A stretch of 32,000 bases of DNA from Candidatus Nanoarchaeia archaeon (GTDB lineage Archaea; Nanobdellota; Nanobdellia; Woesearchaeales; JANQNC01). The notes below the pieces were generated by a model. It saw only the letters and a program-made list of their open reading frames with translations. It had not been told where the DNA came from and made no database searches. The stretch spans positions 1,110,001-1,142,000 of the forward strand of contig JANQNC010000001.1 in assembly GCA_028279745.1 (NCBI GenBank), written 5' to 3'. Each line of letters opens with the position of its first letter. The first letter of the stretch is position 1. The position numbers and the translations under genes are program-made. Below are positions 1 through 32,000 of this stretch, in pieces.

Positions 1-1
1 G

Positions 2-274
2 TTTGATGTGGCATTGCAGTATTTTAAGGGTTTGATTGAAGAAAGAAACATTAACCCCGATGCGGTGGAAAAGTTGTGTAAGTTAAAGTATGGAATTCGT
101 GCCTGGCTGGGTTTGAATCTTTATGATGCTAAGAAAAAAGAAGTAGAAACTAAAGTTTGTCTGGATTTTTATGAAGAAAACTTCGCTGAAAGAGTTATTT
201 GGAGAGAATGGGTTAATGGGAAAGGGAACAAAGTTACACTATCATATTTTGAGAAGAGTTCGAGATACCATTAA
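2..274 (+). CDS. 3' end of a hypothetical protein gene entering from upstream
   Basis: The frame is open from nt 2, so the GTG at 8 is only the first in-window start. Stop is at 272-274. No recognisable motif. Confidence 0.4.
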   Translation, partial: FDVALQYFKGLIEERNINPDAVEKLCKLKYGIRAWLGLNLYDAKKKEVETKVCLDFYEENFAERVIWREWVNGKGNKVTLSYFEKSSRYH

Positions 275-1204
275 TTACTCATTATTTAAAGCAATTAAAA
301 ACTGTAAAACTTCTTTCATTTGGTCTTGAATTAATATCACTTTTTCTCTTTTTTCGGTATCTTTTATTTTTTTTGCTTCCTTTTTTGTGTTTTCAAGAGT
401 TCCATATAGCTTTGTTGCGCTTTCGTTTGTGAAATGGGTGTGTAGTTTTTTGAAATCTTGCATGGACTGTGTTATTTGTTGATAGTGGGGGATAAGGTCT
501 TTATGTGTTGGGGGTTCTTTTTTTATTAGTCTGATGATGTCTAAGTGTCTGTCACCTATTTCTTCTAATTGGTTTAAAAGTAAAAAGTAGTTGTTTGATT
601 GAGAGTTTGTCTCCCTTCCATATATGTTTAGTATGTTGTGGGCATATATTATTGTTCGATTGAGGTTTATTTCGGAGAAATTTATAATAAAGTCTAATAC
701 CTCTTTATCATCCTTTTGTATTGCACTAATTATGTCTTGTGATGTCTGTATGAGTATTGAGATTGCTCGGTTAAGTGAGGGTTCAAACTCTTCAGGCTTA
801 GCGTTTGTTAAAATCTTAAAAGTAGTTTTTGTTTTGTCTTGTTGTGTGATTGATATCCCTATTATCTGGTTTACTAAACCTTGTAAAAAAGGTAGGAGAG
901 GTTCTTTTTTTTCAGTGTGTTTGTTGTAAGCTGTGCTGTTTGTATATGTGAATGTTATTTCTGTAACTCCATTGATGCATAATGCGTTCAGATATCTTCG
1001 CACTAATGACTTGTTCATACCATCTATGTTAACGGTTTTCTTTTTTTCTTCAATCTTCTGCTTGACTAAAGTGAGAACAAGTTTATTGCCTTGTTCGGTT
1101 GCTTCTAGCTCATCTTTAGCATTAACCTTGTTCTTCTTGATCCATTTAGTAGGTAAACTTACGGTTAAGCTAGATTTGCCTTGTTTTACTACTTTACGTC
1201 TCAT
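275..1204 (-). CDS. AbrB/SpoVT-domain plus PhoU-like regulator (archaeal PhoU-type phosphate uptake regulator family)
   Basis: N-terminus MRRKVVKQGKSSLTVSLPTKWIKKNKV is a typical AbrB/SpoVT swapped-hairpin motif, followed by a long helical PhoU-like region. The track ORF extends to 1240, but alignment with the paralog at 1329 favours the ATG at 1204. Confidence 0.7.
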   Translation of the reverse strand: MRRKVVKQGKSSLTVSLPTKWIKKNKVNAKDELEATEQGNKLVLTLVKQKIEEKKKTVNIDGMNKSLVRRYLNALCINGVTEITFTYTNSTAYNKHTEKKEPLLPFLQGLVNQIIGISITQQDKTKTTFKILTNAKPEEFEPSLNRAISILIQTSQDIISAIQKDDKEVLDFIINFSEINLNRTIIYAHNILNIYGRETNSQSNNYFLLLNQLEEIGDRHLDIIRLIKKEPPTHKDLIPHYQQITQSMQDFKKLHTHFTNESATKLYGTLENTKKEAKKIKDTEKREKVILIQDQMKEVLQFLIALNNE

Positions 1205-1256
1205 CCTGTATATTGTAGGATGCTTATAGTATATAAACATTTCTAAAAAAGAATAT

Positions 1257-1274
1257 AAAATATAGAAAATATAG
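1257..1274. promoter_or_regulatory. Perfect tandem 9-mer AAAATATAG x2 in the divergent AbrB-PhoU control region (candidate operator or overlapping TATA elements)
   Basis: Direct reading gives aaaatatag aaaatatag, preceded by a third AATATA unit. It lies between the two divergent starts at 1204 and 1329. Confidence 0.35.
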
Positions 1275-1328
1275 CAAAAAAATATAAATATATTGGAATG
1301 AGCTTATATATAGTGGGGGTTAAACTAT

Positions 1329-2273
1329 ATGGAATCCAGAAAAATAATAGGATTTGGAAAATCTTCTTATGTGTTGTCATTACCAAAAAGATGGATACAA
1401 AAAAATAAACTGTCAAAAGGAGATGTGGTTTATATTTCTGAAAGCCTGAATAATTTGACTTTGTTGCCTAGCTCAAACAAAACAGATGAAGACTTGGTTG
1501 AGATGAAAATCAGTGTAAGTGACAGAACACTAAGCTGCATAAAAAGAAAGATAATCTCTTCATACATAAATGGGGTGAATGTGCTGTATATATCGGGGAG
1601 GGGCTTGGCGGATAAATCAAAAGAGATACGAAAGGTATTACAGGGATTGATAGCATTAGAGATTGTGCAGGAGAGTGCTGATAAGATAATCGCAAGAGAC
1701 TTCCTGAATATGAATGCAATAAGTATAACAAACATAATCAGAAAAATAGACATAATCATAAGGTCTATGTTTATTGATACAAGAAACACTTTGTTAAAAG
1801 GGACAGTTGAGGATTTGGACAGAAGAGATGATGACATCAACAGATTGACATTTCTAGTGTTTAGGGTGATAAAGTCGGTGATGTACAACCCTTCATTGGG
1901 TAAAGATAGAAGAATGGACTTAGTGGATCTAATGAACGCAAGGCACTTTACCTTTAACCTTGAGAAAATCGCAGATGCTCTGAAAAAGATAATCAAAACA
2001 TTCTCTGTTTTGGAAGTTGGCAAGAGGAAAAGAGAAGAGTTGGCTCAGATATTTATGAGAATGGAAAAAGGGTACCTAAATACGATGGCTTCTTATTATG
2101 AAAAAGACAGAGACTCAGCATACAAGATATCAAAAGAGCGAAAAGAGATAATAAACTCACTTGATATCTTCTTTGAAAGTACAACTGACAGAAACGTAAG
2201 ACAAGATGTTTTAGTGCAACTACATTCATTAATGCTAGCAAGCGATACTTTGATAAGAATAATACATGATTGA
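1329..2273 (+). CDS. AbrB/SpoVT-domain plus PhoU-like regulator, paralog of 275..1204
   Basis: N-terminus MESRKIIGFGKSSYVLSLPKRWIQKNKL has the same AbrB motif, followed by a helical PhoU-like C-terminal region. SD GGGGGT lies 9 nt upstream. Confidence 0.75.
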   Translation: MESRKIIGFGKSSYVLSLPKRWIQKNKLSKGDVVYISESLNNLTLLPSSNKTDEDLVEMKISVSDRTLSCIKRKIISSYINGVNVLYISGRGLADKSKEIRKVLQGLIALEIVQESADKIIARDFLNMNAISITNIIRKIDIIIRSMFIDTRNTLLKGTVEDLDRRDDDINRLTFLVFRVIKSVMYNPSLGKDRRMDLVDLMNARHFTFNLEKIADALKKIIKTFSVLEVGKRKREELAQIFMRMEKGYLNTMASYYEKDRDSAYKISKERKEIINSLDIFFESTTDRNVRQDVLVQLHSLMLASDTLIRIIHD

Positions 2274-4196
2274 TTACTTCTTCTGTTCAAAGAATAACTC
2301 TTCAACCATATCCAAAGTTGAAATCTCTTTAGGATTTCTATCTTCCCTTAATCTGATAACTCTTGGGAACCTTAAAGCATAACCAGAACCATAAGTAGGA
2401 GATTTTTGAATTTCCTCATAGTGAACTTCTATGACTATTTTAGGTTTGATCTTAACTTCACGACCTTTTTCAGAAGTGATGTGGGGTTTGAGAAGTTCAG
2501 TCATCTGATTAAATGTGAGACCTTCTTCCTCTTTCTCTTTAACTCCTGTTCCAACCTTACCAACTTCAACAAAATCATGAGTGTCTTCATCCAGACAAGC
2601 TAAAGTAAAAGAAGAAAGCCATTTACCCCTTTTGCCTGTGCCCCACTCAGCACCAACAATAACTAAATCTAACGATTCCATTACAGGTTTTAGTTTGATC
2701 ATATGCCCAACTCTGCTTCCAGGTTTGTAAGGAGCATCTAACGATTTGAACATAACACCTTCATTACCTTCCTTTAATGAATCTTCATAGAACTTCTGAG
2801 CTTTTTTATTATCTTCAGTGACTATCTGTTCAGCAATCCTGATCTTTTTAGGTGTGTTCTTAACAATAGACTTGATCAAGTCTCTCCTTTCTTTGAATGA
2901 GACTCTTAACATGTTCTTACCTTCATACTCAACAACATCAAACACATTAAGCTCGACAGGCAATTTTTTCACTAACTCAGGAATATCATACTTTCTCCTG
3001 ATCCTTTGAGAAATGTGTTGGAATGGAAGGTACTTTCCAGTTTTGGGATTAAAACCTACTGCTTCAGAATCTAATATGAAATTTTTACCATTAATATGAT
3101 CCTTAACTAAATCAACAACTTCTGGAAATTGTTTAGTGACGTTTTCCAATCTTCTTGTAAATAAAAGAATCTTGTCACCTTTTTTGTGAACTTGAAGCCT
3201 AAACCCGTCATATTTGTGCTCAATTGCAGCAGGTCTGCCAACTTTCTCAAAACCTTCATCAACATTACTCACTTTCTGAGCAAGCATAACCTTGATAGGT
3301 GTTTCAGGATTTAATGCTATCTTGCTTAAACCTTTCTTTCCATTTTCTTTCAAAGCTTGAGCAACAGTGCCAAAATCATTACTGACATCATAAGCGTGCT
3401 GTACGAGGTTGATGAAGTGATCGTAAACTTTTCTAGCGGTCTTTTCATCTGGTGCTTTAACTATGTCATAGTTGGTTATGGTGTCTATGTCCACATCTTC
3501 TATTTTGGTGATTTCAAGAGTTTTACCTGAGAACTTCTTTTCAGCTTCTATATTGAATTTGGTATTAATGTCTTCACCACAGCTTAGACACTTCTTTGAA
3601 GAAGGGTTTAATGTGTTGCATTTATCGCACTTGAAGAAAATGCCAACTGGCTTTGGGAAGAACGCCCACACTATCGCATCTCTTAAAGAACCTTCACCAA
3701 CACCAACTCTAAGATCTTCTAAAACTGTACGTACTATGTATCTAACCTCTAAGGGTTCTGCGGAAGTTAATAGTTCTGTAACTAGCTGGTTTTTTTTAGC
3801 AACAGTACCTTCACCTTCTAAAGTGGATAATTTTCTAAGATTATTGAACACTTTAGTAACAGTCAGTTCTTGGCTGAATAAAGTGTGCTGTTTCTTTTTA
3901 CCCATCAACTTTTCAGCAACAACACCTAAATCACCGATTTTTTTCCATTCTGTTTCTATCTTATTTTGTTCAATACCTGAAGCTTGATTGATGCTTTTCA
4001 AAACAGTCCTAGCAGCAACACCAATCTTATTCTCGTCCCAACTCGGAAAAACTTTACCTTGCAATAAAAGAACAACTTTTTCTAAATCTTCTTTACTGCA
4101 AGATTTTAGAAGTTGTGTAATAAAATGTGTTTTTTCTAAACGTTTAGATGTAAGTTCTAATCTTTCATAAACTTTAGCAAGCTCAGAGTATTTCAT
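2274..4196 (-). CDS. lig: ATP-dependent DNA ligase (archaeal/eukaryotic type) with a zinc-ribbon insertion
   Basis: Adenylation motif EHKYDGFRLQVHK (KxDG lysine). Also EGVMFK, KLKP and the C-terminal YALRFPR OB-fold motif. The N-terminal DNA-binding domain is collinear with Pyrococcus-type ligases. A TATA-like TTTAATAATAA lies about 25 nt upstream, so the mRNA is probably leaderless. Confidence 0.95.
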   Translation of the reverse strand: MKYSELAKVYERLELTSKRLEKTHFITQLLKSCSKEDLEKVVLLLQGKVFPSWDENKIGVAARTVLKSINQASGIEQNKIETEWKKIGDLGVVAEKLMGKKKQHTLFSQELTVTKVFNNLRKLSTLEGEGTVAKKNQLVTELLTSAEPLEVRYIVRTVLEDLRVGVGEGSLRDAIVWAFFPKPVGIFFKCDKCNTLNPSSKKCLSCGEDINTKFNIEAEKKFSGKTLEITKIEDVDIDTITNYDIVKAPDEKTARKVYDHFINLVQHAYDVSNDFGTVAQALKENGKKGLSKIALNPETPIKVMLAQKVSNVDEGFEKVGRPAAIEHKYDGFRLQVHKKGDKILLFTRRLENVTKQFPEVVDLVKDHINGKNFILDSEAVGFNPKTGKYLPFQHISQRIRRKYDIPELVKKLPVELNVFDVVEYEGKNMLRVSFKERRDLIKSIVKNTPKKIRIAEQIVTEDNKKAQKFYEDSLKEGNEGVMFKSLDAPYKPGSRVGHMIKLKPVMESLDLVIVGAEWGTGKRGKWLSSFTLACLDEDTHDFVEVGKVGTGVKEKEEEGLTFNQMTELLKPHITSEKGREVKIKPKIVIEVHYEEIQKSPTYGSGYALRFPRVIRLREDRNPKEISTLDMVEELFFEQKK

Positions 4197-4288
4197 AACT
4201 TGTTTTGAGTTGGGTTTATTATTAAAGTTTGCTGTTTTTATGTTACTAGGATGTTGTGTTGTAGTTTCTCCTTCACTTGCTAGTTAGT

Positions 4289-4308
4289 GGCGCTCTTCCT
4301 ATCGCGCC
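4289..4308 (+). repeat. Hairpin-family copy 1: GGCGC-TCTTCCTATC-GCGCC followed by TTTAGAAA
   Basis: 5-bp GC stem with a 10-nt pyrimidine loop. It sits between the divergent ligase and nitroreductase promoters. See the hairpin-family finding. Confidence 0.5.
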
Positions 4309-4343
4309 TTTAGAAACATTTATTAATTGAGTAATATAGAAAT

Positions 4344-5168
4344 ATGGGTATGGACGTTTATGAATATATCAAGAACAGAAGAAGCGTAAGGAAATTCTTA
4401 GATATGCCTGTGGAATGGGACAAAATGTCATTGATGATAGACGCAGCAAAATCAGCACCAAGTGCAGGAAACCTGCAAGGGTGGAGGTTTATTGTAGTGA
4501 CAAACCGGAACGCAATAAGAAAAATTGCGGATGCAGCACTGCATCAAACCTGGTTAGAAACAGCACCTGCAGTAATAGTTGCATGCTCAGATGTTGACAG
4601 ATATTCAAAGTATTATGGAAAAAGAGGAAACAAATTATATTCAATACAAGATTTATCTATGGCGGTAGCAAACATATTAGTCATGGCAGAAGCACAAGGA
4701 TTAGGATCCTGTTTCATAGGTGCATTTGAAGAAGAAGCAGTAAAGAGAGAGCTAAAAATACCTGAAAGCCTAGATGTTCAAGCACTTATTGCTGTAGGGT
4801 ATGCAGATGAAAAACCTCCCGAGCCAGCAAAACTACATCTGAGAGATGTGGTGTTCTTTGAAACATACGGAAACAGAGTGAGAAGACAGGGAATATGGCC
4901 TTTGGAAAAACACATAGACAAAGGAAGAGAAGCACTAGAAGTCTTTACAACAAAAGTAAAAGAGAAAAGTAAGGAAGTTGTTGATGCTGTTAAGGAAAAA
5001 GTACCTGAACAACCTAAAGAGGAAGTTGTTGAAGAGAGTAAAGAAGCACCAAAACAAGAAGAACCAAAAGATCAAGAACTCCCAGAGCCACCAAAGCAAG
5101 CACCCGCAGGAATCTCATCAGATGTATTAGAACAGATAAAACAGATGAAGAAAAAAAGAACTGAGTAA
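4344..5168 (+). CDS. Nitroreductase-family flavoprotein with an E/K/P-rich C-terminal tail
   Basis: RRSVRKF near the N-terminus and SAPSAGNLQGWRFIVV are classic nitroreductase-fold motifs. The last ~90 aa are low-complexity (KEKSKE...EEPKDQELPEPPKQAP). TTTATTAA at 4319-4326 lies ~22 nt upstream of the ATG, suggesting a leaderless mRNA. Confidence 0.8.
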   Translation: MGMDVYEYIKNRRSVRKFLDMPVEWDKMSLMIDAAKSAPSAGNLQGWRFIVVTNRNAIRKIADAALHQTWLETAPAVIVACSDVDRYSKYYGKRGNKLYSIQDLSMAVANILVMAEAQGLGSCFIGAFEEEAVKRELKIPESLDVQALIAVGYADEKPPEPAKLHLRDVVFFETYGNRVRRQGIWPLEKHIDKGREALEVFTTKVKEKSKEVVDAVKEKVPEQPKEEVVEESKEAPKQEEPKDQELPEPPKQAPAGISSDVLEQIKQMKKKRTE

Positions 5169-5247
5169 TTCTTTGTTGTTAAAAAAGAAAGCTTTAAATA
5201 CTAAAAACCTGATTTCTAACTTATAGTATTAAAGGGGAAAGTTTTAG

Positions 5248-7686
5248 ATGATTGATAAAGAGAAACTAACAAAAATATTATTCTTTCTTTTACCTATATT
5301 AGTATTAGCATCATTATCATTTGCTCAAGAAACATGTTCAGAATATGACTGTGGAAATGGTGAATATGGGAGTTGTTTGCCAATAGGCGGACAAGCAGAA
5401 ATTCCAGAGTTTAATGCAACAGCACTAATAGTGCTGATAGTTGCATCATTATCACTATTCTTATTTGTAAGAAACCCAGACCAAGCAAAAGCATTTGTCA
5501 AAAAATACAAAGCACAAGTGCTGATGGGTGTATTAGTTGTAGTTGGAGGAACGTATCTGGCAAGCAACGCAAACATAACAGGATATGCAATCGTAGATCC
5601 AAACTATGAAGACGTAGGACAGTTTGATTGTAACGTAACAGAATCATGCTTCTGTCCAACCTGCCCAGATTACATGGAATGGAACATCTCAATCCAACAA
5701 TGTCAAAATGAAACACTAGGTCCAGGAGATCCATGCACAGAAGACTTCCAATGTATTGATGGGTTGGAGTGTGATGAGGGTGTTTGTGAATGCCCAGAAG
5801 GACAAGACTGGAACGAGTCAAGCCAGCAATGTGAATCAGAACCAGGAATAGTCTGCGGTAATGGAGACGTGGAAATAGGGGAAGAGTGTGATGATAACAA
5901 TAACAATAACGGAGATGGTTGTGACTCAACCTGCGATGTAGAAGACGGATGGGTGTGCACAGGAGAACCATCTGAGTGCTCAGCTGAAGAATGCGGAGAC
6001 GGCATCGTAGCTGGAGATGAAGAATGTGATGATGATAACACAAATAATGGAGATGGTTGTGATTCAACATGTGATGTAGAAGATGGTTGGGTATGCACAG
6101 GAGAACCATCAGAATGTTCAGAAAATTGTGGAGATGGCAACTTAGACATTGGGGAAGAGTGCGATGATAACAATCTAATAGGTGGAGATGGATGTAGTGC
6201 GGTATGCACAATAGAAGACACAGACTGTGGAAATGGACAGGTAGAATTCGGAGAAGAGTGTGATGTGAATGATCTAAACGGATTAACCTGTCTGGATTTT
6301 GACAGCTTCAACTTCGGAACATTATTCTGTGATAACAATTGTAATTATGATACTAGTTTATGTCAAGTGGATGAGAATACTAGCACAAATAACAGTGTGT
6401 GTGGAAATAACATCGTTGAAGCAGGAGAATCATGTGATGGAACAGACTTAAACGGATTAACATGTTTAGACTTTGATACATTCTTACCTGGAAGTGTAAC
6501 TTGTTTAGATGACTGTACATACAACACAACAACATGTGATGTGGATACAAACCAAACAACAGGAGGCGTTTGTGGTAATGGAAATGTAGAATCACCAGAA
6601 CAGTGTGATGACGGAAACACAAATGTGGGAGATGGATGTAACTCGGTGTGTCAAACTGAAACAAACAGCACAGGTGTGTGCGGAAATGGAATATTAGACT
6701 TAGGAGAACAATGTGACGATTCAAACACTAACAACGGAGATGGTTGTGATGCAACATGTGACGTTGAAGATGGGTGGCAATGTAATGGTATGCCATCACA
6801 ATGTACAGCAGAATTATGTGGAGATAACATAGTTGCAGGAAACGAAGAATGTGATGACGGCAACACTGTAAATGGAGATGGATGTAACTCAGTATGTGAA
6901 ACCGAATCTTCCGGAAGCGGAGGAGGAGGCGGTGGTAGAGGCAGCGGCAGTTGCACACCACAATGGGAATGCACAGAATGGAGTGACTGCGGATACTTCA
7001 GCGGAACAAGAACAAGGGAGTGTACTGATAAAAGAAACTGCAGAACAGATGTAAGTAAGCCTTCAGAAACAGACCAATGTAGGGGAATACCTGCATGTAG
7101 CGACGGATTGTGGAACAATGGAGAAGAAGGAATAGATTGTGGAGGAAACTGTGAACCATGCGAAGGGGCAGAAGTACAACAGCCAACACAAGTTACAGAA
7201 CCACAACCAGGACCTGAAACAGAAGAACCTGCACCAGTAGAAGAAAAACAAAGCTGGTGGTGGTTATGGTTATTATTGCTATTATTACTTGCAGCATTAT
7301 TGATAGGTGGATTCATGATGTCAAGAAGACAACAAGCAGTACCAATAAAACCAACACCTGCAGTACAACCACCAAAGCCACAAGTAGCACCGAGAACACC
7401 AACACAAAGACCATTTGTACAACAGGCACCAAGAGTTGCGCCAGTGCCACCAGTAGTAGCACCAGCACCAAAACCTGCGCCAGTAGTTCCACCAGTAAAA
7501 CCAGTAACAACACTTGATGAAGCAATAGCTGCAGCAAAAGCAGACATGACTAATCCTCAGTTCAATGGAGCAATGCACTCAGAAAGAATAAAAGAACTAT
7601 TCAAAAAATTACCAGTGCAAGAAAAGACAAAAAGATTTGAGGATGTAATGAAAGTACTGGAAATGATCAAGAAAAAAGTACAATAG
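5248..7686 (+). CDS. Membrane-anchored cysteine-rich repeat surface protein (DUF4215 / myxococcus-type Cys-rich repeats) with a Pro-rich C-terminal tail
   Basis: N-terminal signal-like segment. At least 8 repeats of CGNGxxExGExCDDxNxxxGDGCxxxC. A Gly run is followed by a TSP1-like CxxxWxCxxWSxC...RxC module. A C-terminal TM (WWWLWLLLLLLLAALLIGGFMM) is followed by a P/V/A-rich tail. SD AGGGG is present. Confidence 0.8.
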   Translation: MIDKEKLTKILFFLLPILVLASLSFAQETCSEYDCGNGEYGSCLPIGGQAEIPEFNATALIVLIVASLSLFLFVRNPDQAKAFVKKYKAQVLMGVLVVVGGTYLASNANITGYAIVDPNYEDVGQFDCNVTESCFCPTCPDYMEWNISIQQCQNETLGPGDPCTEDFQCIDGLECDEGVCECPEGQDWNESSQQCESEPGIVCGNGDVEIGEECDDNNNNNGDGCDSTCDVEDGWVCTGEPSECSAEECGDGIVAGDEECDDDNTNNGDGCDSTCDVEDGWVCTGEPSECSENCGDGNLDIGEECDDNNLIGGDGCSAVCTIEDTDCGNGQVEFGEECDVNDLNGLTCLDFDSFNFGTLFCDNNCNYDTSLCQVDENTSTNNSVCGNNIVEAGESCDGTDLNGLTCLDFDTFLPGSVTCLDDCTYNTTTCDVDTNQTTGGVCGNGNVESPEQCDDGNTNVGDGCNSVCQTETNSTGVCGNGILDLGEQCDDSNTNNGDGCDATCDVEDGWQCNGMPSQCTAELCGDNIVAGNEECDDGNTVNGDGCNSVCETESSGSGGGGGGRGSGSCTPQWECTEWSDCGYFSGTRTRECTDKRNCRTDVSKPSETDQCRGIPACSDGLWNNGEEGIDCGGNCEPCEGAEVQQPTQVTEPQPGPETEEPAPVEEKQSWWWLWLLLLLLLAALLIGGFMMSRRQQAVPIKPTPAVQPPKPQVAPRTPTQRPFVQQAPRVAPVPPVVAPAPKPAPVVPPVKPVTTLDEAIAAAKADMTNPQFNGAMHSERIKELFKKLPVQEKTKRFEDVMKVLEMIKKKVQ

Positions 7687-7691
7687 AAATT

Positions 7692-7997
7692 TTACTTCAT
7701 CTGTTTCATAACTGAATTAAGAACTTTATCCACGGTGAAGAATATATTTCTATCAGTAACTTCTGAAGTTAGAACTTCGCCACCATTAACCAATTTAGCA
7801 TGAACTTCAAATTTTTTGTTACCTTCTTTTTCATTAATGTTTTTCAAAGTTAAAGAAAGATTTTCAAATTTGTCATTAGACTCAGAAATTTTCCTGACAT
7901 AATTACCTACAACTTTCTTAAGAATTACTAAACTTCCGCCGTCAAGCTCCTTAAAGCCAGTCAGCCTGATGTTGCCGCCCAACTCAATCGTTGTCAT
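7692..7997 (-). CDS. Small protein, possibly of the ribosome hibernation factor family (HPF/RaiA, S30AE-like)
   Basis: 101 aa. SD GGGGGT lies 8 nt upstream. The C-terminal half (FEVHAKLVNGGEVLTSEVTDRNIFFTVDKVLNSVMKQ) resembles E. coli HPF (ATLHVNGGEIHASAEGQDMYAAIDGLIDKLARQ) from memory. The N-terminus (IELGGNIRLTG) resembles LNITGNNVEIT. Confidence 0.45.
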   Translation of the reverse strand: MTTIELGGNIRLTGFKELDGGSLVILKKVVGNYVRKISESNDKFENLSLTLKNINEKEGNKKFEVHAKLVNGGEVLTSEVTDRNIFFTVDKVLNSVMKQMK

Positions 7998-8243
7998 TAC
8001 TATTACCCCCTGATGAGTTCTATAAGGTATGTGGGTAAAGCAGATATATAAATCTTGTTTTTAATATATAGTTTTTATATAATTTTATTATAATATATTT
8101 TGAAGGTTATCGACGGAAGAATTATTATTTTCTATATTGAAAATAAATAACTGTTTTTTTTAATTTCATTTAAAAAGGGTTGCGAAATGTTTATAAAAAA
8201 GTACGAGCCAAAAACAAGATAGTAATTGGGGGGTCGGTTGACA

Positions 8244-8396
8244 ATGATGGACAAATTAAACAAGACTATGTGCTTCAACTTTATGAAAGTTGAGAATGGA
8301 GTTTTCAAACACAAACAAGTAGAAAAGAAAGACGGACAAGTTTTTCTAAGAATGAAACAAAGACCTGTAGTATTCGTTACAGCAGTTGCTGAGTGA
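8244..8396 (+). CDS. Candidate 50-aa small protein (MMDKLNKTMCFNFMKVENGVFKHKQVEKKDGQVFLRMKQRPVVFVTAVAE)
   Basis: Below the track cutoff. GGGGGGT SD lies ~10 nt upstream, the same SD type as neighbouring genes. TTTATAAAA TATA is near 8189-8198. A T-run follows the stop directly. It is the only coherent ORF in a 486-nt gap. Confidence 0.4.
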   Translation: MMDKLNKTMCFNFMKVENGVFKHKQVEKKDGQVFLRMKQRPVVFVTAVAE

Positions 8397-8483
8397 TTAT
8401 TTTTTCTAAATATTTTTTTTACATTATACCGTTAGGTTTAAATACATATAATTTCTTAAATAGATAAAAAGAGGTAGTTTAGA

Positions 8484-9815
8484 TTGGCAGGAATTTTCAA
8501 AGCTTATGATATAAGAGGAGTTTATGGAGAAGACCTAAGTGAAGACTTGTTCTATAAGATAGGAAGAGCATTTGTTATTATGGCTGGTGCAAAGAAGCTG
8601 GTTGTAGGCCATGATATGAGATTGTCATCGCCACATCTTTCTCAAAGCTTGATCAAAGGTATAATCGATCAAGGCTGTGATGTAGTCGACATAGGGTTAG
8701 CATCAACACCGATGGTCTATTTCGCATCAGGATTCCTTAATCTGGGCTCAATAAACGTAACTGCATCACATAACCCGGCAAAATACAATGGGTGTAAGTT
8801 TACAAGAGATGGAACAATACCTGTTAGTTACGATACTGGAATAAACGAGATAGAAAGATTGGTGAATGAGAACAACTTCCCTGAAGTAGAACAAAAAGGA
8901 AAACTAGAACATAAAAACGTAAAAAGTGAGTATTCGGATCATGTTAAGAAATTTGCAGGAGATATAAATAAAGATCTGAAAATAGTGATAGACTTCGGAA
9001 ACGGGATGGATTCATACACAGTACCGCCCATCTTCTGGGAGTTAGACATTAATTACATACCGATGTATGACAAGCTAGTTGGAAATTTTCCAAATCATGA
9101 AGCAAATCCCTTGAATCCTGATAATATGAAAGACTTGCAGGAGAAGGTTAAGGAAGTCAATGCAGACTTAGGAATAGCTTTTGATGGAGACGGAGACCGA
9201 GTTGGATTTGTGGATGAGAAAGGAGAGATAGTATCTAATGATTTAACAACTGCATTCTTTTCAAAGCACATACTGGCTGAAAATCCTGGAGTGGCAATAT
9301 GTTACGATCTAAGGTCCTCATTAGTTGTACCTGAAGTGATCAATGCAAATGGAGGAAGAGCAGAAATAACTTCAGTAGGACACACACTAATAAAACAAAA
9401 GATGAGAGATGTGGATGCTTTATTTGCAGGTGAACTTTCAGGACATTACTACTTTAAAGAAAATTTTGTAGCAGACTCAGCAATAATAGCTGCAGTGAAA
9501 TTTTTGACTTTGTTAACAAAAGAAGGCAAATCAGTGAGTGAGGTATTTAGTGAGTATAGAAAGTATGTTTCATCTGGTGAGGTTAATTCAGAAGTTCAAG
9601 ACAAAGATGCAATAATAAACGAACTAAAAGGAGAACATTACTTAGATGCAAAAGAAGTCCATGACTTTGATGGTGTTTTGAAAAGGTATGACGACTGGTG
9701 GTTCTTAGTAAGGCCGTCTAACACAGAACCTTTGTTAAGATTGATAGTAGAAGCAAAAACAGAAGAGTTAATGAAAGAAAAAGTAGATGAGTTATTGAAT
9801 ATTATCAGAAAGTAG
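8484..9815 (+). CDS. Phosphomannomutase / phosphoglucomutase (alpha-D-phosphohexomutase family)
   Basis: Active-site TASHNPAKYNG, Mg-binding FDGDGDRVGF, and GELSGHYYF. A TTG start is forced: a stop at 8475-8477 precedes it and the conserved FKAYDIRG begins at residue 5. SD AGAGGT is upstream. Confidence 0.9.
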   Translation: MAGIFKAYDIRGVYGEDLSEDLFYKIGRAFVIMAGAKKLVVGHDMRLSSPHLSQSLIKGIIDQGCDVVDIGLASTPMVYFASGFLNLGSINVTASHNPAKYNGCKFTRDGTIPVSYDTGINEIERLVNENNFPEVEQKGKLEHKNVKSEYSDHVKKFAGDINKDLKIVIDFGNGMDSYTVPPIFWELDINYIPMYDKLVGNFPNHEANPLNPDNMKDLQEKVKEVNADLGIAFDGDGDRVGFVDEKGEIVSNDLTTAFFSKHILAENPGVAICYDLRSSLVVPEVINANGGRAEITSVGHTLIKQKMRDVDALFAGELSGHYYFKENFVADSAIIAAVKFLTLLTKEGKSVSEVFSEYRKYVSSGEVNSEVQDKDAIINELKGEHYLDAKEVHDFDGVLKRYDDWWFLVRPSNTEPLLRLIVEAKTEELMKEKVDELLNIIRK

Positions 9816-9872
9816 ATGTTTCTTTTAAAACAAAATGGAAAAATATAAAAGAGAGAGTGATAAGTTTAGATT

Positions 9873-10118
9873 ATGGCAGGTGAATTTGATAATCAAAGAG
9901 TTCCAATGTACTTCTGGAAAAAAGTAGAAGATCTAATACGGCAGTATAAAACAGATCTGACACAAGAAGAATTTGTAGCAATAATGGCTGATGTACAAAA
10001 AGACTTCAAAGTTAGAGACGGAGTGTCAATAGAAGAGACAGACCATCAGTTCTTAGCAAAAGTAGATTCAAGAATAAGACAGATCTTAAATGATAAATAT
10101 GGGAAAGAATTTGATTAA
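9873..10118 (+). CDS. Hypothetical small protein (81 aa)
   Basis: Clean ORF with a GTGAT SD-like element upstream. No recognisable motif. Confidence 0.5.
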   Translation: MAGEFDNQRVPMYFWKKVEDLIRQYKTDLTQEEFVAIMADVQKDFKVRDGVSIEETDHQFLAKVDSRIRQILNDKYGKEFD

Positions 10119-10753
10119 TTTCTTGCTATAGTGCTAGGACTTTTTCTACCAACACAAGGACCATCTTCAGTTTTTAGACCAACAGCTTCTAAATTTGTTC
10201 TAACTGATCTTGCACAGCTGTAAGTAGCTAAAGTCGCATCAGGTTTCAGTCTATCTTTGATCTCTTTAAAAAAATCTTCAGTCCACAGTTCAGGGCACTT
10301 TTTAGGAGAAAAAGGATCAAGGAAAATACAGTCAAACTTTTCTTTTATCTCTTTTATTGTCTGTCTAGCATCGCCCATTATGAGTTTTATGGTTATTTCT
10401 TTATTGTTGTATGTTCCTTTGTATTCAAGATTGGTTGCAACTTCTTTGATTATGCTCCAGCATTTGAATTCTGGATTAATGTTGTTTACTTGTTTGACTA
10501 TGTTAAGATCATTCTCTAAAGCGAGGATCGTAATCTTTTTACCTTTGAATGCATCAATGGCTGCAGCAGTGTTATACCCGATACCAAAACAGACATCAAG
10601 AATCGTTAGCGCATCTTGGTAATCGCTTATTTTACAGGGTTCAACAAATTTCTTAATTGCTTCTTCTTTAGCACCAGAAGTAGAATGATAAGTTTCATCA
10701 AATTCTTCTGAATGGAAAGTAATAGAATTATCACTTGTTAAGATCTGCTTCAT
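10115..10753 (-). CDS. MnmC-like SAM-dependent methyltransferase (stand-alone DUF752/Methyltransf_30 domain)
   Basis: ILDVCFGIGYN (SAM motif I). FDCIFLDPFSPKKCPELWTEDFFKEI...ATLATYSCARSVRTNLEAVG matches the DAWFLDGFAPAKNPxMW...TLATFT..G.VRR.L core of the MnmC methyltransferase domain. Confidence 0.7.
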   Translation of the reverse strand: MKQILTSDNSITFHSEEFDETYHSTSGAKEEAIKKFVEPCKISDYQDALTILDVCFGIGYNTAAAIDAFKGKKITILALENDLNIVKQVNNINPEFKCWSIIKEVATNLEYKGTYNNKEITIKLIMGDARQTIKEIKEKFDCIFLDPFSPKKCPELWTEDFFKEIKDRLKPDATLATYSCARSVRTNLEAVGLKTEDGPCVGRKSPSTIARN

Positions 10754-11765
10754 CGTCAGCTTCCTTCAACTTTTCAAGAATATATTTCAAGGCTTTATCA
10801 GAATTTTCTAGGTTTATTATTGCGCCGCCAACAGTATAGTGGCCTCCGCCAGACTTTTCACCAAACTTTTTGCCAACATTTGCACATAATAACCCGATAT
10901 CAAGCATACACCAATCCTTATGGAAAATGTTACAGTTAACACTTATCCTAGCAAGATCGCGCTCTATAGGTTTGATCCTAACATTATAGTTTGCTTCTGG
11001 GAATTTGGTATAAGCATAAAACCTGTCAGCCAATCCTTTAGTAAATTTAACTTTTCGATCATCCTGAACAACACAGTCATGCTCTTCATCATAGTAGATA
11101 TATTCATCAACTTCCTTTCTCCAGATAGCAAAACCTTCTAATTGCGCTCTGTAAAACATCATAGGATTAAGTTTTTGAAGTTCAGTTCCTTCTACAGGAG
11201 TCTCACCTAAATTAATTGTTAACAATGTTTTTAGAACCTGTTGATTCAAATAATTATCATTAGTGTGGATCATAGCAAGAACCATGACTGCCTTTTGGAG
11301 ATCTGTTGGATTGTCGTAATTGTTTTGAAGATGATAACATTCCTTAATCTCTTCAGCAGAATATTCTGCAGTGTCAATCTTATCGATAGTCTCTTTGTAT
11401 CTTTTTATTTCATCTGAGAGAGTCGCGCCTTTCTCTTCGGCCAATTCTATAAGAAAACCAGAACAGCTAGGAGCTTCTTTCCAGAAGTAGTTGTTTTTTT
11501 CTTCTTTAGGCTTAGAAGTCAGATGATGATCTGCCCAAAAGAAAACTTTTGTTAAAGGTTGAGGTAAATCAACAACAATATCATCTTCATGAAACTCAAA
11601 CGATTCAGTTTGAACATCGCCAGGATAAGTTCCAACAACATCAATATCTTTTAGTTCCTCTTCCGAAATCTCTTTACCTGTCAACTCTTTAAAGAATTTT
11701 TTAACCATAAACGCACTAGAGTAACCATCTAAGCATCCCAAATGCGTAATAATCCTATGAACCAT
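10731..11765 (-). CDS. DHH/DHHA1-family phosphoesterase (NrnA/NrnB-like)
   Basis: N-terminal ITHLGCLDGYSSA, a DHH motif (FWADHHLT) and the DHHA1 motif GGGHYTVGGA. It overlaps the downstream methyltransferase gene by 23 nt. TATATTTAAATAAG lies ~25 nt upstream of the ATG. Confidence 0.7.
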   Translation of the reverse strand: MVHRIITHLGCLDGYSSAFMVKKFFKELTGKEISEEELKDIDVVGTYPGDVQTESFEFHEDDIVVDLPQPLTKVFFWADHHLTSKPKEEKNNYFWKEAPSCSGFLIELAEEKGATLSDEIKRYKETIDKIDTAEYSAEEIKECYHLQNNYDNPTDLQKAVMVLAMIHTNDNYLNQQVLKTLLTINLGETPVEGTELQKLNPMMFYRAQLEGFAIWRKEVDEYIYYDEEHDCVVQDDRKVKFTKGLADRFYAYTKFPEANYNVRIKPIERDLARISVNCNIFHKDWCMLDIGLLCANVGKKFGEKSGGGHYTVGGAIINLENSDKALKYILEKLKEADDEADLNK

Positions 11766-11844
11766 AGCTACAGAGGAAAGTTATCTTATTTAAATATAGC
11801 AGTCCAAAAGTTTATATACCCCTTATTCTTGAAATGAGTAAAAA

Positions 11845-11865
11845 GAGCGTGATAGAAAGTCGCTC
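11845..11865 (-). repeat. Hairpin-family copy on the minus strand: GAGCG-ACTTTCTATCA-CGCTC followed by TTTTTAC (minus-strand reading)
   Basis: 5-bp stem with an 11-nt loop. The loop core CTTTCTATC matches CTTCCTATC of copy 1. A second small hairpin (CAAG-ATTT-CTTG, 11866-11877) is adjacent. Confidence 0.45.
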
Positions 11866-11901
11866 CAAGATTTCTTGGGGAAAGTGGGAGGTTGAGGTAA
11901 G

Positions 11902-12675
11902 ATGGTAACACTATTTAGGAAGAAAAAGAAACAAGAGGAGAAGAAACCAGAAGTTTTTAACACAGTCAAAGCAACAGACATGGTATCAACCTTATTCTAC
12001 CTTAGTCAAGGGATAAAAAAAGAAGAAAATAGACCTTATAGTGCAGTCTATGAACCAGACACAAGAACACTAAAAAGACATGATGATCCTTCACTAAACA
12101 GGGAGGGAAGCATACAAACAAAATACCATTCTATAAATAGATCCACTGTGAACGTGAATGAACTAGAACTAATCGCAAAAAGTTTATACAAAAAAACAGA
12201 AGGATTTGAAGAATTCCAAGAAGGACTAAAAGAACTTGGAGTCTATATACTAACGCTAAAACATCACAATGGTGCTGTGGGGATGGTTGCACACCCTATT
12301 AAGCATGAAGGAATAAGTATTGATGTAGAAATCGCAAAAAGCGGAGAGGATGGAGTTTATTCATATAATCCAACTTTCCATAATGTAAGAATAAAACAAT
12401 CTCAATATCCAAGAACTGAAGAGGAAACAAAAATACTTAGAGCAGTGGGAGATAAGTTGGATTCAAGACTTGTAAAAGCAGGTTCAGACTATCCTGTGGA
12501 AATGAGGATAAATTCTACAGAGGATATGCATATGATGCAAGGACCAGTACAACTTAAAGATCTTAAAAAGAGCTGTGAAAATCTGGAAAGGCTGGAGTGG
12601 GTGTATGTGCAATACTTACACCAAGAGTCGCAAGAGATTGCAGCAAAAATAGATAAAATTATGAAAAACAAATGA
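11902..12675 (+). CDS. Hypothetical protein heading the pyr operon
   Basis: 257-aa ORF with a strong SD (GGAGGT, GAGGT) upstream. It ends 14 nt before pyrF. No recognisable motif. Confidence 0.6.
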   Translation: MVTLFRKKKKQEEKKPEVFNTVKATDMVSTLFYLSQGIKKEENRPYSAVYEPDTRTLKRHDDPSLNREGSIQTKYHSINRSTVNVNELELIAKSLYKKTEGFEEFQEGLKELGVYILTLKHHNGAVGMVAHPIKHEGISIDVEIAKSGEDGVYSYNPTFHNVRIKQSQYPRTEEETKILRAVGDKLDSRLVKAGSDYPVEMRINSTEDMHMMQGPVQLKDLKKSCENLERLEWVYVQYLHQESQEIAAKIDKIMKNK

Positions 12676-12689
12676 GGTGAAAAGTAAAA

Positions 12690-13520
12690 ATGAAAGAATA
12701 TGGATTAGTATTGTCTAACGACGTAAAAGACCCTGAACAGATGTTGAGGGTGACCGAGCAGTCCAAAGAATTTATTGATGGAGTAAAAATAGGAATAACA
12801 TCATCAATGCTTCCAGGAGTAGAAGTTTTCAAAAGAGTAAAAGACATATTAGGAGACGATGTCGCACTCTTAGCAGATTACAAAGTAGCAGACATAGGAT
12901 TCACAAATAAAAAATCAGGAGATTGGGAAGGGACAAACCAAAAAATAGTTGAAACACTATCAAATGCAGGAGCAGACTACATCACGTGTCATACAATAAC
13001 AGGAATCGCAAGCATAGAAGAAAGTGTATCAACAGCTCACGCTAACGGTGCAAAAGTTCTTACACTACCTTACATGACACACAAAGGAGCAAACCTATTC
13101 TTCGGAATGCCTTTGGGAGAAGTACAAAGACAACATATGATAAACGAGTTTGAAGCATATGGGTTGAAAAAAGAGGAAAATGAACAGTTGTATGGGATGG
13201 TCAATAAAGCAAACACAGTTACAGATCTGATACTAATGTTAGGGAACCACTTCAACGTTGACGGCTATATAGGGCCTGGAAACAATCCAGATGTAATAAA
13301 GAACTACAGATCTTTCACACAAGATGAGGTCTGGAGTCCTGGGTTTGGGCGACAAGATAAAAAAGGAAGAAACCTTGATGAACAAATTGCAGAATGGGCT
13401 CCGCTAGTAGGACCTAAATCAGCAATGATTGTAGGATCATTAATCTACAAAGCAGATGATCCAAATCAAGCAGCGAGAGAAGTGATGGAAACAAGAGATA
13501 AGGTTGTAAGCAACCTTTAA
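12690..13520 (+). CDS. pyrF: Orotidine 5'-phosphate decarboxylase
   Basis: DxKxxDIxxT motif (LLADYKVADIGFTN), VKIG, SPGFGRQ and the C-terminal IVGSLIYKADDP. SD GAGGTGA. Context is next to pyrD, pyrK and pyrC. Confidence 0.8.
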   Translation: MKEYGLVLSNDVKDPEQMLRVTEQSKEFIDGVKIGITSSMLPGVEVFKRVKDILGDDVALLADYKVADIGFTNKKSGDWEGTNQKIVETLSNAGADYITCHTITGIASIEESVSTAHANGAKVLTLPYMTHKGANLFFGMPLGEVQRQHMINEFEAYGLKKEENEQLYGMVNKANTVTDLILMLGNHFNVDGYIGPGNNPDVIKNYRSFTQDEVWSPGFGRQDKKGRNLDEQIAEWAPLVGPKSAMIVGSLIYKADDPNQAAREVMETRDKVVSNL

Positions 13521-13537
13521 CTTTTCTTTTTTAGAAA

Positions 13538-14512
13538 ATGCCGAAATTAAAACTAGACATTCCGTTGGTGAATGGGTGCGGGATAGGATCATATCTAGAC
13601 TTATTTGAACTGATGGAGAAAAAAGGAGCGTGCTTTGGGGGATATATTCCAAAATCAATCGGACCTTTTTCTGATTCTGAAGCACTAAGAAAAAAGTTCG
13701 GATGGGAAAGAGAAAAACAAGGAAACCCAAACCCGACAGTGATAAGCACAGGAGCTGTTGAACTAAACTCAATGGCACTGCCCTCACATCCAGTAGAAGG
13801 ATGGAGGGGTGAGTTAGCGCAAACAACACTGAACGTTCCAATAATAGTATCAATATGGGGAAAAGAACCAGAAGATTATTTAAGAATTGCAGATATGGTC
13901 AAACAATACTTCTCAGCTTTGCAGATAAACATATCATGTCCAAATAAACAAGAAGGGGAAAGGAGCGTGATGGAAGAGATGACTTCACAAGTTGAGGCAA
14001 TAGTAAAACCAGTAAGAGATAATGTAGATCTACCTTTGATAGTAAAACTATCTCCTAATGAAGATTATCTGGCAGTAGCTAATGTTGTTATGCCCTATGT
14101 TGACTATCTTTGCTGTGGAAACACATTAGGACCGGGATTAGTTATAGATATCCATTCAAAAAAACCAGTACTTGCAGGAAAGGATGGGGGGATGTCCGGA
14201 GCAGCAATAAAACCAAAAACGATGAAGATGGTCAATGATGTCTATGAAGCGGCAAAAGAATCAGATGTTGGAGTGTGGGCATCAGGCGGAATAAGAAATT
14301 GGGAAGATATTATAGAATACGCAATAGCTGGAGCATCAACATTTGAATTAGGAACAGAAGTCTTTTCAAAGAAAGCAGCCGATGGAAGACTTGTAGGAAG
14401 ACCAACAGATGAAGTAGTCCAAGTTACAAAAGATATCTGGGAAGGAACACAGCAATACCTAAGACAAAATAACACGACACTAGACAATCTAGTTGGGAGC
14501 CTAGAAAAATGA
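13538..14512 (+). CDS. pyrD: Dihydroorotate dehydrogenase, class 1B catalytic subunit
   Basis: NISCPN active-site Cys motif, GGMSGAAIKP and ASGGI. An ATGA overlap joins it to the downstream pyrK-like gene. Confidence 0.85.
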   Translation: MPKLKLDIPLVNGCGIGSYLDLFELMEKKGACFGGYIPKSIGPFSDSEALRKKFGWEREKQGNPNPTVISTGAVELNSMALPSHPVEGWRGELAQTTLNVPIIVSIWGKEPEDYLRIADMVKQYFSALQINISCPNKQEGERSVMEEMTSQVEAIVKPVRDNVDLPLIVKLSPNEDYLAVANVVMPYVDYLCCGNTLGPGLVIDIHSKKPVLAGKDGGMSGAAIKPKTMKMVNDVYEAAKESDVGVWASGGIRNWEDIIEYAIAGASTFELGTEVFSKKAADGRLVGRPTDEVVQVTKDIWEGTQQYLRQNNTTLDNLVGSLEK

Positions 14513-15297
14513 AGAACAATTACCATCACACAAAAATAACCAAGATAGACGAACATAACGAAGATTACAGAAGCTTTACACTAGACACAATACTGGATTC
14601 AAAAGCAGGACAGTTTGTAATGGTGTGTCTTCCTGGAGTGGATGAAAAACCATTTTCTCTAAGTGCACCAAACCGAATAACAGTAAAAAAAGTAGGGCCT
14701 TTTACAGAGAAATTTTTCGAGAAAAAAGAAGGAGACTCTTTAGGCATAAGAGGGCCATATGGTAATGGATTCCCAAGCTCGTATCTTAATACTGCAATCG
14801 GAGGAGGATGTGGGATAGCACCACTAATGCATCTTGTTAGTGGGGGTTCAACACCACAAGTTACAAAATTTGTGTTAGCAGGAAAAACAAAATCAGAACT
14901 ATTGTTTCTGGAGGACATAACAAAAGCATTGGAAAATAATAGGAGCTATGAAAAAACAGAGATCATCACAGTAACAGATGACGGTTCTCATGGAACAAAA
15001 GGAGTTGCATCAGATCTTGTTCTTCCAAAATCAGAACATAACTATTTCATATGTGGGCCTGAAGTTATGATGCAGAAGGTAGCAGAAAAACTAGTGGCTA
15101 CTGAAGTAGATCCTTCAAAAATATTCTTAAGCCTGGAGAGATATATGAAATGTGCAGTAGGATTATGTGGAAATTGTCTAGTATCAGGATACAGAGTTTG
15201 TGCAGACGGACCTGTGTTTGGATATGACACTGTAAAAGACTTAAGACACTTCAACAAATATGAAAGAACAAGAACGGGAGAACTGGTGAAGAAATGA
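14509..15297 (+). CDS. pyrK: Dihydroorotate dehydrogenase electron-transfer subunit (FAD and 2Fe-2S)
   Basis: Ferredoxin-reductase-like fold (GQFVMV, GPYGNGF, GGGCGIAPL). C-terminal Cys cluster MKCAVGLCGNCLVSGYRVCADGPVF. ATGA overlaps on both sides. Confidence 0.85.
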   Translation: MKNNYHHTKITKIDEHNEDYRSFTLDTILDSKAGQFVMVCLPGVDEKPFSLSAPNRITVKKVGPFTEKFFEKKEGDSLGIRGPYGNGFPSSYLNTAIGGGCGIAPLMHLVSGGSTPQVTKFVLAGKTKSELLFLEDITKALENNRSYEKTEIITVTDDGSHGTKGVASDLVLPKSEHNYFICGPEVMMQKVAEKLVATEVDPSKIFLSLERYMKCAVGLCGNCLVSGYRVCADGPVFGYDTVKDLRHFNKYERTRTGELVKK

Positions 15298-16391
15298 TTG
15301 GTCCACATACACACTTTAGGGACTGGCAGCAAAGCAAAAAAGAAACACTTTATCATGGACTTAAAATAGCTTATCTAGCAGGATTTGATGGTGTGTTTGA
15401 GATGCCAAATACAGCACCTGCAATAACAACAAGAGATCTGTTAGAAAGAAGAGTGGAGTTAGGAGACAAAGCAATATACCAACTGGAAAAAGAGATCAAA
15501 GATTTCAAAATATTTCATGCAGTATATGCGGGGATAACAGCTAGCACAAAACAGATTGGGGTTATGGTAAAAGCATATAACGACTTGTTCCCAAGAGTTG
15601 TAGCACTAAAAGAGTTTGTAGGGCAATCAACAGGCAATATGGGAATAATCAAAGAAGAACAACAAAAAAGAGTTCCTCAAGTATTAGTTGCATCAGGTTA
15701 TGAAGGGGTTGTAAGTTTACATTGTGAAGAAGAATCTTTGATGGGGGGATTAAAGTTTGATCATAAAGATCCTTTTACACACACTCAAGCAAGACCGCCA
15801 CAAGCAGAAACATACTCTGCGCAAAAACAGATAGAATTCTATCAAGAAGCAGGATTCAAAGGAACATTAAACATATGTCACATCTCAGCACCAGAAACAT
15901 TATTTGCGGTGGAAAAAATGAGAGATAAAGTTGGGTTTAAGATAACAACAGAGCTAACACCACATCATGCAATGATGTATGATAAAATGATGGAAGGAAA
16001 AGATGGTTTGTTGCTAAAGATGAACCCTCCACTAAGACCAAAAGAGATGCAGGAATTCATGTTCAAAGCATTGATGGAAGGAAGAATAGACTGGATAGGG
16101 ACAGACCATGCACCACATACATTAGAAGACAAGGTAGATCCCAATAAAGAAGAACCATTTGCGTCAGGTATTCCGGGACTACCTTATTATCCAAAGTTCA
16201 TACAAGTTCTGAAGGATGAAGGCATCAGTGACTATATGCTAGACAGAATAACACACGATAACATAGTACATACATTTGGGATAGATCCTTCTTTGATACC
16301 GAACACAAAACGAGCAGGACTGCAAAACGACTGGGAGATAGAAAGACTAGCTTTAGCTTATGAGTTTGATGCTTTTGAGAAAGTGAGATGA
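15294..16391 (+). CDS. pyrC: Dihydroorotase (short N-terminus)
   Basis: HxH metal motif at residues 5-7 (MIGPHTHFRD), ALKEF (carboxylated-Lys region), ICHIS and GTDHAPHTLEDK. An in-frame stop at 15288-15290 excludes a longer N-terminus. Confidence 0.85.
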   Translation: MIGPHTHFRDWQQSKKETLYHGLKIAYLAGFDGVFEMPNTAPAITTRDLLERRVELGDKAIYQLEKEIKDFKIFHAVYAGITASTKQIGVMVKAYNDLFPRVVALKEFVGQSTGNMGIIKEEQQKRVPQVLVASGYEGVVSLHCEEESLMGGLKFDHKDPFTHTQARPPQAETYSAQKQIEFYQEAGFKGTLNICHISAPETLFAVEKMRDKVGFKITTELTPHHAMMYDKMMEGKDGLLLKMNPPLRPKEMQEFMFKALMEGRIDWIGTDHAPHTLEDKVDPNKEEPFASGIPGLPYYPKFIQVLKDEGISDYMLDRITHDNIVHTFGIDPSLIPNTKRAGLQNDWEIERLALAYEFDAFEKVR

Positions 16392-16405
16392 ATTTTGTTA
16401 AACTA

Positions 16406-16666
16406 TCATTTTTTTAACTTGTCCCTGATAAGCTTACCCGCAGGCTTTAACTCATATAATCTTCCTGTCTTTTCTTTAGGATTCAAGCATTTAATGAGAC
16501 CTCTTCTGTTGAGATCATTAAGCACCCTGCTTGTGTTATTCAAAGAATATCCAGATTTTTTTGCAATTTCTGTAGGAGTCTCCTGACCCTCAATGTTGAT
16601 GATTATCTCTCTCCTTTGCTTACCTCTCTTGATCCAGCTAAGGTTTTCTGTATCTTTATAGGGCAT
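16406..16666 (-). CDS. Small winged-helix (ArsR/MarR-like) transcriptional regulator
   Basis: RGKQRREIIINIEGQETPTEIAKKSGYSLNNTSRVLNDLNRRGLIKCLNPKEKTGRLYELKPAG shows the typical HTH plus wing pattern of small archaeal wHTH regulators. Confidence 0.7.
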   Translation of the reverse strand: MPYKDTENLSWIKRGKQRREIIINIEGQETPTEIAKKSGYSLNNTSRVLNDLNRRGLIKCLNPKEKTGRLYELKPAGKLIRDKLKK

Positions 16667-16773
16667 ATTTATCTCTTGAAATGATCATTATAATAATTCT
16701 ACTTCCAATCTATACTCAATCTACAACCAAAAAATTTATATAGTCATACAACCGAATAGTTTATTAAGTGTTT

Positions 16774-16822
16774 GATGTGATATATACTAATCAATACTAT
16801 TTAAGTTGTTGTGATAGTATAC
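16774..16822. promoter_or_regulatory. Direct repeat GATGTGATATATACT / GTTGTGATAGTATACT, spaced ~33 bp, in the divergent wHTH / small-ORF control region (candidate operator)
   Basis: Read directly at 16774-16788 and 16807-16822. The spacing is about three helical turns. Confidence 0.3.
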
Positions 16823-16841
16823 TGGAGGGATCATAAGAACA

Positions 16842-17048
16842 ATGTCATCAAAAGCTATAATCTTGAATTGTGTAAGGGATATCCTGGAAAAACAGGATGA
16901 AGATATGTCTGCAGTATTTGAGGAAGTATATAAAGAAAAGGTGACTCTTAACACACTTATCTCTTTGATGATAAAAAAAGGGATAATAAGCAAAGAAGAG
17001 TTCAAGGCAGAGATGATAAAAATAAGAAAGGAAATCAGGGATGAATAA
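16842..17048 (+). CDS. Hypothetical small helical protein (68 aa)
   Basis: SD GGAGGGA lies 12 nt upstream. The composition is protein-like, unlike the overlapping minus-strand ORF 16787..17068. Confidence 0.5.
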   Translation: MSSKAIILNCVRDILEKQDEDMSAVFEEVYKEKVTLNTLISLMIKKGIISKEEFKAEMIKIRKEIRDE

Positions 17049-17738
17049 TCACAGCAGCCCTTTCTCATTCAAGCTTAGGTATCTATCGTTTCCCACAATT
17101 AGATGATCGAGAACGGGTATACCTAAAATATCTCCAGCTTTTGAGATCTGCTTCGACACATCAATATCCTCATCACTAGGACTAAGATCTCCTGAAGGGT
17201 GATTATGTGCTATAATCACAGCTGCCGCTGACTCAGCAAGCGCAACATTAAATATCTCCCTTGGGTGGATTACAGAAGAATCAAGACTTCCTATGAAGAT
17301 AGTCTCTTGTTTTATTATCTTTTTCCTAGCGTCCAAAAATAAACCGATAAAATGCTCTTTCTTAAGATTAGAAAGAACAGGCATCAATATCTTTGCAGCA
17401 TCTTTTGCAGAATTAATTGCTTTTCTTTTTTCGGTCTTTGATGATGATAATCTTCTTCCAAGCTCAAAGCAAGCTAAGATCTGACAAGCTTTAGCTTCCC
17501 CAATACCAAAATTATTTCTTAAGCTGCTGATTCTAACTCTAGATAAACCTTTGATATCATATTCTTTAATCAATCGCTTAGACAACTCAAGAGCATTCTC
17601 TTTCTTATTTCCTATCCTGATTATTATGGATAATAATTCAGCAGCGCTTAACGCTTTCGGACCTGATCCGATTAACTTTTCTCTTGGTCTTTCGTCTCTT
17701 GGAAAATCCTTTATTTTAAGTTTATAGTATTGCATCAA
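17049..17738 (-). CDS. radC: RadC-family JAB/MPN-domain protein
   Basis: N-terminal HhH-like region (PRDERPREKL...LSAAELLSIIIRIG). JAMM motif HNHPSGDLSPSDEDI and C-terminal DHLIVG. Confidence 0.85.
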   Translation of the reverse strand: MMQYYKLKIKDFPRDERPREKLIGSGPKALSAAELLSIIIRIGNKKENALELSKRLIKEYDIKGLSRVRISSLRNNFGIGEAKACQILACFELGRRLSSSKTEKRKAINSAKDAAKILMPVLSNLKKEHFIGLFLDARKKIIKQETIFIGSLDSSVIHPREIFNVALAESAAAVIIAHNHPSGDLSPSDEDIDVSKQISKAGDILGIPVLDHLIVGNDRYLSLNEKGLL

Positions 17739-17863
17739 TACTTATAATGTATTCTGGCCTTTTATATGTGATTACAGCGGATGACCAGTGTCCAGTGCAT
17801 ATCAAAAAACCATAACCCTTATAAATGGAAATACCTCAAATATATACAATAAGGGGTGATTTG

Positions 17864-18793
17864 ATGGCAAGAGGAGGACTGATTGTACTTATAATTCTAG
17901 GAGTAGTAATACTTAGCACAATCCTTACAAGCGTAGTCGTATTTGTAGAAGAAGAATTAGGATTAATGGATGGCACAGGAAGAGTGGCATTGATAAGACT
18001 AGATGGAGAGATAATGCCTGCAGCAGAACAAACATTGTTCGGGCCGACAGCAGGACTAACAGCTGAAAGAGTAAAAGCAGACATAGAAAGAGCAGAAACA
18101 CTAAGAGTAGATGCAATAATCTTTGAAGTCAACTCACCTGGTGGAACTGTATTAGCAACAAAAGAGATAGGAGAAGAGATCAAAAAAGTAGAAGTGCCAA
18201 AGATAGCAGTCGTAAAAGAGTTAGCAGCATCAGGAGGATACTGGATTGCATCAACAACAGACTACATAATTGCAGATGAGATGAGCATATTAGGATCAAT
18301 CGGAGTGTTACTAGGATCACCAGTAGAAATTTCTGGACTGATGGAAAAGTACGGGATAAATTACACACAGATCACAGCAGGAAAATATAAAGATGCAGGC
18401 ACACCACTAAGACCGATGACAGAAGAAGAAAAAACTTTACTACAACAAAAAACAGACCTTATACATGAACAATTCAAAATAGAAATAATGGAAAATAGGG
18501 GCATGACTTACGAACAAGTAAGCCAAGTGTCAGAAGGATTATTCTATCTGGGAATAGAATCAGTAGACAACGGATTAATAGACCAGATAGGAAACCAAGA
18601 GACAGCAGAAGAACTATTGAAGGAGAAACTAAACGTATCAGAAATAAAGATCATAGAGATGGAACAAGAACCAACACTGCTGGAAGCACTATCGGGAGGA
18701 GTGTCAATGGGATTCTTCCAGATGGGAAAAGGAATAGGGACTGCATTAAAAGAAGTTAAGACTTCAGTCAACAAAATAGAGGTATTCACATGA
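17864..18793 (+). CDS. sppA: Signal peptide peptidase SppA (S49 family, 36K type)
   Basis: N-terminal TM, then NSPGGTV, AASGGYWIA and SIGVL. I prefer the ATG at 17864 over 17825 because SD AAGGGGTGAT sits 4 nt upstream and a TATA (CTTATAAATGG) overlaps 17825. Confidence 0.8.
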   Translation: MARGGLIVLIILGVVILSTILTSVVVFVEEELGLMDGTGRVALIRLDGEIMPAAEQTLFGPTAGLTAERVKADIERAETLRVDAIIFEVNSPGGTVLATKEIGEEIKKVEVPKIAVVKELAASGGYWIASTTDYIIADEMSILGSIGVLLGSPVEISGLMEKYGINYTQITAGKYKDAGTPLRPMTEEEKTLLQQKTDLIHEQFKIEIMENRGMTYEQVSQVSEGLFYLGIESVDNGLIDQIGNQETAEELLKEKLNVSEIKIIEMEQEPTLLEALSGGVSMGFFQMGKGIGTALKEVKTSVNKIEVFT

Positions 18794-19233
18794 TAGACTG
18801 GACATACATAGTAGAAGCGATAATTGTTTTGATCATAGTGTCAATCATTTTTACATTACTGAAAAAAGCAGTAAAGATGGTTGCATTAGGAATAGTGATA
18901 CTGTTGATGTTAACAGTATTTTCAGTATTCTTAATCAACCAAGACCTGAAAACATTTGACGATGCGCTTTTTAGGTTGACAGATGAAGAAGGAAATCTAA
19001 TGATGGTCTATAAAGGAGAACTTAGTGAGGGGATGTTTGGAAATGTAAGATCGATAGACGTGAATGCATCACACTTTGAACTAGATGAAGAAAACACCTT
19101 CGACAAAGCACTCGCAGCTAAGTTAAATGGAACAGACAAAGAAAATCAAATGTACTTAATTGAAAATTCAGAATCACAACCTGAAACAGCAGCATACAGA
19201 CTAAAACCAATAACGAAACTAATACTAAGATGA
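18790..19233 (+). CDS. Hypothetical two-TM membrane protein
   Basis: Two hydrophobic helices (IVEAIIVLIIVSIIFTLL and MVALGIVILLMLTVFSVFLI). ATGA overlaps with both flanking genes. Confidence 0.6.
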   Translation: MIDWTYIVEAIIVLIIVSIIFTLLKKAVKMVALGIVILLMLTVFSVFLINQDLKTFDDALFRLTDEEGNLMMVYKGELSEGMFGNVRSIDVNASHFELDEENTFDKALAAKLNGTDKENQMYLIENSESQPETAAYRLKPITKLILR

Positions 19234-21713
19234 AAAAAACTCTTGCTCTAATAACATTTTTTACATTTTTATTCTGTTTAACAACTGTAACAGCAGACAC
19301 ATACGCAGCAGACAAGATAATAGATGATTGGTTATTTTCACAAGAAACAATAACTGCAAAAGGAGAAGTCTACACAATCTTTATCGACTTAGGACTAGAC
19401 TCTATAAGCTTACGTGATGAAAATGGGGAGTACACAAAAATAAATCTGGGGCTTTGTAAAAGAATAGAAGACTTAGGATTTTGTCTGCAAGAGATAGAAT
19501 ACGACTTTGATGAAAAAGACGAAAAAGCAAGAATAGAAGTCTATGATCTGGAGGTCATAATAAACGTCACAAGAGAGATAACTGACGGAGGGTTGTTAAC
19601 GGGAGAAGAAACAACATTAACCGTAACACTAGATAATGACGGAGACGAAGATGTATATCTAAAGTTCATAGATGAATTTCCAAAAGGGATAGAAGTGTCA
19701 AAAGTTTCAGGCGGGGCAAAGCTTGAAAATAACATTGTCACATGGGAAGGTATGCTAAGAAAAAACCAAGATGAAGAGATAGAATATGAGATAAGAGCAG
19801 TTGAAGATGTAGACACAACTTTAGTGGGCAGGTTAGTCTATGAAGGTGAAGTGTATTATACTGAAAGAATAAAACTAAAATCCGAAACAGTCCTAGAAAC
19901 GGAGTTAAACTGGGAATACGAACCTTTAGTTCTAGGAGATGAGATAGAACTAAACGTAACACTGAAAAATGTAGAAGAAGACGAGATAGAGATAAACAAT
20001 TTTACCATATACTTCCCACCTGAACTATCTGTAAGAAAAGGAGGAAGACAGGTAACAAGCTACTTCTGGGACGGCGATATAAAAGAAGGTTCTACAAAGA
20101 ACTTAACAAGGTTTGAAGTGAATGCACAAAACCCTGGGATAAGCAAGATAAGAACAATAGCAAACTTTGATTTCCAAGATAAACACGACTTAATAATAAA
20201 AGATGAACAGTCTATTGAGGTTAAAGAACCGCAAATCTTCATCAGGATAAGACTTGCTGAAGACGGGGAGTATGAATACGATGGAGATGGAAAAGTAGAT
20301 GCACTACAAACTGGAAAGATAAAAGTAGACATACAAAAAAGCAATCCAGAAATAAACTATACTGATCTAAACATCAACATAAGCGGTTCAGCAATAAACG
20401 ACACAATCGAAGTATTCCTGGATAAACTAGTCACAATAGAAAATGAACGAGTAGCATCAATAGATTATGTTGCACCAGACGTAAAACGAGACACAACATA
20501 TGAAGTTGAAGTCAATGTTGAATTCACAACACAATACGGAGACAGGTCATCAGAAGAGGAAGACTACGATATACAGGTAAGAGAAGCAAGACTGGTTGAA
20601 GTTGATCATGACATAGATCCACGTAGTCCTGAAGCAGGAGAAGAGACAACAATAGAAGTCAATCTGAGAAACAAAAGACTGCAAGACCTAGAAAATGTAC
20701 ACGTGTGCACAGAGAGTGATATGCCAGAAATAAAAAAGAGGTGTAGGAAATTAAACATACTCTCAGGATCAGAAATAACCGCAAATGCATTTGAGATAAA
20801 ACCACCTAGAGTAAATGAGACAACAGATTTTATAATCAACACAACGTTAGACTATGTGGATGAAAACAGAAACTACTCTCACTTTGAAGAAAAGGTGATA
20901 AAAGTAAAACCAAGAGAGCTTGAACCTGACATAGACATGAGAGTAGACGATAAAGACATCCCTCTCGGAGGAGAAACGCTGGTCAGCTACAGAATAAAAA
21001 ATAACGAAGAAGAAACAATCAAAGGGTTAACATTGAATTTTGAACCCTCTCAATACTTTGACATAATAGGCAACACAACGTATTACGTTGGAAACATTGA
21101 CCCTGATGAGGAATTAAACCTGTATGATGTTCACGCAGTCCGAGCAAAGAAAAACGAGACACAAAAAATGGATAGAACTGTTGCTAAATTCGAAGACTTC
21201 TACTTCGGAAGAAAGTTTGAGGAAAACTCATCGCAAGTAACATTCAAAGTAACAAACTCTTACTTCTCAGGTCCGATGATAATAGCAAATAAGACAGCAC
21301 CTTCAGAAGTAAATGAATCACAATTCTTCACAGTTGTTATAGATCTTGAGAACATAGGAACCCGATCACAAAAAGTAAAGTTTGATGTTGGCGGGGTTGA
21401 GTATGAAAAAGATGTATATGCGGGCAAGACTGCGCAAGTGAGTTATGAGATGAAAATAGATGAACCCGGAGACAAACAGTTAGTGCCTAAAACTGTAATC
21501 AGTTATGAGTATGACGGCAATAAATACACAACTGCAACAAACGATCAAAAAATAAAAGTCAAAGCAAAACCAAAAGAAAAACCAAAAGATCCGGCTATTG
21601 ATACTGTCAAAGGAGAAACAGAAACATTTAAAACAATCAAAACCACAGATGAAAGAAAACCAGTAATAGTCCAAATAATAGACTTTTTCAAAAATCTATT
21701 CGGAGGAGAATAA
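19230..21713 (+). CDS. Large secreted protein with at least 5 DUF11/CARDB-like beta-sandwich repeats
   Basis: Signal peptide MKKTLALITFFTFLFCLTTVTADTYA. Repeated pattern: GEETTLTVTLDNDGDEDVYLKFIDEFPKGIEV, GDEIELNVTLKNVEEDEIEINNFTIYFPPEL, GEETTIEVNLRN, GETLVSYRIKNNEEETIKGLTLNFEP, FFTVVIDLENIGTRSQKV. Confidence 0.75.
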   Translation: MKKTLALITFFTFLFCLTTVTADTYAADKIIDDWLFSQETITAKGEVYTIFIDLGLDSISLRDENGEYTKINLGLCKRIEDLGFCLQEIEYDFDEKDEKARIEVYDLEVIINVTREITDGGLLTGEETTLTVTLDNDGDEDVYLKFIDEFPKGIEVSKVSGGAKLENNIVTWEGMLRKNQDEEIEYEIRAVEDVDTTLVGRLVYEGEVYYTERIKLKSETVLETELNWEYEPLVLGDEIELNVTLKNVEEDEIEINNFTIYFPPELSVRKGGRQVTSYFWDGDIKEGSTKNLTRFEVNAQNPGISKIRTIANFDFQDKHDLIIKDEQSIEVKEPQIFIRIRLAEDGEYEYDGDGKVDALQTGKIKVDIQKSNPEINYTDLNINISGSAINDTIEVFLDKLVTIENERVASIDYVAPDVKRDTTYEVEVNVEFTTQYGDRSSEEEDYDIQVREARLVEVDHDIDPRSPEAGEETTIEVNLRNKRLQDLENVHVCTESDMPEIKKRCRKLNILSGSEITANAFEIKPPRVNETTDFIINTTLDYVDENRNYSHFEEKVIKVKPRELEPDIDMRVDDKDIPLGGETLVSYRIKNNEEETIKGLTLNFEPSQYFDIIGNTTYYVGNIDPDEELNLYDVHAVRAKKNETQKMDRTVAKFEDFYFGRKFEENSSQVTFKVTNSYFSGPMIIANKTAPSEVNESQFFTVVIDLENIGTRSQKVKFDVGGVEYEKDVYAGKTAQVSYEMKIDEPGDKQLVPKTVISYEYDGNKYTTATNDQKIKVKAKPKEKPKDPAIDTVKGETETFKTIKTTDERKPVIVQIIDFFKNLFGGE

Positions 21714-22108
21714 TGAACCTACCATTTTTCAAAAAGAAAGAAGAAAAAGATGAATTGCCTGGATTAGATGAAGGACTTCCAGGAGCAGAACCGCTGCCTG
21801 GAGCAGAACCAACACTGCCGGGTTCAGAACCGAACCTTCCAGGAATGCCTTCAGAAACAACAACCGAAACATCTGGAGGAGTACAGACAACTTTTCAACC
21901 GCCAGGCGCACCAGAACAAGAAGAGCTTATGCCTTCAGTAAAACCTGGTCTGCAACACTCACCAATAGAACCAAAACAAGACTATACATCACCAAAAGAT
22001 CTCGAGATAGTTTCTGCTAAGCTAGATAACTTAAGACTAAGCTTTGAAGTATTAAACCAGAAACTAGACAACATCGAAAAGATGTTAAGAGAGAAAAGGA
22101 CTTGGTGA
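21713..22108 (+). CDS. Pro-rich LPG-repeat protein with a C-terminal coiled coil
   Basis: TAATG overlap with the upstream gene. Five LPGxEP-type repeats, then LEIVSAKLDNLRLSFEVLNQKLDNIEKMLREK. Confidence 0.6.
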   Translation: MNLPFFKKKEEKDELPGLDEGLPGAEPLPGAEPTLPGSEPNLPGMPSETTTETSGGVQTTFQPPGAPEQEELMPSVKPGLQHSPIEPKQDYTSPKDLEIVSAKLDNLRLSFEVLNQKLDNIEKMLREKRTW

Positions 22109-22231
22109 ATGACTTTCTTAAAAGACACGACCGGAGGAGTTTCACTTTAATGAAATCTAGTGTAGTTTTTTAAGTTAAGTTCAATTGAAGCAGTAAATGT
22201 TATAAACGAAGAATACTATGTTGGTGTATAG

Positions 22232-22251
22232 GCAGCTCCACTTGTCGCTGC
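22232..22251 (+). repeat. Hairpin-family copy: GCAGC-TCCACTTGTC-GCTGC followed by TCTTTTGAAAG
   Basis: 5-bp stem with a 10-nt loop, 11 nt upstream of the lspA ATG. Confidence 0.45.
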
Positions 22252-22262
22252 TCTTTTGAAAG

Positions 22263-22712
22263 ATGAAAAGGAAAAACTTGATGATTGTTTTGGTGTCTTT
22301 GGTTATTGTTTTACTAGACCAATTAACAAAAGGATTAGTTAGACATAACATGCAAACTGGTGAGAGCATACCTTTACTAAACAATTTTTTACACTTGACA
22401 TATGTTCAAAATGCGGGTGCGGGATTTGGGATACTGCAAGGCCAACAAGTTCTGTTTATTGTTTTGTCAGTCATTGTTCTTGGAGGCATAGCTTACTATT
22501 ACAAAAGAATTCCAGATATAGTTTCCTACAATGTTGTGACTGCAATGCTGATAGGAGGAACTATTGGAAATCTAGTTGACAGGATATTCTTAGGATATGT
22601 AGTTGATTTTTTGGATTTCAGAATTTGGCCAGTTTTCAATGTTGCAGACTCCTGTTTAACAATAGCGATAGTTATTATGATAATAATGAGCTTTAAGATG
22701 AATAAGAAATAA
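22263..22712 (+). CDS. lspA: Lipoprotein signal peptidase (signal peptidase II)
   Basis: DQLTK, NAGAGFG, GGTIGNLVDR, GYVVDFLDF and FNVADS. This is the full set of LspA motifs, including both catalytic Asp contexts. Confidence 0.85.
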   Translation: MKRKNLMIVLVSLVIVLLDQLTKGLVRHNMQTGESIPLLNNFLHLTYVQNAGAGFGILQGQQVLFIVLSVIVLGGIAYYYKRIPDIVSYNVVTAMLIGGTIGNLVDRIFLGYVVDFLDFRIWPVFNVADSCLTIAIVIMIIMSFKMNKK

Positions 22713-22714
22713 TT

Positions 22715-23269
22715 TTATCTTTTTGATGTTTTCTTCTTAGCTTTTTTCTTTGTTGATTTTTTACTTTTCTTTTTAGCAGTTTTTTTCTTACCTGATTTCT
22801 TTTTTGCTTTTTTCTTTGTTGGCTTCTTTTCAGGCTTGATCCCATAATACTTCTCAACCTTGATGTTTGAAGCAGCAATATTATCAAAAGCAGAATCGAC
22901 CTCAGCTCTAAGCTCTTTAATCGTTTTCTCGCTCAAAGATTTTCTTAAAGTCGTTGTGTTGTTAACACTTATAACAAACCCTAACGACATAAGAATTATG
23001 CCAATCACAAAAAAAGCCAAACTGACATCGGAAGTGTTAGAGAAATTTGCGATGATCATAACAATCATGTTAATCGCATAAAAGACTGAAAGCCTGAATA
23101 TCTTCTTTCTTGACTGTGTGAATGTCAGATAAACTGCACCCAGAACAAAAAGCAGTTCCCATATGACTGAACCTAAAATGTTAAACGGTTTTAAGAACCC
23201 GACAAGCGCAAAAAAACTTAACATAAGCAACAGACTGCTACCCAGTGAAAGAACTTTTTTACCCCCCAT
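22715..23269 (-). CDS. Multi-pass membrane protein with a lysine-rich C-terminal tail
   Basis: About four hydrophobic helices, then a 40-aa tail KPEKKPTKKKAKKKSGKKKTAKKKSKKSTKKKAKKKTSKR. Confidence 0.6.
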   Translation of the reverse strand: MGGKKVLSLGSSLLLMLSFFALVGFLKPFNILGSVIWELLFVLGAVYLTFTQSRKKIFRLSVFYAINMIVMIIANFSNTSDVSLAFFVIGIILMSLGFVISVNNTTTLRKSLSEKTIKELRAEVDSAFDNIAASNIKVEKYYGIKPEKKPTKKKAKKKSGKKKTAKKKSKKSTKKKAKKKTSKR

Positions 23270-23329
23270 CTTAAAATTAAGTGATGGGAAAATTATATAT
23301 AAGCCTTTCTATGCTAAAGTAGTAACTAA

Positions 23330-23707
23330 CTAGAACTCTTCAATCTCTTCCAGCTTGCTCAAGTAACCTTTGTCTTTAAGCCACTTAACCTGTGTGAAAG
23401 TGTATTTGAAAATTATGTTGCCTTTTTCATCAGCAGAATACTCCCAAGGCTCAACGATGATTATGTCATTCTCTCTGATCCACAACCTTTTCTTTAACCT
23501 TCCAGGAATAGAACAAATTCTTGTCTTGCCGTCTAAACATCTAACTCTTGCCCTGCTGCCGCCCAGTCTTTGTTCAACAATGCCAAAGGTCTCGGGAGGT
23601 CTTGGTGTTCTTACATGCCTGATAACTTCCTCTGTCTGAGGAGCTTTACCTTTCTTTTTATTGAAATTTGTCTTCTTTTTGGGCTTTTTCTTAAACATCT
23701 CCCCCAT
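23330..23707 (-). CDS. eif1a: Translation initiation factor aIF-1A
   Basis: S1-like OB core [48 protein letters not shown]. Confidence 0.9.
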
Positions 23708-23791
23708 AGTAGAAGGCTGTGGTATATAAAGGTCACTATTATTCTAAAAGGCAAAACTTTATAAACAATTCCCAAATCCTCAAGGGTAATA

Positions 23792-24172
23792 ATGGCAAGA
23801 TCACAAACAAGACCAAAACGAAAAGCAACTGGTGGAAGATATAGCAAGTTGTACAGAAAGAAGAAACAGTACGAAGTAGGAAGCACACCAGTATTGACAA
23901 AAGTAGAAGATACAAAAGCTAAAAAAGTAAGAGTTGTTGGCGGAAACGAAAAACACAAACTACTTTCTTGCGATACAGTTAACTTAATGACAAAAGAAGG
24001 CAAGTGTGTAAAAACAAAGATAAAAACAGTAGAAGACAACCCAGCAAACAGAAACTTTGTAGTCAGGAACATACTAACTAAAGGTGCAGTTATAGAAACT
24101 GAGAAAGGAAAAGCAAAGATAACAAACAGACCTGGACAAGAAGGAACTGTTAATGCATTACAGATAGAATGA
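23792..24172 (+). CDS. rps8e: 30S ribosomal protein S8e
   Basis: MARSQTRPKRKATGGRY...VRVVGGNEKHKLL...RNILTKGAVIETE is characteristic of S8e. SD AGGGT. Confidence 0.9.
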   Translation: MARSQTRPKRKATGGRYSKLYRKKKQYEVGSTPVLTKVEDTKAKKVRVVGGNEKHKLLSCDTVNLMTKEGKCVKTKIKTVEDNPANRNFVVRNILTKGAVIETEKGKAKITNRPGQEGTVNALQIE

Positions 24173-24204
24173 AACTCATTTAATTTTTTTAGGAGGAAAA
24201 AAAG

Positions 24205-24432
24205 ATGGAACAATCAAGACCACTAGATACCTTGAACCAATCAAGGGGAAAAAGAGTAATAGTAGAGACAAAGAACGGAAAACAGTACGTAGGAAAACTA
24301 ACTGCATTTGACATACACATAAATGTTGTGTTATCAGAAGCAGAAGAAAAGGTAGATGGTGAGTTAAAGAGAAAACTAGGAAACATCTTCTTACGAGGAG
24401 ACACGATCATACTAATCGCACCACAAGAATAA
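24205..24432 (+). CDS. Sm-like archaeal protein (SmAP/LSm)
   Basis: Sm1 and Sm2 motifs (GKRVIVETKNGKQYVGKLTAFDIHINVVL, IFLRGDTIILI). SD GGAGG. The neighbourhood with L37e is the conserved archaeal arrangement. Confidence 0.9.
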   Translation: MEQSRPLDTLNQSRGKRVIVETKNGKQYVGKLTAFDIHINVVLSEAEEKVDGELKRKLGNIFLRGDTIILIAPQE

Positions 24433-24433
24433 A

Positions 24434-24598
24434 ATGGGAACCGGAACAGCAGCACTAGGAAAGAAATCAGGAAAAAAGACACACATCTACTGTAGAAGAT
24501 GTGGTCAAAGAACCTATCATGCAACCAAGAAAAAATGTGCTAGCTGTGGCTTCGGTGTTAAAGCAAAACAAAGAACATACACTTGGCAAAAGAAGTGA
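24434..24598 (+). CDS. rpl37e: 50S ribosomal protein L37e (54 aa, below the track cutoff)
   Basis: Translation: MGTGTAALGKKSGKKTHIYCRRCGQRTYHATKKKCASCGFGVKAKQRTYTWQKK. It contains a CxxC...CxxC zinc ribbon and starts 1 nt after the Sm stop. Confidence 0.9.
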   Translation: MGTGTAALGKKSGKKTHIYCRRCGQRTYHATKKKCASCGFGVKAKQRTYTWQKK

Positions 24599-24602
24599 TC
24601 TC

Positions 24603-24609
24603 TTTTTTT
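24603..24609 (+). terminator. T7 run directly after rpl37e (archaeal oligo-T terminator candidate)
   Basis: tcTTTTTTTa begins 3 nt after the stop codon. Confidence 0.4.
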
Positions 24610-24722
24610 ATATTATTTGTATGTTGATTTTTTGATTTTTTAGTGTAATTTATTTTGGTTATTTTAAGGTATTATTTTTTTGGGTTTGATCTGTTTTATG
24701 TTCACATTTAATTGGGTGTTAG

Positions 24723-24742
24723 GGCGCTCTTCTTATTGCACC
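24723..24742 (+). repeat. Hairpin-family copy: GGCGC-TCTTCTTATT-GCACC followed by TCTTTTGGAAAA
   Basis: Same geometry as copy 1, with one C.A mismatch in the stem. It shares the upstream TGGGTTT...CTGTTTTATGTT block with copy 1. Confidence 0.45.
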
Positions 24743-24808
24743 TCTTTTGGAAAATTTACGGTTTTTGTGTGTGAACTTATTTAAGCATTAAGATTAATAA
24801 TCTATTTT

Positions 24809-25456
24809 ATGAACCAAATAATTCTTAATGAGCAGACTGCTTACCTTTCAGGAATGATTGTGGGTGACGGACATCTTTCTAACTCTGTAAAGTCTAAACG
24901 AAACGATGCTTCAAGAGATTATAGAATCACTTTGGACATAGTGGATAGAGAACATCTTTTTCTAGTTTTTAGAATTATAAAGGGGTTGATACAAACTAAA
25001 TCAGAACCCAAAGAAGTTAACCAAGGCGGCAACAGGATCAGGCGTTATTGTTTTCAATTTAGAAATAAAGATCTTTTTTTGTTTTTTCATGAAGAGTTAG
25101 GAATCCCAAAAGGTGCAAAGAGCTCGGTTGTGAGTGTGCCTTTGAAAATAAAGTTTTCTGGTGAAGAGATAAGGAGGAACTTTTTGGCAGGGTACTTTGA
25201 TGCAGATGGGGGTTTTAGGGGGAACACTTTGGGTTTCACCACTGCGAGTAAAAATTTAAATGAGGATATTGCAGAAATGTTGGGTGATTTTTCTTTTTCA
25301 TTTACTAAAGAGAGCTGGGTGAATAAGAAGTATGGAAAAACTTTTTTTGGTATTAGATTGAGGAGAAGTGAAATAGATAGATTTTTAAATAATTTCCCTC
25401 TCCGCAACAAAGAAAAGCTTGAAAGGATAAACAAGCGATTTAAAATCCAGGTTTAG
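24809..25456 (+). CDS. Free-standing double-motif LAGLIDADG homing endonuclease
   Basis: Two LAGLIDADG motifs: YLSGMIVGDGHL and FLAGYFDADGGF. 215 aa, an I-DmoI-like size. TATA-like CTTATTTAAGC lies ~25 nt upstream. Confidence 0.85.
   Translation: MNQIILNEQTAYLSGMIVGDGHLSNSVKSKRNDASRDYRITLDIVDREHLFLVFRIIKGLIQTKSEPKEVNQGGNRIRRYCFQFRNKDLFLFFHEELGIPKGAKSSVVSVPLKIKFSGEEIRRNFLAGYFDADGGFRGNTLGFTTASKNLNEDIAEMLGDFSFSFTKESWVNKKYGKTFFGIRLRRSEIDRFLNNFPLRNKEKLERINKRFKIQV
25439..25446 (+). promoter_or_regulatory. TATA box candidate (TTTAAAAT) for tRNA-Leu, inside the 3' end of the LAGLIDADG ORF
   Basis: Centred ~29 nt upstream of tRNA position 1, preceded by the purine-rich AAGCGA. Confidence 0.4.
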
Positions 25457-25471
25457 TTAGCTAATTAATAT

Positions 25472-25586
25472 GTGGGGATGCCGGAGCGGCCAAACGGGCC
25501 AGAGGAAGAGGTCTATTTGCCTTTTTCGGCCAAGCTTAGGACCTGGTAGCTTAGTGCTTACGGGGGTTCGAATCCTCCTCCCCACA
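25472..25586 (+). tRNA. tRNA-Leu(UAG), class II, with a 31-nt intron; no encoded CCA
   Basis: Hand fold. Acceptor GUGGGGA/UCCCCAC, with discriminator A. D arm CCG(G)...(A)CGG with AGCGGCCAA loop. T arm GGGGG-UUCGAAU-CCUCC. 15-nt variable region. After removing 25503-25533, the anticodon stem is CCAGG/CCUGG and the loop is CUUAGGA (anticodon 25537-25539). Confidence 0.85.
25503..25533 (+). other. tRNA intron at non-canonical position 30/31 with a bulge-helix-bulge fold
   Basis: Central 4-bp helix GGCC (25497-25500) / GGCC (25528-25531). It is flanked by the 3-nt bulges AGA (25501-25503) and AAG (25532-25534). Both junctions fall after the second bulge nucleotide. The intron-internal helix is 8 bp (25504-25511 with 25520-25527). 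Confidence 0.7.
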
Positions 25587-25594
25587 TTTTTTTT
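25587..25594 (+). terminator. T8 run immediately 3' of the tRNA
   Basis: TTTTTTTT follows the discriminator base directly. The thrC ATG is 3 nt further on. Confidence 0.5.
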
Positions 25595-25597
25595 AAA

Positions 25598-27040
25598 ATG
25601 AAACAAATACAATTCCACAGCACAAACAATGATTCTGAACAAGTAGATTTTGAGACAGCACTTCTAAATGGGATGGCATCAGAATATGGATTGTACATGA
25701 TGGCAAGAAAAGACATCCCAAAACTTTCTATCGAGGAGATAAAAGCAATGCAAAAGATGTCTTATGCAGAGATAGCTTTCCAGGTGTTAAACCCTTTCTT
25801 GGGAAATGAGATCCCTGAAGATGAATTAAAAGAATTGCTGAATGATGCATACAGAGAAGACAAAATACCTACAGAAGTACAAAAAGTAACGGATAAGATA
25901 AACATACTGTGGCTAACCAAAGGACCAACATACTCATTCAAAGATTACGCAGCAAGATTCTTCGGAAGAATGTTGAATTACTTCTTAGCAAAAAGAGGAT
26001 TAAAGAGAACAGTTGTTGTTGCAACTAGCGGAGATACTGGAGGGGCAGTAGCAGACGCATTACATGGATTGGATAGTGTCAATAATGTTGTGTTCTTCCC
26101 AAAAGGCTCGATAAGTGCTGAACAACGAAGACAGATGACAACACTCAAAGAAAATGTATACGCTTTTGAAGTCAACGGAGATTTTGATGTTTGTCAAGCA
26201 TTAGCGAAGAATTTACTTGGGGACAAAGATTTTGCCGAGGAGGTGTTTTCGGATTCTGAAAGACTGACATCAGCAAACTCGATAAGCATAGGAAGATTAT
26301 TGCCACAAGCAGTGTATCCATTCTTCGCATACTCAAGAGTTGCAGACGGAGAAGAGGTTGTGATGAGCATCCCATCAGGAAACTTTGGAGACATGATGGG
26401 CACAGTAGTAGCAAAGCAGATGGGATTACCGATATCAAGAATATTATGTGGTGTGAATGAGAACCTAGAGTTCCCTAACTTTTTAGAGAGTGGAAAGTAT
26501 GTAGTGGAAGCATCCAAAAAATCACCCTCGTCAGCTATGATAGTGAGCCATCCAAGTAATCTAGCAAGATTGATCGATTTCTATGGAGGGCACATGTATG
26601 ATGAAAGAGATAATGATGGGAAGGTTGTAAAAGAAGGAGTGATAGACAAAGAACCAAACATAGAAGAGATGAGAAAAGACATATTCTCCGTCGGAGTGAA
26701 TAATGAGCAACACTTCAAAACAATGAAGGAAGTATATGATGATTATGGGGTCGTTTTAGATCCACATGGCGCGGTTGGTTGGAGAGCGTTAGAATTATTT
26801 GATGCTGATGATATCTCAGTTATATATGAAACGGCAGACCCTGGAAAGTTCCCGCTAGATGTAGAGAAAGCGATAGGGATAAAACCTGAGTTGCCTTTAG
26901 GTATGAAAAAACAGGCAGAGATGGACGAAAGAGTATATAATATTGAATCGGGATCAGATCAAACCGATAAAGGTTTGAAATTAAGCGATGAACAGATAAA
27001 AGAAGCTAAACAGAAAATAAAAGAGATCTTTTTAAAATAA
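25598..27040 (+). CDS. thrC: Threonine synthase (long, E. coli/yeast-like class)
   Basis: The N-terminus MKQIQFHSTNNDSEQVDFETALLNG aligns with E. coli MKLYNLKDHNEQVSFAQAVTQG. PLP-lysine motif GPTYSFKDYAARFFG. Confidence 0.9.
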   Translation: MKQIQFHSTNNDSEQVDFETALLNGMASEYGLYMMARKDIPKLSIEEIKAMQKMSYAEIAFQVLNPFLGNEIPEDELKELLNDAYREDKIPTEVQKVTDKINILWLTKGPTYSFKDYAARFFGRMLNYFLAKRGLKRTVVVATSGDTGGAVADALHGLDSVNNVVFFPKGSISAEQRRQMTTLKENVYAFEVNGDFDVCQALAKNLLGDKDFAEEVFSDSERLTSANSISIGRLLPQAVYPFFAYSRVADGEEVVMSIPSGNFGDMMGTVVAKQMGLPISRILCGVNENLEFPNFLESGKYVVEASKKSPSSAMIVSHPSNLARLIDFYGGHMYDERDNDGKVVKEGVIDKEPNIEEMRKDIFSVGVNNEQHFKTMKEVYDDYGVVLDPHGAVGWRALELFDADDISVIYETADPGKFPLDVEKAIGIKPELPLGMKKQAEMDERVYNIESGSDQTDKGLKLSDEQIKEAKQKIKEIFLK

Positions 27041-27526
27041 GATCATTATTCCTATATATTAGTTATATATTAAATGTTTAATCGGGGTATATGTTTTATA
27101 TGTGATTTGCAAAAAAATATCAGATTTTAGTATGATTTTTTGTAAATGGGTCTTTTTGAGTACTTTGGAGTGGTATGGGTCAAATCGCTTCAAGATAAAG
27201 AATTCTTAAGTTTGAGCTAACAGTCGATAACACTTAATAATTTTATATATGAAAATAAATACAAATTTGTGTGCTATAGGATACAAAACTTTATAAATCA
27301 AATTGAGTCATATAGGTGTATGCTAATAGTCATAGCAGTAATTACCGCCGATAACAACGAAGGATTCGAGTGTTGTTAATACTTGTATCCGAGACACACG
27401 CAGAAAAAACGAAAACGTTATAAACGATATGAAATGACTGACAGCAAAAAAGGGGGAAGATGGTTGAGTACTCTTCTCTAATGAACAAAAACAAAAAACA
27501 AACAGTAAACACGGAGGTGTTTAGAT

Positions 27527-30220
27527 ATGAACGTAAAGAAAGCAATAAGTAAGGTAGTTGCTTTAGGAACAGGAGCAGTAATGTTGGGAGCAACACTCGC
27601 AGCAGCACAGCCAAGCCTAGCAAACTACCCAGCACCGTTCGTCGAAAATGGCGTATTCAACGCTGTAATCGGGATCGGAGGCGACAGTAAAGCAATCGAC
27701 AACATGGCAATGACAAACATTGCAACAGGATTGCAAGCTGACACAAGCGGATCATCAAGCGATGGACCTGCTGTAAGTGGAGAAAGTGCAAGTCTTTCAA
27801 GTGGAACTAACAAAGTTTACTTAGGACAAGCATTGAACACAAACGTTGACACATTGACAGATGATGACTTGCCAACAATATTGGCAGACGGAACATTTGA
27901 AGATGACAACGGCGACGAAACAGACTACCAACAATCAATTGTTGTAGGTGCAACACCAGTTCTTGCATTTAGTGATAGTGGATCTGACTTAGATGACCCA
28001 GCTCTATTGTTACAGATGGACGACAATTCTGGAAACCAAAACTACCAATTGAAAGTTAACTTCGATTCAGCAGTCGACTTCAATGATGCTGCATCAGAAG
28101 GAGAAAAACTTCCTCTATTCGGAAGAGAATACACAGTTGGAACAGGCACAGATGCTGACACATTAGTTCTACTAGGTGGAGCTAGAACAGTAAACCTTGC
28201 AGTTGGAGAAACTCTAGAAATTGATTTCGGAGGAGAAGACTATAAGATAACTGTTGTAGGTGTATCAGATGATAACCCAGACACAGCAACAATCACTGTG
28301 AACGGAGATACCGAATCTGTAACACAAGGAAACAGCAAAGAGATCGGTGGTGTAGACATTCTAGCAGACACAGTACAAGCATTCAACACAGAGGCAAACC
28401 CTGGTTATGTTGTACTAAAACTAGGATCTGACGAAATCCAATTGGAAGACACAGACAACGTATTGATGGGAAGTTCAAGAGACGCAGTTGACGGAACACT
28501 AGTAGCATTCGGTGGAACCCCAGACGCTATGACATCATTAACCATCAACGTAGCAGCACTAGACAACGATGCAGACCATTTATTACTGGGTGAAAGCTTC
28601 ACAGACACCGTATTCGGAACAGTGAAAATGACACTAAGTGAGTTAAAGAATGGACCTATGATCGATGGTGAGCAAGACACAAGTTCAGCAAGAGAAGTTA
28701 TTGAATTCAGTAGCGACTCAGGTGGAGCAGCTCTAAGCGTTGTAGCAACAAAAGGTGGAGACACAGCAACACTACCATTCGATGAAGGTGCAGCTCTAGA
28801 AGATGAGGACAGCAACGATATCGAAATAGTAGAAGGTGCACAAATCACTGAAGATGAATACACAGTACTAGTTGCAGGAAACGAACAAGTATTCGTACAA
28901 GCAACAAGAGTTGTGTGTGATAACGGTGGTGGAGACGCAGACGACGATGTAACCCTAAGAGACCAGTTCACAAATGCAGACTACAAGTTAGAAGACAAAG
29001 ACTTGGACGCAGCAAATGACCTGGTAATCAAAGGACAAACATTCAACGTAGACTGTGTAGCAGCTAATACTGTTGTAATAACTTCCGCAGCAAACGATGG
29101 AGACGACGACGGTATCCTAGGAGATACAGATGGAGATACAATCCAAGTATTCCCATACTTTGAGCCTCTATCAGGAAGAGACCACAGGATAGCTATGGTT
29201 GACGAAGCACTAACCGTACCTGCAGCAGGATTTACAGGTCTTGTTAATGGTGCAGACCTAGTACTGGCTCTACCAACAGGAGATCTAAGCATAGACTTTG
29301 CTGACGACGCAGGTGGGGACGACTGTGACCTTACAGGAACTGTAGGCGGAACAACTGTTTTCACAACAGACGGTGCAAGTGATACAGACGAGATCGCTGC
29401 AACTGTTGGCGCTGTTGACTACATCTTAGAGCTTAACATGGCTGTAGATGATGGTGATGCAGATTGTGACGACGAAGCAGGAATGTCTTTCGATGTTGCA
29501 GTAGATAGCGACCAAGACGCAGACGTAGATGGTGAATTACAAGTACCAGGTCTATTATTAGTTGAGGAAGAGGATAACTCTGAATCAGACGCGCAAAACG
29601 CAGTACTGATCCCAACCGCAACTGATGGTGGAAGCGGAGACGAAGAAGTTGGAACACCTGTATTCACAGCAGCAAACAGTGATACAGACACATTCGACGA
29701 CTCTGACTTTGCAGGTTACTTGGACTCATTCGGAACATATGTTCTAGTGGATTCATCTAACAGCGACCACACACTAGCTACAGTAACATTCCCTAACGAG
29801 CAGATGTACGCAGACGTTCTGATCTCAGAAGAGACAGCAACAATTGCAGCATCAAGCAGTGCAGGAGCAATGGGAGCTAGCACAATCAGTGTTGACGCAA
29901 CATTATTCGACTACGAAATTGCAAGTCTGTCAAGCCAGAACACAATTATCGTAGCTGGAGGATGTGTAAACGAGCTAGCAGCTGACTTCATGGGAGTACC
30001 TTACGGTGAGTTCCCTGCATGTGCAGGTGACCTACAAGAAGGTGAAGCTATAATCGCAGTAAAAGAATACGGTGATTACACAGCACTTCTAGCAGCTGGT
30101 TACTCAGGCGACGACACAAGAAGAGCTGGAATCGTTCTACACGACTACACTTCATACCCACTAAGTGGATCTGAAGTAAAAGTTACAGGAACAGATTTCA
30201 CAAACATCGTTGTGGAATAA
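27527..30220 (+). CDS. S-layer protein (MJ0822-like S_layer_N/S_layer_C architecture), highly acidic
   Basis: Signal peptide KKAISKVVALGTGAVMLGATLAAA, followed by YPAPFVENGVFNAVIGIGGDSKAIDNMAMTNIATGL. C-terminal NTIIVAGGCVNELAADF...AGYSGDDTRRAG. Strong SD GGAGGTG, a more G+C-rich codon usage than the neighbours, and a long T-rich terminator region. Confidence 0.75.
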   Translation: MNVKKAISKVVALGTGAVMLGATLAAAQPSLANYPAPFVENGVFNAVIGIGGDSKAIDNMAMTNIATGLQADTSGSSSDGPAVSGESASLSSGTNKVYLGQALNTNVDTLTDDDLPTILADGTFEDDNGDETDYQQSIVVGATPVLAFSDSGSDLDDPALLLQMDDNSGNQNYQLKVNFDSAVDFNDAASEGEKLPLFGREYTVGTGTDADTLVLLGGARTVNLAVGETLEIDFGGEDYKITVVGVSDDNPDTATITVNGDTESVTQGNSKEIGGVDILADTVQAFNTEANPGYVVLKLGSDEIQLEDTDNVLMGSSRDAVDGTLVAFGGTPDAMTSLTINVAALDNDADHLLLGESFTDTVFGTVKMTLSELKNGPMIDGEQDTSSAREVIEFSSDSGGAALSVVATKGGDTATLPFDEGAALEDEDSNDIEIVEGAQITEDEYTVLVAGNEQVFVQATRVVCDNGGGDADDDVTLRDQFTNADYKLEDKDLDAANDLVIKGQTFNVDCVAANTVVITSAANDGDDDGILGDTDGDTIQVFPYFEPLSGRDHRIAMVDEALTVPAAGFTGLVNGADLVLALPTGDLSIDFADDAGGDDCDLTGTVGGTTVFTTDGASDTDEIAATVGAVDYILELNMAVDDGDADCDDEAGMSFDVAVDSDQDADVDGELQVPGLLLVEEEDNSESDAQNAVLIPTATDGGSGDEEVGTPVFTAANSDTDTFDDSDFAGYLDSFGTYVLVDSSNSDHTLATVTFPNEQMYADVLISEETATIAASSSAGAMGASTISVDATLFDYEIASLSSQNTIIVAGGCVNELAADFMGVPYGEFPACAGDLQEGEAIIAVKEYGDYTALLAAGYSGDDTRRAGIVLHDYTSYPLSGSEVKVTGTDFTNIVVE

Positions 30221-30265
30221 AAAGGCTAAAAACCTTTTTTTCTTTTTTTTTCTTTTCTTTTTCTA
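30221..30265 (+). terminator. Weak hairpin (AAAGG-CTAAAAA-CCTTT) plus long T-runs after the S-layer gene
   Basis: cctttttttctttttttttcttttctttttc follows the stop directly. Confidence 0.55.
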
Positions 30266-30372
30266 AATGGCTAACATTTGAAAGAAACTAGTTCTAACTC
30301 TATAATTTACCAAAAAGTATTTAAAAACAAACCCTCCATTAAGTGTAAAAACAAACCTGGGGTGGTTTAAAA

Positions 30373-31254
30373 ATGAGACAAAAATCAATAATATTTACAG
30401 TGCTAGTTCTAGCAACAATTTTATTAGTTGGATGTGGTGAGAAAGAAGCTGAAAAACAAGAAGTGATAGATAAACCAATAGTAGTAACAGACACCGAAGA
30501 AAAAACAGTTGTAGAAGAGCCAAAATGCAAGCTGACAACAACTACAACAGGAAAGACAACAATTTGTTCCAGTGGGTGTGATTATACAACTGTAACGAGT
30601 GCGATAGAGAATGGGTTCACAGACATGATAATAACAGACTGTGGAGAATATGAAGAAAATGTGGTATTCAAAGAAGACGGCACAGTCTTGGATTGTCAAA
30701 GTGCAACAATCAAAGGAGCAAATGTTGGAGATGGAGTATATATGCCAAACGTAGACAATGGGGAACTAAAGAATTGCAAGATAGATGGATTTAACTTTGG
30801 CGTACATCTATTATCATCAAACAACAACAAACTGATGAATAATGATCTAGTAGGAAACAACCAAGGGATGAGGATAAAATTAAGCAGCGATAATCTAGTT
30901 GAAGGAAACACGATAAAAGACAGCAATGATGATGGGATGACTTTAATAACCGCTGCAGAAAATAACATGATAAAGAATAACGAGATATCAGGAAGCTTGC
31001 TTACAGGAATAACCGTGACATCAAACAAAAATACACTAGAAGGAAACACAATAATAAATAATGGAGAAGAAGGAATACATGTACAGGCACAAGATACTGT
31101 GTTAAGAAATAACGTATTAAAAGATAACGACGAGCAAGGATTAACATGCAAGCTAGCAAGAACAATAACCCTAGAAGGAAATGAATGTGAAGGAAATGCA
31201 GAAGGAGCATGTGATGGATGCCCCGCAGACAACTGTAATTCACAGAGCTGTTAA
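30373..31254 (+). CDS. Lipoprotein with right-handed parallel beta-helix (PbH1/NosD-like) repeats and a Cys-rich C-terminus
   Basis: Lipobox LLVGC (MRQKSIIFTVLVLATILLVGCGEK). Repeated N-x-[IL]-x-x-N ladders (NNKLMNNDLVGNNQGM, LVEGNTIKDSNDDGM, NNMIKNNEISGS, TLEGNTIINNGEEG, VLRNNVLKDNDEQG). C-terminal CEGNAEGACDGCPADNCNSQSC. SD GGGGTGGT. Confidence 0.7.
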   Translation: MRQKSIIFTVLVLATILLVGCGEKEAEKQEVIDKPIVVTDTEEKTVVEEPKCKLTTTTTGKTTICSSGCDYTTVTSAIENGFTDMIITDCGEYEENVVFKEDGTVLDCQSATIKGANVGDGVYMPNVDNGELKNCKIDGFNFGVHLLSSNNNKLMNNDLVGNNQGMRIKLSSDNLVEGNTIKDSNDDGMTLITAAENNMIKNNEISGSLLTGITVTSNKNTLEGNTIINNGEEGIHVQAQDTVLRNNVLKDNDEQGLTCKLARTITLEGNECEGNAEGACDGCPADNCNSQSC

Positions 31255-31266
31255 GGAGGTTAAAAA

Positions 31267-31947
31267 ATGAAGAAAATACTAACCATATTGGCATTACTAT
31301 CAGTCTTTTTATTGGTGGGATGCAGTCAAGAACTAATAGAAGAAAAAGAGTACAAAGTAGCTGGAGACGAAGACAAAAAAACAACAGTGACGGTCAAAGA
31401 TGATGATACAAGCGTGAAAACACAAGATGTTGACCAAAGAATAGTGGATGTTTTAGCAAACCAAGAAGATCTCAAAGGGTATTCCTACAAAATAGAACAC
31501 TATGAAAGTGTTGATAGCAACAGAGTGCTTAGATGGACCAAGTTTGCGAAGAAAGGAGATAAGATAAGACAAGAGTATTCAGGAAGGATCTTCTTTAGAG
31601 AAGGAGATGGAGAGGTTTACGAGTTCTTCCCAGGCGGAAAAAACAAGACTAAAAGAGTGCTTGCAAACGTACTTAGAGAAGATACACTCCTACTAAATGT
31701 TGATGAAATGATAAACCCAGAAGTAATCAACTTTAACTGGAATAGACCGCTAGAAGGAATGCTGATAGGGTATGAAGACAGCGCAGGAAATAAATACGAA
31801 ACATACCTATGGAAACATTATGGGTTACCTTTAGAGATAACAAAAACAAAGCTTAATGGGGATGTAGAGTTTGTTAAGTATGTTGACATAGATGCCTCAA
31901 TAAAAGAAGTGGAAGTGACCCTTCCAAACGCGGAGCTGATAGAATAG
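31267..31947 (+). CDS. Hypothetical lipoprotein
   Basis: Lipobox LLVGC (MKKILTILALLSVFLLVGCSQE). SD AGGAGGT. Starts 12 nt after the upstream gene. Confidence 0.65.
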   Translation: MKKILTILALLSVFLLVGCSQELIEEKEYKVAGDEDKKTTVTVKDDDTSVKTQDVDQRIVDVLANQEDLKGYSYKIEHYESVDSNRVLRWTKFAKKGDKIRQEYSGRIFFREGDGEVYEFFPGGKNKTKRVLANVLREDTLLLNVDEMINPEVINFNWNRPLEGMLIGYEDSAGNKYETYLWKHYGLPLEITKTKLNGDVEFVKYVDIDASIKEVEVTLPNAELIE

Positions 31948-32000
31948 CTCTTTTTTATTATTTTTCTTTCTTATTCATCCTTGTCTCTGCCAAAACAGAC

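Follow-up and report, generated by a model that had tools for sequence, protein, structure and literature searches.

The 32,000-nt stretch of DNA analyzed here (herein referred to as the window) is archaeal, has a G+C content of 37% and encodes an archaeal/eukaryotic-type ATP-dependent DNA ligase, aIF1A, S8e, L37e, an LSm protein and a free-standing LAGLIDADG protein. The closest genomes are metagenome-assembled genomes of Woesearchaeota/Nanoarchaeota, in which identity reaches at most 62% for the ligase and at most 65% for the nitroreductase encoded next to it. Promoters, as read from the sequence, take the form of BRE/TATA boxes ∼27 nt 5′ of start codons, and neither sigma-70-like promoters nor hairpin terminators are enriched in the window. 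Many of its genes look leaderless. Between 23.6 and 24.6 kb the mechanical list of open reading frames is misleading, the true genes there being S8e, LSm and L37e, all on the + strand. The gene label of DHH phosphoesterase rests on a DHHA1 match at E = 0.04 and is not confirmed. Protein searches with the LAGLIDADG and DUF4215 proteins found no paralogues of either in the same genome. Logan contigs (SRR20820740) added ∼12 kb of flanking sequence outside the window (10 kb on its right and 2.4 kb on its left), such that the source-genome sequence covered comes to 44 kb of ∼1.30 Mb.

Spacers account for ∼9% of the window, and every copy of the hairpin described here is located in one of them. The first copy (c1, 4277..4322, + strand) lies in the divergent spacer between the DNA ligase (−) and nitroreductase (+) genes, and comprises the head TTGCTAGTTAGT, a hairpin at 4289-4308 (GGCGC-TCTTCCTATC-GCGCC) and the tail TTTAGAAACATTTA. 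The second (c2, 24711..24758, + strand) occupies the co-directional spacer between the L37e (+) and LAGLIDADG (+) genes, with the head ATTGGGTGTTAG, a hairpin at 24723-24742 (GGCGC-TCTTCTTATT-GCACC) and the tail TCTTTTGGAAAATTTA. The third (c3, 22220..22262, + strand) ends 1 nt before the ATG of lspA and consists of the head GTTGGTGTATAG, a hairpin at 22232-22251 (GCAGC-TCCACTTGTC-GCTGC) and the tail TCTTTTGAAAG. A probable decayed copy (c5, 22119..22155, − strand; stem GAAAC/GTGTC with 4/5 pairs, loop TCCTCCGGTC, tail TTTTAAGAAAG) is inverted relative to c3 and lies ∼65 nt to its left, in a head-to-head arrangement. Finally, a doubtful member (c4, 11845..11865, − strand; GAGCG-ACTTTCTATCA-CGCTC) has an 11-nt loop and, when read on the + strand, lies ∼5 nt past the predicted transcription start of the gene at 11902-12675. 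Four of these hairpins (c1, c2, c3, and c4) had been described from the sequence as a four-copy intergenic family with a conserved loop and covarying stems (herein the sequence-only reading), and their coordinates and sequences were all exact on re-reading.

The conserved unit spans ∼45 nt and consists of a 12-nt head ending in TAG (consensus TTGG.TGT.TAG), a 5-bp G+C-rich stem, a 10-nt loop with two fixed outermost bases at either edge, and a tail rich in T. Immediately before the stem the copies read GTTAGT, GTTAG, and TATAG, so that TAG is kept within a tetranucleotide TTAG(T) or ATAG; directly after it they read TCTTTTGRAA in c2 and c3 and TTTAGAAA in c1. The hairpins of c1 and c2 are identical at 17 of 20 positions, hairpin identity across the copies is 60–85%, and head and tail together are ∼83% identical between c2 and c3. 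The hairpin is the sole structure common to the copies. A head and a tail are conserved besides it, which argues for common descent rather than for convergent terminators.

Several searches of the window support the homology of c1, c2, and c3. They are reciprocal best non-self matches in single-sequence nhmmer searches (E = 0.023 for c2 to c3, 0.051 for c2 to c1 and 0.073 for c1 to c2), and local alignment of whole spacers scores 72 for c1 and c2 against a shuffle maximum of 52, and 42 for c2 and c3 against a shuffle maximum of 39. Using leave-one-out covariance models (37 positions, 5 pairs), c3 is the top non-training match of the c1+c2 model in the window (20.4 bits, E = 0.0023) and c1 that of the c2+c3 model (19.7 bits, E = 0.011); in an empirical control, the c1+c2 model returned a single match of at least 20.4 bits from 1.09 Mb of relatives, equivalent to ∼0.03 per window. 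With the core removed, the spacer pairs resemble shuffled sequence (p = 0.67, 0.33, and 0.016, where unrelated spacers reach 0.015–0.035). An upstream block (TGGGTTT...CTGTTTTATGTT) that the sequence-only reading took to be shared by two of the copies is no more similar than shuffled T-rich sequence (p = 0.67) and drops out of the unit. Additionally, a unit of ∼115 nt carrying its own promoter, as suggested by the whole-spacer alignment, was dropped because the distal parts of the spacers are unlike each other. The unit is hence short and was not accompanied by a promoter, a point against duplicated RNA genes.

The remaining two sites are less secure. With the c1+c2 covariance model the c4 hairpin reaches 13.0 bits (E = 0.28); it does not appear among the matches of the c1–c3 covariance model even at E ≤ 10, and as an nhmmer query it finds none of c1–c3. 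It shares 8/9 loop-core bases with c1, its stem is perfect but unrelated, and its flanks are unrelated as well. A strict post-hoc test, which demanded a 5-bp G+C-rich stem free of mismatches and a loop core matching at 8/9 positions or more, gave 0 matches across 1.13 Mb from relatives and, on shuffled windows, an average of 0.015 each; under a loop matrix trained on c1–c3, c4 falls below the 6-bit cut-off (∼5 bits by hand calculation), and matches of at least 6 bits occur ∼3 times per 44 kb in relatives. Membership of c4 is possible rather than proven, and its perfect stem, previously offered as structural support, is therefore not countable as such. The c5 site reaches 17.9 bits (E = 0.009) with the c1–c3 model and 12.7 bits (E = 0.33) with the c1+c2 model, and is not significant when judged by hairpin and loop alone. 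That c4 and c5 rank next after the true members under the c1+c2 model, and that both lie in spacers, is suggestive but no more. When 22105-22270 is folded, c5 does not pair with c3, so the two do not form a single long hairpin. The family is thus real but smaller than claimed: c1, c2, and c3 are demonstrably related, one further copy is decayed and one, c4, is marginal.

The pattern of substitution in the stem bears on whether the hairpin itself has been maintained. Between c1 and c3, four of the ten stem bases have changed, and all of the changes are compensatory (G-C to C-G and C-G to A-T); these two compensated pairs and the single C.A mismatch of c2 are as the sequence-only reading described them. 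The probability that four random stem substitutions would retain five Watson–Crick pairs is 0.005, or 0.017 with G.U allowed. Covariation extends to positions 3 and 8 of the loop (U-A, U-A, and C-G, read on the − strand). Selection on structure, as originally proposed, stands on a thin base, effectively one comparison (c1/c2 vs. c3) with two compensated pairs, or three when loop positions 3 and 8 are included. Judged from these sequences, the hairpin appears to be under selection, which the substitutions support rather than prove.

Beyond the sites described above, we find no further occurrence of the unit. The ∼12 kb of flanks outside the window contain no copies. Rfam 15 gives no match at gathering score across the whole window and none at E ≤ 10 for the c1 region, and its three matches in 22100-24810 are chance-level snoRNA matches that do not lie on the units. 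A covariance-model scan of relatives, the check proposed along with the original description, covered the surroundings of the DNA ligase gene in 74 related archaea (1.1 Mb in total) together with a syntenic contig (L078); it gave chance-level matches only, the best of which lies inside a ligase coding sequence, and hence no further family members. The ligase/nitroreductase pair is syntenic in relatives, where the spacer measures 85 nt and has no hairpin (L002–L005 and L010), and the orthologous spacer of L078, the closest syntenic contig, is 264 nt long and has no match; the nearest relative is at 62–65% protein identity. In one relative (L020) this position is occupied by an insertion of another kind, 88 nt long, that contains a TATA-like box, a G+C-rich hairpin and a T-run; there was no second case of it among the related loci compared. 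With a degenerate pattern of 24 nt that fits both c2 and c3, metagenomes yielded 11 matches, all in unrelated contigs of high G+C content; most of these do not form hairpins, and we take all of them to be due to chance. The same pattern had no matches in viral contigs. As far as is visible, the family would be specific to this lineage.

This restricted distribution bears on the simplest alternative, namely that the units have no function and represent a few old local spacer duplications, or are partly due to chance, with the hairpin kept by luck. The pairwise matches are each modest (E = 0.002–0.07), a match at the level of c3 has a false-positive rate of ∼0.03 per window, the folding energies are ordinary and there are no copies in the relatives, flanks, metagenomes or viruses searched. 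However, the copies are reciprocal best matches that all fall within the ∼9% of the window that is spacer DNA and align in register on the hairpin, and neither their uneven conservation nor a stem that changes only by compensation (P ∼0.005–0.02) is expected of neutral decay. We consider this explanation unlikely.

If the hairpin is maintained, the strand on which it is read becomes of interest, and the evidence points in both directions. The C.A mismatch of c2 on the + strand is a U.G pair on the − strand, where all pairs are retained in all three copies. Consistent with this, the − strand is the only one for which RNAfold predicts the hairpin in each of the three copies, the minimum-energy fold of the c2 + strand lacking it, and RNAalifold gives −9.6 kcal/mol for the − strand versus −7.6 for the + strand, with covariation terms of −1.44 and −0.33, respectively. 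Folding z-scores are ∼0 on the + strand and −0.8 to −1.7 on the − strand, and stability is hence not unusual on either. Pairing slightly favours the − strand. On this strand the hairpin has the form stem-GA-N6-GA-stem (such as GGCGC-GA-UAGGAA-GA-GCGCC in one copy), and the most conserved positions of the loop are the dinucleotides at its two edges, where A2 and G9 are invariant (5/5 copies) and G1 and A10 are kept in 4/5.

This form raises the possibility of a − strand RNA hairpin with the sequence form of a K-loop, a candidate ligand of an L7Ae-family protein. The helix is capped by dinucleotides capable of tandem G.A/A.G pairing around a 6-nt loop, and in c1 and c2 GAA precedes the 3′ GA, which we take to match the bulge of the well-studied k-turn Kt-7. 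In this arrangement the units resemble published K-loops and k-turns (PMC5539422, PMC3985660, PMC3884654), and L7Ae is known to bind k-turns in archaeal mRNAs (PMC5539422). Compatibility with a K-loop on the − strand, assessed by sequence rather than by geometry, extends to c1, c3, and c5; c4 has a U at 2b, and c2 has an A for G at 2n, a change that is tolerated by L7Ae, which binds a k-turn carrying it (PMC3985660). However, the units have no C-helix and no 3-nt bulge and are therefore not k-turns proper: the six nucleotides between the GA dinucleotides are a terminal loop, such that only the K-loop form is possible, and the pair beside the G.A pairs is a Watson–Crick C-G. The GA edges comprise four positions, seen in three to five sequences that are themselves related, and relatives show no excess of GA..GA-edged hairpins (3 observed vs. 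5.2 expected). Furthermore, no promoter can be read upstream of c3 on this strand, and RNA made at c2 or c3 would be antisense to nothing and would lack a U-tract at which to stop. We regard the − strand hairpin as distinctly unlikely, and its more specific version, in which the units are dispersed K-loop-type hairpins serving as L7Ae-family-bound tags in spacer transcripts, as improbable. The units also differ from C/D and H/ACA RNAs, whose boxes they lack; an archaeal box C/D sRNA was rejected on the grounds that there is no C (RUGAUGA) or D (CUGA) box on either strand of the three units and their flanks.

The transcriptional context, read from the sequence, leans toward the other strand, given the T-tract after the stem, the TATA-like boxes at c2 and c3 and the lack of a − strand promoter at c3 (such a promoter is readable at c2 and arguable at c1). 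In c2 and c3 the hairpin is preceded, at a distance of 22–24 nt, by TATA-like boxes (24694-24701 and 22200-22207, respectively), the second of which (GTTATAAAC) recurs as a TATA-like box upstream of the gene at 27527; c1 has no TATA box at a matching distance. The position relative to the core promoter of the downstream gene is different for each copy. The c1 hairpin lies 10 nt upstream of the predicted nitroreductase TATA box (4319-4326) and the c2 hairpin 34 nt upstream of that of the LAGLIDADG gene (24777-24784), whereas c3 starts ∼2 nt past the transcription start predicted from the box at 22200-22207 and would hence form the 5′ end of the lspA mRNA. The earlier statement that the hairpins are unlikely to be ordinary terminators or 5′ UTR elements accordingly holds only in part: c1 and c2 are upstream of the TATA box, whereas for c3 it would fail. 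On the 5′ side, c1 has no co-directional upstream gene, and c2 lies beyond three T6–T7 runs that already follow L37e.

These observations can be accommodated by a + strand RNA module, in which the stem-loop and its U-tract (CUCUUUUG) act as a promoter-proximal stop, an attenuator or a 5′-end cap. The product would be either a very short RNA or a downstream mRNA with structure at its 5′ end. All three solid copies share the direction of the downstream gene, TCTTTTGRAA is kept right after the stem in c2 and c3, and transcription directed by the TATA-like boxes of the same two copies would begin where the stem begins. Against this, the C.A mismatch removes the hairpin from the minimum-energy fold of c2, the z-scores on this strand are ∼0, c1 lacks the TATA-like box and precedes the core promoter of its downstream gene, and the loop edges would be tandem pyrimidine mismatches, for which we know of no role. 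A simple terminator scan, in which the window counts were 11 versus 10.7 expected and 15 versus 12.0 expected, called none of the unit sites, and hairpin terminators are not enriched. Termination in archaea needs only oligo-T. The + strand module is a possibility that we hold with considerable doubt. A plain intrinsic terminator is ruled out: a G+C-rich + strand stem followed by TCTTTTG in two copies does resemble the hairpin and T-run of transcript ends (intrinsic terminators of bacteria and the hairpins that occur near 3′ ends in archaea), but the 5-bp stem, the 10-nt loop and the sequence conservation in the loop and both flanks are unlike such terminators, as are the negative scan, the missing upstream gene of c1 and the z-scores of ∼0. 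Considered together, the contexts of c1, c2, and c3 are inconsistent in either orientation, a situation that a repeat acting at the level of DNA tolerates and a dedicated RNA does not.

Two further ideas concerning RNA or protein products found little to sustain them. The speculation that the CU-rich loop pairs with Shine–Dalgarno-like sequences gained no support: only c1 has a long complement (12 nt, located inside the PGM gene), c2 and c3 have none of at least 11 nt, and the slight preference in pairing is for the strand opposite to that of the CU-rich loop. A coding origin, by way of small hydrophobic open reading frames that run across c1–c3, was rejected because the reading frame relative to the hairpin differs among the copies.

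A palindrome near promoters might alternatively be the operator of a DNA-binding regulator acting on the nitroreductase, lspA, and LAGLIDADG genes. The unit is an inverted repeat, c1 abuts a BRE/TATA region, c3 overlaps a predicted transcription start, and small winged helix-turn-helix (wHTH) and AbrB-type regulators are among the genes encoded in the window. Yet the half-sites change complementarily (GGCGC to GCAGC) while the nonpalindromic 10-bp center is kept, which is the opposite of the pattern expected for a dimeric regulator; the position relative to the promoter differs for each copy, and the three genes have no evident functional link. We judge an operator to be highly improbable. The options originally listed for the hairpins (a REP-like repeat, a small RNA or a factor-binding site) are still the right short list, and the factor-binding site is the weakest of them, since the half-sites change by compensation and the spacer between them is kept.

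The closest formal parallels are the bacterial REP/REPIN elements, that is, the GTAG-tagged repetitive extragenic palindromes (PMC3733652, PMC2817692, PMC3116915). Like these, the unit is a short, extragenic, G+C-rich imperfect palindrome (20 nt inside a unit of ∼45 nt) with a conserved unpaired head that ends in TAG directly 5′ of the stem, complementary stem variants and a possible head-to-head pair (c3/c5). In stem and loop length it agrees with published GTAG-type REPs, which have stems of 5–13 bp, loops of 2–20 nt and an unpaired head; degenerate heads are known, and REP doublets form head-to-head pairs (PMC3733652). Unlike the bacterial elements, the units reside in an archaeon, have a head of TTAG or ATAG rather than GTAG and a 10-nt loop that is both long and conserved, and are represented by three solid and two doubtful copies in the 44 kb covered, where REPs count tens to hundreds per genome; moreover, the c3/c5 doublet is not one hairpin, and there is no RAYT gene in the 44 kb. 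RAYTs are not known in Archaea, RAYT/REP systems having been reported so far only in Bacteria, and only the IS200-type TnpA having been reported in Archaea (PMC6006769). A second parallel lies with the hairpins found subterminally in IS200/IS605 elements and in miniature derivatives of these; in common with them, the unit has a small hairpin with conserved flanks that would be read as single-stranded DNA. The IS200/IS605-type transposase does occur in Archaea (PMC6006769); however, no transposase, paired left and right ends or defined target site was found for the units, and neither a Y1/HUH nor any other transposase is present among the genes called in the 44 kb (by Pfam and gene tables).

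Other classes of repeats or sites were dismissed on structural grounds. A MITE is ruled out by the size of the unit (only ∼45 nt vs. 100–400 bp), by distal spacers that are not homologous, by the absence of an inverted partner for c1 and c2 and by 4-nt ATGA flanks that occur only around the c3/c5 stretch. The tails resemble the GAAAC/GAAAG ends of CRISPR repeats, yet there is no array or regular spacing. An integron attC site, a tRNA fragment, and an origin-recognition box were dropped because their defining boxes or arrangement are absent.

We propose that the copies are members of a family of short palindromic repeats dispersed among spacers, specific to this lineage, low in copy number and REP-like in form, a reading to which we assign a probability of roughly 35%. 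What is directly supported is the homology of the three copies, their location exclusively in spacers, the maintenance of the hairpin and the absence of the unit from relatives. Under the REP-like reading, the unit would have been copied between spacers as DNA, and the stem-loop would have been retained as the recognized part, either as single-stranded DNA folded for a copying enzyme or as a stem-loop in a transcript that crosses the spacer; the protein responsible for recognition is a postulate of this scheme. Once placed, the + strand version of the unit could set a stem-loop and U-tract at the start or end of neighboring transcripts, with possible effects on them. Both orientations are represented if c4 and c5 are counted. 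The 150-nt stretch that contains c3 and c5 (22113-22262) is bordered by ATGA on both sides, and its excision would restore a stop codon TGA abutting the lspA ATG (TGA|ATG), although these flanks are only 4 nt long and could have arisen by chance. Three solid copies in 44 kb, fairly divergent from one another, do not look like a recent burst, which speaks against the REP-like reading.

At present, the family is a small, real and unexplained repeat that provides a useful annotation and a seed model rather than a discovery. It is most likely a short dispersed palindromic repeat, of a form that would be new by virtue of its archaeal host. Should the unit be a transcribed, protein-binding hairpin, it would add a small regulatory RNA motif, restricted to one lineage, to a group for which, to our knowledge, almost no RNA biology is on record, and if the K-loop reading were true, it would indicate a regulatory or RNP-seeding use of k-turns outside of rRNA, guide RNAs and the l7ae leader. 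If, instead, many copies turn out to be present in the full genome, the unit would be a REP-like palindromic repeat in an archaeon, and one would have to ask what enzyme is responsible for copying it in a DPANN genome of 1.3 Mb.

One possible partner for the loop of hairpin copy c1 (4289–4308, +) lies within the window itself, at 8558–8569 (+), where GATAGGAAGAGC, located 74 nt into a phosphoglucomutase-like gene, forms a perfect 12-nt complement to the c1 loop and stem edge (GCTCTTCCTATC). Because neither of the related copies c2 (24723–24742, +) and c3 (22232–22251, +) has a complement of at least 11 nt, this complementarity is probably due to chance. The gene context of c2 also has to be revised, since the longer minus-strand open reading frames (ORFs) in a mechanical ORF list (23611–24213 and 24189–24524) are spurious and the plus strand there carries a cluster encoding S8e, LSm (Sm-like) and L37e (23792–24598, +).

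The spacer that holds c1, between the DNA ligase (−) and nitroreductase (+) genes, can also be compared among related archaea. At 9867–9961 of the ligase locus L020, from one related genome, the orthologous spacer is ~88–95 nt longer; the extra sequence contains a TATA-like box, a G+C-rich hairpin (GGAGGGCGGGCATGCTGCCTCC) and ATTTTG, is missing from the near-identical spacers of loci L003, L005 and L010, and has no second example among the related loci compared. A stretch of the ligase-proximal spacer (4246–4280, AGGATGTTGTGTTGTAGTTTCTCC; purine-rich when read on the minus strand, AAGGAGAAAC...) is similar to 2624–2665 (AGGTGTTGTTTTTGGTTTCTTTCC) in the spacer of the closest relative, L078, a similarity that could reflect a conserved leader or tiny ORF upstream of the ligase.

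Elsewhere, the promoter regions 8436–8473 and 11810–11847 (+) have GTTTAWATAC...TAAAAAGAG in common (71% over 38 nt), a likeness probably explained by a TATA box and start-site context of the same kind in both; the second region extends into c4 (11845–11865, −), the doubtful fourth copy of the sequence-only reading. Two spacers (7998–8483 and 27041–27526) are unusually long at 486 nt each and match nothing in Rfam, even with the cut-off at E ≤ 1; the first contains a 37-aa ORF that is called in the Logan assembly in which the same sequence occurs.

Among the other proteins encoded in the window is one of 812 aa (5248–7686, +) that carries DUF4215 cysteine-rich repeats and has a syntenic counterpart of 808 aa in L078. 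The best non-self matches of the 812-aa protein are proteins of Myxococcota and candidate-phyla bacteria (~40% identity over less than half its length), so that it may be a transferred surface protein. Two paralogous genes lie side by side in divergent orientation (275–1240, −, and 1329–2273, +); their products both begin with an AbrB/MazE-type domain, one of them also has a weak PhoU match, and they are likely DNA-binding regulators.

A tRNA gene at 25471–25587 (+), which was detected neither by ARAGORN at default settings nor by Rfam, is called as tRNA-Pro(agg) by ARAGORN when introns are allowed. Its intron, of 33 nt, interrupts the gene at position 32/33, which is non-canonical; the variable arm is long, and the class II shape suggests tRNA-Leu(UAG) rather than the proline assignment.

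What the first reader, a model, noticed from the sequence alone, without database searches (positions are those of the whole stretch)
17864..22108. Translationally coupled envelope operon: SppA, 2-TM protein, 827-aa DUF11/CARDB-like secreted protein, Pro-rich coiled-coil protein
Four consecutive genes are linked by ATGA, ATGA and TAATG overlaps, and lspA follows on the same strand. A signal-peptide-degrading protease is co-encoded with a small membrane protein. It is also co-encoded with a large multi-domain beta-sandwich surface protein that has no evident membrane anchor. The fourth product is a protein made of LPGxEP repeats plus a coiled coil. The coupling suggests a stoichiometric assembly, for example a tethering or export scaffold for the large protein. 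I do not recognise this combination as a described system.
Basis: partly seen in the sequence, partly recalled or inferred. Interest (0 to 1): 0.65.

Follow-up and report, generated by a model that had tools for sequence, protein, structure and literature searches.

The report
Woesearchaeal surface-protein and LspA gene cluster
A real, tightly packed gene cluster of a tiny uncultivated (DPANN/Woesearchaeota-like) archaeon joins two known signal-peptide-processing enzymes to three unannotated but widely conserved proteins, one of them a large seven-domain cell-surface protein; it matters because part of this arrangement recurs in over a hundred related genomes and puts a bacterial-type lipoprotein signal peptidase, with a constant partner protein, in archaea.

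Summary
SppA (17864..18793), a 2-TM protein ("TM2", 18790..19233), an 827-aa secreted all-beta protein ("Big", 19230..21713) and a Pro-rich coiled-coil protein ("CC", 21713..22108) are joined by ATGA, ATGA and TAATG overlaps. LspA follows 154 nt later.

- The window is a rearranged copy of a block seen in about 130 related metagenomic loci: S8e ... TM2-(Big)-CC-LspA-(4-TM protein)-eIF1A-(RDD-SppA).
- The firmest link is CC-LspA. LspA lies within 300 nt downstream in 78 of 103 loci, and the two genes overlap at 40 of 87 junctions.
- Big sits in the block in only about 5-10% of loci, always between TM2 and CC, in at least 7 lineages that are only 23-29% identical.
- SppA usually lies 2-4 kb away.
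- Big belongs to a family of 600 clusters (at 50% identity). The model has seven Ig-like domains (pLDDT 88) and a C-terminal amphipathic helix where 20% of relatives carry a true TM anchor.
- Big has no lipobox, so it is probably not an LspA substrate. Two canonical lipobox proteins lie elsewhere in the window.
- TM2 and CC match no Pfam, NCBIfam or PDB family.

A physical assembly is untested. It ranks as a new variant of an envelope or secretion gene cluster, of moderate interest.

The parts
17819..17859 (+). Putative archaeal promoter and ribosome-binding region of the cluster: TTATAAA at 17819-17825 and GGGGTGA at 17853-17859, before the ATG at 17864
   Evidence: Read directly from the sequence. 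Inferred, not tested; the sigma-70 scan is at chance level, as expected for an archaeon.
17864..18793 (+). SppA, a signal peptide peptidase of family S49. It has an N-terminal TM anchor (about aa 6-27), catalytic Ser123 (18230-18232) and Lys176 (18389-18391). An alternative start lies at 17825.
   Evidence: Pfam PF01343 E 1.7e-37. TIGR00706 scores 162.1 against a 155.45 cutoff. PDB 3rst/4kwb E 4e-28 with the dyad aligned. The start is supported by the alignment with L001 and L002.
18790..19233 (+). TM2, an unannotated membrane protein with an N-terminal 2-TM hairpin (aa about 5-49; basic loop LKKAVK) and a roughly 100-aa acidic C-terminal domain. Predicted topology is N-out/C-out. It is a shortened member of a family whose usual length is 220-245 aa.
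   Evidence: Hydropathy. Family alignment A12 of 22 members. HMM hit E 6e-50 and presence upstream of CC in 37 of 72 loci. No Pfam, NCBIfam or PDB match. Topology is inferred from the positive-inside rule.
19230..19295 (+). Signal peptide of Big (aa 1-22). Signal peptidase I cleavage is predicted after VTA (A22). Cys16 is not part of a lipobox.
   Evidence: Alignment A1: A22 is invariant in the clade. None of 118 full-length family members has a strict lipobox.
19311..21563 (+). Big ectodomain, seven consecutive Ig-like beta-sandwich domains. Approximate boundaries are aa 28-106, 111-219, 222-332, 336-450, 458-560, 567-675 and 684-778. Six of them carry the CARDB/DUF11-type N-x-G signature (N136, N247, N370, N481, N591, N708). 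Conserved Cys pairs are 76/85 and 493/505. Net charge is -70, with 15 N-x-S/T sequons.
   Evidence: AlphaFold2 with a 102-sequence alignment: pLDDT 88.0, pTM 0.77. Foldseek finds only multi-Ig/MG-domain arrays, with TM-score at most 0.22. Conserved columns. Composition. The family has 600 clusters at E below 1e-3.
21564..21701 (+). Big C-terminal stalk (aa 779-811, Lys/Glu/Pro-rich, disordered) and conserved amphipathic helix (aa 812-824, VIVQIIDFFKNLF). This is the putative membrane anchor.
   Evidence: pLDDT below 50 for aa 790-809 and a helix at 812-824. 24 of 118 homologues have a true TM plus a basic tail at this position, and most others have the helix. Mean hydrophobic moment is 0.60 against 0.43 for shuffles.
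21713..22108 (+). CC, an unannotated cytoplasmic protein. It has an N-terminal F-[FW]-K-K-K-[DE] motif (aa 1-12), a Pro-rich LPGxEP linker (aa 13-94) and a 4.5-heptad coiled coil (aa 95-127; 21995-22093). The terminal Trp codon sits in ACTTGGTGA.
   Evidence: Family alignment A5. More than 200 members found. No TM or signal peptide. Heptad spacing 3,6,10,13,17,20,24,27,31. Only generic coiled-coil hits in Pfam and PDB.
22109..22262 (+). Spacer between CC and LspA, with a T6 run (22166-22171) and TTATAAA (22200-22206). It suggests a possible terminator and a separate LspA promoter. The spacer is atypically long for the family.
   Evidence: Sequence. The family-wide CC-to-LspA gap has a median of 1 nt, and 40 of 87 junctions overlap. 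The function of these motifs is inferred.
22263..22712 (+). LspA, a bacterial-type lipoprotein signal peptidase (family A8). Catalytic Asp106 is at 22578-22580 and Asp129 at 22647-22649.
   Evidence: Pfam PF01252 E 9e-39. TIGR00077 scores 114.5 against a 73.95 cutoff. PDB 6ryo E 9e-26 with both Asp motifs aligned.
22715..23269 (-). Conserved convergent neighbour of LspA: a 184-aa protein with about 4 TM segments and a Lys-rich tail ('M184').
   Evidence: HMM hits in many loci directly after LspA. No Pfam match.
23330..24172 (.). Flanking markers of the conserved block: eIF-1A (23330..23707, -) and ribosomal protein S8e (23792..24172, +).
   Evidence: Pfam eIF-1a E 8e-21. S8e, LSm and L37e are seen in the same neighbourhood in L003, L006 and L008.
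30373..31947 (+). Two canonical lipobox proteins that are likely LspA substrates: 30373..31254 (MRQKSIIFTVLVLATILLVGC; beta-helix/NosD) and 31267..31947 (MKKILTILALLSVFLLVGC).
   Evidence: Regex scan. Pfam Beta_helix/NosD.

Best explanation
The region is an operon-like cell-envelope and secretion cluster of a Woesearchaeota-like DPANN archaeon. It is a rearranged version of a block conserved across that group, and it is best read as two coupled pairs plus a helper enzyme.

(1) TM2-Big. Big is exported through Sec, and its signal peptide is cut by signal peptidase I. It forms a rigid array of seven Ig-like domains on a flexible stalk. It is held at the outer face of the membrane by its C-terminal amphipathic helix; in 20% of relatives a true TM helix does this. 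TM2 is a 2-TM protein whose conserved domain is predicted to face outward. It is co-translated with Big and most likely acts as its membrane partner or receptor. Big is probably a major cell-surface protein, of the S-layer or adhesin type.

(2) CC-LspA. CC is a cytoplasmic coiled-coil oligomer with a conserved aromatic-basic N-terminal motif. In most relatives it is translationally coupled to LspA: the LspA start codon lies inside CC's last Trp codon. CC most likely acts with or on LspA at the cytoplasmic face of the membrane. LspA itself is an intact bacterial-type signal peptidase II. It processes the genome's canonical lipobox proteins and probably not Big.

(3) SppA is intact and membrane-anchored, and degrades released signal peptides. 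In this clade it has moved to the head of the operon.

Shown: gene identities, catalytic residues, the conserved order and its statistics, the overlaps, the Big fold, and the two classes of Big C-terminus.

Inferred: topology, anchoring by the helix, any TM2-Big or CC-LspA contact, and Big's abundance or S-layer role.
For: Enzyme identities and active sites.

Conserved order:
- L001, L002, L007, L013/L014 and L137.
- A survey of 120 further metagenomic loci found with a degenerate CC pattern; 119 hold a true CC ORF.
- LspA lies within 300 nt downstream on the same strand in 78 of 103 loci. TM2 is directly upstream in 37 of 72. eIF1A occurs in 14 of 22 and SppA in 6 of 22 loci that have at least 5 kb downstream.

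Coupling: CC-to-LspA has a median gap of 1 nt and 40 of 87 junctions overlap, typically [A/G]TGGTAA. Big-to-CC has a median gap of 16.5 nt. TM2-to-Big shows ATGA in the window and in L137.

Big always lies between TM2 and CC, in lineages 23-29% identical to one another.

Big family and fold. Anchor classes and amphipathicity.

Some Big homologues carry an N-terminal hairpin resembling the TM2 one, which may be a fusion (weak).

No lipobox in Big (0 of 118) but two LLVGC proteins in the window.

TM2 and CC match no curated family.
Against: All functional links rest on gene order; there are no expression, interaction or structure data for TM2 or CC.

- Most CC loci lack Big, and about half lack a detectable TM2, so the four proteins cannot be an obligate unit.
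- CC persists without a nearby LspA in about 14 loci (for example L071, L089, L031, L043).
- In the window itself the CC-LspA junction is loose (154 nt, with T6 and a TATA-like motif).
- The CC N-terminal motif is not amphipathic (moment below shuffles), so membrane binding by CC is unsupported.
- The sampled loci all come from one archaeal group, so shared ancestry inflates the counts.
- Whether Big is abundant or lattice-forming is unknown. Foldseek gave only generic Ig-array matches.
Confidence: 0.55

Rival explanations
1. TM2, Big and CC form one stoichiometric trans-membrane assembly that exports or tethers Big: TM2 outside and in the membrane, CC inside. SppA and LspA serve it.
For: - Three consecutive overlaps in the window.
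- When Big is present it is always flanked by TM2 and CC, in at least 7 deeply diverged lineages.
- TM-anchored Big homologues end in a conserved cytoplasmic tail motif (basic run followed by F-x-F-L-E-E) that could dock a cytoplasmic partner such as CC.
- A CC sub-family lies directly downstream of other C-terminally anchored secreted proteins, which end in a PEF-CTERM-like signal (L040, L061).
Against: - Most TM2-CC-LspA blocks have no Big (4 of 72).
- L002 has Big and CC without TM2.
- The window-clade Big has no cytoplasmic part for CC to touch.
- TM2 exposes only a 6-residue loop to the cytoplasm.
- Big is not a lipoprotein, so LspA does not process it.
Confidence: 0.2
2. The arrangement is inherited synteny with no shared function. 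In these reduced, compact genomes a stretch between S8e and eIF1A has simply been kept, and the overlaps reflect genome compaction.
For: - 30% of same-strand junctions in the window overlap.
- The block is embedded among translation genes (S8e, LSm, L37e, eIF1A) that are unrelated to the envelope.
- All loci come from one archaeal group.
- Members drop out individually: TM2, Big, LspA and SppA are each missing in some loci.
Against: - The order persists while protein identity falls to 23-30% and while the flanks are rearranged: LspA is inverted in L001, and SppA is moved in the window's clade.
- The CC stop and LspA start share codons at 40 of 87 junctions.
- Four of the five products are membrane or secreted proteins, two of them with the same theme (signal-peptide processing).
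Confidence: 0.2
3. This is a protease-substrate pair of the NfeD/stomatin type. The ClpP-fold membrane protease (SppA) specifically cleaves its operon partner, either TM2 or the C-terminal stalk of Big, for instance to release Big from the membrane.
For: - SppA also hits NfeD1b_N (E 2e-14).
- SppA overlaps TM2 (ATGA) in the window and in L001, and abuts Big in L002.
- Big has an exposed disordered stalk just before its anchor.
Against: - The S49 match is far stronger than the NfeD match (129 against 54 bits), and TIGR00706 SppA passes its cutoff.
- No SPFH/Band_7 domain occurs in TM2, CC or Big.
- Outside this clade SppA is not adjacent to TM2 or Big.
Confidence: 0.07
4. Big is a lipoprotein. 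The Cys16 conserved in its signal peptide is lipidated, and the adjacent LspA removes the signal peptide.
For: Cys16 is invariant in the three closest homologues, and LspA is nearby.
Against: - The residues before the Cys are LF, VI and LL, not a lipobox.
- The Cys is absent at that position in L013 and most of the family. None of 118 members has a strict lipobox and only 1 of 118 a relaxed one.
- A conserved A-x-A type signal peptidase I site follows, at A22.
Confidence: 0.03

Closest known systems
Bacterial lipoprotein signal peptidase LspA (signal peptidase II, MEROPS A8; PDB 6ryo, 5dir)
   Same: Full-length homology (E 9e-26 to S. aureus LspA). Both catalytic Asp motifs are present, the size is similar (149 aa), and canonical L-x-G-C lipobox proteins occur in the same genome.
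   Different: It is encoded in an archaeon, and PMC12462473 (2025) states that no archaeal Lsp homologue had been identified. In about three quarters of related loci it is translationally coupled to a small coiled-coil protein (CC). To my knowledge CC has no counterpart in bacterial lspA operons such as ileS-lspA.
Signal peptide peptidase SppA (MEROPS S49; B. subtilis SppA, PDB 3rst/4kwb; archaeal SppA of Thermococcus kodakarensis, from my own knowledge)
   Same: An S49 domain with the Ser/Lys dyad, a single N-terminal TM anchor, and a size of about 300 aa.
   Different: Here it heads an operon with unannotated envelope genes. In relatives it lies after eIF1A and an RDD-family gene.
Archaeal S-layer glycoproteins, for example Haloferax volcanii csg (from my own knowledge: several Ig-like domains, acidic, N-glycosylated, C-terminally anchored)
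   Same: A signal peptide, a chain of Ig-like beta-sandwich domains, strong acidity (net charge -70), many N-x-S/T sequons, and a C-terminal stalk plus anchor.
   Different: There is no sequence homology and no PGF-CTERM/archaeosortase signal. The anchor is an amphipathic helix or a plain TM. Lattice formation and abundance are unknown.
CARDB/DUF11 (PF07705, PF01345; TIGR01451) repeat proteins and MG-domain arrays (alpha-2-macroglobulin, complement, CD109)
   Same: The domain fold and the N-x-G signature. Homologue L013 passes the DUF11 and CARDB cutoffs. Foldseek's top hits include MG-domain proteins.
   Different: Only the individual domains are alike: global TM-score is at most 0.22. There is no thioester, bait or CUB region. 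The fixed seven-domain architecture and the C-terminal anchor define a separate family of 600 clusters.
NfeD-stomatin operons (Pyrococcus PH1510/PH1511, from my own knowledge)
   Same: A ClpP-fold membrane serine protease translationally coupled to a small membrane protein, with a coiled-coil protein in the same operon.
   Different: No SPFH domain is present anywhere, and the protease is SppA-type rather than NfeD-type.
C-terminal amphipathic-helix anchors of exported proteins, for example E. coli PBP5/PBP6 (from my own knowledge)
   Same: An exported soluble ectodomain that ends in a short amphipathic helix after a linker. Within the family this helix is interchangeable with a TM anchor.
   Different: The proteins are unrelated, and membrane binding of the Big helix is untested. 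The helix could instead bind the TM2 ectodomain.

Membership tests
Peptidase S49 / SppA | S49 domain scoring above the curated cutoffs | tested here: met
   PF01343 scores 129 bits against 24.9. TIGR00706 scores 162.1 against 155.45.
Peptidase S49 / SppA | Catalytic Ser-Lys dyad | tested here: met
   Ser123 (AASGGYW) and Lys176 (GKYKD) align with Ser147 and Lys199 of B. subtilis SppA; the K199A entry 4kwb shows A at that column.
Peptidase S49 / SppA | Degrades remnant signal peptides in the membrane | not testable with these tools
   Biochemical activity; only the N-terminal TM anchor could be seen.
Peptidase A8 / LspA | A8 domain scoring above the curated cutoffs | tested here: met
   PF01252 scores 133 bits against 25. 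TIGR00077 scores 114.5 against 73.95.
Peptidase A8 / LspA | Two catalytic aspartates, in the GNxxDR and FNxAD motifs | tested here: met
   Asp106 and Asp129 align with the catalytic Asp residues of PDB 6ryo.
Peptidase A8 / LspA | Lipobox substrates ([LVI][ASTVI][GAS]C) in the same organism | tested here: met
   Two LLVGC proteins in the window, and 17 distinct N-terminal sequences (a few of them alternative starts or doubtful ORFs) in 0.9 Mb of related loci.
Peptidase A8 / LspA | An upstream lipidation enzyme (Lgt or archaeal AliA/AliB) in the genome | not testable with these tools
   Only 32 kb of a 1.3-Mb contig is available, and none was seen in the window.
CARDB / DUF11 repeat proteins | Domain scoring above the Pfam cutoff | tested here: inconclusive
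   The window protein scores 19.9 against 24.6 (not met). Its full-length homologue L013 scores 41.8 for DUF11 and 33.6 for CARDB (met).
CARDB / DUF11 repeat proteins | Ig-like beta-sandwich fold with the N-x-G signature | tested here: met
   An all-beta model with pLDDT 88. N136, N247, N370, N481, N591 and N708 are nearly invariant. Foldseek matches Ig/MG arrays.
Bacterial-type lipoprotein (as a reading of Big) | Lipobox with the invariant Cys at +1 | tested here: not met
   The sequences before Cys16 are LFC, VIC and LLC. None of 118 family members has a strict lipobox.
Archaeal S-layer protein (as a reading of Big) | Secreted, acidic, multi-Ig, C-terminally anchored | tested here: met
Archaeal S-layer protein (as a reading of Big) | Very abundant and forms a 2-D lattice | not testable with these tools
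   Needs proteomics or cryo-ET.
Archaeosortase substrates (PGF-/PEF-CTERM) | C-terminal tripartite signal: motif, TM, basic tail | tested here: not met
   The window Big ends in a 13-residue amphipathic helix without a PGF or PEF motif. PEF-like ends were seen only in unrelated proteins upstream of a CC sub-family.
NfeD-stomatin operon | An SPFH/Band_7 partner protein | tested here: not met
   No Band_7 hit in TM2, CC or Big.
Membrane-targeting amphipathic N-terminus of SepF/MinD type (as a reading of CC) | High helical hydrophobic moment at the terminus | tested here: not met
   Mean moment is 0.33 against 0.41 for shuffles over 85 CC proteins.

The most novel reading that the evidence does not exclude
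CC, with or without TM2, is a dedicated partner subunit of an archaeal LspA. If so, Woesearchaeota run a lipoprotein-maturation machine built differently from the bacterial one. The same module would also be wired to the cell's principal surface protein (Big), giving a previously undescribed envelope-assembly system that spans cytoplasm, membrane and surface in DPANN archaea.
Probability: 0.22. Interest if true: 0.75.

Novelty: new variant of a known kind. Interest (0 to 1): 0.5.

Why it matters
(1) A 2025 study of archaeal lipoproteins (PMC12462473) states that no archaeal Lgt or Lsp homologue is known and that the archaeal lipoprotein signal peptidase remains to be found. Here an intact bacterial-type LspA sits in an archaeal genome next to canonical lipobox proteins, with a constant, translationally coupled partner. 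That gives a concrete candidate and a testable accessory factor for at least one archaeal lineage.

(2) The 827-aa protein defines a large, architecturally fixed family of surface proteins: 600 clusters at 50% identity, each with seven Ig-like domains, a stalk and an anchor. The cell surface mediates host attachment in uncultivated DPANN archaea, so this family is a good candidate for their main surface or S-layer component.

(3) Three families without annotation (TM2, Big, CC) gain a defined genomic context that can guide experiments.

If the links turn out to be only inherited gene order, the result is simply a well-characterised conserved neighbourhood.

Tried and rejected
- Word-indexed homologue searches for Big found only 2 relatives, or 7 with a profile, because the candidate list saturated. 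The exhaustive profile search was needed.
- The first structure model, built from 3 sequences, was unusable (pLDDT 43.8) and was replaced by the 102-sequence model.
- Both genome-contig scans with Big alignments found no relative, so the organism could not be named from GTDB genomes. Taxon assignment rests on archaeal marker genes and on source names of homologues ('Candidatus Woesearchaeota', 'Nanoarchaeota').
This was solved with a hand-made degenerate DNA pattern.
- Rfam and tRNA scans of the window were empty.
- The bacterial promoter and terminator scan was at chance level.
- There is no DNA tandem repeat under the LPGxEP repeats.

Hypotheses rejected:
- Big as a lipoprotein.
- An NfeD/stomatin-type operon: no SPFH domain.
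- The CC N-terminus as an amphipathic membrane-targeting helix.
- Big as an orphan or lineage-specific insertion.

Foldseek gave no specific structural relative for Big, only generic Ig arrays.

Full report
**Observation.**
- SppA is 17864..18793. An upstream ATG at 17825 is unlikely to be the start: homologues begin at the residue matching 17864, which is preceded by GGGGTGA and, 39 nt upstream, TTATAAA.
- The 2-TM protein (TM2 here) is 18790..19233, the 827-aa protein (Big) 19230..21713, and the Pro-rich coiled-coil protein (CC) 21713..22108.
- The junctions are ATGA, ATGA and TAATG.
- LspA (22263..22712) follows after 154 nt that hold a T6 run and a second TTATAAA.
- Overlaps are frequent in this genome: 6 of 20 same-strand junctions overlap, including the pyrimidine genes. 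The overlaps mark an operon rather than something unusual.
- The window is archaeal, carrying eIF-1A, S8e, LSm and L37e. Homologues of the cluster proteins are labelled Candidatus Woesearchaeota or Nanoarchaeota by their sources.

**The two enzymes.**
- SppA passes Pfam S49 and TIGR00706. Its Ser123/Lys176 dyad aligns with B. subtilis SppA.
- LspA passes Pfam A8 and TIGR00077. Both catalytic aspartates (Asp106, Asp129) align with S. aureus LspA.
- Two ORFs elsewhere in the window (30373.., 31267..) begin with textbook lipoprotein signal peptides ending LLVGC. LspA therefore has plausible substrates.
- A 2025 paper on archaeal lipoproteins states that no archaeal Lsp or Lgt homologue had been identified (PMC12462473). 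I found no paper discussing LspA in DPANN archaea.

**The three unannotated proteins.** None of TM2, Big or CC matches NCBIfam. Pfam gives only a sub-threshold DUF11 hit for Big and generic coiled-coil noise for CC. PDB sequence searches with profiles of CC and TM2 are empty.
- CC belongs to a well-defined family (alignment A5). It has an N-terminal M-G-x-x-x-K-L-x-F-W-K-K-K-[DE] motif, a variable P/G/Q-rich linker (the LPGxEP repeats are specific to the window), and a C-terminal 4.5-heptad helix, L-E-[VI]-I-S-A-K-L-D-x-[IL]-[KR]-...-N-Q-R-L-x-N-[IL]-E. It usually ends in Trp. It has no signal peptide or TM segment. Its N-terminus is not amphipathic.
- TM2 belongs to a family that is usually 220-245 aa long: a 2-TM hairpin with a basic loop, then a conserved domain ending in Y-P-E-T-x-x-F-K (alignment A12). 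By the positive-inside rule that domain faces outward (inference). The window copy is a shortened version.

**Comparative genomics.**
- Looking up contigs that encode homologues showed the same order in L001 (SppA-TM2-Big-CC, with LspA inverted), L002 (SppA-Big-CC-LspA, no TM2) and L007 (Big-CC-LspA).
- More distant CC homologues revealed the general pattern: S8e ... TM2-CC-LspA-(4-TM protein, convergent)-eIF1A-(RDD-SppA).
- L013, from a Woesearchaeota MAG, has TM2-Big-CC-LspA-eIF1A-RDD-SppA. Its Big is a full-length homologue only 23% identical to the window's (E 1e-54).
- I scored these loci with HMMs built from my seed sequences:

| Feature | Count |
|---|---|
| LspA on the same strand within 300 nt downstream of CC | 78 of 103 |
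| LspA within 1.6 kb downstream | 82 of 103 |
| TM2 directly upstream of CC | 37 of 72 |
| Big directly upstream of CC | 4 of 72 (6 of 119 counting partial ORFs) |
| eIF1A, in loci with at least 5 kb downstream | 14 of 22 |
| SppA, in loci with at least 5 kb downstream | 6 of 22 |

- At non-redundant junctions the CC-to-LspA gap has a median of 1 nt, and 40 of 87 junctions overlap. The typical junction is [A/G]TGGTAA, so the LspA start codon lies inside CC's final Trp codon.
- The window's 154-nt spacer is therefore the exception. Its ACTTGGTGA looks like a relic of that arrangement.
- The Big copies that sit between TM2 and CC are only 23-29% identical to each other across lineages.
- A Big homologue chosen without reference to CC (P0091, L137) is again overlapped (ATGA) by a TM2 gene, E 2.6e-23.

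**The Big family.**
- The exhaustive profile search found 600 clusters (50% identity level) at E below 1e-3 and 148 at E below 1e-30. Most align end to end at 800-1040 aa.
- With a 102-sequence alignment AlphaFold2 gives pLDDT 88.0 and pTM 0.77. The model has a signal peptide, seven beta-sandwich domains, a disordered stalk (aa 790-809) and a terminal helix (aa 812-824).
- Nearly invariant N-x-G positions recur in six of the domains.
- Homologue L013 passes the DUF11 and CARDB cutoffs.
- Foldseek finds only generic Ig/MG-domain arrays: ciliary central-pair proteins, mastigonemes, alpha-2-macroglobulin and complement. TM-scores are at most 0.22.
- The protein is very acidic (net charge -70) and has 15 N-x-S/T sequons.
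- The C-termini fall into two classes. 24 of 118 members have a true TM helix with a basic tail that often ends F-x-F-L-E-E. Most of the rest have a short aromatic-basic amphipathic helix, with a mean moment of 0.60 against 0.43 for shuffles.
- An element interchangeable with a TM anchor, placed after a stalk, is most simply a membrane anchor.
- None of 118 members has a lipobox, and a conserved A-x-A-type site follows the hydrophobic core. Big is therefore probably a signal peptidase I substrate, not an LspA substrate.
- A few homologues start with an extra TM that makes their N-terminus resemble the TM2 hairpin. This is weak evidence (E down to 8e-6 in a search of 149 sequences).

**Most likely working.**
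- TM2 and Big form one pair: an outward-facing membrane protein co-translated with a C-terminally anchored, rigid, seven-Ig-domain surface protein. Big is plausibly the main surface or S-layer-like protein.
- CC and LspA form the second pair: a cytoplasmic coiled-coil oligomer made together with the lipoprotein signal peptidase.
- SppA, which clears cleaved signal peptides, belongs to the wider neighbourhood and has moved to the head of the operon in the window's clade.
- The gene identities, active sites, order statistics, overlaps, fold and anchor classes are shown. Topology, helix-mediated anchoring and every protein-protein contact are inferred.
- I put 0.55 on this two-pair envelope-module reading.

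**Rivals.**
It keeps some support from the fixed TM2-Big-CC order and from the conserved cytoplasmic tail motif of TM-anchored homologues.
- Pure inherited synteny (0.2) is weakened by persistence down to 23% identity, by rearranged flanks and by shared stop/start codons.
- An NfeD/stomatin-like protease-substrate pair (0.07) lacks an SPFH domain, and SppA is not adjacent outside this clade.
- Big as a lipoprotein (0.03) fails the lipobox test.

**Comparison with what is known, and novelty.**
- SppA and LspA are ordinary members of their families, although an LspA in an archaeon is notable given the recent literature.
- Big is a distinct, large family built from known CARDB/DUF11-type domains. 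It has the general anatomy of archaeal S-layer glycoproteins but no homology to them and no archaeosortase signal.
- TM2 and CC are unannotated families.
- The arrangement is best filed as a new variant of an envelope or secretory-maturation gene cluster. The new elements are the conserved CC-LspA coupling and the TM2-Big pair.
- Interest is moderate (0.5). The families and their linkage are new and testable, but function rests on gene order alone.

**What did not work.** See 'tried and rejected'. In particular, I could not name the genome, could not run multimer predictions, and could not test whether genomes whose block lacks Big encode it elsewhere.

Noticed in passing
window 30373..31254 (+) and 31267..31947 (+): Two adjacent ORFs start with textbook lipoprotein signal peptides ending LLVGC. 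The first is a beta-helix/NosD-type protein. They are likely substrates of the nearby bacterial-type LspA, in an archaeon; the 2025 literature says no archaeal Lsp homologue is known.
   Followed up: partly
window 22100..22108; CC-LspA junctions in L002, L007, L010 and many of L017-L136: CC ends in Trp in 94 of 135 loci. Its last codons are typically [A/G]TGGTAA, so the LspA ATG or GTG start lies inside the Trp codon (-7 overlap). The window has ACTTGGTGA and a displaced LspA, which looks like a relic of that coupling.
   Followed up: yes
window 22715..23269 (-): A 184-aa protein with about 4 TM segments and a Lys-rich tail is a conserved convergent neighbour of LspA in many related loci. In relatives the tail carries a Cys/His-containing motif instead. 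It has no family assignment.
   Followed up: partly
L040 838..1647 and L061 5079..7040 (upstream of CC): A CC sub-family with the N-terminus MGFFDSFNPFRKKDE lies directly downstream of secreted proteins that end in PEF...TM...KKRK, a PEF-CTERM-like sorting signal. This is a second case of CC sitting next to a C-terminally anchored surface protein.
   Followed up: no
Big-family proteins P0096, P0103, P0116, P0121, P0204: These homologues have an extra N-terminal TM and a basic loop before the signal-peptide-like segment. The result resembles the TM2 hairpin, so they may be TM2-Big fusions or may have mis-called starts.
   Followed up: partly
TM-anchored Big homologues, e.g. L013 1361..4105, P0099, P0117, P0155, P0159, P0171: Their short cytoplasmic tails share a motif: a basic run followed by [FP]-x-F-[LI]-E-E at the very C-terminus. 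This suggests a docking site for a cytoplasmic partner.
   Followed up: no
L015 5077..5394: A small protein with a canonical lipobox (VIAGC) lies immediately upstream of CC-LspA in this distant locus. The LspA gene there had not been called by the source annotation, but my HMM finds it at 5807..6205.
   Followed up: partly
window 24809..25456 (+): A free-standing LAGLIDADG-type endonuclease ORF lies next to the L37e/LSm/S8e genes. A LAGLIDADG ORF is also seen near LSm in L008.
   Followed up: no
window 5248..7686 (+) and 27527..30220 (+): Two further large ORFs. One is 812 aa with four DUF4215 Cys-rich repeats. The other is 897 aa with no Pfam match.
   Followed up: no
window 12690..16391 (+): A pyrimidine-biosynthesis cluster: OMP decarboxylase, dihydroorotate dehydrogenase with its Fe-S subunit, and a 365-aa ORF without a Pfam hit. 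Its genes are also joined by ATGA overlaps, which shows that such overlaps are routine in this genome.
   Followed up: partly
window 275..1240 (-) and 1329..2273 (+): Two divergently arranged proteins of about 320 aa, each with an N-terminal MazE/AbrB-type domain. One also has a sub-threshold PhoU-like region (21.5 bits against a 23.5 cutoff).
   Followed up: no

What the first reader, a model, noticed from the sequence alone, without database searches (positions are those of the whole stretch)
25472..25586. tRNA-Leu(UAG) interrupted at non-canonical position 30/31 by a 31-nt BHB intron
Only removal of 25503-25533 restores a perfect anticodon stem (CCAGG/CCUGG) and a canonical loop CUUAGGA (U33, anticodon UAG, G37). 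The pre-tRNA can form a 4-bp GGCC/GGCC helix flanked by two 3-nt bulges. Both junctions fall after the second bulge nucleotide, and an 8-bp intron helix (h') follows. The outer exon helix (h) is nearly absent, so the motif is a relaxed HBh' type. The central helix recruits G25/G26, which competes with the D stem. Non-canonical intron positions and relaxed BHB motifs are known from Crenarchaeota, Nanoarchaeota and ARMAN-type archaea. They are linked to broad-specificity splicing endonucleases. Standard tRNA finders often miss or misassign such genes.
Basis: partly seen in the sequence, partly recalled or inferred. Interest (0 to 1): 0.65.

Follow-up and report, generated by a model that had tools for sequence, protein, structure and literature searches.

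The report
Split tRNA-Leu gene plus homing endonuclease
This is a real leucine tRNA gene of a tiny DPANN archaeon, interrupted in its anticodon stem by a 31-base intron that standard tRNA finders miss; in every relative examined this intron sits beside a DNA-cutting "homing endonuclease" gene, which hints at how such introns may spread.

Summary
Window 25472-25586(+) is a tRNA-Leu(UAG) gene split between positions 30 and 31 by a 31-nt intron (25503-25533).

- **Detection:** ARAGORN and Rfam find nothing. After removing the intron, ARAGORN calls an 84-nt class II tRNA-Leu(UAG).
- **Junction:** Fifteen intronless orthologues, nearly all from Pace-, Woese- and Nanoarchaeota genomes, carry exactly the predicted junction.
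- **Structure:** Eleven distinct intron-bearing orthologues keep the 4-bp central helix, both splice sites and the intron helix through compensatory changes (0/500 shuffles).

The motif is a relaxed HBh' bulge-helix-bulge. Both this motif and the 30/31 site are known for archaea, so the tRNA on its own is a new member of a known kind.

- All 9 homologue clusters I looked up abut a tRNA-Leu(UAG) with a 30/31 intron.
- 5 of 6 intron-bearing loci found by tRNA pattern carry the gene or a truncated copy; the sixth keeps a short remnant.
- 0 of 15 intronless loci carry it.
- Catalytic residues are conserved, and dN/dS is about 0.14-0.28.

I infer, without proof, "collaborative homing": the nuclease cuts intronless alleles and the intron protects carriers.

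The parts
25472..25502 (+). tRNA-Leu(UAG) exon 1: acceptor 5' strand, D arm and anticodon-stem positions 27-30
   Evidence: ARAGORN on the spliced sequence. Gap-free alignment to 15 intronless orthologues.
25503..25533 (+). 31-nt BHB (HBh') intron inserted between tRNA positions 30 and 31
   Evidence: An intron at the same site in 11 distinct orthologues.
25534..25586 (+). tRNA-Leu(UAG) exon 2: G31, loop CUUAGGA, 3' anticodon stem, long variable arm, T arm, acceptor 3' strand and A73. No CCA is encoded.
25497..25500 (+). Central helix H, 5' strand (G25 G26 C27 C28). The 5' splice-site bulge A29 G30 | A follows at 25501-25503.
   Evidence: MFE fold. 100% paired in 11 sequences, with C27-G changing to A-U and position 28 varying as CG/UA/AU/UG.
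25528..25531 (+). Central helix H, 3' strand (GGCC). The 3' splice-site nucleotides A A | G31 follow at 25532-25534.
25504..25527 (+). Intron helix h' (25504-25512 paired with 25519-25527) and its 6-nt loop
   Evidence: Base-pair probabilities 0.86-0.93. 9 of 9 pairs show compensatory changes among 6 sequences, and 5 of 5 among 11 sequences.
25440..25446 (+). TTTAAAA, a TATA-box-like element about 26-32 nt upstream of the tRNA 5' end, lying inside the last codons of the endonuclease ORF
   Evidence: Read from the sequence. A similar cgaTAgcTTTAAAA element lies at the same distance in the intronless loci L010 and L016. Its function is inferred.
25587..25594 (+). Run of eight T directly after A73; likely the archaeal oligo-T terminator
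   Evidence: Read from the sequence. Its function is inferred.
24809..25456 (+). Free-standing I-DmoI-like LAGLIDADG homing endonuclease gene (215 aa) ending 16 nt before the tRNA
   Evidence: Pfam LAGLIDADG_3. Motifs GDG 19-21 and FDADGG 130-135 are conserved. AF2 pLDDT 94.6, best PDB match I-DmoI. Linked to the 30/31 intron in all relatives examined.

Best explanation
SHOWN:
- 25472-25586 is a functional, class II tRNA-Leu(UAG) gene of a Woesearchaeota/Nanoarchaeota-type DPANN archaeon.
- A 31-nt intron interrupts it between positions 30 and 31.
- The pre-tRNA can form a relaxed bulge-helix-bulge motif (HBh'). The 4-bp helix G25G26C27C28/GGCC is followed on each strand by the splice site (AG|A and AA|G), and a 9-bp intron hairpin h' abuts it. 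The outer exon helix is missing.

INFERRED from established archaeal tRNA splicing:
- The splicing endonuclease EndA cuts both sites. RtcB joins the exons and circularises the intron.
- This yields the 84-nt tRNA with stem CCAGG/CCUGG and loop CUUAGGA. CCA is added afterwards.

SHOWN:
- The intron is one half of a conserved two-part module. Its partner is the I-DmoI-like LAGLIDADG endonuclease gene at 24809-25456, which abuts the tRNA 5' end.
- In relatives, this ORF simply runs on into the tRNA, in all three reading frames.

INFERRED (about 0.5-0.55):
- The module works by 'collaborative homing'. The endonuclease cuts intronless tRNA-Leu(UAG) alleles around the conserved sequence ...AAACGGGCCAG|GCTTAGGACC....
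- Repair copies the endonuclease gene and the intron together.
- In the carrier, the intron splits the target site and so protects its own essential tRNA gene, while the BHB motif keeps the tRNA functional.
For: tRNA and intron:
- The spliced sequence is called tRNA-Leu(tag); the intact one is missed or misassigned.
- The MFE fold contains H, the bulge and h'.
- Fifteen intronless orthologues carry the exact junction, and all are called tRNA-Leu(tag).
- The cloverleaf is 100% paired across 6 intron-bearing genes, with compensatory changes in the acceptor, T and variable arms.
- BHB: H is 100% paired and h' 94.5-100% paired, with 7-9 compensatory pairs; 0/500 shuffles reach the observed paired fraction or covariation score (20/500 in A4 match the count of compensatory pairs), and slid registers fall to 31-63%.

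Module:
- tblastn places endonuclease homologues directly upstream of the intron-bearing tRNA in L017, L022, L024, L026 and L021. No intronless locus has one.
- In a blind test from the protein side, 9 of 9 homologue clusters looked up are followed by a tRNA-Leu(UAG) with a 30/31 intron.
- Among loci found by tRNA pattern alone, the endonuclease is present in 5 of 6 with the intron and 0 of 15 without (exact p about 3e-4, not corrected for shared ancestry).
- Empty site: LSm, about 85-90 nt, then the intronless tRNA in L010 and L016. Occupied site: LSm...endonuclease-tRNA(intron) in the window, L028, L030, L033, L035, L037 and L039.
- The endonuclease looks active. D20 is invariant and D133 is D or E. 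dN/dS is 0.14-0.28. The AF2 model is confident and its best match is I-DmoI.
- Decay stages expected of a homing cycle are present: truncated genes (L024, L035) and a deletion that leaves a 36-aa remnant with the intron intact (L023).
Against: - No expression or splicing data exist for this locus.
- The EndA gene is not in the window, so the enzyme's ability to cut an HBh' motif is taken from the literature on related lineages (PMC5829648).
- Folding energy of the BHB core is only modestly better than shuffles (z -1.78).
- For the homing step, no cleavage site is known.
- The two endonuclease subfamilies roughly follow the two host groups, so long vertical co-inheritance with repeated joint loss is not excluded.
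- With only 31 bp of exon 1 between the intron and the endonuclease gene, transfer between species with different upstream flanks is hard to picture.
- The intronless set was defined by my search pattern, which required an uninterrupted GCTTAGGACCTGG and GGCC at positions 25-28. It is therefore not a random sample.
Confidence: 0.8

Rival explanations
1. The intron is an ordinary DPANN non-canonical intron, and the endonuclease gene is only a physically trapped neighbour. The two were acquired once in an ancestor and co-inherited because the ORF abuts the tRNA. The endonuclease cuts some other site or has another role, and there is no functional interplay with the intron.
For: - Endonuclease subfamilies (50-60% versus 25-30% identity to the window protein) roughly track host groups as judged by S8e, LSm and TFB similarity.
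- No recent transfer event was demonstrated.
- DPANN tRNA genes carry many other introns without any endonuclease, for example the 37/38, D-loop and T-loop introns in L027, L030, L035 and L039.
Against: - The endonuclease is never seen with an uninterrupted 30/31 site (0 of 14 distinct carriers).
- It is never seen at the 15 intronless loci, although these interleave with carriers in tRNA and host-marker similarity.
- Flanking genes differ between loci while the endonuclease-tRNA junction is invariant.
- Catalytic residues and purifying selection are maintained.
Confidence: 0.3
2. The LAGLIDADG protein is a maturase-like cofactor that helps the splicing endonuclease handle this relaxed HBh' motif, rather than a DNA endonuclease.
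For: - LAGLIDADG maturases exist, and the bI3 maturase appears among the fold matches (rank 39).
- The motif lacks the outer helix, which strict EndA types cut poorly (PMC5829648).
Against: - Both catalytic acidic residues are conserved across the family, unlike pure maturases.
- Loci with a truncated (L024, L035) or deleted (L023) gene keep an intact tRNA, intron and BHB.
- The best structural match is the DNA endonuclease I-DmoI.
Confidence: 0.06
3. The locus is a dead tRNA gene, disrupted by an insertion that is not removed.
For: No expression data. No other tRNA-Leu(UAG) copy could be looked for outside the 32-kb window.
Against: - All 23 cloverleaf pairs are 100% maintained in 6 intron-bearing genes, with compensatory changes.
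- The BHB covaries with the anticodon stem.
- A promoter-like TATA element and an oligo-T terminator are in place.
Confidence: 0.03
4. ARAGORN's intron-mode reading is right: a tRNA-Pro(AGG) with a 33-nt intron (25503-25535) in the anticodon loop.
For: ARAGORN -i output.
Against: - It leaves the long variable arm unpaired and gives a poor loop.
- Intronless orthologues show the uninterrupted sequence CCAGGCTTAGGACCTGG and are called Leu(tag).
- A73 and the class II architecture fit tRNA-Leu.
Confidence: 0.01

Closest known systems
Non-canonical BHB / HBh' tRNA introns of Crenarchaeota, Nanoarchaeota and ARMAN-type archaea (Marck & Grosjean 2003, as reviewed in PMC4090602; PMC3239211; PMC5829648)
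   Same: - A short protein-spliced intron outside position 37/38.
- A 4-bp helix with splice sites two nucleotides into each 3-nt bulge.
- A relaxed motif lacking one outer helix.
- Position 30/31 is already listed as an intron site, and as the split site of N. equitans tRNA-Lys(CUU).
   Different: - This host lineage (Woese-/Pacearchaeota type) and this tRNA (Leu-UAG) were not found described with the 30/31 intron in the papers searched.
- No known tRNA BHB intron is reported with a dedicated neighbouring endonuclease gene.
I-DmoI and other LAGLIDADG endonucleases encoded inside BHB introns of archaeal rRNA genes
   Same: - A monomeric two-motif LAGLIDADG fold; I-DmoI is the best PDB match (TM 0.79 on the target).
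- An archaeal host.
- Association with an EndA-spliced intron in a stable-RNA gene.
   Different: - Here the ORF is not inside the intron. It lies upstream of exon 1, abutting the tRNA 5' end.
- The intron itself is only 17-42 nt long and has no ORF.
- Sequence identity to I-DmoI is only about 18-20%.
[quoted passage not shown]
   Same: - An endonuclease gene next to, not within, an intron-bearing gene.
- An intron without an ORF.
- Intron and endonuclease present or absent together.
   Different: - That the endonuclease targets the intron insertion site is proven in the phage cases and only inferred here.
- The intron is a protein-spliced BHB intron, not a ribozyme.
- The host is a cellular archaeon, and the gene is a tRNA.
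Phage T4 SegB, a free-standing GIY-YIG homing endonuclease in the tRNA gene cluster (PMC2330249)
   Same: A free-standing endonuclease gene embedded among tRNA genes and cutting a tRNA gene of a related genome.
   Different: A different nuclease family, no intron involved, and a phage context.

Membership tests
Archaeal BHB-type (HBh') tRNA intron | Removing the insert restores a complete cloverleaf with a standard 7-nt anticodon loop | tested here: met
   ARAGORN calls an 84-nt tRNA-Leu(tag) after removal of 25503-25533. The result aligns gap-free with 15 intronless orthologues.
Archaeal BHB-type (HBh') tRNA intron | A 4-bp central helix with a splice site two nucleotides into a 3-nt bulge on the 3' side of each strand | tested here: met
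   GGCC/GGCC with AG|A and AA|G. H is 100% paired in 11 sequences, with compensatory changes at positions 27 and 28.
Archaeal BHB-type (HBh') tRNA intron | Strict hBHBh' form: both bulges closed by flanking helices h and h' | tested here: not met
   h' is present (9 bp), but the outer helix h is at most one pair (G24-C32). The motif is therefore the relaxed HBh' class, not the strict class.
Archaeal BHB-type (HBh') tRNA intron | Host encodes a splicing endonuclease able to cut relaxed motifs | not testable with these tools
   No tRNA_int_endo domain among the window ORFs scanned, and the genome identity is masked. PMC5829648 reports alpha4-type EndA with the L3 loop, and disrupted tRNAs, in DPANN lineages including Pace- and Woesearchaeota.
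Archaeal BHB-type (HBh') tRNA intron | The intron is actually excised in vivo | not testable with these tools
   Needs tRNA-seq or RT-PCR. Indirect support only: conservation of the tRNA and the BHB.
Class II tRNA-Leu | Long variable arm, discriminator A73, a Leu anticodon, and a purine (G) at position 37 | tested here: met
   ARAGORN structure of the spliced sequence. The variable-arm pair 45:48-type covaries between A-U and G-C.
LAGLIDADG homing endonuclease (monomeric, I-DmoI-like) | Two LAGLIDADG motifs, each ending in a catalytic acidic residue | tested here: met
   LSGMIVGDG (D20) and LAGYFDADG (D133). G19-D20-G21 and G134-G135 are invariant; D133 is D, or E in one of 35 sequences.
LAGLIDADG homing endonuclease (monomeric, I-DmoI-like) | An alpha-beta-beta-alpha-beta-beta-alpha fold repeated twice | tested here: met
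   AF2 pLDDT 94.6, pTM 0.91. Foldseek best hit I-DmoI with E 1e-10, TM 0.66 on the query and 0.79 on the target, rmsd 3.0 A.
LAGLIDADG homing endonuclease (monomeric, I-DmoI-like) | Site-specific double-strand DNA cleavage | not testable with these tools
   Needs an enzyme assay.
Collaborative homing (free-standing endonuclease plus ORF-less intron) | Endonuclease gene adjacent to the intron-bearing gene; both present or absent together at a syntenic site | tested here: met
   - 9 of 9 endonuclease clusters looked up are next to a 30/31 intron.
- 5 of 6 pattern-found intron loci carry the endonuclease, and 0 of 15 intronless loci do.
- Empty LSm-tRNA sites occur in L010 and L016.

Collaborative homing (free-standing endonuclease plus ORF-less intron) | The endonuclease cleaves the intronless allele at or near the intron insertion site, and the intron-bearing allele is resistant | not testable with these tools
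   Indirect only. The intron is the only consistent sequence difference between carrier and non-carrier tRNA genes.
Collaborative homing (free-standing endonuclease plus ORF-less intron) | Evidence of horizontal spread or of a gain-decay-loss cycle | tested here: inconclusive
   Decay stages are seen (truncated L024 and L035; deleted L023), and carriers interleave with non-carriers. No demonstrable recent transfer was found, and the subfamilies roughly follow host groups.

The most novel reading that the evidence does not exclude
The 30/31 intron of tRNA-Leu(UAG) and the abutting I-DmoI-like LAGLIDADG gene form a mobile two-part element in Woese-/Pacearchaeota. This would be the first case of collaborative homing involving a protein-spliced (BHB) tRNA intron. 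The endonuclease would cut the conserved anticodon-arm DNA of intronless alleles, and the mini-intron would serve as the immunity determinant. That would give a concrete DNA-level mechanism for the gain and spread of archaeal tRNA introns. It would also be a plausible intermediate on the way to the ORF-containing BHB introns of archaeal rRNA genes.
Probability: 0.5. Interest if true: 0.8.

Novelty: new variant of a known kind. Interest (0 to 1): 0.68.

Why it matters
**Practical.** tRNA-Leu(UAG) genes of this type are invisible to ARAGORN and Rfam. Such genomes therefore look as if they lack a decoder for CUA/CUG-type leucine codons. PMC5829648 explicitly notes incomplete tRNA sets in DPANN genomes.

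- This is a tRNA BHB intron locked to a conserved, apparently active homing endonuclease gene.
- Clean empty and occupied versions of the same genomic site exist.
- That makes the question directly testable with one protein and two short DNA substrates.
- If confirmed, it extends collaborative homing from phage group I introns to cellular, protein-spliced introns. It would also link the ORF-less tRNA introns to the endonuclease-bearing rRNA introns of archaea.

Tried and rejected
- **Rfam cmscan** at gathering and at E<=10 gave no tRNA hit, not even a partial one.
- **Threonine synthase synteny.** I tried to reach orthologous loci through the downstream threonine synthase. The gene is highly conserved, but its neighbourhood is not, so it gave no tRNA.
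- **Window genome identity.** Looking up the window's own ThrC returned 'not on record', so the genome could not be identified and its EndA could not be examined.
- **First metagenome scan.** Requiring the T loop GGTTCGAATCC found nothing, because the metagenomic relatives have GGTTCAAATCC or GGTTCGAGTCC. The relaxed 19-mer found six loci.
- **MAFFT on full pre-tRNAs** misplaced the window's h' 5' strand. Pair counts were therefore made on loop-trimmed sequences kept in register from the splice junctions. This register is fitted by construction; the slid-register controls address that.
- **A larger BHB or inverted repeat** enclosing the endonuclease ORF, or a second copy of exon 1 upstream of it: nothing convincing.
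- **Sequence searches with the endonuclease** against PDB sequences and NCBIfam gave only weak or intein-embedded matches. The fold comparison was needed.
- **Canonical 37/38 intron with another anticodon:** rejected, because no U33-containing loop results, and ARAGORN's forced Pro(AGG) model is contradicted by the orthologues.
- **EndA in the window:** none among the ORFs scanned.

Full report
**1. The observation**

Window 25472-25586(+) reads GTGGGGATGCCGGAGCGGCCAAACGGGCCAG | AGGAAGAGGTCTATTTGCCTTTTTCGGCCAA | GCTTAGGACCTGGTAGCTTAGTGCTTACGGGGGTTCGAATCCTCCTCCCCACA.
- ARAGORN in default mode finds no tRNA anywhere in the 32-kb window.
- Rfam finds none at gathering score, or even at E<=10.
- After deleting 25503-25533, ARAGORN returns an 84-nt tRNA-Leu(tag). 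It has a 7-bp acceptor stem, a 3-bp D stem (C10-G25, C11-G24, G12-C23), anticodon stem CCAGG/CCTGG, loop CTTAGGA, a long variable arm, T stem GGGGG/CCTCC and A73.
- In intron mode on the intact gene, ARAGORN forces a tRNA-Pro(agg) with a 33-nt intron and an unpaired variable region.

**2. The fold**

- The RNAfold MFE of the whole precursor (-47.2 kcal/mol) contains GGCC 25497-25500 paired with GGCC 25528-25531. It also contains the 3-nt bulge AGA 25501-25503 and a 9-bp hairpin, 25504-12 with 25519-27. Pair probabilities are about 0.60 for H and 0.86-0.93 for h'.
- For the 42-nt core 25495-25536 this structure is the MFE and the centroid, at 67% of the ensemble. Its energy is only moderately better than shuffles (z -1.78; 7 of 200).
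- Both exon-intron junctions fall after the second nucleotide following each H strand (AG|A and AA|G). That is the canonical BHB register, shifted 7 nt upstream of 37/38.
- The outer helix h is at most G24-C32, so the motif is the relaxed HBh' type.

**3. The host**

- The window has 37% G+C.
- It encodes an ATP-dependent DNA ligase with the archaeo-eukaryal N-terminal domain, and aIF-1A.
- The best named relatives of the threonine synthase and of the upstream ORF are 'Nanoarchaeota archaeon' and 'Candidatus Woesearchaeota archaeon'.
- The source contig is 1.30 Mb.
- This is a DPANN archaeon of the Woese-/Pacearchaeota group.

**4. Orthologues fix the junction**

- One scan of species-representative genomes, with a pattern that matches both ...GGCC-AG-GCTTAGG... 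(intronless) and ...GGCC-AA-GCTTAGG... (intron 3' end), returned 17 loci. Nearly all are from Pace-, Woese- and Nanoarchaeota or Undinarchaeales.
- Fifteen of them are uninterrupted genes with ...AAACGGGCCAGGCTTAGGACCTGG.... ARAGORN calls all 15 tRNA-Leu(tag).
- The in-silico spliced window tRNA aligns with them without a gap across the junction, at up to 89.5% identity.
- Two genome loci (L017, L006) and four distinct metagenomic loci (L021=L024, L022=L025, L023, L026) carry an intron at exactly 30/31. ARAGORN misses all of these.

**5. Covariation**

Six full-length intron-bearing genes:
- All 23 cloverleaf pairs are paired in every sequence. There are double-sided changes in the acceptor stem (4 pairs), the T stem and the variable arm. 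These are tRNA genes under selection, not pseudogenes.
- In the BHB, all 9 h' pairs show double-sided changes and 100% pairing. 0/500 shuffles reach the observed values, and slid registers give 35-63% pairing.

Adding the loci found through the endonuclease (section 6) gives 11 distinct sequences:
- The central helix varies with the anticodon stem: GGCC/GGCC, GGAC/GTCC, GGAT/ATCC, GGAT/GTCC, GGAT/GTCT, GGCA/TGCC and GGAC/GTTT.
- H is 100% paired. C27-G changes to A-U five times, and position 28 is CG, UA, AU or UG.
- The first five h' pairs are 94.5% paired, all with compensatory changes.
- Introns range from 17 to 42 nt. The first intron nucleotide is A in 10 of 11, and the last two are AA in 10 of 11.

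Caveat: these alignments were loop-trimmed and kept in register from the junctions, because MAFFT misplaced one strand. The slid-register control is the guard against that.

**6. The unexpected part: a linked homing endonuclease**

The protein:
- The ORF 24809-25456(+) ends 16 nt before the tRNA and has a LAGLIDADG_3 domain.
- It carries two motifs, LSGMIVGDG and LAGYFDADG. G19-D20-G21 and G134-G135 are invariant. D133 is D, or E in one sequence, across 35 family members.
- An AlphaFold model (pLDDT 94.6, pTM 0.91) matches I-DmoI best (E 1e-10, TM 0.79 on the target, rmsd 3.0 A). I-DmoI is the monomeric endonuclease encoded in the BHB intron of an archaeal 23S rRNA gene.

The linkage:
- tblastn with this protein against all loci in hand hit, at 25-31% identity, an ORF in the same position and orientation directly upstream of the intron-bearing tRNA in L026, L022, L017, L024 and (cut by the contig end) L021. 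It hit nothing in the 15 intronless loci.
- Five further endonucleases used as queries hit, in intronless loci, only the tRNA itself. That is because the ORF tails are translated tRNA; see the last bullet of this section.
- As an independent test from the protein side, a database search gave 37 clusters at 50-60% identity. I looked up nine (P0122, P0126, P0128, P0135, P0137, P0141, P0146, P0150, P0155). In every one the ORF runs into a tRNA-Leu(UAG) with an intron at 30/31.
- L023 has the intron but no endonuclease. It keeps a 36-aa remnant and about 58 nt of upstream homology, which indicates a deletion.
- L024/L021 and L035/L036 carry truncated genes.

The genomic site:
- The ribosomal-protein S8e / LSm (/L37e) neighbourhood is conserved. 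In intronless L010 and L016, LSm is followed after about 85-90 nt by the tRNA.
- In the window, L028, L030, L033, L035, L037 and L039, the endonuclease gene lies between LSm and the tRNA.
- Beyond that, flanking genes differ from locus to locus.

Selection and the ORF end:
- dN/dS between endonuclease pairs is 0.14-0.28, with dS near saturation.
- The C-terminal tails of the ORFs are the tRNA 5' exon translated in all three frames (AEVPERSNG, GDAGVAKRD, RRCRSGQTGQ). The functional protein therefore ends at '...RINxRF', right at the tRNA 5' end. In most loci the stop codon is whatever comes first inside the tRNA or the intron.

**7. Interpretation**

Established:
- This is a real, conserved tRNA-Leu(UAG) gene with an HBh' intron at 30/31.
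- The intron is tightly linked to an intact I-DmoI-like endonuclease gene.

Inferred from the known pathway:
- EndA cuts, RtcB ligates, and CCA is added afterwards. The EndA of this genome could not be examined.
- PMC5829648 reports that strict EndA types cut HBh' motifs incompletely. It also reports that DPANN lineages, including Pace- and Woesearchaeota, have alpha4-type enzymes with an extra L3 loop and many disrupted tRNA genes.

Inferred with about even odds: collaborative homing, as described for phage group I introns (PMC3984707).
- The intron is the only consistent difference between carrier and non-carrier tRNA genes.
- The endonuclease is never found with an uninterrupted 30/31 site.
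- The flanking DNA ...CAAACGGG....G|GCTTAGGACC... is highly conserved, which is what a LAGLIDADG target needs.
- Decay stages of a homing cycle are present.

Against this reading:
- No cleavage data exist.
- The endonuclease subfamilies roughly follow host groups.
- Only 31 bp of homology separate the intron from the endonuclease gene.

**8. Comparison with what is known**

- Position 30/31 and HBh' motifs are listed for archaeal tRNAs, and N. equitans splits tRNA-Lys(CUU) at 30/31 (PMC4090602). The tRNA part is therefore a new member of a known kind.
- Endonuclease ORFs inside BHB introns are known for rRNA genes (I-DmoI).
- Free-standing endonucleases that cooperate with ORF-less introns are known for phage group I introns.
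- A free-standing endonuclease in a tRNA cluster is known in T4 (SegB, PMC2330249).
- I found no paper describing a LAGLIDADG gene linked to a tRNA BHB intron. The library searched is limited to open-access texts.
- I therefore rate the module as a new variant of a known kind.

**9. Verdict**

On its own the tRNA would rate about 0.3 for interest. The conserved endonuclease-intron module raises the overall interest to about 0.68, because it makes the origin and mobility of archaeal tRNA introns experimentally testable.

Noticed in passing
L039:1560-2400; L035:2975-3250; L027, L030, L037, L038 just downstream of the endonuclease gene: Several endonuclease-linked tRNA-Leu(UAG) genes carry more introns besides 30/31. 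L027, L030, L037 and L038 have a canonical 37/38 intron. L035 has three interruptions and L039 apparently four (D loop, 30/31, 37/38, T loop). The boundaries of these extra introns were read by eye only.
   Followed up: partly
window 24809-25456 and the homologous ORFs in L017, L022, L026-L039: In most loci the endonuclease ORF has no stop codon before the tRNA. It reads through exon 1 in any of the three frames and stops inside the intron, at the anticodon TAG, or in the variable arm. This implies co-transcription with the tRNA and possibly RNase P cleavage of the mRNA 3' end. Only the window copy has its own stop, plus a TATA-like box, before the tRNA.
   Followed up: partly
window 25598-27040 (+): The threonine synthase is 67-76% identical to a very large set of homologues that includes Syntrophorhabdaceae, Syntrophus and 'Proteobacteria' bacterial MAGs as well as DPANN archaea. 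Its neighbourhood is not conserved among archaeal relatives. This suggests inter-domain transfer, or mis-binned contigs.
   Followed up: no
window 22263-22712 (+): A signal peptidase II (LspA, Peptidase_A8; E 9e-39) in an archaeal genome. This is the lipoprotein signal peptidase typical of bacteria.
   Followed up: no
window 23792-24598 (+): A conserved gene string upstream of the module: ribosomal protein S8e (23792-24172), an Sm-like protein (24205-24432) and a 54-aa zinc-ribbon ORF that looks like ribosomal protein L37e (24434-24598; below the ORF list cut-off). The 111-aa and 200-aa minus-strand ORFs listed there are probably antisense artefacts.
   Followed up: partly
window 5135-5216 (+): A weak, sub-threshold Rfam match to a C/D-box snoRNA family (30.5 bits against a gathering score of 55; E 4.1) in an intergenic gap. 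It has C-like (AGAUGA) and D (CUGA) boxes. It could be an archaeal C/D sRNA, or chance in A-rich sequence.
   Followed up: no
window 275-1240 (-) and 1329-2273 (+): Two divergently oriented proteins of about 315 aa, each with an N-terminal MazE/AbrB-type (SpoVT) domain. One also has a weak PhoU-like match. They may be paired regulators of unknown role.
   Followed up: no
L009:5204-5385: In one intronless relative, tRNA-Leu(CAG) and tRNA-Leu(UAG) lie in tandem 14 nt apart and have near-identical bodies, consistent with recent duplication and an anticodon change.
   Followed up: no
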